Source: an uncultured Dehalococcoidia bacterium (GTDB taxonomy: Bacteria; Chloroflexota; Dehalococcoidia; Lucifugimonadales; CAJWER01). From it: a stretch of 64,000 nt of DNA. The DNA is taken from positions 23,549 to 87,548 of the forward strand of contig CAYFFO010000005.1 in assembly GCA_964342485.1 (NCBI GenBank), read 5' to 3'. This document shows positions 1 through 64,000 of this stretch, one piece after another; positions within the stretch are counted from its first letter, which is position 1; each line of letters starts with the position of its first letter. The notes below the pieces were generated by a model. The model was not told the origin of the DNA and ran no database searches. It was given only the letters and a program-made list of their open reading frames with translations. Made by a program: the position numbers and the translations under genes.

Positions 1-790
1 TTCCTGACGATACCAAAGTATCTTGGAGTGCATCACCATTTTCCTGCCACCAACTATATAAAATTGCCAAGTCTGTTCCAATAGAAAAATGTCTCACGCC
101 CATATCTATAAATTCTTTTGCGTCATCTGGGCTTCCTATTTCAGCTCGAGGAGGAATCCCTTTATCTAATGCGCTTTTAAATACTTTATCGCGAGCAGCA
201 ATAACATCTGGGTGTTTTGTTTGGCCTGCTAATCCTATACTCATTGAGTAGTCTGTTGCTCCCCACTGTATCATGTCGACTCCAGGTATAGACAATATTT
301 CATCAAGTTCCTCAACAGCACCTTTCTTCTCTATCATTACTGCCACTACTGTACTGTTGATTAACTCAACATAATCGGCTGAACCTCCATATCCCATATA
401 GGTATTTCTGCGTGTTGCAGCTCCATAAAGTCCAGGTTCTGATGGTGTATCAGCTTTAGCGATTTGTACACATTTTCTAACATCATCTGCAGAACGACAG
501 TCAGTAAATAAAACACTATTAAATCCCGACCCAATACCTCTCTGACCCAAAAATTCTTGATGACTTTGATCGACCTTAATCATAGAACCTAGGTTGTGCA
601 ATTCAGCAGCACGACAAATGTTATCTAGATCATGCAGATCAAATGAACCATACTCGGCCACAAACTCTATATAGTCGTAAGCACCAGTATGACCTATGGC
701 TTCAATTGCAGATGGCCAAGTTGAAAGAAGATGTGTGCTTAAAGTAGGCTCATTACGGTCCAGCTTTTCTCTAATTATATTTCGCTTCAA
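1..790 (-). CDS. HpcH/HpaI-family (class II) aldolase, C-terminus runs off the window
   Basis: Not in the ORF track because it is open at the window edge. My reverse-strand translation starts at TTG 788-790, with GGAGGA at 797-802. It stays open for 263 codons: MKRNIIREKLDRNEPTLSTHLLSTWPSAIEAIGHTGAYDYIEFVAEYGSFDLHDL...VMIEKKGAVEELDEILSIPGVDMIQWGATDYSMSIG. Layout matches the paralogue at 28146-28910. Confidence 0.7.
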   Translation of the reverse strand, partial: MKRNIIREKLDRNEPTLSTHLLSTWPSAIEAIGHTGAYDYIEFVAEYGSFDLHDLDNICRAAELHNLGSMIKVDQSHQEFLGQRGIGSGFNSVLFTDCRSADDVRKCVQIAKADTPSEPGLYGAATRRNTYMGYGGSADYVELINSTVVAVMIEKKGAVEELDEILSIPGVDMIQWGATDYSMSIGLAGQTKHPDVIAARDKVFKSALDKGIPPRAEIGSPDDAKEFIDMGVRHFSIGTDLAILYSWWQENGDALQDTLVSSG

Positions 791-999
791 GTTTATTCCT
801 CCGTGAGATGTTCAGTCTATTTGATATTGAAAGTTCCAAATTTACTAAAAAATAAGAATCTCTTTCATTTAAGAAAGTGATTATAGACTATAGAGGTATT
901 CTTGACACCTGATTAATTTAACCAAGATCAAAATTCATAATTTTGGAGTTGTAAAAAACATGTTAGCGATAAAGACTCCATTACCATTGGATAAAATAC

Positions 1000-1075
1000 T
1001 GGAGCGGGAGACGGGATTCGAACCCGCGACATCTTCCTTGGCAAGGAAGTGCTCTACCACTGAGCTACTCCCGCT
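1000..1075 (-). tRNA. tRNA-Gly (anticodon GCC), CCA encoded
   Basis: Reverse complement is GCGGGAGTAGCTCAGTGGTAGAGCACTTCCTTGCCAAGGAAGATGTCGCGGGTTCGAATCCCGTCTCCCGCTCCA. It folds as a cloverleaf with a 7-bp acceptor stem, anticodon stem CTTCC/GGAAG, loop TTGCCAA and T-loop TTCGAAT. Confidence 0.9.
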
Positions 1076-1093
1076 TGAATTTTTCCTTGAGAG

Positions 1094-1169
<76 letters not shown>

Positions 1170-1277
1170 AACAATCATATCTTACGAATGTGCTGAAGGA
1201 AGTGTCAAGGATCGTAAGTTCCTGAATAGTTAATTTCGATGGAATCTGTATAGTTCAGTTCATTGAATTGCCCATTT

Positions 1278-1307
1278 TTGACGTTAGTTCTAGTCTGATA
1301 GTATAAA
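1278..1307 (+). promoter_or_regulatory. candidate sigma70-type promoter for the DUF1501 gene
   Basis: TTGACG (1278-1283), 18-nt spacer, TATAAA (1302-1307), about 90 nt upstream of the TTG start at 1395. Motif match only. Confidence 0.25.
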
Positions 1308-1394
1308 TTGATATGGTCTGGATTTGTATTTTTGAATAATGTAAAATTTGTCTTCTAGATATTTATATGCAGCTATTTACGTTGGAGGCAGAAA

Positions 1395-2537
1395 TTGAAT
1401 TCCAAAATCAAAGATAATCGAAATAAAAAGCTAGTTGTAATACAACTTGGTGGTGGAAATGATGCCCTTAATACAGTTATTCCTTATAGTGATGGCCTTT
1501 ACTACGATTACCGCCCTTCTGTTGGAATTCCAGAAGAAGATGTGATCAAAATAAATGACGAAGTTGGATTTAGACCTGGATTGGAACCCATTAAGAATCT
1601 TTGGGATCAAGGAAAAGTCGCGATTATTCAAGGAATAGGATATCCGAATCCTAATCGATCTCATTTCAGGTCTATGGATATTTGGCATACTGCTTTACCA
1701 GATGAGATTGGACAGGAAGGTTGGTTAGGTCAGGTTATACGTGAACTTGATCCAGATTCTGAAAACGTGCTAAAAGGAGTGAATTTTGGTAGGGGGCTTC
1801 CGAGGGCGTTAAGTGCTAAAGATGTTTCAGTTGCTTCAGTTGGTAATTTAGACACGTACGGTTTGTTTCCTGATATGAAGGATGAAACTCTTAGAAAATA
1901 TGCTGTAGATACATTCGCCCAAATGTATGGTGCAGATTTAGGTGTAGACTCAGTCATCGACTTTTTGGGACAAACAGGCTTGGATGCTATGAAGGGTGCA
2001 GATATACTTAAAACAGCTCCTGAAAAATATAGGTCAAATGTTGAATATGCTTCGAATCAGATAGCTAGTGATCTCAGAAGTGCAGCACAGGTTATGTTTG
2101 CTGACCTTGGTACACAGGTTTATTATGCGTCTCACGGTGGATATGATTCACATTCGGGTGAACTCGCTACCCATGCTAGTCTTTGGGGAGAGTTAGCACC
2201 AGCAATAGGAGACTTCGTTGATGACGTGGAACAACATGGATACGGTGATGACTCAATCGTTTTGGTATTTACTGAATTTGGGAGAAGGATAAAAGATAAC
2301 GGCTCTGGAACAGATCATGGATCTGGAGGAGTTGCTTTTCTAATAGGTAACTCTGTGAAAGGTGGTTTATATGGTGATTACCCGTCATTGTCGCCTGAAG
2401 CACAACTTGAGGGAGATTTACATTTTAATAACGATTTTAGAATAACATATACATCCATACTTGAAGATTGGTTCCGTATGAATGCAGCTCCAATAGTTAA
2501 CGGTACATTCGAGAAGTTTGATTTATTTAGAAACTAG
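1395..2537 (+). CDS. DUF1501-family (sulfatase-fold) protein with no N-terminal Tat or Sec signal
   Basis: TTG start 7 nt after GGAGG (1383-1387). Motifs VVIQLGGGNDALNTVIPY, GYPNPNRSHFRSMDIWHTA and TEFGRR..DNGSGTDHG are typical of DUF1501. Confidence 0.75.
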   Translation: MNSKIKDNRNKKLVVIQLGGGNDALNTVIPYSDGLYYDYRPSVGIPEEDVIKINDEVGFRPGLEPIKNLWDQGKVAIIQGIGYPNPNRSHFRSMDIWHTALPDEIGQEGWLGQVIRELDPDSENVLKGVNFGRGLPRALSAKDVSVASVGNLDTYGLFPDMKDETLRKYAVDTFAQMYGADLGVDSVIDFLGQTGLDAMKGADILKTAPEKYRSNVEYASNQIASDLRSAAQVMFADLGTQVYYASHGGYDSHSGELATHASLWGELAPAIGDFVDDVEQHGYGDDSIVLVFTEFGRRIKDNGSGTDHGSGGVAFLIGNSVKGGLYGDYPSLSPEAQLEGDLHFNNDFRITYTSILEDWFRMNAAPIVNGTFEKFDLFRN

Positions 2538-2553
2538 GTGATTTTTTCGAATC

Positions 2554-3393
2554 ATGATTGATGATTGGTCATTAAAGTGGATTGATGCTCATGTGCATAT
2601 TTGGACACAGGATGTTAACAGATATCCTGCCTCAGGTTTCGACGTTTCTACTTTAGAACCTAAAGAATTTACCCCCGAATGGTTGTTTCGTTACTGTAGA
2701 CCTTTTCAAGTGGGGAAAATAGTATTGGTTCAGTCTGTATATAGTACTGACAATAGCTATATGCTAGATTCAGCGCGAAGATATCCAGGTATTTTTTCAG
2801 TAGTTGGTATGATAGATCATGATACTGCAAATATCGAAGAAAAAATGTATGAGGATAAAAAGGCAGGTGTTAGAGCTTATAGAGTCATTTTACCAATGGG
2901 GAATTCAGAGGGTTTTCTTGATGATATTGGATATAAACGGATGTTCAAAATAGCAGCTGGTACCGATCAGGCAATTTGTTTGCTATCTTATCCAGATGGA
3001 CTATCTGAGATTAATCGGATCTGTAAGGATTATGAAGATACAATAATTGTTATTGATCACATGGCAAGAATCGGAGAAGGCAATGAGATTTTGGATGAAC
3101 ATATAGATCTTTTGTGCAATTTGTCTAGATACCCAAACGTATATGTCAAGCTTTCAAGATTCCATGCTCTTGGTAACCGTCATGAAGAACACGAAGATTT
3201 ACTACCTCTTATCAACAGGGTAATTGAAACTTTTGGACAAGATAGAGTTATGTGGGGAAGCGATTCTCCATATCAAGTCGTTGAAGAAAGCTACTCTAAT
3301 TCAATTAACCTTGTACGCTATAATTTAGGATTGTCAGACAGTGAACTGTCTGCTGTTTTATCTGATACTGCAAATAAGGTATTTTTTAATTAA
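2554..3393 (+). CDS. amidohydrolase-2 family TIM-barrel metal hydrolase (lactonase/decarboxylase-like)
   Basis: WIDAHVHIW metal-binding HxH near the N-terminus, internal DHMAR, C-terminal MWGSDSP. Size 279 aa. Confidence 0.7.
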   Translation: MIDDWSLKWIDAHVHIWTQDVNRYPASGFDVSTLEPKEFTPEWLFRYCRPFQVGKIVLVQSVYSTDNSYMLDSARRYPGIFSVVGMIDHDTANIEEKMYEDKKAGVRAYRVILPMGNSEGFLDDIGYKRMFKIAAGTDQAICLLSYPDGLSEINRICKDYEDTIIVIDHMARIGEGNEILDEHIDLLCNLSRYPNVYVKLSRFHALGNRHEEHEDLLPLINRVIETFGQDRVMWGSDSPYQVVEESYSNSINLVRYNLGLSDSELSAVLSDTANKVFFN

Positions 3394-3427
3394 TTTCCCA
3401 TGTATAGACATGATTGCGATTTCGGAT

Positions 3428-3907
3428 TCACGATTTTATCCATTTTTTAGATAATATAGGATAGTCTTGACTCATAGACAACAGATTGCTGTTTTCGATT
3501 TTTGCAAATAGGCCTGTGGCTTTTGCGGCAACGATGCCGTTCTTCAATTCTATCCATCCTTCAGTTTCCCACAACCCATGTTTTGAGGATTTCTTCTTAC
3601 CATACGCAGTGATTTCTGTGTTAATAGGAATGGGTTTTAAGTAACGGACTTCTAGTTTAGCTGTCACGGTCCACCTGTTTTCGAGTACAGAAACTCTACT
3701 CATAACTTCATCAAGTACTGTATAAATTATTCCTCCGTGTATATATCCAGGGAAACCTTGATTTTCAGGTTGAGCTGAGTAAGTAGTTTTTACTTTGTTA
3801 TCATGTTTAGTAAATTTAAGTTGAAGGCCTGATGAATTTCTAGGTCCACAAGCAAAGCATAATCCGTAATCGGTATTGTCATTTAGAGGGACATTATTTT
3901 GATTCAA
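3428..3907 (-). CDS. PaaI/hotdog-fold thioesterase
   Basis: CFACGPRNSSGLQLKF followed by GYIHGGIIYTVLDEVM, typical of PaaI-type thioesterases. Size 159 aa. Confidence 0.65.
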   Translation of the reverse strand: MNQNNVPLNDNTDYGLCFACGPRNSSGLQLKFTKHDNKVKTTYSAQPENQGFPGYIHGGIIYTVLDEVMSRVSVLENRWTVTAKLEVRYLKPIPINTEITAYGKKKSSKHGLWETEGWIELKNGIVAAKATGLFAKIENSNLLSMSQDYPILSKKWIKS

Positions 3908-3960
3908 ATTTCTATGCCTGCCTAATTTATTAAAAAGGGAAGAATTTTAGTTATATTTAA

Positions 3961-6753
3961 TCAATATTTTCGCCAAGTGTTCCACCAGGATAATTGGTAG
4001 GGTGTTCTTTTCACATAAGTAAAACAGTGTATATTACCAGTCCATCTATGGTAATTATCCCAACTGTCAATCGATTGAGGAATCCCAGGTATAAGATCAA
4101 CAAAATTCTTTCTCATTATATTTTCGCCTGCATGATTTTTGGGACCGTAGTTTTTCCCGAAGAAAATATATTTTCCAGCAGTTTGTATATTTGTTAGTGC
4201 AGGTGCAAAAGGAAAGACTTGTTCTATAGAATTGGTTTTCGAATCAAAGGTTCCCATAAGTAGATCTGGGACTCGTATAACATCGATCTTTTCATCTATA
4301 GATTTGGAAATTGTAGAGACGACCATATTAATTTTCTTTTCGGCAGCGAAATTTAGTTGATGTAGCAATAGGTCTGTCTGGATTTCATATGCACTAATTA
4401 TTGCTGGGATTTCACTGCCTATTGTATCAAGCCAGAAACGCGTATTGTTTGCTAAAACATATTGACTTGTATGATCGGGTATTTCAAACCATTTTACTCT
4501 TGGTGGCTCACTTATGCTGTCTATTTGTCCATTTACAGAAGTAGCTGATTTTTTCGGTCCATCGTATCCCTTGTCGGCTATTTTAGTTGGGGTATTCCAC
4601 ACCTTATCAATGGACAACCATCCCGGGCCTGCAGCTGCAATTCTAGCTACCTGTCCAGCTCCTGTTCCAGCATATATCCTAATGTATTTTGCATATTCCC
4701 AAATTGGTTTTGTAAAGTCGGTATTTTCACTGTCGACTAATATGGTGTCACTACTATGTGAAGATGCGGCTAAATGAATGCCTGTACTGACTTTTCCATC
4801 TGCAAAAAATACCGCGTTCTCGTCGAGTTCATCAATTATGGTTTTAGCGCCTATAGGGTCGGGTGCAATGATAGTCCATTTTTTATTATCAGGTATTATA
4901 GAAATAATTTCATCGACATGCCCAACTCTTAGCCAGCCAGTTTCTATAGTGAAAGGTGATTGTAATTCCTGGTCTTTTAAAAAATGTAAAAGTTTTTGAC
5001 TTATAGTGTTTCCAACTACTATACGACCCAAAGGCCAAGATTTTGTTGGAGGGATAACCTCTATATTCCCACCAAAATCTCCTGCGTTTAGGCCATCATG
5101 AATTTGAAAATTTTCGAATCTGAATAGGCCTGTATTTGGCCCGATAAGGTTTGATTTAGGCCATGTTGGAGTGTCATCTTCAATTTTTTCGGTTGTTAAT
5201 TTCGAACGTGGAAGACGTAAAACGATATGAGTTTTTGGTTTCCCTGGCGCATGGGTATATCCTATTTCAATATGGTCCTGAGTCCACTGGTCGCCGCCAG
5301 TATAGTATGAATTCAAGGATACAGTGTCTTGAAGTGATAATCTGAAGTCTTCTAGACTTTGGCTTTTACCCCATATTTGCAATGCTTGTTGTGTGTTTGG
5401 TAATAATATCAATGGAGCTACTTTAAGCTGAACTCGGTCAAACCCCAGGCTAACATTACCTGGACCGGTGGCTGATAACTCTAATTCCAGAATACCATCG
5501 TATCCATCCTGGAAAGTTCCTCCATAAGCTTGAGATTGGGTATTGCGAAAGAAAAGACCTTCGATACCTAAAGTGGTATTAAATTTTCCAATAATAAGGT
5601 CTGTTATATTACTGTATTCTTCTTGTTCGCCTGGGCCTCCCCAAAAAGATTTTTCACCTGGTTCTATTTTTTGAAACACATGAACTCCTCTAATTTGATC
5701 GAGTTCAGGAGTTCTTAGAGTTACTGAAGTAAGGTCTTCCGGGTTAATACCATTAACACGAATAACAAGTTCAGTAATATCGAGGCTATCTTTTAAGCCG
5801 TTAATATAGAAATCTTCGCTTATAGGATAACCACCTTCGTCAAAGTCTATGCTATCTGGATTTCGTTTGTGGTCGGCTGAGTCATTGTCATAATTAACCA
5901 TGAAAATAGCACCACGTTGGTCTGTCCAATGGTCTTCTTTGTATTCATCCATAGTGTTATCAATAATCCCATCCCTATCACTGTCCACATCAAGATCGAG
6001 TTCAATGATCGAAAGATTTATATCGTCATGTGTTTTTCCCAATACAGATTGCATATTTAGCCTTAATACTACTTCTCTAGAATGTGCAGTTGTTTCTAAC
6101 CCTTCGATAAACAATTTATCCGGGATATGCTTGGCGTCAAAAATATAGGGTATATAAATTTGTTCCGTTTTCTCTGGATCCAGCCAAATCCTGATTTTTT
6201 CACCCCCAGATAGTGCAGATAGTTTTAGGGAAGATGAATCTGGTATTGGGTCTGCTTTTATATTGATTTCTTTCACACTAGATTGATTGCTGTTAAGGGA
6301 CAAAAATCCACCAACTGTTTCTTCTTCTTGTTCTTCTGTTCCGACGATATCGAGGTCAATGTCTATAACCATAATTTCTAAGGATTCTTTTGCCATTTCT
6401 CCTGTTGGCAACGAATATTTTAGAGTAAGAATTGAGCCGCCTTTTGAAATGGCAGTCAATGAAGTTGGACCTTCTTCTGTGGTGTCTATTCGGAGAACTT
6501 CAGGGTTGCTTGATTGCCAATCGCATTTTCCTCCGGATGGTCCCACGTGGGATTTCAGAATTTCAGTATCATCGATATTAAAAATTCTTGTTTCGAGATT
6601 AATCTGCGCAACTAGTCCGGACTGGATTGTATTGTCAGTTACTTTATCTATACAGGAGATATTGGTTTGTAAATTCTTAACCGAAGAGATACAGGAATTT
6701 CCAAAAGCGATTATTGAAAAAATCAGGAATAGTTTAATCAATATACGGATCAT
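3961..6753 (-). CDS. secreted protein-arginine deiminase (PAD, vertebrate/cyanobacterial type) homologue with N-terminal Ig-like region
   Basis: N-terminal signal MIRILIKLFLIFSIIAFGNSC. GDQWTQDHIEIGYTHAPGK resembles PAD W.QDEMEIGY. WLRVGHVDEIISIIP resembles GHVDEF (His and Asp). C-terminal GNIHCFTYVKRTP resembles G.HCGTNV.R.P, the catalytic Cys (codon at complement 4024-4026). There are also acidic Ca-binding-like DLDVDSDRDGIIDN and a Big_2-like segment with SSNPEVLRID. Confidence 0.75.
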   Translation of the reverse strand: MIRILIKLFLIFSIIAFGNSCISSVKNLQTNISCIDKVTDNTIQSGLVAQINLETRIFNIDDTEILKSHVGPSGGKCDWQSSNPEVLRIDTTEEGPTSLTAISKGGSILTLKYSLPTGEMAKESLEIMVIDIDLDIVGTEEQEEETVGGFLSLNSNQSSVKEINIKADPIPDSSSLKLSALSGGEKIRIWLDPEKTEQIYIPYIFDAKHIPDKLFIEGLETTAHSREVVLRLNMQSVLGKTHDDINLSIIELDLDVDSDRDGIIDNTMDEYKEDHWTDQRGAIFMVNYDNDSADHKRNPDSIDFDEGGYPISEDFYINGLKDSLDITELVIRVNGINPEDLTSVTLRTPELDQIRGVHVFQKIEPGEKSFWGGPGEQEEYSNITDLIIGKFNTTLGIEGLFFRNTQSQAYGGTFQDGYDGILELELSATGPGNVSLGFDRVQLKVAPLILLPNTQQALQIWGKSQSLEDFRLSLQDTVSLNSYYTGGDQWTQDHIEIGYTHAPGKPKTHIVLRLPRSKLTTEKIEDDTPTWPKSNLIGPNTGLFRFENFQIHDGLNAGDFGGNIEVIPPTKSWPLGRIVVGNTISQKLLHFLKDQELQSPFTIETGWLRVGHVDEIISIIPDNKKWTIIAPDPIGAKTIIDELDENAVFFADGKVSTGIHLAASSHSSDTILVDSENTDFTKPIWEYAKYIRIYAGTGAGQVARIAAAGPGWLSIDKVWNTPTKIADKGYDGPKKSATSVNGQIDSISEPPRVKWFEIPDHTSQYVLANNTRFWLDTIGSEIPAIISAYEIQTDLLLHQLNFAAEKKINMVVSTISKSIDEKIDVIRVPDLLMGTFDSKTNSIEQVFPFAPALTNIQTAGKYIFFGKNYGPKNHAGENIMRKNFVDLIPGIPQSIDSWDNYHRWTGNIHCFTYVKRTPYQLSWWNTWRKY

Positions 6754-6806
6754 TTTCTGTATGCTAACACATAGTAAATAATATACTTGTTAGTCTTTGG
6801 TTAGAT

Positions 6807-7817
6807 TTAATTTTCAACATACTTTATACGGGGATCGACGATAGCCAATAGGATATCTGAAATCAATGTTCCAATCACGGTCAGGATTCCTAGCATCAGG
6901 ATAATTGGTCCAGCAGTATAGGTGTCCTCTTGTTGGATTGCATCTAACAGTACTGGCCCTAAGGTAGGTAGACTAAGTACTACTGATACTATTACACTTC
7001 CTCCAACCAAAGATGGGAGTAGATACCCAACAGTACTAACCATCGGATTAATTGCAATTCGTACTGGATACTTTAATATAAGACGCCATTTCACGACTCC
7101 TTTTGCAGTCGCTGTCACTACATACGGTCTTGAAAGTTCATCTAATAGGTTATTACGCATAACCCTAATCAATCCTGCAGTGCCCGATGTTCCTAGTACA
7201 ATAGCTGGTATCCATAGATGATCTATAAGATCTAAAGCCTTAGCAATGCTCCATGGAGCATTTATAAAATCAGCAGAAAACAGGCCTCCAACATTCATGT
7301 CAAAATATGCGAATGCGATGTACATTAACACAAGGCCCAGCAGGAAGTCGGGTACCGCTAGACCAGAAAAGCCAATAAAAGTGAAAACGTAGTCTCCTAG
7401 TGACTGTTGTCTTACTGCCGAGTATATGCCTATAGGTATAGAGAAAATCCAAGTTACCAAGATAGTAAACCCGGTTAGTACTATCGTTGTGAAAAGTCGG
7501 TCTCCTATAATTTCTTTAACTGGTCTTTGGTTACCTAGGCCTCCGTAAGGAACCATGGTTTGCCCTAAATCTCCTTGTAATAGAGCCCAAACCCATTTCG
7601 AATAACGTACATATTTAGGTTGATCAAGACCTAATCGGAGACGAAGTTCTACCAACATCTCCTTTGCTACCATTTCAGTATGAGTTCGAGTTGCACGATC
7701 ATACATCCGGTCAATAGTATCGCCTGGAGGCAATTCAATTATGATGAATGCGGCTATAGATATTATCCACACTGTGAAAAAGGATAGTATTAGACGCCGA
7801 ACCACATATCTTGCCAA
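6807..7817 (-). CDS. ABC transporter permease, OppB/DppB family
   Basis: N-terminus MARYVVRRLILSFFTVWIISIAAFIIIELPPGD is typical of OppB/DppB. Multiple TM segments, 336 aa. Confidence 0.8.
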   Translation of the reverse strand: MARYVVRRLILSFFTVWIISIAAFIIIELPPGDTIDRMYDRATRTHTEMVAKEMLVELRLRLGLDQPKYVRYSKWVWALLQGDLGQTMVPYGGLGNQRPVKEIIGDRLFTTIVLTGFTILVTWIFSIPIGIYSAVRQQSLGDYVFTFIGFSGLAVPDFLLGLVLMYIAFAYFDMNVGGLFSADFINAPWSIAKALDLIDHLWIPAIVLGTSGTAGLIRVMRNNLLDELSRPYVVTATAKGVVKWRLILKYPVRIAINPMVSTVGYLLPSLVGGSVIVSVVLSLPTLGPVLLDAIQQEDTYTAGPIILMLGILTVIGTLISDILLAIVDPRIKYVEN

Positions 7818-7963
7818 TGTGAACCCTCAATTACGGATTAGACCAAGTTTATATATAAGATTGGCTTAACTGTCAACATTATGGTGCATTCAAATAATAT
7901 TCCGCTGATATAGTGTTTGTAATAGGATGGGCAGTTTTGAATTTTGGGTAACAATATTATTCA

Positions 7964-7984
7964 TTTTGGATAATTTATCCAAAA
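7964..7984. repeat. perfect 21-bp palindrome TTTTGGATAA-T-TTATCCAAAA
   Basis: Read directly. It lies between the amidohydrolase stop (8017) and the permease start (7817). Confidence 0.6.
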
Positions 7985-8016
7985 TCCGGTTTTAGTGCCA
8001 TGGTTACGAAAATTAT

Positions 8017-9252
8017 TTATACTTTTGGTATAGCCGATTGCTTGACTATTTCCCCTGCTTTTATCACGGTATCAACATTATGTAATGATTGGATTGATTT
8101 AGAAGCGTTCCCTTTTACTATCACAATATCTGCCCTTTTACCTAATTGAAGCGTGCCAGTTGTTTTTGATATTCCAAGACAATTTGCCGATGTACTGGTG
8201 CCACTTTGGATAGCTTGTATTGGTGATAATCCTAGTTTTTCAACCATGAAAGTAGGCACCCAAGCGTAATCGCCAAATCCGACATAATTCATACCTGAAT
8301 CGAGTCCGGTAACTAGCTTGACACCACGATCCCACATATCACGTAAATTTTCATAGAATGTGTCTCGATCACCGAGTAAGTTTGTATCATTAGAGAGCTC
8401 AGATAAGTTAGGGTCTCTTTGTTGCCGGAGGGAAATTGTTGCTATGGTGGGATCAACGTATAAACCTTTTTCGGCTATCATATCTGCTATACGCGGTTCA
8501 TATTGATAAACTTTATCTGGGTCATGTGAGAGCCACGTGGCATGTATCAAGTTGTTAATACCAGATTCTGCTGAGGATTTAATACCGGAGGTTGCATGGC
8601 AATGGGCTGCGACAGGTATCCCTAAGCGTCCAGCCTCTTCTACAACGGTCTGTAAGATTTTAAGTGAATATTGTGGCATTAACGGATTGGTACGAGGTGT
8701 GAATCTTCCACCGGTGGCCATGATTTTTATCCAATTCATTCCAAGTTTTACTTGAGATCTCAGTGCTGTAATTACTTGGTCAAGTGTATCGGCTTCAGTA
8801 CCAAACATATGGCAATGTCCACCAGTCGTTGTAATAGGTGTTCCTGCTATCAATAAATGAGGACCAGGGATGATGTTATTCGATATAGCGTTTCTAATTG
8901 ATAAAGCTATATTATTTTGACTTCCAAGATCCCTCATAGTTGTTACTCCAGATAATAGAGCGGTACGAACTGCCTGGGTTGCCCTAATTAAAAGAGTTTC
9001 ATCAGAATCATTAGCCAGGTCTTCGAACGCAGTTGACTTTGAACTACAATGGATGTGTGAATGCATTTCTATAAATCCAGGCAAAATAGTTCCCCCGGGT
9101 ACGTCAATTACCTTTATGTCTGTACTGGATTCTATAGAATACGAATCGGATATAGCGGTAATCTTTCCATTTTCTATAAGTACTGAATAGTTTTGCTTAG
9201 CAGGTGATCCTGTGCCGTCCACCAGGGTTTCTGATTTCAGGAGAAGTTTCAA
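8017..9252 (-). CDS. amidohydrolase-family metallo-hydrolase (imidazolonepropionase / Xaa-Pro dipeptidase-like)
   Basis: PGFIEMHSHIH (HxH), later AAHCH and a C-terminal GKRADIVIV-type motif. Size 411 aa. Confidence 0.75.
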   Translation of the reverse strand: MKLLLKSETLVDGTGSPAKQNYSVLIENGKITAISDSYSIESSTDIKVIDVPGGTILPGFIEMHSHIHCSSKSTAFEDLANDSDETLLIRATQAVRTALLSGVTTMRDLGSQNNIALSIRNAISNNIIPGPHLLIAGTPITTTGGHCHMFGTEADTLDQVITALRSQVKLGMNWIKIMATGGRFTPRTNPLMPQYSLKILQTVVEEAGRLGIPVAAHCHATSGIKSSAESGINNLIHATWLSHDPDKVYQYEPRIADMIAEKGLYVDPTIATISLRQQRDPNLSELSNDTNLLGDRDTFYENLRDMWDRGVKLVTGLDSGMNYVGFGDYAWVPTFMVEKLGLSPIQAIQSGTSTSANCLGISKTTGTLQLGKRADIVIVKGNASKSIQSLHNVDTVIKAGEIVKQSAIPKV

Positions 9253-9449
9253 AATTTTTATGCCTCCAAGTTGGATTCCAAAGATTTGATATATACGTTC
9301 ATATTTAGTGAACTATACCATTTCTAGTTAGAGACAGGGTTAATGTTTTATAGTTACTTAATCTTAGTTAGTGTATTCTAGATACGTTTTTAGTTTGACT
9401 AGATATCAAAGTGATTCTAAAATTTATAAAATGCCTTTGAAAGGTAATT

Positions 9450-9947
9450 ATGAATAATTTAAGTTTGTCACCGTCCATTGTTATAAACCAACTTCATAAA
9501 AATGAAGTTACACACGTTGTTTGGTTACCTGACAGTGAAACGAATTTCATGTATGAAAATATGGTAGGAGACGATTCTTTAGATATTGTCCCGATTTGCA
9601 GAGAAGGGGAAGGATTGCCTATTGCATTAGGACTTTGGATTGGTGGAAAGAAGCCTGTAGTAATGATACAGAATACAGGTCTGTTTGAGTCTGGAGATTC
9701 AATTAGAGGATTAGGTATAGATTTGGACATCCCAATGGTTATGATGATTGGATACAGAGGATGGACGAGGCACGGAGAAATTACTGATTCTGCAGCTATT
9801 TATACTGAGCCGATTCTTTGTGCTTGGGGGATAAAACATTATCTGATTGAAAGTGACAAAGATGCCGATAAGATAACAGATGCTTTTAGCGAAGCGTATG
9901 ATAAGAATACTTTAGTTGCGTGTTTAATGGGATCAGAATATTCTTGA
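9450..9947 (+). CDS. TPP-enzyme N-terminal domain protein, sulfopyruvate/phosphonopyruvate decarboxylase alpha-subunit-like
   Basis: 165 aa covering only the Pyr-domain part: VTHVVWLPDSETN, CREGEGLPIALGLWIGGKKPVVMIQNTG. No beta subunit ORF is adjacent. Confidence 0.55.
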   Translation: MNNLSLSPSIVINQLHKNEVTHVVWLPDSETNFMYENMVGDDSLDIVPICREGEGLPIALGLWIGGKKPVVMIQNTGLFESGDSIRGLGIDLDIPMVMMIGYRGWTRHGEITDSAAIYTEPILCAWGIKHYLIESDKDADKITDAFSEAYDKNTLVACLMGSEYS

Positions 9948-9988
9948 TTGAATTCTATCGTTAACATGTCTTGTTGTTATAAATTTTC

Positions 9989-10447
9989 TTATATCAAATC
10001 TCTATTAGATTCTAATTCGGAAACTTTATTAAGCCTCCTAATGTGACGTTCTTTTCCAGAGAATTTGGCTTTTATGAAATTCGAAGCTAATTCTAATGCA
10101 AGATTTTTTTCAACTACAAGGGCGCCTATACATAATACATTCATATCATCATGCTCTACTCCTTGATGCGCTGAGTAAATGTCATGACATATGCTGGCGC
10201 GTATCCCAACTATTTTATTAGCTGCAATACTCGCACCAACTCCACTACCACATACTAATATTCCTCTATCGGATTCTTGAGAAGATACTTGTTTTCCTAC
10301 AGCTTTTGCAAAATCAGGGTAATCGTCATCGGGATCTAAAGTATGGGCACCTACATCTACTATGCTATGACCCATAGATTCTATTTTTTCATAAAGGTAG
10401 TTTTTCAAGTCATATCCAGCGTGATCAGCTCCTATTGCAATACGCAT
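9989..10447 (-). CDS. rpiB: ribose-5-phosphate isomerase B (RpiB/LacAB family)
   Basis: MRIAIGADHAGYDLKNYL and GILVCGSGVGASIAANK. Size 152 aa. Confidence 0.85.
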   Translation of the reverse strand: MRIAIGADHAGYDLKNYLYEKIESMGHSIVDVGAHTLDPDDDYPDFAKAVGKQVSSQESDRGILVCGSGVGASIAANKIVGIRASICHDIYSAHQGVEHDDMNVLCIGALVVEKNLALELASNFIKAKFSGKERHIRRLNKVSELESNRDLI

Positions 10448-10650
10448 AATAAACCTACCTATGTTTGTTTTAGTAACTGCAGTGTAAAATTGGATAGGGT
10501 ACTCGTCAACTTATGGGGCAATTTTAGAAGGTAAAATAATAGATAGTTTGTTTCAGATAATGTAACAGGTGGGTTATTTGTAATTGTATTCACGTTTTAA
10601 ATTTTAGAAGCTATTTTTAAAGATTTCAAACTTTTGATCAGGTTATTGTT

Positions 10651-11391
10651 ATGACTTTACCAGGCTACCAAGTTGATAGTAGAGTTTGGATGAACAGGGC
10701 TCAGCTTGAATATGAGTTGATTAAGATTAAAGAATCTCCATTGTACCAACAAACCATTTATTTTACTCCAGATTCTTACTTATCAAGTCTGGGTGATACT
10801 AGAGCGATAACTATGGTGAATCAGGTCCCCAATTTTAGAACTGGGGTCGCGCTATTTTATGGGTGCGAATCAGGTCTTGCAATACTGCCACCGTTTCCTA
10901 TTAGATCCAATCAGGAGTGTGATTTTGTATACATAGACCCACTGTTGAGTATTGTGAGAGATACCATGACTGTTGGAGTGATTTTGCTTCGGCTAGGGAT
11001 GTATGCTGTGGGCGTTATAAAAGGCGCTGAATTGCTAGTGTCTAAAACAGGTACGAGATATGTAAAGAATAGACACAGGAAAGGTGGTTCATCACAAAGA
11101 CGGTTTGAACGGAATAGGGAAAGATGGATTAAAGATCTTTTTGAGAAAGTATGTTCAGTAACTGAAGACGTCTTTAGACCTCATAATTCTGAGATTGATT
11201 ATTTTGTCATGGGAGGAGAAAAACATACTTTATCTGGTTTCTTGGAGCAGTGTAATTATATAAACCAGACTGGTATACAAATACTTGGGCGACGAGTAGA
11301 TGTGAAAAAACCAGATAGGAATAGTTTGAATGGGGTACATAAGGAAATTTTAAAAACCTTAGTCATAAAATTTGTAAAAACAGAAACATAA
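10651..11391 (+). CDS. VLRF1-type (Vms1/ANKZF1-like, eRF1-fold) domain protein, acVLRF1-like
   Basis: VGVILLRLGMYAVGVIKGAELLVSKTGTRYVKNRHRKGGSSQRRFER is collinear with the Vms1/ANKZF1 core (hhhhh.GGHFA.G...., K.F.RYT.R.K.GG.Q). The GGSSQ codons are at 11083-11097. Confidence 0.6.
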   Translation: MTLPGYQVDSRVWMNRAQLEYELIKIKESPLYQQTIYFTPDSYLSSLGDTRAITMVNQVPNFRTGVALFYGCESGLAILPPFPIRSNQECDFVYIDPLLSIVRDTMTVGVILLRLGMYAVGVIKGAELLVSKTGTRYVKNRHRKGGSSQRRFERNRERWIKDLFEKVCSVTEDVFRPHNSEIDYFVMGGEKHTLSGFLEQCNYINQTGIQILGRRVDVKKPDRNSLNGVHKEILKTLVIKFVKTET

Positions 11392-11434
11392 TTTGCTTTT
11401 ATAATATGTGCCAAGGGAATAAATAATACTAATC

Positions 11435-12205
11435 TTATTGTGCAGTATAACCACCATCAATAGCTAAAGAAGTTCCCGTGACGTATGACGACTCATCGGA
11501 TGCAAGATAGAGAGCAGCACATGCCACCTCTTCAGCTTTCCCTAGCCTACCTATAGGATGTAGATTTTCTAACTGACTCTTGATTTTTGGATCTTCTATT
11601 AAAGACTTAGTTAGATCTGTTTCTATAAATCCAGGACATAGACAATTAACACGGATATTGTATTTGGCAAAATCAATTGCCATGTTCTTGGTTAATTGAA
11701 TTATTCCTCCTTTTGAAGGTGGATATGGATTATTCCCTCCTCCTATACCCATCGGATAACCTACTATTCCCATGATCGACGCTAAATTAACTATTGAACC
11801 TCCACCAGATGCTTTCATTTTTTCAACAGCGTGAGTAGAGACCAAATATGTACCTTTTAAGTTTACTTCTATTACACGGTCCCATATTTCATCTTGATTA
11901 GCTGAATTTGAAAAAGCGTTTCGAGAAGTTATCCCAGCACTATTTACGACTATATCTATTTTGCCTAAGTCTTTAATAGATTGATTTATTAATTCATTAG
12001 TAAATTTACTGCTTGAAATATCTCCAGCTAAACTGGTCGTTTTAATTCTATAATCTTTTAAATTATTGAGGGTTGATTGAAGACGAGTTGTTGATATGTC
12101 AGAGATGGCAAGATTAGATCCATTTTCAGCAAAAAGTATCGCTGTCGATAGTCCAATGCCTGATCCTGCACCGGTTATAAGAGAGACTTTATTCTTTAAT
12201 CTCAT
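11435..12205 (-). CDS. short-chain dehydrogenase/reductase (FabG-like)
   Basis: ITGAGSGIGLSTA (TGxxxGxG), NSAG, YPPSK (YxxxK). Size 256 aa. Confidence 0.85.
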   Translation of the reverse strand: MRLKNKVSLITGAGSGIGLSTAILFAENGSNLAISDISTTRLQSTLNNLKDYRIKTTSLAGDISSSKFTNELINQSIKDLGKIDIVVNSAGITSRNAFSNSANQDEIWDRVIEVNLKGTYLVSTHAVEKMKASGGGSIVNLASIMGIVGYPMGIGGGNNPYPPSKGGIIQLTKNMAIDFAKYNIRVNCLCPGFIETDLTKSLIEDPKIKSQLENLHPIGRLGKAEEVACAALYLASDESSYVTGTSLAIDGGYTAQ

Positions 12206-12225
12206 GTTTTAGTGGATGCTAAAAT

Positions 12226-12699
12226 TTATGTGAATTCTGGTAGTTTAACAATCATACATGAACTGTCTATTTTGATTTCTAGTACAAATTCTGATGTAGC
12301 GGGGATTAGGAGTTCAGATTTTTTACTATCGCTTACAACATAAACATCATTACTGCCTGTTTCTAATATGTCAGTTATTTTGCCAATATGATCACCGGTT
12401 TCAGTCAATACTTGGAGTCCAATTATTTGATAGTGGTAATAGGATCCTGAGGGAGGCAGGGGGATTTGATCTGGAGTCACAGTAATGAATAAACCTTTCA
12501 GAGATTCGGCTGTGTCACGATCATTTGCTATATCTAGCTTCACAAGTAGGTTAGTTTTCAATTTCTTGATCGTTTGTATTGTAGCTATATGATGCCCAAC
12601 TGATATTTTTTCACCTTTGATAAACCGGTTTGGATTATCTGTGTATGGGGATAATCTAATCGCACCGGATAACCCATGTGCTCCGATGATACGTCCCAC
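12226..12699 (-). CDS. rimM: 16S rRNA processing protein RimM
   Basis: GRIIGAHGLSGAIRL N-terminus and a PRC-barrel-like C-terminus, located after rpsP and the KH gene. The GTG start is uncertain because upstream in-frame sense codons have no canonical start. Confidence 0.8.
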   Translation of the reverse strand: MGRIIGAHGLSGAIRLSPYTDNPNRFIKGEKISVGHHIATIQTIKKLKTNLLVKLDIANDRDTAESLKGLFITVTPDQIPLPPSGSYYHYQIIGLQVLTETGDHIGKITDILETGSNDVYVVSDSKKSELLIPATSEFVLEIKIDSSCMIVKLPEFT

Positions 12700-12769
12700 T
12701 AAGATTTTTCGAGGATTTAATTGCGAATGCTTTGGAGTTTTTGAGGAATTCAGAGTTTTTGCAGGTTTT

Positions 12770-13000
12770 TCAGACTATTTCTAAGTTTGCACGAACACCT
12801 TCTTTTACAGCTGCGACTCTGATCAGTGTTCGTATCGATTCGGCTACTCTTCCCTGTCTACCTATAACTTTGCCTTTGTCATCGGGTGAAACTTTAAGTT
12901 GCAGAAGAACTCGACCTTCTTCATCTGTTTCAGTCACCTTGACTTCATCTGGATGTGAAGCTATTGACTTTACAATATACTCTACCAAATCTTTCATCAT
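12770..13000 (-). CDS. KH-domain RNA-binding protein (YlqC/UPF0109 type)
   Basis: MMKDLVEYIVKSIASHPDEVKV...GKVIGRQGRVAESIRTLI (KH GxxG). I placed the start at ATG 12998-13000, which overlaps the rpsP stop in an ATGA arrangement. The ORF-track start at 13081 would lie inside rpsP. Confidence 0.75.
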   Translation of the reverse strand: MMKDLVEYIVKSIASHPDEVKVTETDEEGRVLLQLKVSPDDKGKVIGRQGRVAESIRTLIRVAAVKEGVRANLEIV

Positions 13001-13251
13001 CAAGAGGTTTTCTCCTCTGTCGCTGTAGTACTCAATATTCGCGAAACTGATTCGCTTGCGGTTGCTCCATTCTTTATCCAATAATTCGCTCTGTCTTCAT
13101 CAACCTTTATAGTTTCAGGTTCAGTTCTTGGATTGTAATGTCCTATTTGTTCAATAAAACTTCCATCCCTAGCTGCCCTTGAGTCCGCTACTACTATTCT
13201 GTAGGAAGGCTGTTTCCTAGCTCCAACTCTTCTTAATCTAATTCGTAACAT
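13000..13251 (-). CDS. rpsP: 30S ribosomal protein S16
   Basis: MLRIRLRRVGARKQPSYRIVVADSRAARDGSFIEQIGHYNP. Confidence 0.9.
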   Translation of the reverse strand: MLRIRLRRVGARKQPSYRIVVADSRAARDGSFIEQIGHYNPRTEPETIKVDEDRANYWIKNGATASESVSRILSTTATEEKTS

Positions 13252-13519
13252 TCATACTCCCAAAATTAGTCTATATTATAATAAGATTTTATGTTGAACT
13301 AGCACCTGTGTCAACGAGAAAAAGGTAAAAGATTGTTTTAAATACTTGATTGGACACAGGCACCTACTGTGCTCTTACGTGATATACTCACAATGTAAAT
13401 TCCCCTATCTTGAATGATATTTCTGTATCACCGTTAGATAAATAGGGAACTTTGACCGTTAATTTCGTTTAGACAAGTTTTGTAGAGTGATTTATTTACG
13501 ATGAAAGGTGTAAGTAAAA

Positions 13520-14125
13520 ATGAAGCTAGTGTTTTTGGATGATGTACCTGGTGTAGCGCATGGTGGAGATGTAAAGAATGTAAAAAATGGTTTTGCTAGG
13601 AATTATTTAATACCTAAAAATTTAGCAATACCTGCTACTAGAGACGCACTTGAAAGGATCGAAAGGTTAAAGGACCAAGCTACTACTAAAAGACTAAAAA
13701 CTCTTACAGATATGAAGGAACTTGCTGCTCAAATGAGTGGTACTCGTGTAGATATTGGGATGCGATCTGGGGCGAGTGGTCGGCTTTATGGATCAGTTAC
13801 TAATACCGTTATAGCTGAGAAATTAGAATCACTTACCAGTCAACAGGTTGACCGTAGAGTAATTCAAATTCCAGAATCTATTAGGGAGACGGGATTATAT
13901 CAAGTCAGCATTAGAGTGCATCCGGAGGTTACAACTGATGTAAGTTTATTGGTTTATCCCATCAATATGACTCCGGACGAATATTTGGCTGAATTGGAGT
14001 CTAAAGAATCTGAAGATGACCAAGATGCATCGGATGATGGTCCAGTCACAACATCTGATGTTGAGGAATCTGCAGATGAAATTACTCCTGAGGTTTTGGA
14101 AGACGGTGAAAAGGAAACGGATTAA
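13520..14125 (+). CDS. rplI: 50S ribosomal protein L9 with about 50-aa acidic C-terminal extension
   Basis: MKLVFLDDVPGVAHGGDVKNVKNGFARNYLIPKNLA. The tail is ESKESEDDQDASDDGPVTTSDVEESADEITPEVLEDGEKETD. Confidence 0.9.
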   Translation: MKLVFLDDVPGVAHGGDVKNVKNGFARNYLIPKNLAIPATRDALERIERLKDQATTKRLKTLTDMKELAAQMSGTRVDIGMRSGASGRLYGSVTNTVIAEKLESLTSQQVDRRVIQIPESIRETGLYQVSIRVHPEVTTDVSLLVYPINMTPDEYLAELESKESEDDQDASDDGPVTTSDVEESADEITPEVLEDGEKETD

Positions 14126-14365
14126 CCTAATAATTACTGAATGTAACTTGATAATTAGTTAAGAATATAAGGCTACCTTTTTCCAGATTAGTATTACATG
14201 AAAATCATCTTTGTCATATAAAGATTTATCAAGATTTTTTGTATTCATTGATTATAGTTATAGATGTTAGATTTATTGGCCACTATTAATGTATTGATTG
14301 GGTAGTAAAAAGAATCAGAGAGTCGATTATCTGTTGAATGTTTTATAGCTTAAAGAGGGACTCAC

Positions 14366-15730
14366 TTGTATGCAGATCGGTTACTTCCACATGATCCAGA
14401 TGCTGAAGAGGCAGTTATAGGATCAATTCTGGTAGATCCAGAATCAATAAGCAAGGTTACTCACTTTCTTAAGGGTACTGACTTTTATGTCGCTAGGAAC
14501 AGATGGTGTTTTGACGCATGTATAGCTTTGTTCGAGAGGGACGAGGCGATAAACCAAGTTTCTATTGCTCATGAGCTATCGACTATAGGACACTTAGAGG
14601 ATGTAGGAGGCACCGCCTATTTGGCTCATGCTGTTCAGGCAACGCCTACTTCTGTTCATCTTGAACATTATGGAAGGATTGTTCAAAGAACATCTGTTAT
14701 GCGCCAATTGATTTCTGCTGCCGGTGATATATCTTCAATAGGATACGACGGGGACTCCGATGTCGAAAGAGCTCTGGATCAGGCAGAAGAAATACTTTTT
14801 CGTGTTAGATCGGGTAGAGGAACACGAGACTTTATGCATATCCGGGATATTCTCGATGTGTATATGGAAGATACAGCTGCTCTGGAAAGTGACGAAGGTA
14901 GGAGTTTAGCCCCAATACCTACCGGATTTGCTAAGCTAGACGAACTTTTAGGTAATGGGTTGCAAAGATCAGATATGGTTGTAGTAGCTGCTAGACCAAG
15001 TTTAGGGAAGAGTACGTTGGCTTTCAATATTGCAAGGCATGCAGCTCAACAAGGATCGAGTGTAGGGATTTTTAGTCTTGAGATGAGTGCTGAACAGATA
15101 GCCATAAGACTTCTTTCAGGTGAAGCAAACGTAGATAGTCATAGACTTAGGATCGGCCTACTGAGTGATCAAGAGGAGAATCGAGTTTTTGATTCGATAG
15201 GATTACTTTCTGAATTACAAATATATATTGATGATACTCCGATCCAGGGTATTGTGGAAATGCGAGGTAAAACTAGGCGTCTTCAAGCAGAACGTGGTCT
15301 CGATTTATTGATCGTTGACTATTTACAATTAATGTCATCTAGTGGGAGAAGTTCGGATAATCGTGTACAGGAAATGGGTGAATTTTCTAGGTCATTAAAG
15401 GGTATAGCCAGAGATCTTGACGTACCTGTAATAGCCTGTTCTCAGCTTAGTAGAGCACCTGAGCAACGTCCTTCACATCGACCTATTCTTTCAGATTTAA
15501 GAGAAAGTGGAAGTATTGAACAGGATGCAGACGTGGTTGCATTTATATATCGCGAAGATGTATATACAAATCGAGAGGATTGGGAACGTGGTCATCCCAT
15601 GGACCCGTATCCTGAAAATGTAGCGGAACTTATAGTTGCAAAGCACCGTAATGGCCCTACGGGTACTGTCCCACTATATTTTAGAAAGGATGTAGTTCGG
15701 TTTGAAAATCTTGATCAATCAGTTACTTAG
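14366..15730 (+). CDS. dnaB: replicative DNA helicase DnaB
   Basis: LPHDPDAEEAVIGSIL, Walker A ARPSLGKST, Walker B LLIVDYLQLM, SQLSR and IVAKHRNGPTG. TTG start. No intein (454 aa). Confidence 0.9.
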   Translation: MYADRLLPHDPDAEEAVIGSILVDPESISKVTHFLKGTDFYVARNRWCFDACIALFERDEAINQVSIAHELSTIGHLEDVGGTAYLAHAVQATPTSVHLEHYGRIVQRTSVMRQLISAAGDISSIGYDGDSDVERALDQAEEILFRVRSGRGTRDFMHIRDILDVYMEDTAALESDEGRSLAPIPTGFAKLDELLGNGLQRSDMVVVAARPSLGKSTLAFNIARHAAQQGSSVGIFSLEMSAEQIAIRLLSGEANVDSHRLRIGLLSDQEENRVFDSIGLLSELQIYIDDTPIQGIVEMRGKTRRLQAERGLDLLIVDYLQLMSSSGRSSDNRVQEMGEFSRSLKGIARDLDVPVIACSQLSRAPEQRPSHRPILSDLRESGSIEQDADVVAFIYREDVYTNREDWERGHPMDPYPENVAELIVAKHRNGPTGTVPLYFRKDVVRFENLDQSVT

Positions 15731-15745
15731 AAGGATAAAGGAATA

Positions 15746-16420
15746 ATGGGTTTCTCTGGATTTCCATCTAAGGTTAAGTTTACGCCTGTGCCTAATCAAG
15801 TATTCAATCAAATTTTGGAGCCAATCCAGGATTTATCGGAATTGAAGTGTACACTCCGTATAATTTGGTTATTACATCTAAAAAAAGATTACCCAAAGTA
15901 TATTTCACACGCTGAATTGCTCGCAGATGGGGTACTTGCAAGGGGGCTATCTGACGGTATAAGCGTAGATCAGTCTATAGTAGAAAAAGCGATAGACTTG
16001 GTTGTAAAAAGGGGTACTATTATCAAGCTTAGTAAAGGAAAAGCTGATTCTACTACAACTATTTATTTCTTAAATACAGAGACTCATCGGAAACAAATTG
16101 AACAATTTAATCTTGATGAAATCGATACGAATGATCCAGCACCTTTCTCTGGTCCTATGAAGAAACCTAACATATATACTCTGTATGAGGACAACATAGG
16201 AATGCTCAATCCGATGATAGCCGAGGAACTTAAAGAAGCTGAATCACGATTTCCACAACAATGGATCGAAGATGCCGTACGTGAGTCAGTTAAAGGCAAC
16301 AAAAGAAACTGGCGATATATATTTAGCATACTTGAACGATGGGAAAGTGAAGGAAGAGACGATGGAAGATTTAGGCGAGATACTAAAACGGTTGGCTATA
16401 AAGAATTCTTCCGTAGATAG
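15746..16420 (+). CDS. DnaD-domain (replication initiation / helicase-loading organiser) protein
   Basis: The C-terminal KGNKRNWRYIFSILERWESEG matches the DnaD/DnaB_2 signature (Y...I...W). It lies immediately after dnaB. Confidence 0.55.
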   Translation: MGFSGFPSKVKFTPVPNQVFNQILEPIQDLSELKCTLRIIWLLHLKKDYPKYISHAELLADGVLARGLSDGISVDQSIVEKAIDLVVKRGTIIKLSKGKADSTTTIYFLNTETHRKQIEQFNLDEIDTNDPAPFSGPMKKPNIYTLYEDNIGMLNPMIAEELKEAESRFPQQWIEDAVRESVKGNKRNWRYIFSILERWESEGRDDGRFRRDTKTVGYKEFFRR

Positions 16421-17741
16421 ACCTTTTACAGGTACACCAGAGGATAATGGTGATATCGAACAATGTAAAAGTTGTGGTGGCCGTGGTTGGTTAGTAAAAG
16501 AAGTCCCAGTAGGACATCCTGAATTTGGACAGGTAGACGCTTGTGGATGTCAAAAACAAGACATGGAACAAGACCAATATTCCCGATTACTCACCTACAG
16601 TAATTTGGGCAGTCTAGCAAAGTTTACCTTTACAAGCATTGAATCGATAGGAGATCAAACTTCAGATAATGATGAATCTTTTCAAAGCGCTTTAGAAGTT
16701 GCTAGGGAGTATAGTGCAGATGTGTCTGGATGGTTGGTATTGATTGGTCCAAATGGATCAGGAAAAACTAGATTAGCCGCATCTATTGCCAATTCTTGTC
16801 TTGATGACGGGCAAGTTGTGTTTTTTGCTCATGTTCCTGATTTATTGGATCACCTCAGGGCGTCATTCGATCCAGCTAGTGAAATGGGATACAGCGTATT
16901 CTTTGAGCAGGTTAAAACCGCTCCTGTACTTATTTTGGATGGGCTAGGTAATCATAGTACAACTTCATGGGCAGAAGAAAAACTAGGACAAATCATAAAT
17001 CATAGATATAACGCAGAACTGCCTACTGTGATAACTACAGCGACATTGTTAGAGTCTCTAGATCCGTATATTTCTTCTAGGATTAGATCCACAGGTTTGA
17101 GTAGAATTGTTGAACTACATTCTAATGAAGAAAAATCATCAATCCAGCTTGGTAGCATAGATCATGGAATGGTGAGGCGTATGACATTGGAGAATTTTAA
17201 TATAGAAGGTAATGCGTCGAGCTTGAAAGAACAGGAAAGTCTTGGGGCAGCATTTCGCGCAGCGGAAGCTTTCGCGAATGATCCTGATGGATGGCTCATA
17301 CTTTCAGGGCAAACCGGTGTGGGTAAGACGCATCTTGCAGTAGCTATTGCAGGTACACAGATTTCAAATAATCGTCAGGTTCTATTCGCTTTCGTGCCTG
17401 AATTGATGGATTATCTTAGAGATACCTTTAATCCTAGAAGTCAAGTAAGTTATGACAATTTGTTTGAAGAAGTTAAAAATACTCCGATCTTGATCCTAGA
17501 TGATTTAGGTAAGGAACAGCGTAGTGACTGGGCTGTAGAAAAACTATATCAAATCATTGTACACAGGCATAACGTACAGCTTCCGACAGTGATTACAAGT
17601 ATGATGGATTTCAGTGATGAGCTTGATCCAATAACTTCTCGAGTGCAAGATCCATCTATTTCAGTACTAATACGGATAGAAGCCCATGATTATAGAAATA
17701 AGCAACGCAGACGAGGTAGGAGTAGATCAAAATCCAAATAA
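16362..17741 (+). CDS. tandem-duplicated DnaC/DnaI/IstB-like AAA+ protein with N-terminal zinc ribbon
   Basis: I placed the start at ATG 16362, behind GAAGGAAG, rather than the ORF-track start 16272. CKSCGGRGW...DACGC sits at about 16464-16550. Module 1 has WLVLIGPNGSGKTRLA...VLILDGLG...LPTVITT. Module 2 has WLILSGQTGVGKTHLA...ILILDDLG...LPTVITS. The C-terminal tail is basic. Confidence 0.7.
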   Translation: MEDLGEILKRLAIKNSSVDRPFTGTPEDNGDIEQCKSCGGRGWLVKEVPVGHPEFGQVDACGCQKQDMEQDQYSRLLTYSNLGSLAKFTFTSIESIGDQTSDNDESFQSALEVAREYSADVSGWLVLIGPNGSGKTRLAASIANSCLDDGQVVFFAHVPDLLDHLRASFDPASEMGYSVFFEQVKTAPVLILDGLGNHSTTSWAEEKLGQIINHRYNAELPTVITTATLLESLDPYISSRIRSTGLSRIVELHSNEEKSSIQLGSIDHGMVRRMTLENFNIEGNASSLKEQESLGAAFRAAEAFANDPDGWLILSGQTGVGKTHLAVAIAGTQISNNRQVLFAFVPELMDYLRDTFNPRSQVSYDNLFEEVKNTPILILDDLGKEQRSDWAVEKLYQIIVHRHNVQLPTVITSMMDFSDELDPITSRVQDPSISVLIRIEAHDYRNKQRRRGRSRSKSK

Positions 17742-17763
17742 TGGTAGTTTTGATAAACCACTA

Positions 17764-18132
17764 ATGAGCTTTGTAGTGAATTCTAAAATATGCACTTTTT
17801 GTAACATTATTGAAGGAAAACTTCCAGGCCGTATCAGGTTTCAGAGTAAAGATATTGTTGTTTTTGACAACCATTTGGACTGGGTACCTTTAATGTTATT
17901 AGTAAGTCCTGTTAGACACATGACTCAGGCAGAAATGTGGATGGATAACAATTTAATGGGTCAAGTAGCTTTAATCGCAGCAAAAATGGGTCAGGAATAT
18001 GCTCCAGAAGGATTTCGACTTTTGTCTAATTTTGGTGGACATGCTTTGCAAACTCAAGATCATGCACATTTACATATTTTGGGTGGCGAAAATCTGGGGT
18101 TCTATTTAGAATCTAAAAAACTTATTCAGTAA
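17764..18132 (+). CDS. HIT-family (histidine triad) nucleotide hydrolase
   Basis: CTFCNIIEGKLP and the histidine triad HAHLHILGG. Start moved to ATG 17764, after the stop of the upstream gene at 17741. Confidence 0.8.
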   Translation: MSFVVNSKICTFCNIIEGKLPGRIRFQSKDIVVFDNHLDWVPLMLLVSPVRHMTQAEMWMDNNLMGQVALIAAKMGQEYAPEGFRLLSNFGGHALQTQDHAHLHILGGENLGFYLESKKLIQ

Positions 18133-18268
18133 TTGTTTGTCTGGGTTATGGATATTGTAATAACATATGGTTTTATTAATTTCTACTAAAGTAAATGGTT
18201 AAATATTTACTGTCCGATACCTATTTAATTTTGGGACTGAACTATATGTCAGTTAAGGAGTTATTAGA

Positions 18269-19603
18269 ATGTTTATAGACAAAAGAGTTAAGAATTCAGT
18301 GGACCTTTACAATCGCGCGGATGAGTTGATACCTGGCAAGACACAGCTTGTTAGTCGCAGGGCTAGTCAATTTGCTGAAGGTGTTAGCCCTATATATGCC
18401 AGCCATGCAAAGGGTTCTAGGTTTACTGATGTTGACGGCAATGAGTATATTGATTGGGTTAATTGTGTTAGTGCTGTAATTTTAGGTCACGCCGAAGAAT
18501 CTATTGATAATGCAGTGAAAAAGCAGATAGACAAGGGGAGTCTCTATTCAGTTAACAGTCCTACAGAAATTGAATTGGCAGAGCTATTGATAAAAACGAT
18601 CCCTAGTGCAGAAATGGTCAGATACTGTAAAGGAGGCGGTGAAGCCTGTACAGTTGCAGTCAAGATCGCTCGCGGTACTACTGGCAGGGATAAAATTCTA
18701 TTTTCCGGTTATCATGGTTGGCATGATTGGTACCAGTCCGTAAATTATTTGGCGGATCCAGATACTGGAGAATACCCTATGACCGGAATAGAACCAATTG
18801 GCGTTCCTAAGGTTTTAGCAGGGACGGCTTTACCCTTTAATTATGGAGATCTGGATGATTTAGAGACATTATTTAAAGAGAATAAAGGTGATGTAGCAGC
18901 TGTTATGATGGAGCCTTTAAGATCGGATATACCTCCGGAAGGTTATTTAGAAGGTGTCAAAAAAATATGCCATGCGAATAAAGCTTTACTCATATTTGAT
19001 GAGGTTTCATGTGGATGGCGTACTAGAATAGGAGGCATCCAGGAGTATACTGGTGTTATTCCTGATATTTCTGTTTTTGCTAAATCAATGTCCAATGGGT
19101 ATCCGATGGGTGTGGTAGTTGGCTCTGAAGATGCTATGGAGTTAGCAGGTCGGATGTTCATTTCCAGTTCTTATTGGAGTGACAATATAGGCCTAGCGGC
19201 ATCTTTGGCAACTATTAAGGAACTTAAAAGTCGTGATTCAGTGGATAAATTTGAAGTTCTTGGTGAAAAAATGCGGGACGCAATAACAGGTGCTGTTGAT
19301 TCAGTAGGTGTTCCTGCAAATGTCTCAGGCTGGCATTATCGAAGTGCTATAAATTTTGAGTTGCCAGAAGAAACGCTGCGCCCCAAAATAAACACCTTGT
19401 TTATACAAGAAATGGCTAGAAGAGGAATACATACCGGGACTAGCTTCATGCCAACTTTGGCGCACTCGGATGAAGATATAAAATTAACTGCGGATGCAAT
19501 TGAAGATACTTTAAGAGTAGTTATGAGGGCCCTTGATGGGGAACTTGATGATCTTTTGGATGTAGATCCCAAGAGAGAACCTTTTAGGAGATTTGTCAAC
19601 TAA
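18269..19603 (+). CDS. class-III aminotransferase (glutamate-1-semialdehyde aminomutase-like, not a canonical HemL N-terminus)
   Basis: LIFDEVSCGWRTR and FAKSMSNGYPMG (PLP lysine region). Size 444 aa. Confidence 0.8.
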   Translation: MFIDKRVKNSVDLYNRADELIPGKTQLVSRRASQFAEGVSPIYASHAKGSRFTDVDGNEYIDWVNCVSAVILGHAEESIDNAVKKQIDKGSLYSVNSPTEIELAELLIKTIPSAEMVRYCKGGGEACTVAVKIARGTTGRDKILFSGYHGWHDWYQSVNYLADPDTGEYPMTGIEPIGVPKVLAGTALPFNYGDLDDLETLFKENKGDVAAVMMEPLRSDIPPEGYLEGVKKICHANKALLIFDEVSCGWRTRIGGIQEYTGVIPDISVFAKSMSNGYPMGVVVGSEDAMELAGRMFISSSYWSDNIGLAASLATIKELKSRDSVDKFEVLGEKMRDAITGAVDSVGVPANVSGWHYRSAINFELPEETLRPKINTLFIQEMARRGIHTGTSFMPTLAHSDEDIKLTADAIEDTLRVVMRALDGELDDLLDVDPKREPFRRFVN

Positions 19604-19648
19604 CCGTGATTGGATGGGAAAGTGGCTATTGATTTTGGTATAGCTACG

Positions 19649-20221
19649 TTATTGTCCTGTTATTCGTCTCAGTATTCTCTGCACACCATTGATACCTTGT
19701 ATGTTCCCTGCTTTTGTATGTAACTCAAGAGCCTGTTGAAGATCATCAATAGCTAGTCTTGTGTTACCCAGTTCTAAATGTATAGCAGCTCTATTAGTAT
19801 AGGCAGGCGGGAAAGTTGATTTAAGCTCAATCGATTTGTTCAAATCATTAAGAGCAGATTCATACTGTTTTTCGTTGAAATATGCTACAGCTCGATAGTT
19901 ATAAGCTCTAGCCAAATCTGGCAATACCCGAAGTACAAGGTCAAAGGCTGTTATTGCTTCTTTGTACTGAGCTGCGTTAAGTAGTTGAACGGCTTTTGTA
20001 TAGTCGAAAAGTACGTCCGGAGGTTTACTTGTTGGTTCAACCTTTGCAGTAGGTACAGGTGTTTCGGTCGGTTTAGGCGTCGGGATTGGAGTTGGTTTAG
20101 ATATTGTTGGTGTCGGCTGAGATGGGGGATTTGGTTCAACTGGCTCGGAGTCAACTGAGCATGAAGAAACAAACAATACGATCATTAATGAGTATGGTAT
20201 TAATTTAATCAGGTTTTTCAT
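19649..20221 (-). CDS. TPR-repeat lipoprotein with Pro/Thr-rich linker
   Basis: Signal plus lipobox LFVSSC, linker PNPPSQPTPTISKPTPIPTPKPTETPVPT, then TPR repeats (ARAYNYRAVAYF..). Confidence 0.7.
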   Translation of the reverse strand: MKNLIKLIPYSLMIVLFVSSCSVDSEPVEPNPPSQPTPTISKPTPIPTPKPTETPVPTAKVEPTSKPPDVLFDYTKAVQLLNAAQYKEAITAFDLVLRVLPDLARAYNYRAVAYFNEKQYESALNDLNKSIELKSTFPPAYTNRAAIHLELGNTRLAIDDLQQALELHTKAGNIQGINGVQRILRRITGQ

Positions 20222-20337
20222 AATATTTAGTTACTAGGATAACATGGAAATAATTCTATAATACTGAATGAATTTCATAGTGTTATTATTGACTAATAAA
20301 TAAAGCAATTAATTTTATAAATCATAGGAGATTTAAT

Positions 20338-20865
20338 GTGATAAGAAGTCTTGGAGGGAAAAAGCCCCGGATCCACCACTCAGCTTTTATAAGTGAAGCA
20401 GCCTATTTGATTGGAGATATAGAGATTGGTGAAGGTTCGAGTGTTTGGCCTGGAGTTGTTATAAGGGCTGATGCAGGCAGTATAACGATAGGTAAACAAA
20501 CCTGCATACAAGACAATTCGGTTTTGCACGGAGATTCAGATGTTGTAATTGGAAATAATGTTGTTATAGGGCATAGGGTACTATGTCATGCGAAAAATGT
20601 GGGTAGTCGTTCTTTAATCGGAAATGGTGCAACAATAAATGATGGCGTTGATGTTGGCGAAGATAGCTTAATAGCCTCTGGAGCAATGGTTATAGAAAAC
20701 ATGATTATCCCTTCAGGGTCAATGGTAGTAGGTGTTCCTGCCAAAATAAGGGGAGATTTGAAACAAAGACACATAGATTTGATTAAATCTACTTCTCAAG
20801 AGTATGTTAAGAAAAGTAAACTTTATTTGTCTGAGTCTGATTTGAGTACACAACTGTATGATTGA
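20338..20865 (+). CDS. gamma-carbonic-anhydrase-like / hexapeptide-repeat protein (YrdA/PaaY type)
   Basis: Left-handed beta-helix hexapeptide pattern: AFISEAAYLIGDIEIGEGSSVWPGVVIRAD...VLHG. GTG start. Size 175 aa. Confidence 0.8.
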   Translation: MIRSLGGKKPRIHHSAFISEAAYLIGDIEIGEGSSVWPGVVIRADAGSITIGKQTCIQDNSVLHGDSDVVIGNNVVIGHRVLCHAKNVGSRSLIGNGATINDGVDVGEDSLIASGAMVIENMIIPSGSMVVGVPAKIRGDLKQRHIDLIKSTSQEYVKKSKLYLSESDLSTQLYD

Positions 20866-21150
20866 TTAGATTCATTGGGGATCGAATATCAAGGATAGTT
20901 TGGATTGGCGAGAGCTAAGCTTGTGGAATGGAAGTGTAGAGTTATAGTAATTCCCATTACCATGTTACATGGAATACTACCAGGTGATTCTCAATGTTTT
21001 AAGCATCTTATGTTCGATCATTTGGATAACCTTAAGCATCGCTAGTGATTTGGGTTTCGAATCAATATTTATGAATGGCGAATAGGAAACAGCCCATGTA
21101 TAGATAGTCCTGTTATGTTTGATTTTGAACAATTTATAATAAGCAATTAG

Positions 21151-22824
21151 CTACATTCGTTCAGGTACTGACATCCCCATTAAAATTAGGCAACGCGATA
21201 GTGTAATTTTAACTGCATCAACTAGTTTTAGCCTGGCCAGCGTAATTTCTATTTCATCAACATTGTTGGAAACCACTCTACATTGCTGATAGAAGGTGTG
21301 AAAAAATTGTGACAGTTCAAGTGCATAATGGGGTAGTTGTTGTGGCTCCAATGTTTGAACAATACTGTCGAGTATTTCTGGAAAAGTAATCATTTTACGT
21401 ATCAAGTCAAGTTCAGAGCTATGATTTAATAGATTCACATCACCGTGGTTGAATTTCAAACCTTGTTCAGAAGCTAGTCTAAGTATTCCAGCTATCCTCG
21501 CATGAGCATACTGGATGTAGTAAACAGGATTTTCATCCGATTGTTCTTTGGCTAGATTTAGATCGAATTCCATTTGAGACCCAGGTGATTTTGATAGGAA
21601 GAAGTAACGGCAGGCATCTTTGCCAACTTCTTCTACCAATTGTCGTAGAGTTACGAATTGGCCTGTTCGTTTTGAAGCTCTGACCAATTCATTTCCACGT
21701 TTTAAAGTAACTAGTTGGTATATCAGTAAATCTATACGATTTTGATCAACTTTTAAAGCCTGGGTGAAAGCTTTCATAAATCTGACATGCCCTTGATGGT
21801 CAGCACCAAGGATGTCAATCACCCGGTCAAAATTACGTTCATAGAATTTATTGTAATGGTAGGCCATGTCCGTGGCGAAATAGGTTGGAGTACCGGTTCG
21901 ACGGATAACTACTTTATCTTCATCATCTCCAAACATGGAAGAGCGAAACCAGGTAGCATCATCTTTTTTTAAGAGGTATCCCTGCTCTTTTAAGAGATTA
22001 AGTATTGTTTCAAATTGGCCGTTTTCAAAAAGACTTTTTTCGCTAAACCAAAAATCATATACTACTCCCAAAGATTTCATATCTTCTTTAATACCTTCAA
22101 TCATCCGGCTTAACCCTAGAATACCTATTTCCGTTTCGGCTGTATTTCGGTCGAGATCAAAAAACTTTTTACCATGTTCAGTTTTTATCTCTTTGGCCAG
22201 ATCAATCATGTATTGTCCCTGATAGCTATTTTCCGGCATTTCTTCTTTTTCACCAAAAAGTTCTCTATATCTGGATAGGAGACTTATATTGAAGATATCT
22301 ATCTGGGTTCCAGCGTCATTAAGATAGTATTCCTTTTCTACCTTATATCCTACCGCCTTGAAAATGTTCGCTAATGTACTTCCCACTACAGCTCCTCTGG
22401 CGTGTCCGACGTGTACCGGTCCAGTTGGATTGACGCTGACGAATTCGATTTGTACTGATGTGCTCTGTACAGATTCTTGGAATCCAAATGATGTACCTAA
22501 GTTCCGGATAATATCTATCTGATTGGAAATCCAGTGTTCGCTTATAAAAAAGTTTATAAATCCAGGAGGTACTATCCGAATCTTGGAAACTGGATACGTG
22601 ACTGGTAAATTGTTTGCAACTGCTTCAGCTATATCTATGGGATTCATTTTGAGATGGCGGGCAATTTTGAGAGGAATACTGGAAGAAAAATCTCCATGTT
22701 CGGATGCTTTATTGGGACGCTCAATTAGGTCCTGACCCAGTAGGTGTGGTGGTATTTTTTCAAACCCAGGTATTTCTCCTAGGGCTGATATTACCATCTC
22801 TTGTATTTCACGTTTTATGTCCAT
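21151..22824 (-). CDS. argS: arginine--tRNA ligase
   Basis: HIGH-type motif PTGPVHVGHARG, a DALR anticodon-binding C-terminus, and the sequence ends ...VPERM. Size 557 aa. Confidence 0.9.
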   Translation of the reverse strand: MDIKREIQEMVISALGEIPGFEKIPPHLLGQDLIERPNKASEHGDFSSSIPLKIARHLKMNPIDIAEAVANNLPVTYPVSKIRIVPPGFINFFISEHWISNQIDIIRNLGTSFGFQESVQSTSVQIEFVSVNPTGPVHVGHARGAVVGSTLANIFKAVGYKVEKEYYLNDAGTQIDIFNISLLSRYRELFGEKEEMPENSYQGQYMIDLAKEIKTEHGKKFFDLDRNTAETEIGILGLSRMIEGIKEDMKSLGVVYDFWFSEKSLFENGQFETILNLLKEQGYLLKKDDATWFRSSMFGDDEDKVVIRRTGTPTYFATDMAYHYNKFYERNFDRVIDILGADHQGHVRFMKAFTQALKVDQNRIDLLIYQLVTLKRGNELVRASKRTGQFVTLRQLVEEVGKDACRYFFLSKSPGSQMEFDLNLAKEQSDENPVYYIQYAHARIAGILRLASEQGLKFNHGDVNLLNHSSELDLIRKMITFPEILDSIVQTLEPQQLPHYALELSQFFHTFYQQCRVVSNNVDEIEITLARLKLVDAVKITLSRCLILMGMSVPERM

Positions 22825-22967
22825 AGTTTATTGCAAGGTATCCCAAGCTGTATATTACGCCAAAGCGATATTACAAGGATATATTGAACCATAAATCTTT
22901 ATCAAATAAATAAACCAATAGATTTGAATGTTTCAAGGCACACGTAGTCGGTTATTTTGTAACAGAT

Positions 22968-24026
22968 TTAGATAACGTGTATTCGTATATCATTATCGTC
23001 TTGAGGCGGCGACAGTATCTCACCAATAATGGAGGCGGTTGATATTCTTTTTGAAGTTAGTTCTTCAATTAAGATGTCTGACTTTCTTGGGTCTACGCAC
23101 ATAAGTAATCCACCAGAAGTTTGTGCATCATTTAGGAGAAGTTTTATTTCTTTAGATATCAGATTTGTCCATACTACTTGATTTTTCGTAGACTTAAAAT
23201 TATTTACAGTTCCACCAGGAACAAGACCTTTTTGTGTCATATCAAAAACCCCTGGTAATAACGGAATATTTTTTGACGATAGTTGAGCAGATACATTACT
23301 TGTCTTTAATAGATTTAGAAGGTGACCGATCAGGCCAAATCCAGTAATATCTATACATGCATTGACTCCAATTTTTACCATAGCTTTGGCAGCTTTATCG
23401 TTCAGGGTTTTCATATGATTAACGGCTATATTGAATTCTTTTTCAGTAGATTTACCTTGTTGTGCTGCTGTTGTGGCAATGCCTGTACCAATTGGTTTGG
23501 TAAGTATGATTTTATCTCCTGCTTTGGCTCCTAAATTGGTTATTTGCTTTCCTGGCTTGATTATTCCAGTAACTGCCATTCCAAATTTCGGTTCTTTATC
23601 TTTTATTGTGTGACCACCTACCACAAGGAGATTTGCTTCAGTAGCTTTAGAAGCAGCACCTTTCAATATTTCAGTTAGGATTGTATTGGGTAAATCATCC
23701 GGGAAACCTACGATATTTACTCCAATAAGAGGGGTTGCGCCCATGGAGTAAATGTCTGAAACAGCATTTGCTACAGCTATTTCCCCAAACGTGAATGGAT
23801 CGTCAACTATTGGAGGGAAAAAATCTACAGTCTGTACTAAAGCAATTTCTTCCGTCAACTTGTACACAGCAGCATCATCCTTGTTGGAAATACCTACCAA
23901 CAAGTTGGGATGATTAATCTCAGGTAACTGGCTCAGAACCTGAGCCAGGTCATCTTGACTAATTTTAGATGCTCAACCAGAACAATTAGCTAATGAGGTA
24001 AGTTTTATATCTTTAATTTGGTCCAA
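22968..24026 (-). CDS. selD: selenide, water dikinase SelD with in-frame UGA (predicted selenocysteine) at the catalytic Cys position
   Basis: The ORF track begins at 23903. The same frame continues upstream through a single TGA to a TTG at 24024-24026: MDQIKDIKLTSLANCSG-U-ASKISQDDLAQVLSQLPEINHPNLLVGISNKDDAAVYKL. This is collinear with the E. coli SelD N-terminus. The total of 352 codons is the normal SelD length. Confidence 0.85.
23928..23948 (-). promoter_or_regulatory. SECIS-like hairpin downstream of the selD UGA
   Basis: The mRNA reads CUGGCUCAG-GUU-CUGAGCCAG, a perfect 9-bp stem with GU in the apical loop. The stem starts 24 nt after UGA. Confidence 0.6.
23973..23975 (-). other. recoded UGA (Sec) codon in selD
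   Basis: The plus strand reads tca, which is TGA in the selD frame, 24 codons upstream of the ORF-track start. It lies three residues before the conserved Lys of the G-rich loop. Confidence 0.75.
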
Positions 24027-24108
24027 GGTTAGTACTCATTTTTGATTGTCGTTGAGTATATCAGATAGTATTGGCTACTTGATCATATAGAATTAGTATT
24101 ATTATAAA

Positions 24109-24765
24109 ATGAAAATTTTGAGATACACTTTAACATTTATTGTTTTATTTGCGCATATTGGGTTGATAAGTTGTGGGAATCGGGAAGATTCGCCAGAACT
24201 AATGGCCCGTATAGAATACAAAAAAGGAGTCACCTATCAATTTCATGGCAATTTGAAAAAAGCTGGTGAAGCTTTTAATAAAGCCATCTTTTATTCACCT
24301 AAACAGGCAGATGCTTATTTAGGACGAGGACATGTGTACCTGCAATATGGGAATTTGAGTAACGCACTAAGTGATTTTAACAAAGCTATAGAACTAGATG
24401 GCAATTTAGCAGATGCACATAATTATAGAGGTGTAGTTAACCTCGGCCTGAGAGATCCAGATCAGGCGATGCTCGATTTTTCGAGGGCACTTCAATTAAA
24501 TCCAAATCTTGGGAGTGCGTATTTAAATAGGTCCAAAATAAATGAACAAAGACAGGATTTTATTGCATCCATAAAAGATATAACAGCAGCTATTAATTTG
24601 ACTACACAGGATTTAGATTTGTATTTTCAACGAGCTCGATTACATATTTCCAATCAAGATATTGATAAAGCAATAGACGATTTGGAAAAGATTATATCTG
24701 TATCAAATGATGACCAGGCGATTTCTAGGGCGACGCGATTGATTTCAGAGATTAATGAATGGTGA
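24109..24765 (+). CDS. TPR-repeat lipoprotein
   Basis: Signal plus lipobox GLISC, then repeated TPR units (ADAYLGRGHVYL, ADAHNYRGVVNL, GSAYLNRSKI). Confidence 0.7.
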   Translation: MKILRYTLTFIVLFAHIGLISCGNREDSPELMARIEYKKGVTYQFHGNLKKAGEAFNKAIFYSPKQADAYLGRGHVYLQYGNLSNALSDFNKAIELDGNLADAHNYRGVVNLGLRDPDQAMLDFSRALQLNPNLGSAYLNRSKINEQRQDFIASIKDITAAINLTTQDLDLYFQRARLHISNQDIDKAIDDLEKIISVSNDDQAISRATRLISEINEW

Positions 24766-24966
24766 TTAGAATCAACAAGACTCCCGGTCAGTCCACTACG
24801 ATTTGCAATGAGTCTAAAAAAATCAACAAAAAATATATTTCAATTGACACTTTTGATATTTGCAACAATATTCTGGCTGAAGTAATTTGACATCATAGAT
24901 TGGCGGCGTGCTCAAAGAAATGTAACGATTACCCGTTATTTTCAGGTTACATGGAGGAAACAATTC

Positions 24967-26202
24967 TTGAATCCGTATTCGACATCTAATATTAGGGATA
25001 AAAAGAAGGATATTTTCTGGATGGTATTAATGGCCATGATGTTTTTTATTCTTCTTTTGCCAATATCTAGTTACACAGCAGCTGTACCGATTTTGATACA
25101 TGAATGGGATTTAAATAATGTCCAAACTGGTGCAATTTTTTCAGCATATTTAATCGGTTACGTAATTTCAGCTATTTTAATAATACCCCTGACTGATCGG
25201 ATATCTTCCGGACTCGTATTGATTTTGTCCGCAATGCTATTTACTCTTTCACATTTGGTATTTGCTTTGTGGGTGGACAATATACATACAGCATTTGTTG
25301 TAAGGATGATTGGTGGTGTCGGTCTAGTGGGAGTTTACATGCCGGGTGTACGTCTTATCGTAGATCGTTTCCCAGGAAAAATGAGGGGTATATCTGTAGG
25401 GATATTTGTAACCGCACAATATTTTGCTAATAGTTGCTCGTTATTAATAAGTTCCTCATTGATTGGAACTTATGCTTGGAGGGATGCATATTTAATAATA
25501 GCTTTCATATCATCTATAGGAGTTTTATTAGCCTTGATTTTATTTAGTAAGACTATAAATAGAAGTTCTACTGAAGAGTCGGGTAAGTTCGACGTTAAAG
25601 TTTTACGAAATCCAAGTGTCAGGTATTTAATTTTAGGATATTCATTACATGCACTAAATCTTTTTTCTGTTCGAGTTTGGCTACCAATTTTCTTAGTGTC
25701 AGTGTTAATCAGTCAGGGTATAAGTGAACATGATGCAACAATTGAAGGATCTACATTGGGAGGGATAGCTTTACTCGCAGGTTCAATAGGTCCACTTATT
25801 GGAGGGACTATGTCGGATCGGTTTGGAAGAGCAGTCTCAGCTTCATATATTTTAACTTTAAGCGCTTTATGTGCTTTCATATTGGGATGGTTGGTTAATT
25901 CACCGATTTATATAATTTTAATAGTTGGGTCGATTTATAGTTGGTCGGTTTCTGCCGATTCGGCAATTTATTCTACAGGTATTACTGAAGTATCACCTGG
26001 AAACAAAATTGGATCATCGATGGCTCTACAGGCTACTTTTGGGTTAATTGGAGGTGTTATAGGACCAATTATTGTTGGTGGGATATTGGATTTTGCACCT
26101 ACAAACACTTATTGGTTGTCAGGTTTTTCTTCATTAGGATTTGTTGCAATTATTGGAATTCTTGCTATGCAGAGGATGAGATATTTGAATCAACATGACT
26201 GA
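24967..26202 (+). CDS. MFS transporter
   Basis: About 12 predicted hydrophobic segments, with loop motifs LTDRISSG and MSDRFGR. TTG start behind GGAGG. Confidence 0.8.
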   Translation: MNPYSTSNIRDKKKDIFWMVLMAMMFFILLLPISSYTAAVPILIHEWDLNNVQTGAIFSAYLIGYVISAILIIPLTDRISSGLVLILSAMLFTLSHLVFALWVDNIHTAFVVRMIGGVGLVGVYMPGVRLIVDRFPGKMRGISVGIFVTAQYFANSCSLLISSSLIGTYAWRDAYLIIAFISSIGVLLALILFSKTINRSSTEESGKFDVKVLRNPSVRYLILGYSLHALNLFSVRVWLPIFLVSVLISQGISEHDATIEGSTLGGIALLAGSIGPLIGGTMSDRFGRAVSASYILTLSALCAFILGWLVNSPIYIILIVGSIYSWSVSADSAIYSTGITEVSPGNKIGSSMALQATFGLIGGVIGPIIVGGILDFAPTNTYWLSGFSSLGFVAIIGILAMQRMRYLNQHD

Positions 26203-26238
26203 TGAGGTAGTTTTAAATATAGTAAGGAGGTGATAGTT

Positions 26239-26670
26239 GTGACTAGCGTTAAGGTAAAGAGTCTGGGTAAACTCCAACAACTTGTTTTAAGTGGAGACCA
26301 TTTTTTTATAGCAGATAGTGATCATGAAGGAGATGGGCAATTTGCTCCTAATCCGTATGAGATGCTATTGGCTTCTATAGCCACCTGAACAGCTATGACT
26401 ATTCTCCTGTATTCTCGGAGGAAACAATGGAGTTTGAAAAGCATAGAGGTTGAATCGAACCATCATAGGATAGTTAGAAATGGTAAGGGTAGTAATATTA
26501 GTGATGGGTCAAATCATACTGAGGAAATCAGAAACAAAATTACTATTGTTGGGGATTTATCAAGTGAACAAGAAGATAGGTTATTAAAGGTAGCAGATAA
26601 GTGTCCTGTTCACAGGACCATTCAATCTACCCCAATGATATCTAATCATATTGAAACAATAACTAATTAG
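26239..26670 (+). CDS. OsmC/Ohr-family peroxiredoxin-like protein with in-frame UGA (predicted selenocysteine) at the first conserved Cys
   Basis: GTG 26239 lies 8 nt after AGGAGG (26225-26230). The frame runs 49 sense codons, then TGA 26386-26388, then the ORF-track ORF 26395-26670. Joined product: ...[30 protein letters not shown]...LKVADKCPVHRTI. It is 143 codons, the usual OsmC size. Confidence 0.65.
26386..26388 (+). other. candidate recoded UGA (Sec) codon in the OsmC-like gene
   Basis: It is the only stop between the GTG with its Shine-Dalgarno site at 26239 and the stop at 26668-26670. It sits where the OsmC family has ..ELL.A.L..C. Confidence 0.55.
26402..26422 (+). promoter_or_regulatory. 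weak candidate SECIS-like hairpin after the OsmC UGA
   Basis: UUCUCC-UGUAUUCUC-GGAGGA: 6 bp including one G-U pair, with a 9-nt loop containing GU, 16 nt after the UGA. Much weaker than the selD hairpin. Confidence 0.25.
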
Positions 26671-26680
26671 GAGTGAGAAA

Positions 26681-27463
26681 ATGAGACAAAATGTACCGAT
26701 ATTAGTTTATCATCATGTTTATAAAGATTCATTTTTAGAGTCCATAAATACAAAGCATGATAGTGCTACGGGTATGATAAAAGAATCTGAATTTAGGCTA
26801 CATTTGAATTATATTATGGAAAATAACTGGTCAGTAATTTCTACTAATCAACTTTCAGATTGGATTGAAGGTGAAGTTGAAATTCCAGAAAAATCTGTGG
26901 TGTTACACTTTGACAATGGTTGGCTCGATACTTTCACTATAGCAATGCCAATTGTTAGAGAATTGGGAATCACTGCAACTTGTTATGTAATAAGTGATGC
27001 AACAGAAGCCGCTTCAAAAGGACTTGACGCCAATATTCGTACTTCTACAGAAGGATCTGTAAAAAAAAGATGTATCGATTGGAAACAGACTAATCTGTTA
27101 TTGGAAATGGGGTGGGAAATAGGAGCTCATACAGCTACACATCCTAAATTAGTGGATCTGTTAAATGAGCATGGAGAAGAGGGAGTGATGTTAGAGATAG
27201 AAAAATCTAATAAATCTTATTTGGATAACCTGGGATTTATACCTAGACATTTTGCTTATCCTAGTGGTTCGAATAACATCCATACTGACAGACTACTAGG
27301 CGATGTTTATCAAACACTTAGACTTTGGGAGTTTAATAATCCGCCAACCTGGTCATTCACTAACGGTAAGACATCATCACATGGATTAAAAAGCCAGAAT
27401 CTAGATAGCACGGTTTCTTTTTCTGATTTTGTTAGGATTTTTCACGAATCGGAAGTTTCATAG
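26681..27463 (+). CDS. polysaccharide deacetylase (NodB-homology) family protein
   Basis: VLHFDNGWLDTF (variant of TFDDG) and GAHTATHP (HxxxH). Starts 10 nt after the OsmC stop, behind GGAG. Confidence 0.7.
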   Translation: MRQNVPILVYHHVYKDSFLESINTKHDSATGMIKESEFRLHLNYIMENNWSVISTNQLSDWIEGEVEIPEKSVVLHFDNGWLDTFTIAMPIVRELGITATCYVISDATEAASKGLDANIRTSTEGSVKKRCIDWKQTNLLLEMGWEIGAHTATHPKLVDLLNEHGEEGVMLEIEKSNKSYLDNLGFIPRHFAYPSGSNNIHTDRLLGDVYQTLRLWEFNNPPTWSFTNGKTSSHGLKSQNLDSTVSFSDFVRIFHESEVS

Positions 27464-27490
27464 TCTTAAAATATTTAGCACAGAAATTAA

Positions 27491-27981
27491 CTATAGGTCT
27501 TTATAATCGATCCATGCGCGGAGTATGTCATAGTCGTGTTTAAATGGGAGTTTAGGTAAATCGATAAACCTAAACAAGTTTACTTCAATAGCGTCGAACC
27601 CTGCCTTAAGTGTTCCACCAGTAATATTTAAAGAGTAGGCAATTAGTATTACAGGATCATTTTTTTCAGAGTAAACACCAAGTAATTTATCAACTTGTGC
27701 ATTTAAACCTGTCTCTTCTCTAAATTCTCGTATAGTGGCATCTTTAATATTTTCACCTCTGTCTACAAAGCCTGCTGGGAGGACCATTTCCCTTGATAAG
27801 GTGGATTGGATCTTTTTACAAGAACGATTTCGTTTTGCATCGAAGCTACTGATAGAACAGCGATCTTTGGGTCAATAAATTTGATAGAATCACATTGTTG
27901 GCAATAGGGTCTGTGAATACCTTCTTTGTATTTGGTAGACAAAACAAAACCGCATTGATCACAAAATCGCAGATTTTTCAC
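27491..27981 (-). pseudogene. NUDIX hydrolase with N-terminal Cys4 zinc ribbon, interrupted by a 1-nt frameshift
   Basis: The two overlapping ORFs (27763-27981 and 27491-27787) join as ...SNPPYQGKW/VLPAGFVDRGENIKDATIREFREETGL. This restores a complete NUDIX box Gx5Ex7REUxEExGU only if one extra base is read at about 27783-27786. Confidence 0.7.
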
Positions 27982-28145
27982 AGTTCATAAAGCATATATC
28001 TTTATATAATTAACTGGAAGTACCTTTTTTGATAACTAATACCTTGGTACCGCAATATGAAATGAGTTTGATCGTTTAGGATATTGACCGTTTTAAGCTC
28101 GGTAATTATAATCCTGACTTCGGTATATATATTTTAGGAGAAATC

Positions 28146-28910
28146 GTGACAAAATTAAGAGCGAATAAAGTTAAGAGAAAATTGGAGAATGGAGAAGTAG
28201 CCCTTTGTTTACAAGGAGAACTTACTCCTGATCTAGTTGAGTTTTTTGGCCCAATTGGATTTGACGGGATTTGGATTGAGGCTGAACATGGTCCTATAGA
28301 TTTTGCAGACATACGGGATTTCACAAGAGCGGCCGATTTATGGGGTTTGACTTCTATAGCTCGTGTAAATCTTAATTTGCCTGGAGTGATTTACAGGACA
28401 CTTGATCAAGGAGCGCAGGGCATTGTTGTTCCTCATGTAAATACTGCGGATGAAGCTCGTGCTGTAGTGAATGCTTCTAAGTTCGCACCCATAGGTTCGA
28501 GAGGCTCCTATACTAGTAGACAGGGGATCGGGGTTGAAGATTATTTTCAGAATGCGAACGACGAAGTTCTTACAATGATTTTAATTGAAGATATTATAGC
28601 TATTGAGAATCTTGATGAAATTTTAAAGATCGATAATATAGACGTTTTTTTTGTAGCCCCTGGAGATTTAGCTCAAAGTATGGGGTATTTTGGTGATATG
28701 GCACATCCTGAAGTACAAAACATGGTCGATTTGACGATTGGAAGGATTGTTTCTTCAGGAAGAGTAGCAGGAGCCCTTGTGACGGATAATTCAGTGGAAA
28801 GTTATATTAAAAAAGGTGCCCGTTTTGTAAGCACTACATATACTGGTTGGTTACAACAAAGTGCCAAATCATATTTGAATAGAGCCTACTCTGCAATAGA
28901 TAAACTTTAG
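28146..28910 (+). CDS. HpcH/HpaI-family aldolase
   Basis: VEFFGPIGFDGIWIEAEHGPIDF and MILIEDIIAIENLDEILKIDNIDVFFVAPGDLAQSMG. GTG start. Confidence 0.8.
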   Translation: MTKLRANKVKRKLENGEVALCLQGELTPDLVEFFGPIGFDGIWIEAEHGPIDFADIRDFTRAADLWGLTSIARVNLNLPGVIYRTLDQGAQGIVVPHVNTADEARAVVNASKFAPIGSRGSYTSRQGIGVEDYFQNANDEVLTMILIEDIIAIENLDEILKIDNIDVFFVAPGDLAQSMGYFGDMAHPEVQNMVDLTIGRIVSSGRVAGALVTDNSVESYIKKGARFVSTTYTGWLQQSAKSYLNRAYSAIDKL

Positions 28911-29020
28911 TTATCCATAGTAAATAACACGTCCATATGATATCGCGCTTTAAGTGGTATCAATCTAGTCATGTAGAATATGGGAATTGATTTTAATAAA
29001 TATAGGACGTGTAACAACGA

Positions 29021-30244
29021 TTGGATATATTAGAAAAAACACTAAATCGAATTCAACTTGATTTGGCAAGAAGAATCTCTGTTAGTAGTCATAATCTAAA
29101 TATAAAAACGTATCTTGTGGGAGGATCTGCAAGAGATGTATTACTCGGACATGTTCCAGTAGATCTGGACTTCACAGTAGTAAGTGACGACCCAAATATT
29201 TTGAAAGTACTCTCCTCGGATATTGGTGGAGTAATACTATCTTCATCTCAATTCCATACTGTAAAAATGGACGTCGCGGGCATCGTGATTGATGTTTCAA
29301 TGGCGCGTAAAGAAACTTATAAAGATCCCGGATGCCTTCCTACTATTAGTCTAGGTGTTCCTATAGAAGAAGATCTTTTTCGTAGAGATTTTTCTATTAA
29401 TGCTATTGCCTTGTCGATTAATAATCATGAATGGGGAAAGATTATTGATCCAGGTGGAGGTAATTCTGATATTGGTATACGAAGCTTAAAAATTCTACAT
29501 GAAGCGAGTTTTATAGATGATCCTACACGGATATTGAGAGCTGTTAGATATCTGGTCAGATTAAATTGCTCTCTTGAGTACAGAACAGATATATTATTCC
29601 AGGAAGGTTTAAAGTATTTACAATTAGTTAGTCCACATAGAACAAGGCGTGAATTTGACAGAAATTTGGCTGAGATCAATATCAGCCAAATTTTAAAAGA
29701 ATCCCATGATAGGGGAGTCTTATCATCAGTTCATCCTTCATTGAATCTAAATAAACAGCTATACAGTGTTTTAAATTCACCCGATTACTTGTTGAGGCCT
29801 TCAAATGATGCTATTTATGCTGCTTTAACTTTTGACTCAACTGAATTATTAAGAAATGATTTGGGTAATCGATTGGATTTAAATTCCAAATTAAAGACCA
29901 TTTTGAATCAAGTTGGTGAAATCAAATCTTTATTTCATATTTTTAGTGATACTGCAATTAAACCAGTTGAGATTTGGTCACGACTTAAAAATTTTGACAT
30001 TTCTGCAATAAGGGGATGTAGTCTATCACTGTCAAATACTGTAGTAAAAAAAGCTTTAGATTTGTATATTCAGGATTTACGAGATATTAAACCAATGTTA
30101 AATGGGAAAGATTTGATAGATATGGGAATCAACCCTGGGCCAGATGTTGGTGATACGTTAAATTCACTTACAGAAGCTAGGCTAGAAGGAAAGATTTCAT
30201 CTTTAAAAGATGAAAAAGAATATATTTTGTCCTTGGACAATTAA
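29021..30244 (+). CDS. CCA-adding enzyme / poly(A) polymerase-family tRNA nucleotidyltransferase
   Basis: LVGGSARDVLLG..PVDLDF and RRDFSINAIA head-domain motifs. TTG start. Confidence 0.75.
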   Translation: MDILEKTLNRIQLDLARRISVSSHNLNIKTYLVGGSARDVLLGHVPVDLDFTVVSDDPNILKVLSSDIGGVILSSSQFHTVKMDVAGIVIDVSMARKETYKDPGCLPTISLGVPIEEDLFRRDFSINAIALSINNHEWGKIIDPGGGNSDIGIRSLKILHEASFIDDPTRILRAVRYLVRLNCSLEYRTDILFQEGLKYLQLVSPHRTRREFDRNLAEINISQILKESHDRGVLSSVHPSLNLNKQLYSVLNSPDYLLRPSNDAIYAALTFDSTELLRNDLGNRLDLNSKLKTILNQVGEIKSLFHIFSDTAIKPVEIWSRLKNFDISAIRGCSLSLSNTVVKKALDLYIQDLRDIKPMLNGKDLIDMGINPGPDVGDTLNSLTEARLEGKISSLKDEKEYILSLDN

Positions 30245-30392
30245 AGGTATTATAGATTTTCAAAAATGTAGGCACTACAAAAACAATTACAACAGGTTAA
30301 CTAGTTAGGGCCCAAGCTAAGTGTCACGTAGACTATTTATTAATGTAATGTGTGATAGATAATAACAGGTATCAGCTAAAACGAGGTAAACA

Positions 30393-32621
30393 ATGACTAA
30401 ACAGGTTTTAGATTCTTCTTTACGGCGGAGTAATATAGGTAGCAGACCAATCAGACATGATGGAGTTCCTAAAGTCACGGGAGAGGCTTGTTTTGGGGCT
30501 GATATATCTTTGCCGGGAATGATATATGCTAAAGTTCTCAGAAGCCCGTATGCTCATGCGATTATTAAGTCTGTTGATGTTACTTTAGCTGAAGCTTCCA
30601 AAGACGTAATAGCTATTGTAACTGGCAGCGACCTATATATTGAAGAAAAAGCGAATTCTGCCAATGAATTTCAAAAAAATAATATCTTGGCTAGAAATAG
30701 AGTACTTTATAAAGGTCATCCAGTTGCAGCTATAGCCGCAAATAATTTACATGCAGCTGAAGAAGCGCTTTCGCTGATTAAAGTGGAATACGAACCCTTA
30801 CCTTTTGTGACGGATGTGAATGATGCTATGTCATCTGAAGCACCAATTTTACATGAAGCGTTACAGTCAAATCGAAATACTTCGAATATTGTTGATAGTG
30901 AAATTTTTGAACATGGAAACATAAGGACAGGTTTTGAAAATGCGGATGTTATCGTTGAGAGACAATTCAAAACTAGGTCAGTCCATCAAGGATATATAGA
31001 ACCTCAAAATGCCACTGCTGTGTGGGAACAAGATGGCAGACTAACGATTTGGTGCAGTAGCCAGGGACATTTTGGTATAAGAGATAATGTCGCTGCTATT
31101 TTAGGATTGGATGTGTCAAATATTAAAGTTGTTCCTATGGAAATAGGAGGTGGTTTTGGAGGTAAGATATCGCCTTATCTGGAGCCCCTTGCGGCTTTGT
31201 TATCTAAGAAAAGTGGCAGGCCTGTTAAGATGGTTATGTCAAGAAACGAAGTGTTTGAATCTACTGGGCCTGCAGCAGGCGGTAATATTAGGGTAAAACT
31301 AGGTGCAAATAGTTTAGGACGTATTGTTGCAGCTGAAGCCCACTGTTTTTACGAGGCAGGTGCATATCCTGGAGCACCTTTGGCTGGAGCTGCAGCAGGA
31401 ATTTTTGCACCATATAGCATTGATAATGTAAGAATTGAGGCGTATGACGTTGTAGATAATAAACCAAAGACTTCTGCATACCGTGCTCCAGGCGCGACAG
31501 TTGCAGTTTTTGCTGCTGAAAACGTGATTGATGAAATTGCACATCAACTCAATCTGGATCCTATGGAATTCAGGCTTATTAACGTAGCCGAGGAAGGCTC
31601 TCGCCGGGCTGATGGTGTGGTAAATGTTCGTATTGGTGCAAAGCAAGTTATGGATGCAGTTCGAAAGCATTCCCATTACTCATCTAAGCTCAAGGGAAAA
31701 TTTGTTGGAAGGGGAGTAGCTATGGGGTTTTGCAGAAACAACACGGGCATGGCCTGCGTAGTTGCTAATGTATTGGATGATGGTAAAGTCAGCCTGGTTG
31801 AAGGGTCTGTAGATATAGGTGGGAGTCGCACATCGGTTAGTCAGCAATTTGCGGAAGTTCTAGGGATATCAGTAGAGGATGTCATCCCACAAGTTGCTGA
31901 CACGGACACTGTGGGATACACATCAGTGACTGGAGGCAGTGGAGTAGCTTATAAGTCTGGATGGGCTGCATTTGAAGCAGCTCATGATGTTAAACGTCAG
32001 TTATTGGAACGAGTCGCTTTGTTGTGGGAAACATCTATTGAAAACTTGGAATATCATGACGCTGTAGTACGACATAAATTTGATATAGAAATGACAATTT
32101 CTTTCCGGGAAATCACCTCTTTATTGTCAGAAACTGGAGGACCAGTTGTAGGTAGAGCGAATATAAGTCCAGGAGGTCTGCATGGGTCTTATTCCGCAAA
32201 TATAGTTGATGTTGAGGTAGATATGGAAACTGGTAAGGTAGAAATTATTCGGGTAACTGCCTTCCAAGATGCTGGGACTGCAGTACACCCTGGATATGTT
32301 GAAGGACAAATACAAGGAGGTACTGTACAGGGGATTGGATGGGCACTGAATGAAGGTTACTTTATGGGCATAAAAGGCGAGATGATGAATCCAACATTTT
32401 TGGACTACAGAATGCCAACTTCGTATGATGTTCCAATGATAGACCCGGTAATTCTTGAAGTTCCAAGTAGCTCACATCCTTTTGGTGTCCGGGGAGTTGG
32501 AGAAGCGAATATAGTACCACCACCTGCAGCTATAGCGAATGCTATATATGATGCAATCGGTGTGAGAATGTATGAGCTTCCTATATTACCTGAAAATGTG
32601 CTTGAGGCATTAGAATCTTAA
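30393..32621 (+). CDS. xanthine dehydrogenase / aldehyde oxidase / CoxL-family molybdopterin-binding large subunit
   Basis: GEACFGADI..., YAHAIIKSVD, EIGGGFGGK and the C-terminal GVGEANIVPPPAAIANAIYDA. Size 742 aa. No adjacent FAD or 2Fe-2S subunit ORFs. Confidence 0.85.
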   Translation: MTKQVLDSSLRRSNIGSRPIRHDGVPKVTGEACFGADISLPGMIYAKVLRSPYAHAIIKSVDVTLAEASKDVIAIVTGSDLYIEEKANSANEFQKNNILARNRVLYKGHPVAAIAANNLHAAEEALSLIKVEYEPLPFVTDVNDAMSSEAPILHEALQSNRNTSNIVDSEIFEHGNIRTGFENADVIVERQFKTRSVHQGYIEPQNATAVWEQDGRLTIWCSSQGHFGIRDNVAAILGLDVSNIKVVPMEIGGGFGGKISPYLEPLAALLSKKSGRPVKMVMSRNEVFESTGPAAGGNIRVKLGANSLGRIVAAEAHCFYEAGAYPGAPLAGAAAGIFAPYSIDNVRIEAYDVVDNKPKTSAYRAPGATVAVFAAENVIDEIAHQLNLDPMEFRLINVAEEGSRRADGVVNVRIGAKQVMDAVRKHSHYSSKLKGKFVGRGVAMGFCRNNTGMACVVANVLDDGKVSLVEGSVDIGGSRTSVSQQFAEVLGISVEDVIPQVADTDTVGYTSVTGGSGVAYKSGWAAFEAAHDVKRQLLERVALLWETSIENLEYHDAVVRHKFDIEMTISFREITSLLSETGGPVVGRANISPGGLHGSYSANIVDVEVDMETGKVEIIRVTAFQDAGTAVHPGYVEGQIQGGTVQGIGWALNEGYFMGIKGEMMNPTFLDYRMPTSYDVPMIDPVILEVPSSSHPFGVRGVGEANIVPPPAAIANAIYDAIGVRMYELPILPENVLEALES

Positions 32622-32737
32622 ATGGTATTGTTTATGTGTAGCCACTTTCCAATTTCATAGGATATTTTTTTAGGATATTGAACCTGTACCTAATGGTGCT
32701 GAATCAAATCAAATTGGTATATAGTATCGTGATTGAA

Positions 32738-32767
32738 TTGACAATACTTTTTAACCATTCATACAAT
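32738..32767 (+). promoter_or_regulatory. candidate sigma70-type promoter for the ABC/GldG-like operon
   Basis: TTGACA (32738-32743), 18-nt spacer, TACAAT (32762-32767), about 55 nt upstream of the ATG at 32823. Motif match only. Confidence 0.3.
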
Positions 32768-32822
32768 TAAATGAGGCTATATAGTAGGAAAGCGTTATTT
32801 TTGGAAGGATATTTGGATATTA

Positions 32823-33881
32823 ATGTCGAATAAAAATGTTGATACAGTGGTAACAGATTCTTCGATCGAAACTGTTGAAGATACGACCGAAACTTCGGAC
32901 ATAAATGCAATTCAAGTGGATGGTGTTACAAAACAGTTCGGTCCAAATATTGCTGTAAACAATGTGTCATTTAATGTGAAGAAGGGTGAAGTTGTAGGAT
33001 TTCTGGGTCCAAACGGGTCTGGGAAAACAACTACAATGAGGCTAATAACATCCTTCTATACTCCTGATAAGGGTAATATATCGGTTGGTGGTTTGGATAA
33101 TCAGCAACATGATGTTAATACTCGACGCATGATAGGCTATTTACCGGAGAATAACCCGGTGTATGGGGATTTACTGGTATTCGAGTATCTTAATTTCGTA
33201 GCAAATTTAAGAGGTATTTCGGGAAAAGAACGTACAAGAAGTATAGAGAATTCGGTAGAAGAAACTGGTATACATGATGTTTATTATAGGCCGATAAACC
33301 AATGTTCAAAAGGCTACAAGCAACGTGTTGGACTAGCCGGGTGTGTTTTGCATAGACCGGATATTTTGATAATGGATGAGCCTACAGAAGGATTAGATCC
33401 TAATCAAAGAATACCGATCAGGGAACTAATAAGGACAATGGGTAGTCAAAGAACGGTGATGTTAAGTACCCATGTTCTACAAGAAGTAGAAGAAACTTGT
33501 GATCGTTTATTAATTATTAGCAGAGGACGTATTGCAGCAGAAGGCACGGTCGATGAGTTAACAACTCAAGCGAGCGGCAACCGACATATAGCTTTTGAGG
33601 TAGAGGGGGAAAATGTAGAAGCTGCTCTTGCAGAAATAAAAGAGATTCAATCTGTACGTAGCCTGGCCTCAGTCAGTGGTAGATTGAAGTATGATATTTC
33701 TGTAAAACCTGGAGAGGAATTTGATGTGCGCCCAAATATTTACAGACTATCTAAGAAGAAAGGTTGGGTTATTTGGGAGCTTCACCAAGAAGCTGCTCGA
33801 CTATCGGATCTTTTCCATGAGTTGACGCAAAATGATCAAGAGATAGTAGATTCTGCTCAAAATGAACAGGAAGGTTCATGA
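32823..33881 (+). CDS. ABC transporter ATP-binding protein (GldA-like, ABC-2 type)
   Basis: Walker A GPNGSGKTT, signature SKGYKQR, Walker B ILIMDEPTEGLD. Confidence 0.85.
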   Translation: MSNKNVDTVVTDSSIETVEDTTETSDINAIQVDGVTKQFGPNIAVNNVSFNVKKGEVVGFLGPNGSGKTTTMRLITSFYTPDKGNISVGGLDNQQHDVNTRRMIGYLPENNPVYGDLLVFEYLNFVANLRGISGKERTRSIENSVEETGIHDVYYRPINQCSKGYKQRVGLAGCVLHRPDILIMDEPTEGLDPNQRIPIRELIRTMGSQRTVMLSTHVLQEVEETCDRLLIISRGRIAAEGTVDELTTQASGNRHIAFEVEGENVEAALAEIKEIQSVRSLASVSGRLKYDISVKPGEEFDVRPNIYRLSKKKGWVIWELHQEAARLSDLFHELTQNDQEIVDSAQNEQEGS

Positions 33882-36165
33882 TTTGAGAACGTTTTTAACT
33901 CTAATTAAGAAAGATCTTAAGGGTTATTTTGACCAGCCTACTGGTTTTATAATTCTGGTTATATTTTTGTCCATCACGTCGATTTTCTTTTTTAGAACAG
34001 CCTTGATTACCCAAGAAGCGTCTTTAAGGCCTCTTTTCGGTATTATGCCTTGGCTTTTGTGCGTCTTTGTTCCAGCTGCCACGATGCGATTGGTATCTGA
34101 AGAGCAACGTGATGGTACTTTAGAAATTTTGTTAACTCAGCCTTTGAGAATCTGGAATGTATTATTGGCCAAATTCATGGTGGGCATAATTTTTGTTGGC
34201 ACCGGGATACTGGGAACTATATTTATACCATTAACGTTACAGGCATCTGGAAACTTTGATAATGGGGCTATCGTTGCCCAATATGTAGGGACTTTCTTTC
34301 TTACAGCTTCTTTTGTTTCAATAGGGTTATTTACTTCAAGCTTGACTCGAAACCAGATGATATCTTTTGTTTTTGGCATATCGATTATTGGCCTGTTGAT
34401 GCTGGGAGGCCATCCACTTCTTACGTTGGCTGTTCCTCCTGTAGCTGCGGTATTGATACAGGGACTGAGTCCTTTAACACATTTTGAGGGTATTGCTAGA
34501 GGAGTTATAGATCTTCGAGATGTAGTTTATTTTGTTGGTTTGATTTCTACTTTTTTGAGTGCGACTTTCTTACTTATACGTGGTAAGAGTGTTAGCCATA
34601 GATCATTGTTGTACAGAAACCTTCAACTTGGTGTTGGTGGGCTTGTTATTTTCAGTATACTCATAGGTTGGTCGGGGAGTACTATAAGAGGTCGATTAGA
34701 TTTGACTCAAAACCAATTATTCACCCTCAGCGATGCTACCGTTGAATTACTTAATGAACTTGAAGATGTAGTAACAATAAAATTATTCGTGTCTGAAGAT
34801 CCGCCAGTTCAAGTTGCTTTGACTCAACGGGATACAGAAGATTTGCTTAAAGATATTTCGATGGCTTCTAAAGGCAAGGTTAGGTTGGTCAAATATTTGG
34901 CTGATAAAGATGAAGCTTCAGCTTTGGAAGCTCGTAGAAGTTTTGTGCCCCCAGTAAATTTCAGCGAACAATCAGGCGGTGAATTTAAAGTAAAAGTGGG
35001 GTATTTGGGTGTGGGCATGACCTTTGCTAATAGACAGGAAAATATTCCATTTATCGAAACGGCAGATGGATTAGAGTATAGACTGATGGCCAATATACGT
35101 CGGATGGTACAGAAAAGACCTAGCATGATCACATTCATGAGAGGACATGGGGAATGGACTAGGGATGCAGACTTACAGTCTTTCAGGGACCAGCTGGAAA
35201 GACATCACAGGGTTATGGATTTAGACGCAGCTAAAGAAGATGAATTGATAGAAGGTTCTGCAGGACCACTACGCCAGTCAGATGTAGTGATTTTGCCAGG
35301 TTCAACTAAAGAAGTTCCTCCATGGGTTCTTGCTTCAATCGATGAATATCTTGCTGAAGGCGGCAAATTACTTATTTTAGTCGATTCGCTCGAAGTCGAT
35401 GACAGGGCATTAACAGCAAAAAAGGCCTCTACCGGAATTAGCGAATGGTTAGAAGGATACGGTGTCCTGGTGAGAGATAATGTTGTGTTCGATACAAGAT
35501 CTCACGAGACACTATTGTTTAATACTAGGTTTGGAGGGGTGAATTTAGCTTATCCATATTGGCCTAGAGTGGTTACCACTGAAAGAAGAGTTTCTGGCGG
35601 GGTGGCAAGTGCTGTATTTCCATGGTCTAGTTCCATAGAGATTGCTGAAGCCACAGGCGTGTCGATAGATACTGATATAGTTCCAATAGTTGTTACAACT
35701 CAATTTGGTGCTGTAGATGAATCTTTTCGTGATATGACACCTCGATCACAGACACTTGAAAATTATGATGAAGGTGATCTTGCAGAACGTGTTGTAGCAG
35801 TTGCCGTTACAGGTACACGATGTTCTTATTACAAACCAAATTGTGATAAAAACCTTGAAAATACTTTCCGTATGGTTGTGGCTTCAGATTCTGTTTGGCT
35901 TACTGAGCGTATGGTTAATGGATTCCCTGAGCATCTGGCGTTGGCAGTTAACTGGATTGATTGGCTTAGTCAAGAAGACCAACTAGCAGCTATAAGAGCA
36001 AAAGGTAATACCGTCAGACAGCTGGTATTTGAATCAGATTTTAACAAGGAATTAATCAAGAATATTAATAGATTGGGGTTGCCAGGGATAGTAGTTATCG
36101 TTGGATTGATACGATTCTTATTAAGGAGACAGATTACCAGAAGGGTGTATTCAAGTGAGCGGTAG
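33862..36165 (+). CDS. fusion of ABC-2 permease (GldF-like) and GldG-like ABC-transport auxiliary domain
   Basis: The N-terminal ~240 aa have six hydrophobic segments. A ~450-aa soluble region follows, then a C-terminal TM (LGLPGIVVIVGLIRFLL). The gene overlaps the upstream ATPase gene by 20 nt. Confidence 0.65.
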   Translation: MNRKVHDLRTFLTLIKKDLKGYFDQPTGFIILVIFLSITSIFFFRTALITQEASLRPLFGIMPWLLCVFVPAATMRLVSEEQRDGTLEILLTQPLRIWNVLLAKFMVGIIFVGTGILGTIFIPLTLQASGNFDNGAIVAQYVGTFFLTASFVSIGLFTSSLTRNQMISFVFGISIIGLLMLGGHPLLTLAVPPVAAVLIQGLSPLTHFEGIARGVIDLRDVVYFVGLISTFLSATFLLIRGKSVSHRSLLYRNLQLGVGGLVIFSILIGWSGSTIRGRLDLTQNQLFTLSDATVELLNELEDVVTIKLFVSEDPPVQVALTQRDTEDLLKDISMASKGKVRLVKYLADKDEASALEARRSFVPPVNFSEQSGGEFKVKVGYLGVGMTFANRQENIPFIETADGLEYRLMANIRRMVQKRPSMITFMRGHGEWTRDADLQSFRDQLERHHRVMDLDAAKEDELIEGSAGPLRQSDVVILPGSTKEVPPWVLASIDEYLAEGGKLLILVDSLEVDDRALTAKKASTGISEWLEGYGVLVRDNVVFDTRSHETLLFNTRFGGVNLAYPYWPRVVTTERRVSGGVASAVFPWSSSIEIAEATGVSIDTDIVPIVVTTQFGAVDESFRDMTPRSQTLENYDEGDLAERVVAVAVTGTRCSYYKPNCDKNLENTFRMVVASDSVWLTERMVNGFPEHLALAVNWIDWLSQEDQLAAIRAKGNTVRQLVFESDFNKELIKNINRLGLPGIVVIVGLIRFLLRRQITRRVYSSER

Positions 36166-37165
36166 ATACGTAGCCTTCGTTCTTATAGCGGTTATAATAC
36201 TCGGTGCTGCTGGCATTGTATTTCGTCTTATCTCCACTGAATCCGCCACTATCAAATTGTTTGGGGACGTCAGCACCCTTAATTCAGAAACGGTTGATAA
36301 AATTGTTATGAGGGATGCTGAACAGCAGACTATTGTAGAAAAACTGGATCGCCAATGGTGGGTAGGTAAATATCCAGCTTTAAACATTAGAATGGAAACT
36401 CTTTGGGAAACAGTTTCTCGAATTAGTGAGGCGCAGCTTATTGCTACGAATTCTATTAATCATGAATTAATGGGTGTCCACCCAGATAACAGTACTGTTT
36501 TAGAATTTTGGAATTCTGATCAACTTTTAGAGAGGTTTATAGTAGGTGATAAGCAGTATGCTCCAGTTGGAGAGAGAATTATCACTCCTTGGACCGGTTC
36601 AGTCAGACTTTGTTATTTAAGACGTTCTGATCAAGTTGAAGTTTACGCACTATTTTGTGAATTTCCTGAACCTTTTGGTACTGATTCAAGTTTTTGGAAA
36701 GATCCGATTGTAGCAGCTGTCCCTCCCGATGAGATAGTATCTATCACATATACATATGCAGGAGAAAAATTTTCTTTGAAACTGGTCGATTCAGTTTGGT
36801 TTGTTGAGACAGAGGCTAGTTCTGAAGTTGCTCGCATTGACACGATTACAGATCTCTTAAATGAAATTAGACAAATAGTAACCAGAGAATTTCCTGAAGA
36901 AGAAGAACTTGTGGAATTGGATTGGAATGTACCCCATGCAATGATGGCTATTGAGGTTGCTGAAGGATCCAGTTCTCGAAGTGTACTATTATCTTTTCTT
37001 CAAAAAGGGACAAATCCTGAGTTTTATGTCAGGGATATGAGTAAGTCGTGGTCTTATTTCCTGAATGAAGAAGACTCTTATTCTATTCTCAAGACTAAGA
37101 GTGATTTTGTGATTAAACCCTCTGTAGCTCCAACTCCCTATCCAACGTCAACTTCTGGAAATTAA
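36155..37165 (+). CDS. single-pass membrane protein, DUF4340-like by position after the GldG-like gene
   Basis: N-terminal TM YVAFVLIAVIILGAAGIVF. The GTG start overlaps the upstream gene by 11 nt. Assignment rests on context rather than motif. Confidence 0.45.
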   Translation: MSGRYVAFVLIAVIILGAAGIVFRLISTESATIKLFGDVSTLNSETVDKIVMRDAEQQTIVEKLDRQWWVGKYPALNIRMETLWETVSRISEAQLIATNSINHELMGVHPDNSTVLEFWNSDQLLERFIVGDKQYAPVGERIITPWTGSVRLCYLRRSDQVEVYALFCEFPEPFGTDSSFWKDPIVAAVPPDEIVSITYTYAGEKFSLKLVDSVWFVETEASSEVARIDTITDLLNEIRQIVTREFPEEEELVELDWNVPHAMMAIEVAEGSSSRSVLLSFLQKGTNPEFYVRDMSKSWSYFLNEEDSYSILKTKSDFVIKPSVAPTPYPTSTSGN

Positions 37166-37187
37166 CACGCTCAGAGTTTCAAATAAT

Positions 37188-38195
37188 ATGACAGATTTAC
37201 GACTAAATCATTTTTGGTGGTTCAGATATAAAATCAAGAATGTAATATTGAACTCTGCTTTTTTGGTACTTCTTGCTTTTATAGGTTGTACTTCATCTGA
37301 AGGTGAAATGAAGTCAGAATCAAACGATGAAGTTAACGCTATGTCAAGGATAGCATTCGTTTCTAAACGTGATGGCAATTGGGAAATTTACGTAATGAAT
37401 GCAGATGGTTCAAGCAAAAAAAATATTACTAATAATGAAGCTCTAGATAGCCATCCATCTTGGTCAAGTAAAGATTCTCGTATCGTTTTTTCATCCGATA
37501 GAGATGGTGACAGAGAAATATTTGTTGTGGACTCTGATGGATCGAATATTGAACAGTTAACCGATAACCAATATACAGATCATATGCCAGCCTGGTCTCC
37601 GGATGGTTCCAAAATTGCTTTCGTGTCAGATAGAGAGGATAGACCAACGTTGTGGGTTATGGAAAGTGACGGTTCTAACCCCGTGAATTTGACGCCAAAG
37701 CAAGTAAATATACGTTGGCCGGCATGGTCGCCCGATAGTACCAGGATCGTATATGAACATAATTCAGCTATCCATGTGATTGAATATACGGGAGATAATG
37801 TTAAGAGGATCGTAAGAGACAGGAAAGATATAGATGGATTTTTTGTTGGCTGGCCTGATTGGCGTCCTGATGGACACAAGATTGCAGTTACTATGAGATA
37901 TGGGTTAAGAGGAGCTCCTCCGAGTGTTTATTTTTTGGATCCTGATGGAGAAAATATGCGACCTCTTAGAAGAAAACCAGGCACTTTAACAGAAGAACGT
38001 CCCACATATTCTCCAGACGGAAAATATATTGGGTTTTCTTCTTATGGAGAAGGTAATGAATCCGATATATTTATTGCCGAGATTGGGAAGAATACCCGCA
38101 TAAAATTGACAGATGATCCAGCTCTGGATGGATTCCCATCGTGGGAGAAAACAGGATTTGTACCAGACTACTCTTTATTGACAATATCAGAATAA
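37188..38195 (+). CDS. TolB-like PD40 (WD40-like) beta-propeller lipoprotein
   Basis: Lipobox LLAFIGC. Repeated units include HPSWSSKDSRIVFSSDRDGDREIFVVDSDGSN and MPAWSPDGSKIAFVSDRE. Confidence 0.75.
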   Translation: MTDLRLNHFWWFRYKIKNVILNSAFLVLLAFIGCTSSEGEMKSESNDEVNAMSRIAFVSKRDGNWEIYVMNADGSSKKNITNNEALDSHPSWSSKDSRIVFSSDRDGDREIFVVDSDGSNIEQLTDNQYTDHMPAWSPDGSKIAFVSDREDRPTLWVMESDGSNPVNLTPKQVNIRWPAWSPDSTRIVYEHNSAIHVIEYTGDNVKRIVRDRKDIDGFFVGWPDWRPDGHKIAVTMRYGLRGAPPSVYFLDPDGENMRPLRRKPGTLTEERPTYSPDGKYIGFSSYGEGNESDIFIAEIGKNTRIKLTDDPALDGFPSWEKTGFVPDYSLLTISE

Positions 38196-38256
38196 AAACT
38201 GAGATATTGGTTTGTTTGGATGGTTAAATTTTCAATGAAAAGCATCTTATAACGAA

Positions 38257-39246
38257 TTAATGAGCGTGGTGTGTTAAATAATGTTGTTTTAACAGATCTT
38301 CTCCAAAATCGTTTTCTATGTCCCTCCAAACTGAATGAACATGGTTTGCCATGTCTTGGATATTGTCATATTCGATAAGGAAACTTGGAGTGTGGATCCT
38401 GTAATAATGTGGCTGGTCATGGAATGCAAATCCAGCCCAAGCAAAATAGATATTGTCTATGCCATCTAATTTAAGTTTAGATAAGGCCTGATTTGCCAGG
38501 GCCTTAGGTTTTTTATCTATGTATAGTTTAATTAGTTGCATCAAAATATCTTTTTGTTCTGATGACATTTGGGATGCCTTCAATCCCAGTTGAACTTTTA
38601 ATTCTACATGAGAGCTAGATCTAGTAATTATGTCTGTTGGAGTTACAGGGTATATTGTTGCTATTTCCAGTTGTTGAGGAGTTAATTTGTATACAAGATT
38701 TCTTGCTATATCTTCCTCTTCTGCAAGAATACGTAGACCTTTGCTGGGACCAGTTTTGACTTCAGCAGGGTTTGCACCAAAAAATGATGGTGTTGGTAAG
38801 ATGTTCCCAGTTGAGTTTAATATTGTATAGTTTAATGATAAGTGGTGGCCTTCCAATCTCCATCCCCAAGGTTCTTTTCCTGTAGGATTACCAAATATTG
38901 ACTGAGTGTATAATCCTGAATCCCGATCATGTATTGAAACACCTTGTAAATTTTCTATTTGTCCTAAGATTTCCTCATGATTTATAATTTGCTTGGCCTT
39001 TGCAAGACCCATACTACTTAGGCCACTAGCCATTAGTGAATTTGCTAATGTGAGCTGTCTGTCTGACAGTTCTCCTCGATTAATACCTTTTCTAGTTTTG
39101 GGAATGTAATGCCAGTTATAGCGTTCCTTGGAGTTGAAATCAAAGGTAATTTTTGTTAGCTGGCTTTGTGATAAGGATGACATTAAGTTCGATGCTGACT
39201 TGGCCATAGATTGGGCAATTGTTTTTGTTACATCATTCTTAGTCAT
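38257..39246 (-). CDS. DUF3500-family protein
   Basis: WHYIPK, WGWRLEGHHLSLNY and HVHSVWRD resemble the DUF3500 pattern as I remember it. Size 329 aa. Confidence 0.5.
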   Translation of the reverse strand: MTKNDVTKTIAQSMAKSASNLMSSLSQSQLTKITFDFNSKERYNWHYIPKTRKGINRGELSDRQLTLANSLMASGLSSMGLAKAKQIINHEEILGQIENLQGVSIHDRDSGLYTQSIFGNPTGKEPWGWRLEGHHLSLNYTILNSTGNILPTPSFFGANPAEVKTGPSKGLRILAEEEDIARNLVYKLTPQQLEIATIYPVTPTDIITRSSSHVELKVQLGLKASQMSSEQKDILMQLIKLYIDKKPKALANQALSKLKLDGIDNIYFAWAGFAFHDQPHYYRIHTPSFLIEYDNIQDMANHVHSVWRDIENDFGEDLLKQHYLTHHAH

Positions 39247-39506
39247 AATTGAATTCCTCAGAGCGTTGACTTTTGAATCATGAGTATATCGTTATTGGGT
39301 GTTTGCTGTCATGTTTCATAGAAAGATAACAATTGGTTAGCATAAGGGGTTAATTCTAGTTAACAACTGAAGCTTTCTTCAATTTGGAATATACTTTTGC
39401 GTCTTTTCTGAGACAGGCATAAATTTAGGATGAGATTGAAAGTGTGTTAGGTAGGATGTAGAATCCGCTGTAATGAAGTTATTTTATTATAAAGTGAGGT
39501 ATTGAA

Positions 39507-39944
39507 ATGGAAAAAGAAGGACGAACGGTTGCTATCCAGCTCAGCGCTAAAAGTCACGAAACCTCTGTGAATCTTGAAGAAGTTAAATTTATTCAAGGTT
39601 ACGGTATCGAAGGGGATAGACATGCTACAGATAGAGAAGAAAGACAAGACTTTCAGGTTTTATTGATGGATATAGAAACACTTAGTGAATTGGGTCTTGA
39701 AGCCGGAACTATAAAAGAACAGGTTACTACTACAGGTATAGCTATAAATTCTCTTGACGCTGGAACAAACATTGCGTTAGGAGATGAAATCGTTGTGAAA
39801 ATAACAAAACCCTGTGCTCCCTGTTCTCGTATGGATGAAATAGAAGATGGCTTGCAGGAACAACTTCAGGATAGACGAGGTAAGCTTGCTAGAATAGTAA
39901 AAGGGGGGACATTAAGAGTCGGTGATACTGTCAAGGTTATCTAG
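39507..39944 (+). CDS. MOSC-domain protein
   Basis: GYGIEGDRHA and the conserved Cys region ITKPCAPCSRMD. Size 145 aa. Confidence 0.75.
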   Translation: MEKEGRTVAIQLSAKSHETSVNLEEVKFIQGYGIEGDRHATDREERQDFQVLLMDIETLSELGLEAGTIKEQVTTTGIAINSLDAGTNIALGDEIVVKITKPCAPCSRMDEIEDGLQEQLQDRRGKLARIVKGGTLRVGDTVKVI

Positions 39945-40008
39945 TCATGTAGATATACATGAAACTATGAGGTTTGGTTTATGATTTGGTATGAAAGGCG
40001 TTATTAAT

Positions 40009-41007
40009 ATGAAACGTTTGGTAGTAACTGGACCTAAACAGGTTGAATTTGAAGAGATTTCCATTCCTAAATGTCTGGACAATGGCCTGTTGGTAAAGTC
40101 AGTTGCTACAGCTGTTAGTACTGGCACAGAGTTACGAGTATATAGATGGATTCCTGTTGATGAGCAAGGAACAATGCTTCATGGTGGAGTGCCATTCCCT
40201 GATGGACCTACTGAAAATGGATATTCGATGGTTGGTGAAGTAGTCGAAATTGGTAACCAAGTTTCTGGATTTAGAATTGGGGAAAGAGTTTTCTTATCTG
40301 GAACTCACAAGGAATACGAATCAGTACTTGCGACTGATGTTTTTAAGATTCCTGACAGTATTCCTACTGAACAGGCAGTAATGTTGAATATATTGCATGT
40401 TGGACATGTTGCATTGAGAACAGGACAGCCTATTATTGGGGAAAATATTGCAGTAGTTGGTTTAGGAGTGATAGGTCAATCTGTAGTTGCATGGTGTAAA
40501 GCTTTCGGATTTACAACTGCAGGGATAGATATAGAAACAGCTCGGCTAAGTATAGCCAGAGCAATGGGTGCTAATATAGCGATAAGTCCATCCGATGAAA
40601 GATTCATTCCAGAAATTGGTAGAGTTTTCAATAATGAAGGGGCGGACCTTGCTATAGAAGCTGCTTCAACTTGGAAAGCTATTGAAACCAGTATGGATAT
40701 TGTTAGGACTAGAGGTAAAGTTGTAGTTATAGCAAGGCATACCGATCAACCTCACTATAATCTTGTTGGGCACCCATATTTGTCTAAACAGATCACACTA
40801 CGAACCGCGTATGGGACTGAGGATACTGGACAAAGATGGGACCGTGGTCATTGTTTTAGATTGGCCATTGATATGCTTGATCGGGGTGATTTATCTATTG
40901 ATCCTATGATAACTCATCATATTTCGTATAAGGAATTACCAGATATGTATAGAAAGTTAGATGAAGGTAATTTAGGCATATTGGGGATCGTTGTTAATTG
41001 GACTTGA
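40009..41007 (+). CDS. medium-chain (MDR) alcohol-dehydrogenase-family oxidoreductase
   Basis: MKRLVVTGPKQVEFEEISIP and the Rossmann motif AVVGLGVIGQS. The ORF track allows an alternative start at 39991. Confidence 0.75.
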   Translation: MKRLVVTGPKQVEFEEISIPKCLDNGLLVKSVATAVSTGTELRVYRWIPVDEQGTMLHGGVPFPDGPTENGYSMVGEVVEIGNQVSGFRIGERVFLSGTHKEYESVLATDVFKIPDSIPTEQAVMLNILHVGHVALRTGQPIIGENIAVVGLGVIGQSVVAWCKAFGFTTAGIDIETARLSIARAMGANIAISPSDERFIPEIGRVFNNEGADLAIEAASTWKAIETSMDIVRTRGKVVVIARHTDQPHYNLVGHPYLSKQITLRTAYGTEDTGQRWDRGHCFRLAIDMLDRGDLSIDPMITHHISYKELPDMYRKLDEGNLGILGIVVNWT

Positions 41008-41105
41008 TTGTTTTTTAAACAAAGTATTATTTTGTTTGACTCTAATTGTTAATTTATAGGTATTTGATTTAGAAATAAGCGAGCTGAATAAAAGGAGGTT
41101 TGTAA

Positions 41106-42149
41106 ATGGATTTATCAGGATATGTACAGACGGTTTTGGGTCCGGTAGACCCGGATGAAATTGGTCCTACAACTACTCATGAACATCTCCTGATTGATTT
41201 TACAATGATGTTTAAGCCTCCTACTGAGGCCAGTGAAAAGTTTAAAGCTTTTGCTCCTGTGACTTTAAACAATCTAGGTTGGATTAGATACAATCCGTTT
41301 AGAAACTTAGATAATCTTAAGTTATTTGATGAGTCAGTAGCAATTAACGAAACATTGGAGTTTAAAGCCCATGGAGGGAAGACTATAGTTGATGCTACTA
41401 CTATGGGTATTGGAAGAGATCCTCAGGCTCTTGCACGTATTTCTCGAGTCACGGGTACAAATATAGTTATGGGTGCAGGTTATTATGTGGATCCTGTTCA
41501 TCCTCAAGACATGAACGAAAAAAGTGTGGAAGAAATTGGGGAACAAATTGTCAACGAAATAAGGTATGGTGTCGGTGATACTGGAGTGAAGGCTGGAATT
41601 ATAGGAGAGTTAGGATGTTCTTGGCCACTAACTGAAAATGAACGCAAGGTGTTATTGGGAGCTGCATACGCTCAAGGAAATACTGGGGCTCCTATTTTGA
41701 TACATCCAGGTCGCAATATACGTTCGCCCTTTGAAATAGTCGATATTTTAGGAGAAGCTGGAGCGGACGTTGGAAGAGTAATTATGGGGCACCTTGATCG
41801 TACTATTTTGGACAGGGATGTCCTGATTGAGTTTGCCCAGCTTGGAACTTACCTGGAATACGATCTTTTTGGCTGGGAAGCCTCCTATTATCCGCTGAGT
41901 GAAATAGACATCCCGAGTGATGCACAGCGGATAGGATTCATAAAAAATTTGGTAGATGAAGGTTATTCTGAACGGATCGTTCTTGCTCATGATGTATGGG
42001 GTAAACATTCATTAAAAACCTATGGAGGTTATGGGCTTAGCCACATACTAGAAAACATTGTACCTAGAATACTGGAAAAGGGTATGACTGAAGTTGATGT
42101 AAACAATATGACTGTTTCAAATCCTGCCAGAATTCTTACGTTTGCATAA
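41106..42149 (+). CDS. phosphotriesterase-related (PTER/Php) amidohydrolase-superfamily protein
   Basis: GPTTTHEHLLIDF (HxH), ILIHPGR, GHLDR and LAHDVW. Size 347 aa. Confidence 0.8.
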   Translation: MDLSGYVQTVLGPVDPDEIGPTTTHEHLLIDFTMMFKPPTEASEKFKAFAPVTLNNLGWIRYNPFRNLDNLKLFDESVAINETLEFKAHGGKTIVDATTMGIGRDPQALARISRVTGTNIVMGAGYYVDPVHPQDMNEKSVEEIGEQIVNEIRYGVGDTGVKAGIIGELGCSWPLTENERKVLLGAAYAQGNTGAPILIHPGRNIRSPFEIVDILGEAGADVGRVIMGHLDRTILDRDVLIEFAQLGTYLEYDLFGWEASYYPLSEIDIPSDAQRIGFIKNLVDEGYSERIVLAHDVWGKHSLKTYGGYGLSHILENIVPRILEKGMTEVDVNNMTVSNPARILTFA

Positions 42150-42163
42150 AATAGGATAATTTT

Positions 42164-42631
42164 TTGGTTCTTCCAGAAGACAGATTACAAGACCTTGGTT
42201 TTTCATTACCCAATCCTCAGTCTCCAGTTGCCAATTATGTTCCGACTGTTAGGTCTGGTAACCTCTTGTTTCTCTGTGGAGCCGGACCATCTGAGGGACC
42301 AGATGGATTAATTCCGAAAGGTAAGCTAGGAGATAAGTTCACCACTGAGGATGGATATATGCACGCTAGATCTGTGGGTCTAGTACAAATAGCTAGATTG
42401 AAACAGGAATTGGGTCAATTGAGAAGGGTAAAGCGTATCGTCAAACTTTTTGCAATGGTTAATTGTTTACCAGATTTCGATGAACATCCTATAGTCATCA
42501 ACGGATGTTCAGATTTATTGGTAGAAATATTTGGGGACGCTGGTAAACATACAAGGTCTGCTATTGGTATGACCAGTTTGCCATTTAATATACCGGTTGA
42601 AATTGAAATGGTTGTAGAAATTACTAATTAA
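42164..42631 (+). CDS. RidA/YjgF/UK114-family protein (paralogue 1)
   Basis: LGFSLPNPQSPVANYVPTVRSGNLLF...RSAIGMTSLPFNIPVEIEMVVE. TTG start. Confidence 0.75.
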   Translation: MVLPEDRLQDLGFSLPNPQSPVANYVPTVRSGNLLFLCGAGPSEGPDGLIPKGKLGDKFTTEDGYMHARSVGLVQIARLKQELGQLRRVKRIVKLFAMVNCLPDFDEHPIVINGCSDLLVEIFGDAGKHTRSAIGMTSLPFNIPVEIEMVVEITN

Positions 42632-42742
42632 ATATTGATAGTTATTGATTCGGATATTTTTAACTAAAATTGTAAACATTGAATTGGGATTGGAATCGCG
42701 ATATAAGTGTAATAGAGATTTATTCAAACAGGAGTAATTTAT

Positions 42743-43228
42743 ATGGGATTAATTGAAGATAGAATAAAAGACTTGGGTTATATCTTACCGGATTCTGTTG
42801 CACCGGTAGCAAACTATGTGTCGACAGTTAAAGTTGAAGGACAAACAGGGTCAAATAGTGGTTTAGTTTTCACCTCTGGTCACGTCCCGAGAAATGAAGA
42901 CGGGAGTTTTATAGTTGGTAAACTTGGAAATGATTTCACTGCTGAACAGGGATATGATGCAGCTCAAAATGTTGCTCTTGGGATATTGAGTTCCCTAAAA
43001 GCTGAGTTGGGAGATTTAGATAAAATTAGCCGCATAATTAAAGTCCTTTGTATGATTAATGCAACAGATGATTTCAAAGATCATCCAGCAGTTGCAAATG
43101 GGGCTTCTGATTTGCTGGTTAAAGTATTTGCTGAAAAAGGAAAGCATGCCAGGTCTGCTGTTGGAATGTCTAGTTTGCCTGCAAATGTGCCTGTAGAAGT
43201 TGAATTGATTGTGGAATATTCCATTTAA
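42743..43228 (+). CDS. RidA/YjgF/UK114-family protein (paralogue 2)
   Basis: LGYILPDSVAPVANYVSTV...RSAVGMSSLPANVPVEVELIVE. Collinear with the preceding gene. Confidence 0.75.
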   Translation: MGLIEDRIKDLGYILPDSVAPVANYVSTVKVEGQTGSNSGLVFTSGHVPRNEDGSFIVGKLGNDFTAEQGYDAAQNVALGILSSLKAELGDLDKISRIIKVLCMINATDDFKDHPAVANGASDLLVKVFAEKGKHARSAVGMSSLPANVPVEVELIVEYSI

Positions 43229-43340
43229 TGCATCATTATTTTTACAACTTTAGACGATATTTCTAGATTAAAAGGCTATTGACCTTCAGTACTGAATTGA
43301 TCTTTATTCATGTGGCTTAATTCTGAAAGTTTAGGTTAGT

Positions 43341-44021
43341 ATGGTAGAACGTATTGCTCTGGTTGGCGGTGATGAGTTTTGTTTGGGCTGTGAGGATATG
43401 GACCTAGGTATTCTTGGTTTAACGGAAGTAAGTAATCCAAGGGTATTGATTCTTCCTACAGCAGCCGCTGAAGAAAATCCGGAGAAGGCTGTTTCTAATG
43501 GCGTTGAATATTTTCTAAGGCTTGGAATAAGAGCTAAAGGAATACCCGTATTAAATTCAGAGGATGCAAATAATCTGGAATTTGCATCTTATATAGGCCG
43601 GACAGATGTTATATACATTACAGGTGGTAATCCGGAATATTTGATAAAAACACTTAGACAAACAATCATTCTTAACGAGATTATCAAGGCTATAAGCAAC
43701 GGAATTATCTTGATAGCTTCCAGTGCCGGGGCGATGGTATTAGGTACCAGCATGTATCGTGGAACCTGGCAAAACGGTCTTGATATAGTAAATAAGGTAG
43801 CGATCCTTCCCCATCATGAAATTATTAGCTCTACTAACATATCGGGTATATTGAATGATGCACCGAACCACATAGATACAATATTAGGGATTGATTCTAG
43901 AACCGCTTGTCTTGGGACCCTAGATAATTGGGAAGTCCTGGGTATTGGAAACGTAACGTTATATGAGCGTGATAAAAGTCGGAATGATCTATTTGAAGAA
44001 AAACGGTTGATCTCAGGCTAA
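43341..44021 (+). CDS. peptidase S51 family (cyanophycinase / dipeptidase E-like)
   Basis: VLILPTAA, IYITGGN and the nucleophile region IASSAGAMVLG. Confidence 0.65.
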   Translation: MVERIALVGGDEFCLGCEDMDLGILGLTEVSNPRVLILPTAAAEENPEKAVSNGVEYFLRLGIRAKGIPVLNSEDANNLEFASYIGRTDVIYITGGNPEYLIKTLRQTIILNEIIKAISNGIILIASSAGAMVLGTSMYRGTWQNGLDIVNKVAILPHHEIISSTNISGILNDAPNHIDTILGIDSRTACLGTLDNWEVLGIGNVTLYERDKSRNDLFEEKRLISG

Positions 44022-44194
44022 GATGAACTTGTTTTGAGATAAATATTTAGGATAGTTATTTAAAGGTAATTAATTATTTTGATTTAATAGAATAGATATA
44101 TTCTTTATTAGATATCACTCATAGTATAATTTTGACCATACTAAAGATACGATGCTAGAATCTTTGCTATAACAGATAGGGATTGGTAGATAAT

Positions 44195-44950
44195 ATGTCT
44201 GGACACTCCAAATGGTCGACAATAAAACATGGTAAAGCGGTTACTGATGCTCGTAGGGGCAAGCTTTTTACGAAATTGACAAAAGAAGTCATTATTGCTG
44301 TTCGCGAAAGTGGACCTAATCCTGAAACCAATTTTCGCCTGAGACTTGCTATGCAAAAGGCTAAAGATAGTAATATGCCTTCAACTAATGTTGAACGTGC
44401 AATAAAACGTGCAAATGGTGACGATTCAGATGGTGCACGTATGGAGGAAGTCACTTATGAAGGATATGGGCCTGGTGGTACGGCAATATTGTTGCAGGCA
44501 TTAACTGATAACAGGAATAGGACAGTGTCTGATGTGAGGTCTACTTTTACCAAGTTGGGTGGTAATTTGGCAGAGGCAGGAGCAGTGTCCTGGCAATTTG
44601 AACAAAAGGGATTAATAGTTGTCGAATCAAATGGTGATAGTGAAGATTTAACGTTGGTTGCAATAGAAGCTGGTGCTGATGATTTTGAAACAATTGACAC
44701 TTCACTACATGCTTATTCCCTACCAGGAGAATTAGAAAATTTGCGAAAAGCTTTAACTGATTACGGAGCCGAGGTTACTTCGACTGAACTCACGATGCTG
44801 CCTATAAACACTGTTCCACTTGATGATAAAACAGCAAAAAAAGCACTAAATTTGTTAGATCAGCTTGAAGAGCTTGATGACACCCAGAAAGTATATTCAA
44901 ATGCTGATTTTACTGATGAAGTGTTGACTACATATGGGAATGAATCTTAG
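44195..44950 (+). CDS. yebC: YebC/PmpR-family transcriptional regulator
   Basis: MSGHSKWSTIKHGKAVTDARRGKLFTKL. Start moved to ATG 44195, which gives the canonical N-terminus. Confidence 0.9.
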   Translation: MSGHSKWSTIKHGKAVTDARRGKLFTKLTKEVIIAVRESGPNPETNFRLRLAMQKAKDSNMPSTNVERAIKRANGDDSDGARMEEVTYEGYGPGGTAILLQALTDNRNRTVSDVRSTFTKLGGNLAEAGAVSWQFEQKGLIVVESNGDSEDLTLVAIEAGADDFETIDTSLHAYSLPGELENLRKALTDYGAEVTSTELTMLPINTVPLDDKTAKKALNLLDQLEELDDTQKVYSNADFTDEVLTTYGNES

Positions 44951-45003
44951 TGATGACAAATCAAGTTTAATTAGTAAGGGCTTATCTGATCTGAGGATAT
45001 AAT

Positions 45004-45495
45004 TTGCGGATAATGGGAATAGATCCTGGAACTTATTCGATGGGTGTTGGTATTGTATCTTCAAATGGAGCAGACTTTACAATGGAATATCTTGATGTGA
45101 TTAAGCCCAAACGTAAAGATCCATTGGAATTACGACTGTTATTTTTATTTAATTCTTTATCTAAAATTGTATCTGAGTGGAATCCATTGGAAATTGCCAT
45201 AGAAGAACCTTTTGCCGCCAAAAATATCAAAACTGCAATTGCTATTGGTCATGCTCATGCTGTGGCCATGGTCGTGGCGGCAAAGAACTCGTTGGCTGTT
45301 TCCGGATATGCACCAAGATCAGTTAAAAGAGCAGTGACTGATTATGGGGGCAGTTCAAAAGAACAAGTACAAGAAATGGTAAGAATTTTATTAGATCTAA
45401 AAGTATTACCCCCAACAGATGCTGCTGACGCATTGGCAGTTGCTATCTGTCACTTGAATGCTCGTGAATTTCTGAATTTAAATTTCCAAGAGTAA
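45004..45495 (+). CDS. ruvC: crossover junction endodeoxyribonuclease RuvC
   Basis: MRIMGIDPGT, IEEPF and the C-terminal DAADALAVAICH. TTG start behind GAGGA. Confidence 0.9.
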   Translation: MRIMGIDPGTYSMGVGIVSSNGADFTMEYLDVIKPKRKDPLELRLLFLFNSLSKIVSEWNPLEIAIEEPFAAKNIKTAIAIGHAHAVAMVVAAKNSLAVSGYAPRSVKRAVTDYGGSSKEQVQEMVRILLDLKVLPPTDAADALAVAICHLNAREFLNLNFQE

Positions 45496-45500
45496 TAAAA

Positions 45501-46073
45501 TTGATAACTGCTTTAGAAGGTATACTAGCCGGAAAAGGTCTTTCATGGGCCGATGTTCAAGTTGGAGGCGTGACGCTTAGAGCTAACGTACCTGAATCCT
45601 CTATTTCTAATCTCGGTATGATTGGAGATAATCTGAAGCTATTCACATCCTTGCAAGTAAGAGACGACGGGATTTCTCTCTATGGTTTCGCGAGTGAAGA
45701 TCACAGGCAGGCTTTTGAAACACTTATAGGAGTAAGTGGGATTGGTCCCAGGCTAGCGCTAGGTATTTTATCTTCTTTATCCACTAAAGAACTAGCTCAT
45801 GCAATAATTTCGGGCGACTCTGGAGTTTTTAAACCGGTTCCAGGCGTGGGTACTAAAACTGCTAGTCGGATAGTTCTCGAATTAAAAGATAAAATAGACT
45901 GGGAGCCTTCGTCTGATTATAAACCGGCTGACAATGAAGATTTGATTGAAGCTCTGACAGCTCTGGGATATACCTTACAGGAAGCAAGAAATGCAGCCGA
46001 CTCTTTGACTGACGCATCGTCCAAATCATTAGAAGAGAAGGTTATACTTAGTCTTCAATCTATGGATGGTTAA
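45501..46073 (+). CDS. ruvA: Holliday junction DNA helicase subunit RuvA
   Basis: MITALEGIL, GVSGIGPRLALGILS and VPGVGTKTASRIVLEL (HhH motifs). Confidence 0.9.
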   Translation: MITALEGILAGKGLSWADVQVGGVTLRANVPESSISNLGMIGDNLKLFTSLQVRDDGISLYGFASEDHRQAFETLIGVSGIGPRLALGILSSLSTKELAHAIISGDSGVFKPVPGVGTKTASRIVLELKDKIDWEPSSDYKPADNEDLIEALTALGYTLQEARNAADSLTDASSKSLEEKVILSLQSMDG

Positions 46074-46845
46074 AAAATTGGAAACTGATTTTGATAATTG
46101 GGCAGATATTTACGACTCCATCTATGCTTATGTAAAAGAAGATATTAGTTTTTATCGTGAATTTGCAAAGAAGTGCAGTGGCCCAGTACTTGAATTAGGA
46201 TGTGGTACAGGTCGGGTATCGATTCCTGTTGCCGAAACTGGGGTGGAAATATATGGGTTAGATTCGTCTGATGCGATGTTAGAAGTTGCACGTCGTAAGG
46301 CTGATAGCCAATCGCTCAATAATATTTACTTAAAAAAAGGGGATATGCGAACTTTTGATCTCCAGAAAACTTTTAATCTGGTTTATATACCTTTTAGAGG
46401 ATTTTTGTCATTACTGAATGTCGAAGATCAACTGTCGTCACTAGCCTCGATAAAGAAACACATCGGACCTGAAGGATTATTTGTATTTAATATATTCGTA
46501 CCAGACCTTGATATGTTAGTTCAACCTGGAGATTCAGCGTATCATCTAAGAGACGTATATGATACTCGTTCTGATCAACGATTTATCATTTGGCATCAAA
46601 GTGAATACGATAACCATAATCAAATTATGAGTGCTCGAATTATTGTCGATCAAGTAGATAATGTCGGTTCAGTAACGGACAGGTTCTACCGAGATTTTAA
46701 ACTGAGATATATTCACCGTTGGGAGATGCAACATCTTTTGACAATTGCTGGTTTTGAGGTGGTAGATATTTTTGGTGATTTTGGGAATGGCGCCTTTGAC
46801 GATACGAGTGAAGAGATGATCTGGGTTGCACGCCCAATCAATTAA
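46066..46845 (+). CDS. class I SAM-dependent methyltransferase
   Basis: VLELGCGTGR motif I. Overlaps the ruvA stop by 8 nt. Confidence 0.8.
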   Translation: MVKKLETDFDNWADIYDSIYAYVKEDISFYREFAKKCSGPVLELGCGTGRVSIPVAETGVEIYGLDSSDAMLEVARRKADSQSLNNIYLKKGDMRTFDLQKTFNLVYIPFRGFLSLLNVEDQLSSLASIKKHIGPEGLFVFNIFVPDLDMLVQPGDSAYHLRDVYDTRSDQRFIIWHQSEYDNHNQIMSARIIVDQVDNVGSVTDRFYRDFKLRYIHRWEMQHLLTIAGFEVVDIFGDFGNGAFDDTSEEMIWVARPIN

Positions 46846-46963
46846 ACTGATTCGGTGGGGTTTGTTCTTACCGTGTTCAGTATAACTATCTATTTCAATC
46901 TAACATCGTTATAAGTTACAAAAGGTAATAACTTACTGTGTATGTGTTTTTGGAGGAGAAGAT

Positions 46964-48250
46964 ATGTTAATAACGAATAGTCGTTTCCAATTCAGTGGTT
47001 TTGTTTTTGCTATCCTATTATTAGTGTCCTTAGCATGCGGAGAATCTTTAGAGAAATCGAACCTACAGGAACAAGGCACTTCTGTCAAAGTCATAGGCCC
47101 AGATACAGTATCCATCTCTTCTTCCGATAAAACGAATGTTGATGAAATAGAAAAAACTACTCCTTCTTTTACATCAGACCAAATTGTTGAGGCTTATGAA
47201 TCTATTCTTGGAGAAATTTATTCAACATCCTTACCTTCAATTGTACGTATAGAAATTTCAAGAAGCATGTCTTCTAATCAATCTAATTTAGATTCGATAC
47301 CTCCTCAGTTTCGTAGATTTTTCAATCCAAACGATGTGCCCAGGAGAAATGTTCCAAATGGACAAGGATCAGGTTTTGTATGGACTGCTAATGGACACAT
47401 AGTAACTAACCATCATGTAGTTGATGGAGCAGATCGGATTAAAGTAATTTTTTCAGAAGGTACGGAATATAATGCCACTATTTTGGGTAGCGATGCTACC
47501 GCTGATATAGCAGTACTTAAAATAGATTCACCTGATACTGATTTTATACCGCTTTCGCTAGGAGATAGTTCCAGCGTTAAAGTTGGACAACTGGCCATAG
47601 CTATCGGAGCACCTTTTGGTCAGGAATTTACTATGACCACAGGAATAATAAGTGCTCTTGGAAGAACTATACCTAGTGCAGGTACTCCTTTTGCTAACCC
47701 GGAAGTCATACAGACGGATGCCCCGATAAATCCCGGTAATTCAGGAGGGCCATTGTTTGACAGACATGGTAACGCAATAGGGATTAATTCACAGATTGCT
47801 AGCAGGAGTGGTTCCAGTGCTGGTGTAGGATTTTCAGTACCTATTGATACAGCAAAACGTATAGTCCCTGAACTTATAGAAATCGGAAAATATACATATT
47901 CTTATCTTGGTATACAGGGGATAGATTTAAGGCCTGATATGGCTTTAGCAAAGGGATTAGATAGAACTACAAGAGGAGTCCTGGTGATAAGCACTTTGGA
48001 TGACAACGGTCCTGCAGCTAGAGCAGGTATAATTCCTAACGATGAAGTTGTTCAAATAGAAGGACAGCGTTATCCTGTTGGTGGAGATGTGATTACTTCT
48101 GTTGAGGGTAGCCAAATAACAGGAATGGCGGATCTTTTGACATATCTTACAAATGAAACTCGCCCTGGGGATAAAATATCATTTGAGATTATCAGACGTG
48201 ATGGAAACAAAGCCAAATTGGATGTAATACTTGGAGTGCGCCCAACCTAA
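46964..48250 (+). CDS. HtrA/DegP-family serine protease with one PDZ domain
   Basis: Signal peptide, GSGFVW...TNHHVV (His), DIAVLK (Asp), GNSGGPL (Ser), then a PDZ domain. Confidence 0.85.
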   Translation: MLITNSRFQFSGFVFAILLLVSLACGESLEKSNLQEQGTSVKVIGPDTVSISSSDKTNVDEIEKTTPSFTSDQIVEAYESILGEIYSTSLPSIVRIEISRSMSSNQSNLDSIPPQFRRFFNPNDVPRRNVPNGQGSGFVWTANGHIVTNHHVVDGADRIKVIFSEGTEYNATILGSDATADIAVLKIDSPDTDFIPLSLGDSSSVKVGQLAIAIGAPFGQEFTMTTGIISALGRTIPSAGTPFANPEVIQTDAPINPGNSGGPLFDRHGNAIGINSQIASRSGSSAGVGFSVPIDTAKRIVPELIEIGKYTYSYLGIQGIDLRPDMALAKGLDRTTRGVLVISTLDDNGPAARAGIIPNDEVVQIEGQRYPVGGDVITSVEGSQITGMADLLTYLTNETRPGDKISFEIIRRDGNKAKLDVILGVRPT

Positions 48251-48323
48251 AAAGAAATCAAGATACTGATCTTTCTTTATGTATTTCGTGTAGAATTTAC
48301 AAATCAATCGTGCGGTAGGATAT

Positions 48324-50315
48324 ATGTCAGATTTTAGTTTAGTTGCTGATTTTAAACCTACTGGTGATCAGCCTCAGGCTATTGATAACTTATCAAAGGG
48401 TATCCAAAAAGGATCCCGACATCAGACACTACTCGGAGTTACTGGTAGTGGCAAGACTTTTACAATGGCAGGGGTAATAGAGCACGTACAGAGACCTGCT
48501 TTGGTTATTGCTCACAATAAAACTCTTGCCGCCCAACTAGCTACTGAATTCAAGGAATTCTTCCCTGAAAATGCAGTGGAATATTTTGTAAGTTACTATG
48601 ATTACTACCAGCCAGAAGCTTATGTTCCAAGGACCGATACTTACATTGAGAAAGAAGCAGATATAAATGAACAGCTTGATAAACTTCGACATTCCGCTAC
48701 AAGGGCTTTATTAACTCGACGGGATGTTCTTATAGTAGCATCAGTATCTTGTATTTTTGGACTCGGTTCACCTGAAGAATACCTGAGCTTTGTTTGTTCA
48801 ATTTCAATAGGACAGCAACTTAGCAGGAACAGTTTAATTCGCCAGCTTGTAGATATGCAATATGAGAGGAACGACTTTGATATTTCTAGAGGTAAATTCA
48901 GGGTAAGAGGGGATACTTTAGAGATTATTCCTGCTTATGAAGACGAAATGGCTGTAAGGGTTGAATACTGGGGTGATGAGATTGAAAGAATTGTACAGAT
49001 CGATCCTTTAACTGGTGAAATGCTAGGTGAAATAGATAAGGTAGAAATATACCCGGCCAAACACTTTGTCACATCTGAAGAAAAATTGGCTTCAGCGTTA
49101 GAATCTATCCATGATGAGCTCTATGAACATTTGTCATATCTAAGAAATGAAGGAAAATTGGTAGAAGCACAAAGATTGGAATCTCGTACTAGGTATGACT
49201 TAGAAATGTTGAGAGAGACAGGCTATTGTGCTGGAGTTGAAAATTATGCCAGGCATTTATCAGGTCGAAAACAAGGTAGCACTCCTCATACGCTACTAGA
49301 CTATTTCCCTGAAGATTGTTTGATTTTTGTGGATGAGTCTCATATGACACTTCCTCAAATAAGAGCGATGTATGGCGGAGACAGGTCGAGAAAGCAGGTT
49401 CTTGTTGAACATGGATTTAGATTACCGTCCGCTCTTGATAACAGGCCTCTTAACTTCAATGAATTTCAAAATTATGTGAGGACAGGTGTGTACGTTTCTG
49501 CTACTCCGGGGTCCTACGAATTAGAAAATTCAGATAATATAATTGAACAACTTATCAGACCGACGGGACTTGAAGATCCTGATATTGAGATAAAGCCTAC
49601 GCATGGTCAAATTGATGATCTTCTTTATCAGATACGTAGCAGGTCTGAACGTGATGAACGATGTTTGGTAACTACATTGACTAAACGTATGGCAGAGGAA
49701 TTATCAGATTATCTTCTTGATGCGGGTATAAAAACCCACCATCTTCATTCTGAAATAGATACTTTAGAGAGAAGCGAGGTTTTAAGGGATTTGAGGTTAG
49801 GAATTTATGATGTGGTAGTTGGTATAAATTTACTCAGGGAAGGTTTAGATTTACCTGAAGTTAGCTTGGTGGCAATCATTGATGCTGACAAAGAGGGATT
49901 TTTAAGATCATCTACCGCTTTGACTCAGACTATAGGGAGAGCAGCAAGGCATATTGAAGGACACGTAATCATGTACGCTGACTCTATTACAAGATCGATG
50001 AAGATAGCTATCGATGAAACCAAAAGAAGGAAAAGGATACAAAGGCACTATAACCAACAAAATAACATTACACCTCAAGGTATACGTAAAGCAATTCATG
50101 ATATAACAGAGCGGGTCAAAGAGGTTGTAGATACGGAAAAATCATCAATTGATGTAGAACATATGAACATTGAACAGGTCGAAGATCTCATCGTTGACTT
50201 GGAAATACAAATGCAGAAAGCCTCAAAGGATCTACAATTTGAAACAGCAGCATTATTGAGAGATCAGATTGTGGATCTGAAGAATTATTTCACAGAAGAT
50301 CCAGTCAAACTTTAA
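48324..50315 (+). CDS. uvrB: excinuclease ABC subunit B
   Basis: [29 protein letters not shown] and the C-terminal UVR domain ([11 protein letters not shown]). Confidence 0.95.
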
Positions 50316-50405
50316 TAGTTAAATTTACACTTTGAATTATTCTATATTATTATTTATGCATTCTTATCTAAAGTAAATTAAGGGTATCTAAAAAACTGGG
50401 TTGAG

Positions 50406-53400
50406 GTGCTAGCATTGATTCCAACAAATATTCAAGACATCTATAAATCACTTGATTGGCGTTCGATAGGTCCATATAGGGCGGGAAGAGTTGTTGCGGT
50501 TGCGGGTGACCCAGTCAACAAACAGGTATTCTACTTTGGATCTGTTGGAGGAGGACTTTGGAAAACAGCAGACGGGGGCACATACTGGCAAAACATTTCT
50601 GATGGATATTTCAATACTGCTTCTGTGGGAGCACTGGATGTTTCAAAATCTGATCCAAACGTTATATATGCAGGCATGGGAGAAGCATGTATACGAGTAG
50701 ATGTAACTCATGGAGATGGTGTGTATCGATCTGTTAATTCAGGTGAATCATGGTCTCACCTGGGACTTGAAGATACCAGGCATATTTCGAGATTACGAAT
50801 TCATCCTGATGATCCAGATACTGTGTATGTTGGGGCACTTGGAAATGCATTTGCTCCTAATAAGCAAAGAGGAGTTTTCCGTTCTTACGATGGGGGGCAA
50901 AACTGGACAAATGTATTGTATAAAAGTGAATTTGCAGGTATCGCAGATTTATCAATGGATCCTAATAATCCACGTATTTTGTTTGCATCTATGTGGCAAG
51001 CACAGCGATCGTTTTGGTACATGAATAGCGGTGGACCTGACAGTGGATTATATAGGAGTTTTGACTCGGGAGATACCTGGATTAACCTTTCTTCACGGAC
51101 CGGTCTTCCAAAAGGTGTTTTAGGCAGGATAGGAATCGCCTCTTCAGGTGCGAAGCCTGGTCGTATTTGGGCTTTAATTGAAGCAGAAGACGGTGGTTTG
51201 TTTCGGTCGGATAATGGTGGGGAATCTTGGGAAAGAATAAACGATAGCGAAGATATTCGTGCCCGATCTTGGTATTACACACACATCTTTGCAGATCCTA
51301 AAGATGAAGATACAGTTTATATACTTGCTCCAGATATGTTGCGTTCTATTGATGGGGGGAATACTTTTACGAAGGTTAGTATGCCTCATTCTGATCAACA
51401 TGATCTTTGGATCGATCCTTCTGATACATTAAGAATGATTCAAGGAAACGATGGTGGTGCCTGTGTTAGCTTCAATGGGGGAGATAGTTGGAGTTCGACC
51501 TATAATCAACCGACTTCACAATTTTACTCTGTCGCAGTTGATAATCAGGTTCCATACCGGATTTATGGGGCCCAACAGGATAATAGTGCGGTAAGTATAC
51601 CAAGCAGATCTTCAAAAGGAATGATTCCCTGGGATGATTGTTACACTATTGGACTTTCTGAAAGCGGGAAGGTTGCTGTAAATCCTGTAAATTCAAATAT
51701 AGTTTATTCCTCATATCCCGGTGGCACACTCATGAGATATGATCATAATAGTGGCCAAGTAAGAGTTATCATGGTTTGGCCTGAGTATTACCAAAATTCC
51801 CCACCCAAAAATAATAAATATAGATTTGGATGGGAATTTCCGATAGTAATATCCACTCATGATCCAAATATCCTTTATACCACTGGCAATATTGTATTCA
51901 AATCGATTGATGAAGGTACTACATGGGAACCGATTAGTCCTGATTTGACAAGAAATGATGTTACGAAACAGGAATTATCTGGTCCTATAACATCTGAGGG
52001 TCCTTGGGCTGAGATTTACTGCACTATATACGCTTTTGCAGAGTCTCCAATAACTCCTGGGTTATTTTGGGCTGGTACAGATGATGGTTTGGTTTATGTT
52101 TCTCAAGATGGTGGTGATAATTGGGATGAGGTTACTCCAAATGGTTTGCCAGAATGGACACTAATTAGTGTAATTGAACCTTCTCATTATGATGATGGAG
52201 TTGCCTATATAGCCTGCACTGGATACAAGCTAGGCGATACAGAAGCTTATATATATAAAACTTCTGATTGTGGTAAAAATTGGGAACTAGTAATAGATGG
52301 AATAAGGGAAAATGATTTTGTTCGGGTTATTCGAGAGGATCCTGAGAAGGAAGGGTTACTGTATATAGGTTCTGAGACAGGTATTTATATATCTGATAAT
52401 AACGCAAAGTACTGGCATAGCTTCCAGCTAAATTTACCTGTTTCACCAATATACGATATTGCTATTAAAGATTCAGATTTAATTGTTGCAACACATGGCA
52501 GGTCTTTTTGGATACTTGATGATATCAGTCCAATTCGTAAATTTGGTATCGAAGGATTTTTACCAACTACTCAGTTATCAAAACCAAGGAATACTATTAG
52601 GTTAGTGATGCAGGCAGGATCTATTATTGAGTCTTGGCCCGGTAAGCATTACATGAGCAATATTTTGGGAGCTCCTGCTGCCTGGCTTGAGACAAAGTCA
52701 GTAGCCGGGAAAACAGTAAAGACTGGATTGACGGCTGGAATGAATCCCGAAGAAGGAGTTGCTATAGATTTTGTGCTCGATAAACAAGAGGACGATAAAG
52801 TAGTGGTAGAAATTCGGGATGAAAATAACCAGGTGGTTAGAAGATTCTCATCAACTAATCCAAGCAAAGACAAATTACTTTGTAAACCGGGATTAAATCG
52901 ATTTTACTGGGATCTTAGATACACTGATTACCATGAATTGCCTGATGAGGCTGGAGGCGCTAGTCCTTTTGGAGCGAAAATAATGGCGCCTTTGGTAGAA
53001 CCTGGCAAATATAAAATCCTATTAATATGTGGCAGTAATAAGTTGGAAGAATCTTTTGAGATATTACTAGATCCTAGATCAGAAGCATCAAATGAAGATA
53101 TAAAAAAACAGGTGGACTTACAGAAGCGTATCGGTGATAAGTATCAAGAAACAACAGAGATAGTGTTACAAATCAGAAGATTAAAGAAGCAACTTACTGA
53201 ATGGGAAAATAAAATCACCAAAATAGGTGAACAGCCAGAGTTTTCTGAAAAATCTACGAATATTCAATCCAACCTATTGGATATAGAAAATGAGATTGTC
53301 CCATTTCGATCAGCTGGACCTCAGCCTTTGGGTATACCAGTCGGTTTATATGCAAAGCTGAAAGAACTTTCAGGCGTAGTGGGAAGTGCCGACTCTATTC

Positions 53401-53546
53401 CAACGATGTCTTCTTATCAATTATTTGATGATCTTTCAAATCGGTTAGAGACCCAATTTGAATTGTACAAAGCAATTATAGAGGATCAAATGCCAACCTT
53501 TACTGAGAAGTTGAAAAGGGCAAATATACCATATATTGCGTACTAA
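50406..53546 (+). CDS. large BNR/Asp-box repeat (sortilin/VPS10-like double beta-propeller) protein
   Basis: At least ten Asp-box motifs (S/T-x-D-x-G-x-x-W): TADGGTYW, SVNSGESW, SYDGGQNW, SFDSGDTW, SDNGGESW, SFNGGDSW, SIDEGTTW, SQDGGDNW, TSDCGKNW. GTG start. No obvious signal peptide. Confidence 0.7.
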   Translation: MLALIPTNIQDIYKSLDWRSIGPYRAGRVVAVAGDPVNKQVFYFGSVGGGLWKTADGGTYWQNISDGYFNTASVGALDVSKSDPNVIYAGMGEACIRVDVTHGDGVYRSVNSGESWSHLGLEDTRHISRLRIHPDDPDTVYVGALGNAFAPNKQRGVFRSYDGGQNWTNVLYKSEFAGIADLSMDPNNPRILFASMWQAQRSFWYMNSGGPDSGLYRSFDSGDTWINLSSRTGLPKGVLGRIGIASSGAKPGRIWALIEAEDGGLFRSDNGGESWERINDSEDIRARSWYYTHIFADPKDEDTVYILAPDMLRSIDGGNTFTKVSMPHSDQHDLWIDPSDTLRMIQGNDGGACVSFNGGDSWSSTYNQPTSQFYSVAVDNQVPYRIYGAQQDNSAVSIPSRSSKGMIPWDDCYTIGLSESGKVAVNPVNSNIVYSSYPGGTLMRYDHNSGQVRVIMVWPEYYQNSPPKNNKYRFGWEFPIVISTHDPNILYTTGNIVFKSIDEGTTWEPISPDLTRNDVTKQELSGPITSEGPWAEIYCTIYAFAESPITPGLFWAGTDDGLVYVSQDGGDNWDEVTPNGLPEWTLISVIEPSHYDDGVAYIACTGYKLGDTEAYIYKTSDCGKNWELVIDGIRENDFVRVIREDPEKEGLLYIGSETGIYISDNNAKYWHSFQLNLPVSPIYDIAIKDSDLIVATHGRSFWILDDISPIRKFGIEGFLPTTQLSKPRNTIRLVMQAGSIIESWPGKHYMSNILGAPAAWLETKSVAGKTVKTGLTAGMNPEEGVAIDFVLDKQEDDKVVVEIRDENNQVVRRFSSTNPSKDKLLCKPGLNRFYWDLRYTDYHELPDEAGGASPFGAKIMAPLVEPGKYKILLICGSNKLEESFEILLDPRSEASNEDIKKQVDLQKRIGDKYQETTEIVLQIRRLKKQLTEWENKITKIGEQPEFSEKSTNIQSNLLDIENEIVPFRSAGPQPLGIPVGLYAKLKELSGVVGSADSIPTMSSYQLFDDLSNRLETQFELYKAIIEDQMPTFTEKLKRANIPYIAY

Positions 53547-53572
53547 TTGATTAGTGACTTTTTATAGTCTTT

Positions 53573-55471
53573 CTAAAGGTTTTGTTTAATTTGGGTAGCA
53601 ACTTTGACAGAAAATCCGTTTAATGAGGATATTTCTTCTATAGACGCTTTTTTGATTCCTGCGGTTGATCCAAAAGTTTTTAGAAGCAAATTTCTACGTT
53701 TAGGCCCAATTCCAGCGATTTTATCAAGAGTTGAAGATATTGATTTTATTGATCTACGGTTTCGGTGAAATGTCACCGCAAATCTGTGTGCTTCATCCCT
53801 TGCACGTTGAACTAGGAATAGAGCTTTTGAATTTCTTGGTAGCACGATAGGATCTGGATTTTCAGGTATAAAAAGTTCTTCTTCCTCTTTTGCCAGGCTG
53901 GCTAATGGTATTTCGTCTATACCTAGCTCCAATAATACTTGTATGGCTGTACCCAAATGGCCTTTACCGCCATCTATTAATACTAAATCCGGGATAAATT
54001 TCCATTTATCGGTTTTGAGATCAATTTTATTCAATGGCAGAGAATCATTAACGTTAGTTTTTTGAAAATGTCGAAATCTCCTTGATAGCATTTCCTTCAT
54101 CATTGAATAATCATCTATGCCTTCGACAGACTTGATTATGAATTTTCGATAATCAGACTTTTTGGGCTTACCATTTTCAAAAACTACCATACTGCCTACT
54201 GGACTGGTCCCGTGTGTGTTGGATATGTCATAGCATTCAATACGATATGGAGGATGAGGTAAACTTAAGAATTCTTGGAGTTCCCCAATTCCTTCTTCAA
54301 AATTCGCTTTAGGGTCGACGCTTAAACGTTTTTGTTTTAGACCTTCTACTGCGTTATTTTGAGCCATTTGTACAAGTTTATGTTTTGTGCCACGTACCGG
54401 CACCGAAATTTGAACTTTGGCACCGCGTTTGTGTTGAAGCCAGGATCTAGTTAATTCGATATCCTCAATGACAAAGCCGGATACAATTGAACTGGGTACG
54501 AAAGGATTTGAGCTGTAAAATTGTTCTATAAATGCTTGAATAATATTGCTGTCAGATGAACCTTTAACTCCAGACATCAAAAAATGTTCCCGTCCAACCA
54601 TCTTACCTTCTCTTATGGTAAATATTTCTATCCATGCCTCGCTGTTTTCTTTTGCTAAACCAAGGACATCGATACTCTCTTTATTGATATTTGATACTTT
54701 TTGAATAGTATTCACCTGTTCTATAGACTGGATTTGATCTCTTAGGGTCGCGGCTTTTTCGAAATCGAGATTATCCGCTGCATAATTCATTTGTGTAGAG
54801 ATCTGTTTCTTAACAGCAGAGGTTTTCCCCCTCAAGAAAAGGCTTACTTGATCGATCACTTTTCCGTATCCTATTTGATCAACCGCTCCAATGCATGGGC
54901 CAACACATCTGTTGATATGATAGTCGAGACAAGGATGTGGATCTTTACCAGTAATTGTTTTTGTACATGATCTATAAGGGAAGAGTTTTTTCAATAGTTT
55001 AAGAGTTTTCCTGATACTATGAGCACTTGCATATGGACCAAAGTATTTGGCCCCATCATTTGTAACATGACGGGTTATATATACCCTAGGGAAGGTTTCT
55101 GTGGTATCTATTTTTATAAACGGATAGGTTTTGTCGTCTTTAAGTCTAATATTGAACGGAGGCTTGTGTTTTTTTATGAGGGTTGATTCGAGTAATAGGG
55201 CCTCGTCTCCCGACTCAGTGACAATGAATTCAAAGTTACTAACTTTTGACATCAAAGTTTTTACTTTGTAATGTAATTTGTCTTTATGATAGAAATATGT
55301 TCTAAGACGATTCCTTAAATTTACCGCTTTCCCAATGTAGAGTACCTTATTATTATGTGTGAAAATATATACTCCAGGTTTAATAGGGGCAGTTTTTAAA
55401 CGGGACTTTAATGTTGAAAGGGCAACAACGTTTTCGGTCATAATTGCAACATCCCTGATAGCAAGTACCAT
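53573..55471 (-). CDS. uvrC: excinuclease ABC subunit C
   Basis: GIY-YIG motif PGVYIF...VLYIGKAVNLRNRL, UVR domain FEKAATLRDQI, C-terminal (HhH)2. Confidence 0.95.
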   Translation of the reverse strand: MVLAIRDVAIMTENVVALSTLKSRLKTAPIKPGVYIFTHNNKVLYIGKAVNLRNRLRTYFYHKDKLHYKVKTLMSKVSNFEFIVTESGDEALLLESTLIKKHKPPFNIRLKDDKTYPFIKIDTTETFPRVYITRHVTNDGAKYFGPYASAHSIRKTLKLLKKLFPYRSCTKTITGKDPHPCLDYHINRCVGPCIGAVDQIGYGKVIDQVSLFLRGKTSAVKKQISTQMNYAADNLDFEKAATLRDQIQSIEQVNTIQKVSNINKESIDVLGLAKENSEAWIEIFTIREGKMVGREHFLMSGVKGSSDSNIIQAFIEQFYSSNPFVPSSIVSGFVIEDIELTRSWLQHKRGAKVQISVPVRGTKHKLVQMAQNNAVEGLKQKRLSVDPKANFEEGIGELQEFLSLPHPPYRIECYDISNTHGTSPVGSMVVFENGKPKKSDYRKFIIKSVEGIDDYSMMKEMLSRRFRHFQKTNVNDSLPLNKIDLKTDKWKFIPDLVLIDGGKGHLGTAIQVLLELGIDEIPLASLAKEEEELFIPENPDPIVLPRNSKALFLVQRARDEAHRFAVTFHRNRRSIKSISSTLDKIAGIGPKRRNLLLKTFGSTAGIKKASIEEISSLNGFSVKVATQIKQNL

Positions 55472-55560
55472 TTATATATTTAATTATATGAGGCATCTAT
55501 ACCCCTGTTATGGTTGCTATAAATCAGTACTGAGAACTTTAATTTTAGGTGAAATTAGCC

Positions 55561-55887
55561 TTAGTTGCCAATTGTAAAGTTTAGTATTCCTATAGCCAGA
55601 AAGATAATTGAAGATAAAGTCCCAATGCGTATCAGTTCCATCTTTAAATAAGGGTATTCGGCAGGTATCAGTTTTGAAGTTCTCGCTGTTTTGAGAACGG
55701 GTTGATTAGTATTGGAAGATTTTGATGTGCTGGTTACCAATGGGCGATTTGTTTTTTCAGACTGATCTTCATTGTCTTTTCTTTGAGTCGGCGCTGCCTG
55801 AAATTGCCGAGGAGCACGGTTACCTCTTTTCCGCTTTTCCCTCGTTTTTGATTGTCGGGCCGCGGCCTTTTGGTTTTTGTTAGGCAT
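55561..55887 (-). CDS. hypothetical small protein with a highly basic N-terminus and a single C-terminal TM segment
   Basis: MPNKNQKAAARQSKTREKRKRGNRAPRQ...YPYLKMELIRIGTLSSIIFLAIGILNF. I recognise no family. Confidence 0.4.
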   Translation of the reverse strand: MPNKNQKAAARQSKTREKRKRGNRAPRQFQAAPTQRKDNEDQSEKTNRPLVTSTSKSSNTNQPVLKTARTSKLIPAEYPYLKMELIRIGTLSSIIFLAIGILNFTIGN

Positions 55888-56068
55888 AGTTTGTTGTCTC
55901 CGGTATCAGTTTGAAGTTTATTATTGTCGTTAATAGTATGTTCACATTATACGTCTTATAAGGATCTCAACAAATCACTATATGACGATAAGAATTCGTT
56001 TCTATTCTACAGGATTTTAGTCTTTCGGACTAATTTTGACTCGAATTAGATTTAATACTTTACGGTGT

Positions 56069-56968
56069 TTAAGCTCTTGGATGAGAATTTTGATAGCTTG
56101 TCCTAACATGTTCGTCTGTAAGGTGAGTGTAAACTTGAGTTGTTGTTATACTTGAATGGCCTAACAATTCTTGGACATGTCTTAAAGGTGCTCCTCCTTT
56201 AAGTAAATGAGTTGCGAAACTATGTCTTAAAATATGGGGGCTAATTTCAGTATTGATACCCGCATGAATTGCGCGTTTTTTTAGAATGAACCAGAAGCCT
56301 TGCCGTGTAAGCCTGGTTCCTTTTTTATTTAAGAAAAGATGTTTATATGATTTTTGAGATAGCATTATGGGACGTATTTCGTTTATGTAAAAACTTAAAA
56401 TATCTACTGCTTCGCTATGAATTGGTACAATTCGTTCTTTAGACCCCTTTCCCATGCACCGTATGTATCCTTGCACAAGGTCAATATCGTCTAAATCGAG
56501 ATTAATTAATTCACTTATACGAATACCACTCGCATAAAGAATATGGATCATGCAACTGTCTCTGATATCTTCTGGACGATTACGATTTTTTGAATCTAAA
56601 AGTTTATCTATTTCGTTCACTGACAAAGCTTTGGGTAGGGTTCTGCCAGTTCTTAGTGAATAGATATTTTTTGCAGGATCATCTTGGATTACTCCTTCAT
56701 CAATCAGAAAAGAAAAAAAAGATCTAATAGTAGCTATTTTTCTTGCCAGGCTGGTGATTGCATAGCCTTTTAATTCAAGATTTGATTTGAATTGAGCAAT
56801 ATGCGTAGAATTTACCAAGACCCAATTAGTATGATCCAGGTCGAAATCTTTTGTACTCAAAAAATGGCAAAACTGGTATAAATCGCTTCTATACGCGGAC
56901 AAAGTGTTTGATGATAATCCACGTTCTACTGATAAGTAGTTTATGAAAAGATTGACCTGAGCATCCAT
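56069..56968 (-). CDS. xerD: XerC/XerD-family tyrosine site-specific recombinase
   Basis: N-terminal YLSVERGLSSNTLSAYRSDL. The C-terminal catalytic region is HILRHSFATHLL..GAPLRHVQELLGHSSITTTQVYTH. Confidence 0.8.
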   Translation of the reverse strand: MDAQVNLFINYLSVERGLSSNTLSAYRSDLYQFCHFLSTKDFDLDHTNWVLVNSTHIAQFKSNLELKGYAITSLARKIATIRSFFSFLIDEGVIQDDPAKNIYSLRTGRTLPKALSVNEIDKLLDSKNRNRPEDIRDSCMIHILYASGIRISELINLDLDDIDLVQGYIRCMGKGSKERIVPIHSEAVDILSFYINEIRPIMLSQKSYKHLFLNKKGTRLTRQGFWFILKKRAIHAGINTEISPHILRHSFATHLLKGGAPLRHVQELLGHSSITTTQVYTHLTDEHVRTSYQNSHPRA

Positions 56969-57120
56969 GGATGAATCCTAACATCTATGGGAGCTAAATT
57001 GGTATGAGTAACAGGATGTAAAATGCGTAAAATTGTGTTGTAGAATATTTTGTGGAGGTGCGTTTTTCCTTGACGGTTGAGTCGTACAGCAATAAACTTT
57101 CGTTAACAAGGTTATAAAAC

Positions 57121-57984
57121 ATGATCGAAATAGATATAAGCCCATTCCTGTTATCAACCAATTTCATTTCTAACATTACACTTAGCTGGCATGGGTTATT
57201 TAGTTTTATTGCAGTTGCGAGCGCAGTGATTCTAGTTGCCCGATGGGCACCTCTCAGGCAAATTGATCCAGATGTTATCCTCTCGATAGCAATCTGGGGG
57301 ATTATAGGAGGTGTAATAGGAGCTCGATTCGTTCATGTGATTGATAATTGGGGCCCAATATATTCTCAAAGGCCAGAACAAATTATTCAGATTTGGACGG
57401 GTGGGATAGGAGTTTGGGGTGGTATTTTAGGTGGGTTTATTGCTGCTGCAGGATATGCTTTAATATTTAAGCACCCTGTTGGTTTGATATCTGACTTAAC
57501 TGCTCCTGCAATGCTTTATGTACAATCAATCGGTCGGCTTGGAGACATTGTAAACGGAGAACATTGTTCTACAGCGACTGATTTCTTTTTTGGATTTACC
57601 TGGACACATCAGCTTAGTGCTGCCCGCTCATGTTCAGATGGATGGCTAAATGAATCTGTACACCCAGCAGTTGTCTACGAAATGATATGGAATATTCTTT
57701 CGTTGGCAATTATCTGGCAACTTAGGGGTAGATTGAAACCAGATGGAATGCTTTGGACCTTATACCTTGCTTTGTATTCTGCTGGCAGGTTTGTAGTGAG
57801 TTTTTTCAGGATGGACCCAGTTTGGGCGTTTGGTATGCAGGAAGCGCAATATATAGCGCTTCTTGTGTTGGCTATTACGGTACCTTTGCTAATAATCAAA
57901 GCCAGGTTAACTGATAGGGTAGAGGATACACCTCTTGTAATAGAAAGTGGCAGTCGCGCGGAGCGAAGAAGAAAAAGCAGGTGA
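57121..57984 (+). CDS. lgt: prolipoprotein diacylglyceryl transferase
   Basis: WHGLF, GGVIGARF, GRLGDIVNGEH and LYSAGRF, with multiple TM segments. Confidence 0.85.
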   Translation: MIEIDISPFLLSTNFISNITLSWHGLFSFIAVASAVILVARWAPLRQIDPDVILSIAIWGIIGGVIGARFVHVIDNWGPIYSQRPEQIIQIWTGGIGVWGGILGGFIAAAGYALIFKHPVGLISDLTAPAMLYVQSIGRLGDIVNGEHCSTATDFFFGFTWTHQLSAARSCSDGWLNESVHPAVVYEMIWNILSLAIIWQLRGRLKPDGMLWTLYLALYSAGRFVVSFFRMDPVWAFGMQEAQYIALLVLAITVPLLIIKARLTDRVEDTPLVIESGSRAERRRKSR

Positions 57985-57989
57985 TAAAT

Positions 57990-59750
57990 TCACCTGATAG
58001 ACGTAGGGCGTAGATCAAGTATTTTTAATTCAGGTTTTTTTATACCGCCCCAATCATTCATTCCTATGTTATAAACCACATCGACGTGTTCATTTAGATT
58101 AGGTTGTTTATTTCCCTGTTTGAATGCAATTCCATCCCATATCTTATTCTCATGACTTAATTTTAGTTTAAGGTGATTTTTGCTACGTCCAACCAGTCTT
58201 GAATCTACAACACGCATTTTTCTAGTTAGCATAATTGGTTCAGGGTTATCTTTCCCGAAAGGTTTTAGAGAGTCGATAAAGTCAAAATCTTCTGAGTTAA
58301 ATAAGGAAGGAGAAATTTCACAGTCTATGGTAATAATTGGAGGTTTGGGATCCTGTGATTGGGTTGAAAGGATGTTTTTGATCATCTCTGATTTTAAAGC
58401 GGACAGGTCTGTTATAGGTACAGAGAAGCCTCCCGCCGCATGATGTCCGCCATAGTGGATTAATCTTGATTGTACCTTTTCCAATGCCTCAAAAACGTTA
58501 AATTCCGGGATACTCCTCACACTAGCTCGTGCTACCGTATCTCTAATTGACATTGCTACCACAGGCTTATGGTATGTTTCCGAAAGTCTATTTGCCACTA
58601 AGCCAATAATCCCAGGCATCCAGTCAGTGTGTTCAACAAATAATATTGGTGATTCGTCATCGGAATTTTCTATTTGCTCTATAGCTTGTTTTGTTGCCAG
58701 TTCTGACAGTTTACGGCGTTGAGTGTTATTTAGTTCAAGCTCTTGACATAGTGTTTCAGCTTCTTCTACCGATTCGGCTAGAAGAAGTTCCAAACTGGTT
58801 TTAACATCTCCAACACGTCCTGATGCGTTTATCCTCGGGACTATACCAAACGAAACCGCTTCGACGTCGATTTTATTATCAGTAAGACCAAGGCTCCTGA
58901 TTAAAACCTTGAGCCCAAGATGGTTTGTATTGCTTAGGCCTTCTAGTCCAGATTTGACAATATATCTGTTTTCGTCGGTCAAAGGTCCTACGTCAGCTAT
59001 AGTACCCAGAGCAGCTATTTCTAGAAGATCTTCTGGTCTGTTTTTGTTAAGAGATTCCCACAAAGCCTCGACAAATTTATAAGACAATCCAGCACCTGTG
59101 AGACCCAAATGTGGGTACTTTGATATTGACCTATAAGGATTTATAATAGCTGATGCTTCAGGTACTGTGTCAGATGTTTGGTGGTGATCTGTGATGATAG
59201 TATTGATACCTAAGCCACTAGCGAGTTCAATTTCATCAGGAGAAGAGGTTCCACAATCAACTGTGATCATAGTTGATACACCTTGGCCACGTATACTACC
59301 AACCGCAAATGAGTTCAATCCGTGTCCTTCGGTCACTCTGTCGGGTATATACGGTATTACATCCAGCCCCAATTGACGTAAAGCAAGGGTCATAATTGCT
59401 GTTCCAGTTAGACCATCTGCGTCAAAATCCCCAAAAACAGCTATTTTCTCGTTATCGGATATTGCTTTATGGATCAGTGATATAGCAGTATCCATGTCAG
59501 GTAGTAAAAAAGGGTCGTGGCTCAGCCTATGATCCGGATTTAAAAAAAGTTCAATTTGATAGGGGTCAATCAGTCCCCTGTTAAATAGCAGGGATGCTTG
59601 TAAATTGGAAAATCCAGTTGAAGTAACGAAATCTGATGGGACTGTGGGTAAAATCCTCCATTCAGGAGTGGGAATTTTGTGTCCAGTGTATTTGTGAAAT
59701 ATTCTTTTGTTTGAAAGACTGGTCAATATGAGTCCTGCTTCAGTCTTCAA
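57990..59750 (-). CDS. recJ: single-stranded-DNA-specific exonuclease RecJ
   Basis: DHH-family motifs VFGDFDADG, ITVDCG, ITDHHQ and GGHHAAGG. The ORF start overlaps the fabF stop by 11 nt, so the true start may be slightly downstream. Confidence 0.9.
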   Translation of the reverse strand: MKTEAGLILTSLSNKRIFHKYTGHKIPTPEWRILPTVPSDFVTSTGFSNLQASLLFNRGLIDPYQIELFLNPDHRLSHDPFLLPDMDTAISLIHKAISDNEKIAVFGDFDADGLTGTAIMTLALRQLGLDVIPYIPDRVTEGHGLNSFAVGSIRGQGVSTMITVDCGTSSPDEIELASGLGINTIITDHHQTSDTVPEASAIINPYRSISKYPHLGLTGAGLSYKFVEALWESLNKNRPEDLLEIAALGTIADVGPLTDENRYIVKSGLEGLSNTNHLGLKVLIRSLGLTDNKIDVEAVSFGIVPRINASGRVGDVKTSLELLLAESVEEAETLCQELELNNTQRRKLSELATKQAIEQIENSDDESPILFVEHTDWMPGIIGLVANRLSETYHKPVVAMSIRDTVARASVRSIPEFNVFEALEKVQSRLIHYGGHHAAGGFSVPITDLSALKSEMIKNILSTQSQDPKPPIITIDCEISPSLFNSEDFDFIDSLKPFGKDNPEPIMLTRKMRVVDSRLVGRSKNHLKLKLSHENKIWDGIAFKQGNKQPNLNEHVDVVYNIGMNDWGGIKKPELKILDLRPTSIR

Positions 59751-60978
59751 AGTTTGTAAAAATTAGGCTTGCGTTATGTCCCCCGAATCCAAATGAATTA
59801 CTCATAGATCGATTGATACTTCCTCGCCTAGCCAGATGAGGAATATAGTCTAAATCACAGTCTGGATCTGGTTCTTGTAGATTTATTGTTGGAGGGGCGA
59901 CTCCTTTTTGGATACTAAGGGCGGCCACGGCTCCTTCTAATGCTCCACTGGCTCCTAAAAGGTGTCCTGTCATTGATTTGGTAGAACTAATTGGTATTTT
60001 ATATGCTTCATCTCCAAAAACTGATTTCATTGCTGCTGTCTCGTTTTTGTCGTTAAGTTGAGTGGATGTACCATGGGCGTTAATATAGTCGATATCCTTT
60101 GGTGTAAGTTCAGCATTATTCAATGCTATATTCATTGCTCTAGCACCACCTTCACCTTCTGGAGCTGGTTGAGTTATATGGTGTGCGTCAGCAGTTGCAC
60201 CATATCCTACAATTTCTGCTATTGGTTTCACCCCACGGGTTCTGGCGCTATGCTCGTTTTCTAAAACAAGTACCGCGCCACCTTCTCCCATTACAAAGCC
60301 ATCTCTGTGATAATCAAATGGTCTTGATGCCTTTGCAGGTTCTGAATTGTGTTTTGATAGAGCTTTACAGGCATTAAATCCTGCTACGCCTATAGGACAA
60401 ATTGCCGCTTCAGACCCACCTGCTAAAGCAAAATTAACTACCCCGTTACGTACCATATTGTATGCGGTTCCTATAGCGTCGGCCCCGCTTGAACAAGCAG
60501 ATACAGTTGCAAAGTTGGGTCCTTTTGTGCCAAGAATCATAGAAACTTGTCCAGATGCCATATCTGGAAGCATCATTGGGACCAAAAAAGGGGATACCCG
60601 TGATGGTCCTTTGTGTTCCATTACACCTATTTGCTCAGAGAGGGTAATAATGCCCCCAATACCACTTGCGACTATTACTGCTATTTCTTCAGCATTTTGA
60701 TTATTAATGCTAAGTTTTGCGTCATCGACTGCTTCCAGGGCAGCTACTACCCCAAACTGTACAAATCGATCCATTCTTCGGGATTCCTTCTTACCAATTC
60801 TTTCTATAGGATCAAAGTCTGGAATTTCCGCGGCTATCGTTGTTTCTAGTGTATTTGGATCGAACGACTGTATCGTGTCGATACCAGTTTTACCCTGCAA
60901 TAAATTTTTCCAAGTAGACTCTTTATCAAGTCCAACTGGGCTAACAATTCCTATTCCTGTAATGACTACTTTATTCAT
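59740..60978 (-). CDS. fabF: beta-ketoacyl-ACP synthase II
   Basis: VVITGIGIVSP, active-site ACSSG, NAHGTST, GHLLGASG and the C-terminal SFGFGGHN. Confidence 0.9.
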   Translation of the reverse strand: MNKVVITGIGIVSPVGLDKESTWKNLLQGKTGIDTIQSFDPNTLETTIAAEIPDFDPIERIGKKESRRMDRFVQFGVVAALEAVDDAKLSINNQNAEEIAVIVASGIGGIITLSEQIGVMEHKGPSRVSPFLVPMMLPDMASGQVSMILGTKGPNFATVSACSSGADAIGTAYNMVRNGVVNFALAGGSEAAICPIGVAGFNACKALSKHNSEPAKASRPFDYHRDGFVMGEGGAVLVLENEHSARTRGVKPIAEIVGYGATADAHHITQPAPEGEGGARAMNIALNNAELTPKDIDYINAHGTSTQLNDKNETAAMKSVFGDEAYKIPISSTKSMTGHLLGASGALEGAVAALSIQKGVAPPTINLQEPDPDCDLDYIPHLARRGSINRSMSNSFGFGGHNASLIFTNFED

Positions 60979-61093
60979 AGTTTTACTACCAAAATGGTTG
61001 ATTTAATCTAATAGCACAGAAATAAAGATAACATATAGTGTTGTTTACTGTGCCGATAAATCGATTACTTGCTTGAGATATTCAACTAAAGTG

Positions 61094-62038
61094 CTAAATT
61101 ATTTTAACCTTTATGTTATCTGCCATTAACTGGACTTGTTGCAGTGTGGGTTGACTAATTATTCCTCCCCGACCTCCGACCTTTATACCTGCTGCAGCGA
61201 CCCCCCATTGAAGACCTGTCTTTGTATCTAGTCCATTTACAAGGCAGTGTAGAAACGCACCTACAAATGCATCTCCTGCTCCGGTTGTGTCTGATACTCC
61301 TTTTGGTGCTATTGAAGAGGCTCTGTAAACTCCTTGTGGAGAAGAAACTAAAGCTCCTTCCTCGCCCATTGTTATGGCTATCGTTGATATACCTTTTTGA
61401 TGGAAATAATCAATGGCTTCTTCAGGTGAATCGGCTTTAATTATTGACTTGGTTTCATCAGGATGGCTGGCAAAAATTATGTCTACATACTCTATGACTT
61501 CATCTAGAGCGCCTTTTGCTTCGTCGGGACTGCACATACTAAGTCTTAGGTTTGTATCGAAAGATATTTTTACGCCGTGTTTCTTAGCAATCTGCATTCC
61601 TCTTAAGACTGTTTTACGACAGGTTGGTGAAATTGCCTGTGCAATACCGCTGGAATGAAAAATTCGTGATGACTTAATGTAATCTTCATTCAAATCTTCA
61701 GGAATCATTGTGCTGGCAGCACTATTTTTTCTGTAGAAAATAAATTCTCTTTCTCCACCTTCGAGAAGAGAAATGAAGTGTATAGCAGTAAAGCCGTCTA
61801 CGCGAGTTATTTCAGATACGTCGATATTATTCATTTTACAAGAGGCAATCAGGAATTCTGCAAAAGGATCATCTCCCAGGCGAGTTAAATAGCCTGTACT
61901 TGACCCAAGTTTAGAAGCCATGTGAAGCATGTTGATCGTATCTCCTGCGTATGATTTATTGAAACTACTTGCAAGATCCAGTGGTTTATCACTGTAAAGT
62001 TCAATCATGCATTCCCCGATAGATATAATTTGTGGCAT
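61094..62038 (-). CDS. PfkB-family sugar kinase (2-dehydro-3-deoxygluconokinase-like)
   Basis: IISIGECMIEL N-terminus, DTNLR and DTTGAGDAF. Confidence 0.8.
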   Translation of the reverse strand: MPQIISIGECMIELYSDKPLDLASSFNKSYAGDTINMLHMASKLGSSTGYLTRLGDDPFAEFLIASCKMNNIDVSEITRVDGFTAIHFISLLEGGEREFIFYRKNSAASTMIPEDLNEDYIKSSRIFHSSGIAQAISPTCRKTVLRGMQIAKKHGVKISFDTNLRLSMCSPDEAKGALDEVIEYVDIIFASHPDETKSIIKADSPEEAIDYFHQKGISTIAITMGEEGALVSSPQGVYRASSIAPKGVSDTTGAGDAFVGAFLHCLVNGLDTKTGLQWGVAAAGIKVGGRGGIISQPTLQQVQLMADNIKVKII

Positions 62039-62191
62039 ATTTACTCTCTATTTTAGAAGTTAGTTTAGTCTAATATAAATATTTTTGAAGATTAGTTGGT
62101 AGTAAATCCTGGGTCAGTAATTCAGATAAGGTTTGAGACGATATGTTTCATAAATTATAGGTAATGTTGTGAATATGAGAATCGATTTGAA

Positions 62192-62854
62192 TCAATTTTC
62201 AATCAGCACGGCCCGTACCGGAGCTCCTTCCGTATTTAAAAGGTTAATAGGCAAGCATATAAGTTGATACCAACCAGTTTTAGTATTTGCTAGATTAAGG
62301 TGTTCAAGTAGGATTATATCCGAAGATAGTAGGGATTTATGTATGTCAAAATTCGAGGTTGAGTTTTCATCAAATGACGGTGTGTCAATCCCAAGTAATA
62401 TGATTCCAGTTTTAACCAGTTTATTTGCAATATATTTGGAGATCACTTGCCAATATCCGCCGCTATAGCCTGTTTTTATTAGCAGTCTCCTGGTGTTTTT
62501 TGGAATTGTAATATTTTCTGGGATGTGTCCGGTTGTATTAATGGTTTCAGATAGGTCAAGCAGGTAGCATCTACCAATTAAATTGGCTAGAGGGATTTTG
62601 TCTACGGTCAATCCACCATCAATAAAGTGAGAGGGGGCGTCAATATGGGAGGAGGTATGAGCACTTATTTTCAAAAGGGTTAAGTCAAAAGGGTCTCCTC
62701 TTTCTATACTGTGTATTTTAGTAAATTTTGAAGGTGGGTCATCCGAGTAACTAGATTTCCCATCGTTGATCGGGCGACTGATATCAATTATCGACATGTT
62801 TAATTCCTGATCGTTTCCCAAGCTATTATTTGACGGTTTTTTTCTCATGTCCAT
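62192..62854 (-). CDS. cyclase-family protein (kynurenine/aryl formamidase-like)
   Basis: AHTSSHIDAPSHF (HxxxHxDxPxH motif) and a C-terminal PVRAVL. An alternative start MSIIDIS at 62797 also has a Shine-Dalgarno site. Confidence 0.75.
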   Translation of the reverse strand: MDMRKKPSNNSLGNDQELNMSIIDISRPINDGKSSYSDDPPSKFTKIHSIERGDPFDLTLLKISAHTSSHIDAPSHFIDGGLTVDKIPLANLIGRCYLLDLSETINTTGHIPENITIPKNTRRLLIKTGYSGGYWQVISKYIANKLVKTGIILLGIDTPSFDENSTSNFDIHKSLLSSDIILLEHLNLANTKTGWYQLICLPINLLNTEGAPVRAVLIEN

Positions 62855-62887
62855 ATAATAATCCTTTGTAATGATCAGGAGAAATAT

Positions 62888-64000
62888 TTGAGTGATACTA
62901 ATTTACAAATATCTGTGCCAACAGTTTCCATAGAGACTCATGGCTGCAAATTAAACCAATCTGACTCGTTTGGATTTGTAAGAGAACTAGAGACAGCGGG
63001 ATTCAAACTGGTTTCACGAGACGAGCCTGCAGATGTATATATTGTCAATACATGTACAGTAACTCATATTGCTGACCGAAAAGGTAGACAGGCTTTAAGA
63101 TCCGCTAAGCGACTAAATCCCAACGCTACAATTGTGGCTACAGGATGTTATGCCGAACGAGATCCTGAAGCTTTGAAATCTCTTGATGAGGTTGATTTGG
63201 TTGTTGGAAATTCAGGTAAATTTGAGCTCGTAAAAAAAATCGTTGAAATACAGGCTGAATGGAATGTTCCATGTTCTACAGGAGATGATTCAGTAATTAA
63301 TGGATCATCCATTGTTCGATCTAGGCCTATGATAAAAATCCAAGAGGGATGCAATCAAATTTGTGCGTATTGTATTGTCCCGAAGGTTAGAGGTCGTGAG
63401 AGAAGTATTGATCCCGGCAAAATTATCTCAGAGATTAAACGGTATTCACTAGATGGATATAAAGAGATAGTTCTTACTGGTACTCAGCTTGGTTCTTATG
63501 GATTTGATCTTGAAGACATAGATTTAGTCGGTTTGATCCAGCAGATATTACTAAACACGGATATGCCCAGAATTCGTGTTTCTTCTTTGCAACCACAGGA
63601 AATCTCCGATAGACTTCTGGAACTTTGGACGGATTCACGGTTATGTCCACATTTTCATATCCCACTTCAGAGCGCAAGTGATCGTATTTTGAAAATGATG
63701 AGGAGACGGTATACAAATGTACAGTATGCTAACTCAATAAATAAAATCAGAAAAAAAATTGATAACGCGTCCATAACAACCGATGTTATTGTTGGATTTC
63801 CTCAAGAGACTAATCAAGAATTTGAAGAGACATATAATATGTGCGACCAAGTTGGATTTACTGATGTACATGTGTTTCCTTATTCAGAAAGACCAGGCAC
63901 TAGTGCTGTTTATTTTGGAAACAAAGTTGATGCCATAGAAAAAACTTCCAGAGTTCGTAGGTTATTGAATCAATGTGAGATTCATTCTTTGGAATACAGG
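62888..64000 (+). CDS. mtaB: MiaB/MtaB-family radical-SAM tRNA methylthiotransferase (MtaB-like), 3' end off the window
   Basis: Not in the ORF track because it is open-ended. TTG 62888 lies 6 nt after AGGAG. My translation stays open for 371 codons: IETHGCKLNQSDS (UPF0004 domain), IQEGCNQICAYCIVP (CxxxCxxC), HFHIPLQSASDRIL. Confidence 0.8.
   Translation, partial: MSDTNLQISVPTVSIETHGCKLNQSDSFGFVRELETAGFKLVSRDEPADVYIVNTCTVTHIADRKGRQALRSAKRLNPNATIVATGCYAERDPEALKSLDEVDLVVGNSGKFELVKKIVEIQAEWNVPCSTGDDSVINGSSIVRSRPMIKIQEGCNQICAYCIVPKVRGRERSIDPGKIISEIKRYSLDGYKEIVLTGTQLGSYGFDLEDIDLVGLIQQILLNTDMPRIRVSSLQPQEISDRLLELWTDSRLCPHFHIPLQSASDRILKMMRRRYTNVQYANSINKIRKKIDNASITTDVIVGFPQETNQEFEETYNMCDQVGFTDVHVFPYSERPGTSAVYFGNKVDAIEKTSRVRRLLNQCEIHSLEYR

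Follow-up and report, generated by a model that had tools for sequence, protein, structure and literature searches.

The window, a 64,000-nucleotide stretch of DNA from an uncultured Dehalococcoidia bacterium (GCA_964342485.1 CAYFFO010000005.1:23549-87548), encodes on its minus strand a homologue of the protein-arginine deiminases (PADs). The open reading frame begins with ATG and specifies a 930-amino acid product followed by a stop codon, and it is separated by 53 nt on either side from an OppB-like permease gene upstream and a hotdog thioesterase gene downstream, in agreement with the original prediction made from the sequence. The features of the locus are as follows.

3961..6753, minus strand: PAD gene (open reading frame and translation; Pfam PAD, 165.7 bits; dN/dS 0.146 overall, against a relative ~90% identical in protein)
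6691..6753, minus strand: putative export signal, residues 1–21, MIRILIKLFLIFSIIAFGNSC (read from sequence)
6379..6531, minus strand: predicted β-sandwich domain, residues ~75–125, Big_2-like by motif only (AlphaFold strands 77–129, pLDDT 50–70)
5998..6378, minus strand: degenerate PAD middle-domain-like repeat, residues 126–252 (iterated search among collected proteins; AlphaFold model)
5449..5997, minus strand: PAD middle domain, residues 253–435 (Pfam PAD_M; ligand mapping to human PAD2)
4813..5448, minus strand: PAD catalytic domain, first part, residues 436–647 (Pfam stretch 439–646; residue mapping)
5275..5277, 4918..4920 and 4912..4914, minus strand: codons of Asp493, His612 and Asp614 in the first catalytic part (residue mapping)
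4378..4812, minus strand: inserted β-barrel module, residues 648–792 or thereabouts (insert HMM; AlphaFold; dN/dS)
3961..4377, minus strand: PAD catalytic domain, last part, residues 793–930, with Cys910 and a C-terminal WW motif (second Pfam stretch)
6807..7817, minus strand: OppB/DppB-type ABC permease, upstream and co-oriented (Pfam BPD_transp_1_N and BPD_transp_1)
3428..3907, minus strand: hotdog (4HBT) thioesterase, downstream and co-oriented (Pfam 4HBT, 23.2 bits)

The permease had been described as an orphan, but it is not a lone gene: this genome encodes 11 such paralogues, and 20–31 are present in most relatives. The single OppC–OppD–OppF core is on contig 23. In five relatives an orthologue of the permease (81–84% identity) is found no more than ~7 kb from the PAD gene, and in four it adjoins that gene directly; the permease–PAD arrangement is found at loci L001, L002, L005, L006 and L019. 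No permease lies near the insert-type PADs of the distant loci L014, L015 and L016. The linkage is thus confined to this Dehalococcoidia family and we claim no general functional coupling; given the 11–31 permease copies per genome, it may be one of synteny only. The 4HBT thioesterase gene is a syntenic neighbour, found at the corresponding place in L005 and L019 and, weakly, in L001, and amidohydrolase genes also lie near the PAD gene. A promoter and terminator scan of positions 3300–8100 gave counts not above those of shuffled sequence and placed no minus-strand terminator between the permease, PAD and thioesterase genes, an outcome that says nothing on co-transcription.

Family assignment, active site and calcium sites

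The Pfam PAD family (PF03068) matches the protein at E = 2.1e-48, the score of 165.7 bits standing far above the cut-off of 25 and far above chance. The match falls in two stretches, with residues 439–646 covering profile positions 5–229 and a second stretch covering positions 258–395. Searches with phmmer against the chains of human PAD1, PAD2 and PAD4 gave E-values of 5e-29 to ~1e-23, and the top 50 Foldseek matches of the AlphaFold model were all human or mouse PAD1, PAD2, PAD3, PAD4 or PAD6 (E 6.6e-34 to 1.9e-29, with human PAD1–PAD4 at about 1e-34 to 1e-32; TM-score on the target 0.58–0.67), in alignments of ~830 columns against human PAD targets of 588–684 residues, long enough for nearly the whole target chain. 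Together, these matches bear out the proposed membership of the PAD family. Pfam reported only PAD and PAD_M, with no match at E ≤ 1 to PF04371 (PPAD/agmatine deiminase) or PF02274 (arginine deiminase), which rules out the other guanidino-modifying types in keeping with the original prediction; an NCBIfam scan returned a single spurious 12-bit match. The overall fold had been singled out for a check by structure prediction and is predicted to be that of the PADs, and the residues of the catalytic tetrad are present in the sequence, though the mean pLDDT of the model is only 70.4 and the active-site loops (residues 485–497, 510–561 and 905–908) fall below 50 in this calcium-free prediction.

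All three catalytic motifs quoted earlier are found in the protein. Asp493 lies within GDQWTQDHIEIGY, His612 and Asp614 lie within GHVDEI, and Cys910 (codon 4024–4026) lies within GNIHCFTYV; these four residues align with D350, H471, D473 and C645 of human PAD4. D493, C910 and the HVDE motif are invariant in all 112 aligned relatives, and dN/dS in the catalytic parts is 0.085–0.13 in the comparison with the ~90%-identical relative. The protein thus has in common with human PAD1–PAD4 (5HP5, 4N2C, 1WDA) the catalytic domain family, the fold and the Asp/His/Asp/Cys tetrad, as well as an APxxxxPNT linker from the middle to the catalytic domain, at ~18% identity in structural alignments.

Alignment with human PAD2 indicates that the ligands of calcium sites 1, 3, 4, 5 and 6 are retained, again as in human PAD1–PAD4. 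Site 1 is formed by Q492, E496 and E565 in the first catalytic part, while the middle-domain ligands of PAD2 map to D257, D259, D261, N287, D289, D291, D300, D322 and D325. For sites 3, 4 and 5, residues N287, D289, D291, D300, D322 and D325 align with PAD2 N154, D156, E158, D166, D177 and D180, and the stretch DLDVDSDRDG aligns with the Ca6 ligands where the PAD2 middle domain begins; it is among the acidic stretches that had been described as resembling calcium-binding ones. Site 2, the "calcium switch" of human PADs, is lost: H494, R513 and L514 stand in place of PAD2 E352, D370 and S371, and the consensus of the insert clade described below likewise has H, R and L at these positions. Because the ligands of the other five sites are kept, activity should need calcium, and with His, Arg and Leu in place of the site 2 ligands, its regulation must differ from that of the human enzymes. 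Arg516 and Trp490 are retained in the 930-amino acid protein. Where human PAD4 has Arg374, a residue in contact with the backbone of the substrate, this protein has Lys, and 66 of 112 insert-clade members have Tyr at the position of PAD2 Arg373, so recognition of peptide substrates could differ as well.

Upstream of the catalytic domain, the architecture appears to depart from that of the human enzymes. The Pfam PAD_M match is slightly below its cut-off (E = 3e-4; 20.9 bits against 24.8). PAD_N (PF08526) gives no Pfam match in the protein, and the position that it occupies in animal PADs is taken by residues 126–252, which are all-β in the model (pLDDT 60–88) and which an iterated search linked to the PAD_M-type segments (DxDxDR.G ... 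VNxDDD ... DL..L) of relatives. In place of PAD_N, the protein seems to have a degenerate PAD_M-like repeat together with an additional β domain. The latter, at residues ~75–125 (dN/dS 0.31), had been called an Ig-like, Big_2-type segment; the β structure is present in the AlphaFold model, but no profile backs the Big_2 label, Pfam giving no match at E ≤ 10 on residues 22–256.

Human PAD1–PAD4 are cytosolic or nuclear, whereas the N-terminus of this protein suggests that it is exported. The signal ends in F-G-N-S-C and so does end in Cys as described, but the Asn at −2 falls outside the usual lipobox set, here taken as [LVI][ASTVI][GAS]C after a hydrophobic signal. The N-terminus reads as an export signal with no canonical lipobox. 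It could be a lipoprotein signal whose lipobox is atypical, or else a type I signal cleaved after A-F-G. The genome encodes Lgt and LspA, PAD orthologues of 715–747 amino acids have canonical lipoboxes (e.g., LASC and IACG), and an N-terminal hydrophobic segment is found in 72 of 100 complete insert-clade members.

The insertion within the catalytic domain

The two Pfam stretches are separated by an insertion that had been estimated at ~100 residues. The insertion is real and slightly larger: the region has 144 residues in this protein versus 13–40 in insert-less PADs, giving a net insertion of ~115–125 amino acids. It is predicted to form a β-barrel of ~120 amino acids within the catalytic domain, placed after the HVDE strand, and this added barrel, together with the replacement of site 2, sets the protein apart from the human PADs. 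Within the full-length AlphaFold model the insert has pLDDT > 90, and its dN/dS of 0.131 against the ~90%-identical relative indicates purifying selection.

The core motif of the insert reads YIRIYxGxGAGQVxxI ... VDKVWxT ... PDxTSxYVL. An HMM built on the insert matches 192 of 211 collected relatives, and the module is present in more than 100 protein clusters; the His-to-Cys spacing is correspondingly 280–340 residues in insert-bearing PADs versus 165–225 in other PADs. It is absent from the Streptomyces, Aminicenantes, cyanobacterial, fungal and animal PADs that were compared, and a six-frame translation of the whole genome was matched by the insert HMM at the PAD gene alone, so the organism does not use the module elsewhere. 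Since the insert on its own had no Pfam match at E ≤ 10, it belongs to no curated family. When the insert was modelled by itself with AlphaFold (pLDDT 67) and compared with the PDB, the best match had E = 0.09, and no fold was assigned. The weak matches, among them F1-ATPase, ubiquitin E1 and phage tail proteins, are unrelated proteins containing β-barrels and were rejected. Searches of the literature on SAR202 PADs and PF03068 yielded no description of insert-bearing or Chloroflexi PADs. In the enzyme, the insert may serve to dock substrates or envelope partners.

Phylogeny and distribution

In one tree, all insert-bearing sequences form one clade (support 99/93), the core of which is recovered at 99/98 after cyanobacterial and animal sequences are added. 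In the latter tree, a careful IQ-TREE analysis rooted on actinobacterial and fungal PADs, the metazoan sequences form a clade with Cyanothece, Limnoraphis and Microscilla (100/99) from which the 930-amino acid PAD is excluded; it groups instead with Lysobacter, Planctomycetota and the insert clade, in a join supported at 86/85. The two groups are in turn joined at 86/87, or at 97/92 with the long-branched sequence P0197. The insert clade therefore lies on the sister side of the animal and cyanobacterial PADs, apart from the actinobacterial/fungal type. In the linker, KVAPLILLPNTQQ resembles the animal and cyanobacterial APWIMTPNT, and the HHH-type linker of the actinobacterial and fungal enzymes (APVLTHHH in Streptomyces and Fusarium) is not present. 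The description of the protein as vertebrate-type is thus correct in the broad sense, but the protein does not fall inside the animal and cyanobacterial clade and site 2 is missing.

Among the bacterial comparators, the three-domain PADIs of cyanobacteria (such as Cyanothece; Cummings et al. 2021, PMC8826395) also belong to PF03068 and, like the 930-amino acid PAD, branch on the animal side of the tree. They have the PNT-type linker in common with it but, as animal PADs do, keep site 2 (E, then D or N, then S), which is lost in the 930-amino acid PAD, and have no insert, with 19–29 residues in the insert region. Streptomyces-type actinobacterial PADs, the outgroup in the tree, are PF03068 enzymes with the catalytic tetrad and, like the 930-amino acid PAD, lack site 2, with Arg where PAD2 has Asp370; they differ from it in the HHH-type linker and in having no insert (two Streptomyces examples). 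A search of a plasmid collection recovered four actinobacterial PADs only (three from Streptomyces and one from Embleya), and two of the three Streptomyces sequences are the insert-less comparators.

Of 15 genomes belonging to the organism's own family, 12 carry the gene, as do none of 46 genomes from the other families of its order; in a sample of 301 genomes of the class, it occurs in the window's own genome alone. This distribution makes a single gain, in the ancestor of this Dehalococcoidia family, probable. The rare and patchy bacterial occurrence expected at the outset is evident in that single genome among 301 and in the presence of PADs in 0.76% of bacterial species (PMC8826395, Table 1). 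Insert-clade PADs are known mostly from metagenomes, and the clade includes large multidomain secreted proteins of up to ~2,900 amino acids. The 930-amino acid PAD cleanly illustrates this large clade of exported PADs, which have a conserved domain inside the catalytic domain and no calcium-switch site. Insert-bearing sequences are absent from the published PAD phylogeny (Cummings et al. 2021, PMC8826395), and the sequence files of that study contain the GAGQV core motif only once, in a PAD of the actinobacterial type and at an unrelated place. As the insert clade adjoins the cyanobacterial and animal clade, it bears on the debated origin of citrullination in animals.

Proposed function and alternative readings

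We regard it as fairly probable that the protein is an exported, calcium-dependent PF03068 peptidyl-arginine deiminase that acts outside the cytoplasm, probably attached by a lipid anchor to the external side of the cytoplasmic membrane. By homology, Asp493 and Asp614 would bind a peptidyl-arginine, Cys910 would attack its guanidinium carbon and His612 would be the general base, and the products would be peptidyl-citrulline and ammonia. Seawater provides ~10 mM calcium outside the cell. Arginine of extracellular proteins or peptides may in this way be deiminated with release of ammonia or, alternatively, peptides may be conditioned for uptake by the Opp-type permeases expanded in the lineage, though both suggestions are of low certainty. 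The Porphyromonas gingivalis enzyme PPAD (PF04371) is exported and citrullinates peptidyl-arginine outside the cell, so the place of action proposed here is analogous. It belongs to a different family of the same superfamily, and its PF04371 profile has no match in the 930-amino acid PAD.

To our knowledge, the maturation of citrulassin is the only known role of a bacterial PF03068 PAD. The Streptomyces enzyme responsible modifies a lasso peptide of its own cell (Harris et al. 2020, bioRxiv 10.1101/2020.07.16.207027), and it thereby gives a precedent for a reading that we consider rather unlikely, namely that the PAD modifies envelope or secreted proteins of its own cell, such as surface-layer proteins or the outer loops or binding proteins of the Opp transporter, in a regulatory or maturation step rather than for nutrient scavenging. 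The persistence of the PAD gene beside OppB-like permease genes across genera and the probable membrane tether of the protein would fit such a role, but the permease linkage is absent outside this Dehalococcoidia family and no candidate substrate gene was seen, for instance one for a precursor peptide or an arginine-rich neighbour that is conserved. The helical partner gene of the insert-type loci L015 and L016 is also missing at the PAD locus: tblastn gave no match below E = 3.6 in the PAD genome or below E = 0.2 in the loci of this family, and L014 had none either.

Quite improbable, in our view, is a shift of the enzyme to the small guanidino compounds of dissolved organic matter (free arginine, agmatine or short N-blocked arginine derivatives), which would make it an exported nitrogen-harvesting hydrolase. 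The variable contacts to the substrate backbone (the Tyr and Lys replacements at the Arg373 and Arg374 positions noted above) would allow for this, the insert could reshape the active-site entrance, and the amidohydrolase and thioesterase neighbours are typical of small-molecule breakdown; against it, the protein matches PADs in both profile and fold rather than the arginine- or agmatine-deiminase families, and Arg516 and Trp490 are kept. That the PAD is an antagonistic or host-directed effector, citrullinating proteins of competitors, grazers or viruses in parallel to PPAD, is highly improbable despite its export and the large multidomain secreted proteins of the clade, as no secretion-system, immunity or toxin-type genes lie near the gene, its metabolic neighbourhood is stable across genera, and a lipid anchor would hold the protein on the producer cell.

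Returning to the exported peptidyl-arginine deiminase that we favor, the presence of such a calcium-dependent enzyme in a deep-sea heterotroph raises the idea that dissolved proteins are processed by citrullination outside the cell. A wider proposal, which taken as a whole is speculative and would surprise us if correct in full, is that the insert-bearing exported PADs constitute an uncharted, mostly metagenomic clade of bacteria and archaea, the closest sister of the cyanobacterial and animal PADs, and that in marine Dehalococcoidia they are surface enzymes activated by seawater calcium, taking nitrogen from protein arginine or conditioning peptides for a combinatorial Opp transporter, its single OppC–OppD–OppF core being shared by numerous OppB subunits that can replace one another. 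As a separate observation, the partner gene downstream of the PAD is conserved between the insert-type loci L015 and L016, with 34% mutual identity (E = 5e-37).

Family assignment, active site and calcium ligands

The reading frame at 3961-6753 encodes a 930-residue protein of the protein-arginine deiminase (PAD) family, and at this locus its two neighbors lie co-oriented with it at 53-nt gaps. On all these points the original prediction was correct and well interpreted.

3428-3907, minus strand, hotdog thioesterase gene, downstream of the PAD gene (53-nt gap)
3961-6753, minus strand, PAD gene, ATG start, 930 residues
6807-7817, minus strand, OppB/DppB-type permease gene, upstream of the PAD gene (53-nt gap)

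The C-terminal two thirds of the protein match the Pfam PAD model (PF03068) at 165.7 bits (cut-off 25; E = 2.1e-48), and a weak PAD_M match covers residues 250-298 (20.9 bits against a cut-off of 24.8). No other Pfam family, guanidino-modifying or otherwise, was reported at E <= 1, and the Porphyromonas/agmatine-deiminase and arginine-deiminase types are therefore excluded. A PDB sequence search returned only human PAD1, PAD2, PAD3, PAD4 and PAD6 (best E 5e-29).

The three PAD motifs originally described are found where they were placed, with the Cys910 codon at 4024-4026. Residues were mapped on an alignment that included human PAD2 and 111 relatives. PAD2 D351 corresponds to D493, C647 to C910 and the HVDE motif to H612-V-D614-E. 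D493, C910 and HVDE are kept in all 112 aligned sequences, and the catalytic tetrad is intact at the level of sequence. An AlphaFold model built with 18 homologues (mean pLDDT 70.4) has only mammalian PADs among its best 50 PDB matches, with E from 6.6e-34 to 1.9e-29 and target TM-scores of 0.58-0.67; the structural alignments, at ~830 columns against targets of 588-684 residues, are long enough for nearly the whole target chain. Active-site loops 485-497, 510-561 and 905-908 were modeled with low confidence, as one would expect when a site that calcium orders is predicted without the ion.

Alignment with PAD2 indicates that the ligands of calcium site 1 (Q492, E496 and E565), of sites 3, 4 and 5 (N287, D289, D291, D300, D322 and D325) and of site 6 (D257, D259, D261 and D265) are retained; the site 6 ligands coincide with the acidic stretch DLDVDSDRDG, previously noted as resembling a calcium-binding segment. 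The exception is site 2, the human calcium switch, where PAD2 has E352, D370 and S371 but the window protein has H494, R513 and L514, which are also the consensus residues of those PADs that share an inserted catalytic-domain module with the window protein (the insert clade). Dependence on calcium is therefore very probable, with regulation unlike that of the human PADs.

Export signal and the inserted module

The predicted N-terminal signal peptide is present at residues 1-21 (MIRILIKLFLIFSIIAFGNSC). With Asn at -2 it departs from the usual lipobox; canonical boxes (LASC or IACG) occur in the 715-747-aa orthologues, and Lgt and LspA are both encoded in the window's genome. Export is well supported, and lipidation is probable but not certain. 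Behind the signal, an Ig-like segment of Big_2 type had been proposed; a β-sandwich is indeed predicted at residues ~75-125, though the Big_2 assignment received no profile support in Pfam. An iterated search within the family showed residues 126-252 to be a degenerate repeat that resembles the PAD middle domain. Both N-terminal domains are absent from the 715-747-aa orthologues, which belong to a sister genus.

The insertion reported between the His/Asp and Cys motifs is real. The Pfam PAD match is interrupted at profile positions 229 and 258, and this region (residues ~648-792) comprises 144 residues as against 13-40 in insert-less PADs from Aminicenantes, Planctomycetota, Streptomyces, cyanobacteria, fungi and animals. 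Each of the 18 aligned homologues, the most distant at 26% identity, has the insert, with R692, G700, V702 and W719 invariant, and the insert HMM matches 192 of the 211 collected proteins, the remainder being fragments or insert-less types. His-to-Cys spacing is 280-340 residues in most collected proteins versus 165-225 in classical PADs. The insert is the most confident region of the full model (pLDDT > 90), consisting mainly of β-strands. Modeled alone, it found no PDB match better than E = 0.09; Pfam gave no match, and no second copy was found in the genome. Compared with the ~90% identical protein of relative locus L019, its dN/dS of 0.131 is as low as that of the catalytic parts (0.085-0.128), the N-terminal domains being more relaxed (0.25-0.31). 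Wide conservation, confident modeling and low dN/dS together make the insert a constrained, integral module. In a small basal PAD group (P0035, P0172, P0207 and P0210) the barrel module is tandem-duplicated or split and the long loop of the window protein is missing, an arrangement that may be ancestral for the insert.

The window PAD thus combines an export signal, purifying selection and a conserved inserted module. We propose that it deiminates peptidyl-arginine in a calcium-dependent manner outside the cytoplasm, where seawater would provide millimolar calcium, and that the insert may dock a substrate or partner. Its physiological role may be nitrogen harvest from, or conditioning of, extracellular proteins and peptides. 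Alternatively, it could modify the cell's own envelope proteins, act on small guanidino substrates or serve as an antagonistic effector.

Phylogeny and distribution of insert-bearing PADs

Searched exhaustively, a set of 1.84 billion representative proteins yielded 1,725 PAD clusters with E <= 1e-3, of which 170 reach E <= 1e-30. Among the 150 best, nearly all have alignments that run through the insert, many of the best-matching members are large and multidomain, and a crude test detected an N-terminal hydrophobic segment in 72 of 100 complete proteins. Trees were built after insert columns had been stripped. Without cyanobacterial sequences (IQ-TREE, Streptomyces PAD root), all 60 insert-bearing rows formed one clade (support 99/93). 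A second tree, to which supplementary sequences of Cummings et al. 2021 (PMC8826395) had been added, recovered the metazoa and cyanobacteria clade of that study (100/99). Neighboring it, the insert clade (core 99/98, whole insert group 87/91) grouped with Lysobacter and two insert-less Planctomycetota PADs. The two sides were joined with support of 86/87, or 97/92 with the long-branched protein P0197 included; a group uniting Aminicenantes PADs with Arthrospira, and the actinobacterial and fungal types, fell outside both. The description "vertebrate-type" therefore holds insofar as the protein lies on the animal side of the tree, but it is outside the metazoa and cyanobacteria clade. The linker agrees with this position, as APLILLPNTQ resembles the animal and cyanobacterial APWIMTPNT and is unlike the actinobacterial and fungal APVLTHHH.

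Since PADs have been described from bacteria before, the window PAD is no new kind of system, and automated annotation already gives relatives the label "protein-arginine deiminase family protein" or K01481. Neither Cummings et al. 2021 (PMC8826395) nor Harris et al. 2020 (bioRxiv 10.1101/2020.07.16.207027) mentions such an insertion, and the single occurrence of its core motif GAGQV in the Cummings sequence files falls within an actinobacterial-type PAD, in a stretch unrelated to the insert. The exported, insert-bearing clade lacking calcium site 2 is a variant for which no description was found in the papers searched.

The genome (a 1.94-Mb assembly, 87.6% complete) has uncultured marine Dehalococcoidia as its nearest named relatives, and the protein also occurs in Tara Oceans data. 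The patchy distribution originally proposed is borne out: 12 of 15 same-family genomes carry PF03068, versus 0 of 46 from the order's other families, and in a 301-genome sample of the class only the window's own does. GC content is unremarkable, and beyond the family the closest proteins share 41-44% identity with the window PAD. We infer that the gene was acquired horizontally just once, long ago, and has since been inherited vertically. One of these closest outside relatives, P0071 (42% identity), comes from an assembly attributed to a Candidatus Woesearchaeota archaeon, so the insert clade may span the bacteria-archaea boundary, or that bin may be contaminated. In two relatives the reading frame is broken over two or more frames (L002:8001-10290, as ORFs 8384-9673 and 9694-10293; G304:C1:84771-86164, as open frames of 486 and 245 aa), which could reflect a pseudogene or an assembly frameshift.

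Permeases and other neighbors

Within the family, the PAD gene is always near OppB-like permease genes.

OppB-like genes around the PAD gene in the window and at PAD loci of relatives
Window: one upstream
L019 (closely related): two upstream
L001: one downstream
L005: two upstream, a PNPOx-like gene, two downstream
L002: three upstream, one downstream

In five relatives, orthologues (81-84%) of the window's PAD-adjacent permease lie no more than ~7 kb from the PAD gene, and in four of them directly beside it. This permease type has 11 copies in the window's genome and 14-31 in six of seven same-family relatives checked; none was found in the seventh or in two genomes from the order's other families. 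The copies, 55-84% identical, are scattered singly or in tandem amid unrelated genes (in the window's genome, stand-alone at window 6807-7817 and on contigs C4, C5, C8, C9, C12, C13, C20, C21 and C42) and represent a lineage-specific expansion. Four canonical transporter loci are separate, each with SBP_bac_5 binding-protein, OppB and OppC genes. The genome's only OppD/OppF ATPase pair adjoins OppC on contig 23 (C23:10124-13368), at a locus with neither OppB nor a binding protein, which suggests one OppC-OppD-OppF core shared by interchangeable OppB subunits. No OppB-like permease was found at three insert-type PAD loci from outside the family (L014, L015 and L016). The PAD-permease linkage is conserved synteny, and a functional meaning is only possible.

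Genera of the family share a syntenic block that comprises rpiB, the N-terminal half of a TPP enzyme standing alone, an amidohydrolase, one or more permease genes, PAD and 4HBT (window 8017-10447 versus L005:124-3129 and L019:1-1716). The sister genus has, in its larger genomes, a PNPOx_N (pyridoxamine-phosphate-oxidase-like) gene between the permease genes and PAD (L005:7424-7933; L006:7513-8004, where it overlaps the PAD start); the window and L019 lack it. On two unrelated metagenomic contigs, a conserved ~300-aa protein of the helical-partner type, with a signal sequence, is encoded directly downstream of an insert-type PAD (L015:8622-9521; L016:4255-5214, overlapping the PAD gene). The two proteins share 34% identity (E = 5e-37) and have no Pfam match, and no such gene was detectable in the window's genome or its family. 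Within 6 kb, L016 also has a second, short PAD fragment together with a gene for arginine deiminase, PF02274 (7578-7880 and 9801-10292).

Follow-up and report, generated by a model that had tools for sequence, protein, structure and literature searches.

A predicted selenocysteine-containing OsmC-family protein related to esterase-associated OsmC domains

Known OsmC proteins and the subfamily of the window protein

OsmC-like selenoproteins were described in the Sargasso Sea and GOS surveys (Zhang, Fomenko and Gladyshev 2005, PMC1088965; PMC2398784; 2026 review, PMC13188914); as an earlier note on this DNA stated, marine metagenomes had already yielded predictions of such proteins (PMC1088965). 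The published family corresponds to the NCBIfam model NF041052, "OsmC-related (seleno)protein". The canonical cysteine enzymes, E. coli OsmC and Ohr, are two-Cys organic hydroperoxide reductases. The two cysteines of the OsmC domains found in esterase-OsmC fusions are the counterparts of Cys59 and Cys125 in E. coli OsmC (PMC5113044). For the fused OsmC domain of EstRM, peroxidase activity was not detected in vitro, and the function of the subfamily has been called enigmatic (PMC5113044). In bacteria, SECIS elements are stem-loops that follow the UGA directly on its 3' side and carry a G (GU) in a small apical loop (PMC1088965).

The locus considered here lies in a 64-kb window, that is, the whole stretch of DNA that was analyzed, and its features are collected in Table 1. 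With a probability of about 0.87, the region 26239-26670 is a single gene for a stand-alone, 143-residue thiol oxidoreductase of the OsmC fold, in which the in-frame UGA would be decoded as selenocysteine.

Table 1. Features of the predicted selenoprotein gene and its surroundings (positions of the window)
Feature	Position	Strand	Details
selD, itself a predicted selenoprotein gene	22968-24026	-	NCBIfam TIGR00476 selD, 7.8e-111; probable TTG start at 24026
selD SECIS hairpin (predicted)	23928-23948	-	CUGGCUCAG-GUU-CUGAGCCAG; starts 24 nt after the selD UGA; sequence read
selD in-frame UGA	23973-23975	-	
MFS transporter gene	24967-26202	+	Pfam MFS_1, 1.5e-35; upstream neighbor of the OsmC gene, 36-nt gap
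Shine-Dalgarno AGGAGG	26225-26230	+	sequence read, 8 nt ahead of GTG; AGGAGG kept in close orthologues
OsmC-family selenoprotein gene (predicted)	26239-26670	+	143 codons including one UGA; GTG start, TAG stop
In-frame UGA, putatively selenocysteine	26386-26388	+	column of the first conserved (nucleophilic) Cys
SECIS-like two-helix stem-loop	26393-26430	+	lower stem 26393-26396/26427-26430; upper stem 26402-26407/26417-26422, UUCUCC/GGAGGA
TGT codon, second conserved Cys (KCPV), presumed resolving Cys	26602-26604	+	C122-P123 invariant in alignment A4; matches the second Cys of 9wo1 and 2pn2
Polysaccharide deacetylase gene	26681-27463	+	Pfam Polysacc_deac_1, 3e-16; downstream neighbor, 10-nt gap

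The window protein shares with the NF041052 family the OsmC fold, the retained second cysteine, an association with marine bacteria and prediction by computation alone. The UGA columns of the two are also homologous, with hhalign pairing IAT-C-TAMT with IGF-C-LLTQ. However, the model has a cutoff of 95 bits, and the window protein scores 37, its orthologues 38-54, and orthologues and nearest Cys forms taken together 36.5-54, all below it, whereas the Sargasso protein AACY01145085 (GIGF-U-LLT ... QGCFAE) scores 157. Compared directly, this Sargasso protein and the window protein give a BLASTP E value of 3.3 and a profile identity of 17 %. The window motif is U-T-A-M-T, with Met at +3, and departs from the published UxxT motif (U-L-L-T in the Sargasso protein); the hairpin sequences of the two groups differ as well. 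Membership of the window protein in the published selenoprotein family is ruled out by the NF041052 score, BLASTP and the motif, and the protein belongs to another subfamily.

The closest solved relative is 9wo1, a 400-aa chain comprising an esterase-OsmC fusion (phmmer 6e-23, profile 7.8e-47); other OsmC structures gave E values of 1e-6 or worse. The OsmC domain of 9wo1 and the window protein have the motifs LGA-C-TAMT and ADK-C-PVH in common, and sequence comparison places the window protein in this esterase-associated (9wo1-like) OsmC domain subfamily. The fusions carry Cys at the column and a fused alpha/beta-hydrolase, whereas the window protein carries UGA and stands alone with 143 aa. 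An esterase (alpha/beta-hydrolase) fusion is absent from the gene, which has 143 codons, its own Shine-Dalgarno sequence and start, and an MFS gene upstream. E. coli OsmC and Ohr belong to the same Pfam family and share both Cys columns, but they are Cys enzymes to which the window protein is only remotely similar (PDB 1ukk, E = 0.005). No match of the window protein to TIGR03562 (OsmC peroxiredoxin) was reported, a Cys-form homologue (P0012) reaching 20 bits against a cutoff of 85.8; on TIGR03563 (SACOL1771 subfamily) the window protein reaches 24.3 bits against a cutoff of 166.

Gene structure and conservation of the in-frame UGA

The earlier note had described AGGAGG followed by a GTG, 49 sense codons, a single TGA and a frame continuing beyond it, all of which can be read in the sequence. 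From GTG 26239, the 49 sense codons lead to the TGA at 26386-26388, and 93 codons follow before the TAG stop at 26668-26670. The joined translation is identical to the 143-residue product quoted there. The GTG is aligned with the ATG start of an orthologue (L010) that is 52 % identical. The mechanical ORF list breaks the gene into just two pieces, 26230-26388 (52 aa) and 26395-26670 (91 aa), in agreement with the remark that the ORF track covered just the last 91 codons. Across the 64-kb window there are just two coding in-frame TGAs, one in the OsmC gene and one in selD. At least one gene near the OsmC gene, encoding a NUDIX protein, is frameshifted, so the base-level quality of the window is imperfect.

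The joined protein matches Pfam OsmC (PF02566) at 7.3e-16 and 58.9 bits (cutoff 27.5), the match spanning residues 31-133 and profile positions 1-96 of 100. Both this profile and alignments with five PDB entries (9wo1, 2pn2, 1vla, 3cje, 2opl) place the UGA at the first conserved Cys, as had been proposed. The proposal that the second Cys is retained in KCPV holds too, and both active-site columns are filled: the UGA occupies the first and Cys122 the second, in alignment with the paired cysteines in 9wo1 and 2pn2. The 49 upstream codons, whose possible lack of OsmC homology had been named as a refutation, are instead homologous to OsmC N-termini and under purifying selection. The earlier designation of the residue as the peroxidatic Cys is right as to the column; a peroxidatic role is presumptive, the esterase-fused OsmC domains, which are the nearest relatives to have been characterized, showing no peroxidase activity in vitro (PMC5113044). 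Cys stands at the UGA column in all 119 of the 119 best full-length homologues, and the gene and its Cys homologues appear to form a classical Sec/Cys pair of the kind typical of selenoproteins.

Among the orthologues, which had been singled out as the group in which to look for Cys or UGA at this column, TGA is found in 30 of 30 distinct genes from independent metagenomes, and TAA or TAG never occurs. A miscalled TGT or TGC is excluded by these 30 independent gene sequences. The contigs carrying the orthologues range from 38 to 66 % GC, and identity falls to about 37 %. The TGA is kept in seven orthologue contigs at 78-96 % identity and in four clusters at 41-52 % identity, as well as in all 23 metagenome loci recovered with a pattern that excluded the hairpin. 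Over 45 codons upstream of the UGA, dN/dS is 0.05-0.20, which argues that the halves on both sides of the UGA are translated as one protein. In every contig examined, the Sec-form orthologues, like the window gene, are split into two short ORFs. Global reassignment of UGA (codes 4 and 25) is ruled out because TGA terminates 12 of the 52 long ORFs in the window.

The exhaustive homologue search used the C-terminal 91 aa as a query, and the count of Sec forms includes look-up-confirmed loci alone. Among cluster representatives, 38 begin with the Met that lies three codons past the Cys column, and this number is an upper bound for Sec forms, because two distant ones (P0025 and P0041) proved to be Cys-coding, with TGC upstream, and to have been cut short by a frameshift or the end of a contig; both were rejected as Sec forms. 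Two scans of genome contigs recovered a single distant Cys-form locus (L008, Flavobacteriaceae, 41 %).

The downstream hairpin, selD and a possible mechanism

The weak UUCUCC/GGAGGA hairpin that the earlier note had pointed out downstream of the UGA is present and is the conserved element. Its 9-nt apical loop, UGUAUUCUC (26408-26416), has G at loop position 2 and begins 19 nt after the UGA. With a small apical loop, a G and a position near the UGA, this geometry fits bacterial SECIS elements. Like the E. coli fdhF-type SECIS, the element is an intra-coding stem-loop directly 3' of the UGA whose apical loop contains a G (GU), but it differs in its unrelated sequence, in a loop of 9 nt (or of 5 nt in one group of variants) and in its very low stability in the AT-rich lineage. 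When the window sequence and 26 distinct orthologue sequences were folded, the hairpin or a variant appeared in the MFE structure of the window and of 24 orthologues; most GC-rich orthologues have z values of about -2 to -4. In the window, the hairpin has no notable thermodynamic stability (-7.7 to -9 kcal/mol, z -0.4 to +0.1), and UUCUCC/GGAGGA taken alone is as stable as shuffled sequence (z about 0).

The stem arms are formed by codons L+6, L+7, R+10 and R+11. At other conserved degenerate sites the synonymous codon entropy is 1.1-2.4 bits. The corresponding values are 0.21 for T-1 (ACC in 29 of 30), 0.00 for L+6 (CTC in 25 of 25), 0.42 for L+7 (CTG in 28 of 30), 0.23 for R+10 (CGG in 26 of 27) and 0.85 for R+11 (AGG in 24 of 30). 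These frozen codons are rare in this 38 %-GC genome, with a joint codon-usage probability of 1e-5, and Cys-form homologues have other codons at the stem sites, without complementarity. Over the 24 codons after the UGA, dS is about half of its upstream value. Pairing is found in 86 % of cells at the stems versus 34-55 % with slid partners as a control. In four sequences whose stem codons specify different amino acids, another short stem closes the same UGUAY loop. The pattern of codon choice places the hairpin under RNA-level constraint. Covariation was dropped as support, its measures not being clearly above shuffled or slid controls: two pairs alone change on both sides, and 65 of 500 shuffles match. 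RNAalifold found no consensus structure in the 26-sequence alignment. Consequently, the case for the hairpin rests on synonymous-site conservation, and the RNA evidence is one of conservation, not of compensation. Since the stem codons also specify the conserved residues LLY and RRK, conservation of the region is partly protein-level.

The second Cys-to-UGA gene reported 2.2 kb away, selD, is likewise found in the sequence. The column of its in-frame TGA is occupied by Cys17 in E. coli SelD (3u0o) and by a Cys in chain 2yye, a selenide water dikinase; the distance between the selD and OsmC starts is about 2.2 kb. A sister contig (L001) carries selD with the same UGA. The fold of the selD hairpin is strong, at -19.3 kcal/mol and z = -2.0. 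Genes for selA, selB and tRNA-Sec were found neither within the 64-kb window nor beside the OsmC orthologues, and a search of 17 orthologous loci gave no tRNA-Sec.

On the model of E. coli fdhF, the mRNA stem-loop, which lies within the coding sequence and is made of the I-L-L and R-R-K codons, may tether a SelB·GTP·Sec-tRNA(Sec) complex. The tethered complex would hand Sec to the ribosome once the UGA occupies the A site, and the selenium donor could come from the Sec-containing SelD encoded nearby. In the active site, the resulting Sec50 would stand in for the nucleophilic first Cys of OsmC proteins, and Cys122 would presumably be the partner that resolves the selenenic acid or selenenylsulfide. 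The protein is likely to reduce a hydroperoxide or to carry out a related two-electron redox step.

Competing explanations, significance and genomic context

A genuine stop codon, arising from a nonsense mutation in a pseudogene or from a sequencing or assembly error, might be suspected from a window hairpin no stabler than shuffled sequence, from a neighboring NUDIX gene whose frameshift indicates that errors or decay happen here, and from gene callers that split the OsmC gene everywhere. This explanation is effectively refuted by the conservation of the TGA across orthologues: it occupies the identical column in 30 distinct genes from independent samples and assemblers, at 38-66 % GC. In addition, the upstream dN/dS is 0.05-0.20, and the catalytic Cys column is precisely where the stop lies. 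The preference expressed earlier for Sec decoding over a nonsense mutation is supported by this TGA conservation, the upstream purifying selection and the UGA-bearing selD. A true split gene would instead yield a 49-residue peptide and a 91-residue protein from ATG 26395, perhaps assembling non-covalently and lacking the first active-site residue. Both pieces are indeed conserved as protein, and an ATG 6 nt after the UGA is conserved in every orthologue. However, Cys-form homologues likewise have an invariant Met here (C-T-A-M-T), so this ATG does not serve as a dedicated start; it lacks a preceding Shine-Dalgarno sequence, and precisely the nucleophile would be deleted. Such an arrangement, for which the chance is very small, would also leave unexplained why TGA alone is used, why synonymous sites forming a hairpin at SECIS distance are frozen and why a Sec-selD is adjacent.

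It is unlikely, although less so than either a stop or a split gene, that the UGA is read through without Sec. Decoding would then be by near-cognate Trp or Cys insertion, or by Cys-loaded tRNA-Sec when selenium is scarce, with the hairpin serving as a readthrough or pausing signal. Under limiting selenium, the Sec machinery can insert Cys at UGA. The weak local hairpin and the lack of tRNA-Sec, SelA and SelB in the 64-kb window are compatible with such readthrough. Against it, Cys at the column in all full-length homologues gives the classical Sec/Cys pair, and Trp at the nucleophile position would inactivate the enzyme. Moreover, the UGA at the catalytic Cys of selD in the same genome is sensible only with working Sec decoding, and the hairpin geometry matches bacterial SECIS elements as in PMC1088965.

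It is somewhat more probable than not that the gene represents a second OsmC-superfamily selenoprotein lineage, seemingly centered on Chloroflexota, in which Sec was gained apart from the U-L-L-T family and which is missing from catalogues and from NCBI selenoprotein models. Few computational indicators of a catalytic redox cysteine are better than a natural Sec/Cys pair, which here points to the first Cys in an OsmC subfamily; the fused members of this subfamily showed no peroxidase activity in vitro (PMC5113044). If the reading is true, the natural alternation of Sec and Cys would identify the first Cys in the esterase-associated subfamily as a nucleophile in redox catalysis, and this would argue that the "missing" peroxidase activity reflects the wrong substrate or reductant, not a dead domain. 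The lineage, which resembles marine Chloroflexota, would gain a predicted selenoprotein together with a Sec-selD. The SECIS element would be maintained via codon choice even at 38 % GC, where the hairpin is barely stable. Current understanding is not overturned by these results, which extend a known pattern. In practical terms, NF041052 misses this gene and its Sec-form orthologues, which would routinely be mis-called as ORFs of 49 aa and 91 aa, and this two-ORF mis-annotation will keep spreading because the model does not catch them. A dedicated model combined with a SECIS profile would mend it.

The surroundings of the gene are partly conserved. The MFS transporter neighbor is kept in L001, L009/L010 and L011, and the polysaccharide deacetylase neighbor in L002 and L009/L010. 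The latter gene is probably co-transcribed with the OsmC gene. Among the Cys forms, one (P0020) carries an identical 11-residue peptide.

UGA in an OsmC-fold gene

The UGA of the OsmC-family gene is very probably decoded as selenocysteine (Sec), with a probability of about 0.87. The evidence supports a selenoprotein gene of the OsmC fold whose SECIS-like hairpin is conserved and which lies near a selD gene that itself contains Sec. The candidate selenocysteine OsmC proposed in an earlier note is a real feature, and its interpretation is supported. The remaining probability is shared by split-gene, non-Sec readthrough and error explanations.

Coordinates of the OsmC-family and selD features (window positions)
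Feature	Position	Strand	Detail
Shine-Dalgarno-type AGGAGG	26225-26230	+	sequence read
OsmC-family gene	26239-26670	+	GTG start, 49 sense codons, TGA, 93 sense codons, TAG stop
In-frame TGA	26386-26388	+	sole in-frame stop between GTG 26239 and TAG
Lower stem of hairpin	26393-26396 with 26427-26430	+	Ala-Met codons against x-Trp-(Pro) codons
Upper stem of hairpin, 6 bp	26402-26407 with 26417-26422	+	UUCUCC/GGAGGA in window
Second conserved Cys codon TGT	26602-26604	+	retained in window protein
Terminal stop TAG	26668-26670	+	sequence read
selD	22968-24026	-	TIGR00476, 7.8e-111; probable start TTG 24026
selD in-frame TGA	23973-23975	-	motif N-C-S-G-U-A-S-K
selD hairpin	23928-23948	-	perfect 9 bp, GUU loop, 24 nt past UGA

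The gene layout described previously, from the AGGAGG and GTG through 49 sense codons and a single TGA into a continuing frame, is confirmed by sequence and translation. A mechanical ORF list splits the gene into 26230-26388 and 26395-26670. With the stop replaced by Cys, the 143-residue product matches Pfam OsmC over residues 31-133 (58.9 bits, cutoff 27.5). Only two in-frame TGAs flanked by real coding sequence occur in the 64 kb, namely those of this gene and selD.

Among solved structures the closest is 9wo1, a chain of 400 aa that carries the name 'osmotically inducible protein C' and has its OsmC domain at residues about 264-398. A phmmer alignment (6e-23) pairs the UGA region with LGA-C-TAMTLRMY of 9wo1, and the second Cys, ADK-C-PVHRT in the window protein, with ADK-C-PVHKT. 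In the family profile, the UGA column matches the first conserved Cys in 2pn2, 1vla, 3cje and 2opl, and the second Cys falls on the C-P-V or C-F-L motifs of these structures. Together with the Pfam match, these alignments agree with the proposed position at the first conserved Cys; of the two Cys columns in the OsmC active site, the UGA takes the first, and the second keeps its Cys.

Conservation of the UGA and its hairpin

In a collection of 5.8 billion sequences, the only close proteins are two 93-aa fragments, whose contigs carry, as in the window, a 49-aa ORF, TGA, six bases and then ATG. The closest orthologue contigs are metagenome assemblies from Tara (one sample) and other marine sources, and share with the window the order MFS transporter, OsmC, polysaccharide deacetylase and NUDIX. 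The C-terminal 91 residues, used as query in an exhaustive HMMER search, returned 797 homologues. The nearest clusters (41-52 % identity) are short proteins starting at the same Met, and the DNA of each of them has TGA at the Cys column; one such orthologue lies within the same gene neighbourhood on a contig of 1.5 Mb. A metagenome scan based on peptide context only (P-Y-[EQ]-x-L-L-x-x-[LIVM]-[GA]-T-TGA-T-A-M-T) found 23 loci, all true family members.

The question of whether orthologues carry Cys or UGA at this column thus has a clear answer. Among 30 distinct orthologous genes, from contigs of 38-66 % GC and with identities to the window protein down to about 37 %, all have TGA and none TAA or TAG, while the best 119 full-length homologues all have Cys (119/119). 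Over the 45 codons upstream of the UGA, dN/dS is 0.05-0.20, so these codons are under purifying selection and translated in this frame; the 49 upstream codons are homologous to OsmC N-termini. An error or a pseudogene was effectively ruled out by this dN/dS and by the retention of TGA in every gene. Genome-wide reassignment of UGA was likewise rejected, because TGA terminates 12 of the 52 long ORFs in the window, which therefore uses the standard code. Two metagenomic orthologues, L016 and L036, are frameshifted shortly past the UGA region and represent sequencing errors or decaying copies.

Minimum free energy folds 3' of the UGA give a common two-helix structure or its variant form in 24 of 26 distinct sequences. 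An internal loop separates the lower and upper stems, and the upper stem is UCCUCC with GGAGGA in most other sequences. The apical loop of 9 nt (UGUAYNNNC, G at loop position 2) starts 19 nt past the UGA. Synonymous-site conservation is the strongest evidence for this putative RNA element. The codons forming both arms of the upper stem are nearly fixed: Leu+6 is CTC in 25/25 genes (0.00 bits), Leu+7 CTG in 28/30 (0.42 bits), Arg+10 CGG in 26/27 (0.23 bits) and Arg+11 AGG in 24/30 (0.85 bits), the last retained even at 65 % contig GC. At the remaining conserved sites along the gene (Leu, Arg, Gly, Ala, Val, Pro, Thr and Ser), codon entropies are 1.1-2.4 bits. The stem codons are rare in the window genome (CTC 5.7 %, CTG 8.1 %, CGG 7.0 %), with a joint probability of 1e-5 under the window's own codon usage. 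Near-identical peptides in Cys-form homologues are encoded by CTC-ATG ... CGG-CGC or AAA-CTC ... CAG-AGA, without such complementarity. In addition, dS over the 24 codons 3' of the UGA is about half of that upstream. Immediately before the UGA, Thr-1 (26383-26385) is ACC in 29/30 genes (0.21 bits), while Thr codons elsewhere vary freely, so the sequence just 5' of the Sec codon may itself be under selection.

In a variant group (loci L024, L026, L029 and L037; amino acids T-L-R/E-L-Y-A-E/D/R-R, about nt 16-34 past the UGA), a GGC/GCC or GAGC/GCUC stem of 3-7 bp closes UGUAY as a 5-nt loop, replacing the 6-bp stem and 9-nt loop at an unchanged distance from the UGA. The exchange between GAG/GCU and AGG/GCC seems to be compensatory. 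Covariation is weak, with two-sided changes in 2 pairs, a level reached by 65/500 shuffles; the paired fraction, by contrast, is clear, at 86 % versus 34-55 % with slid partners. RNAalifold returned no consensus structure for the hairpin alignment. The window hairpin folds at -7.7 to -9 kcal/mol (z between -0.4 and +0.1), so its earlier description as weak was correct, and it is also the conserved element.

Selenium context, subfamily and function

The earlier note also pointed to a second Cys-to-UGA gene nearby, and selD fits this description: its UGA lies opposite Cys17 of E. coli SelD (3u0o), a column that is Cys in the selenide water dikinase chain 2yye. The ORF track would cover only the last 311 codons of selD. 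The selD hairpin folds at -19.3 kcal/mol (z = -2.0), and both UGA and hairpin are present in the sister contig L001. Judging from its sequence, selD is predicted to be a selenoprotein gene itself. Decoding of UGA as Sec is indispensable to an organism whose selenophosphate synthetase itself requires Sec. Searches for tRNA-Sec, SelA and SelB found none within the 64-kb window or beside the orthologues of the OsmC-family gene.

The earlier note's statement that OsmC-like selenoproteins had been predicted from marine metagenomes is borne out by the literature. Such a family was predicted from the Sargasso Sea in 2005 (3 sequences, COG1765, motif UxxT; PMC1088965) and GOS yielded it again, as 5 Sec-form and 161 Cys-form sequences (PMC2398784); in a review table of 2026 (PMC13188914), OsmC-like protein alone represents PF02566. 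The prediction of Sec at the corresponding position in a different OsmC subfamily therefore dates back to 2005. The representative AACY01145085 (GIGF-U-LLTQLKRYA...AKQG-C-FAE, from the supplement of PMC1088965) reaches 157 bits against the NCBIfam model NF041052, 'OsmC-related (seleno)protein' (cutoff 95), whereas the window protein scores 37 bits, and its orthologues and nearest Cys forms 36.5-54 bits. BLASTP of the window protein against AACY01145085 gives E = 3.3, and the two families are related by profile comparison only (17 % identity, 86 % probability, Sec/Cys columns aligned). Membership of the window gene in the catalogued family is therefore ruled out.

The window family matches 9wo1 at 7.8e-47, every other OsmC, Ohr or YhfA structure giving E = 1e-6 or worse. 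By sequence similarity, the window gene falls in a subfamily that has the esterase-fused OsmC domain as its nearest solved relative. Jensen et al. found the fused domain to be without peroxidase activity on H2O2 or cumene hydroperoxide and called its function 'enigmatic' (PMC5113044). Of the 'peroxidatic Cys' named earlier, the conserved Cys column thus stands, while 'peroxidatic' derives from homology. Natural Sec substitution argues that the first Cys of this esterase-associated subfamily is a redox nucleophile. In practice the finding matters chiefly for annotation, and it also gives this hint on function for an OsmC subfamily yet to be characterised.

Among the nearest Cys-form homologues, those with names belong to Dehalococcoidia, Anaerolineales, Ardenticatenaceae, Tepidiformaceae and Kouleothrix. 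Taken with the VLRF1-domain ORF of the window and the origin of the closest orthologue contigs, this makes the source a probable marine member of the Chloroflexota. A quick NJ tree without bootstrap, built from 28 Sec and 184 Cys forms, puts all Sec forms in one 30-tip clade with two Cys forms inside; provisionally, as the Sec set was gathered with a motif filter, this suggests a single origin of Sec.

Other genes in the window

The reading frame of the NUDIX gene (27491-27981, -) shifts near 27780: one frame matches residues 1-67 of the L002 orthologue and another matches residues 44-163, and orthologues are intact at 162-168 aa. The gene has either decayed to a pseudogene or suffered an indel error, which calls for caution about the window's base-level quality. 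The large subunit of a molybdopterin-binding hydroxylase of the xanthine dehydrogenase/CoxL family (30393-32621, +) is of possible relevance, since a SelD-dependent selenium cofactor occurs in some Mo hydroxylases. The DnaB helicase gene (region 14366-17741, +) ends in TAG and is followed by an in-frame DnaD/DnaB_2-domain ORF (15746-16420), which an IstB/DnaC-like ATPase ORF (16272-17741, +) overlaps; the region is probably a replication-loader operon rather than a case of recoding. A 930-aa protein (3961-6753, -) contains a eukaryote-type protein-arginine deiminase domain (PAD, PF03068, 2e-48), which is uncommon in bacteria. The ORF at 10651-11391 (+) has an Actinobacteria/Chloroflexi VLRF1 release-factor-like domain (PF18859, 1.8e-24), and 50406-53546 (+) encodes a 1046-aa Sortilin/Vps10-repeat protein.
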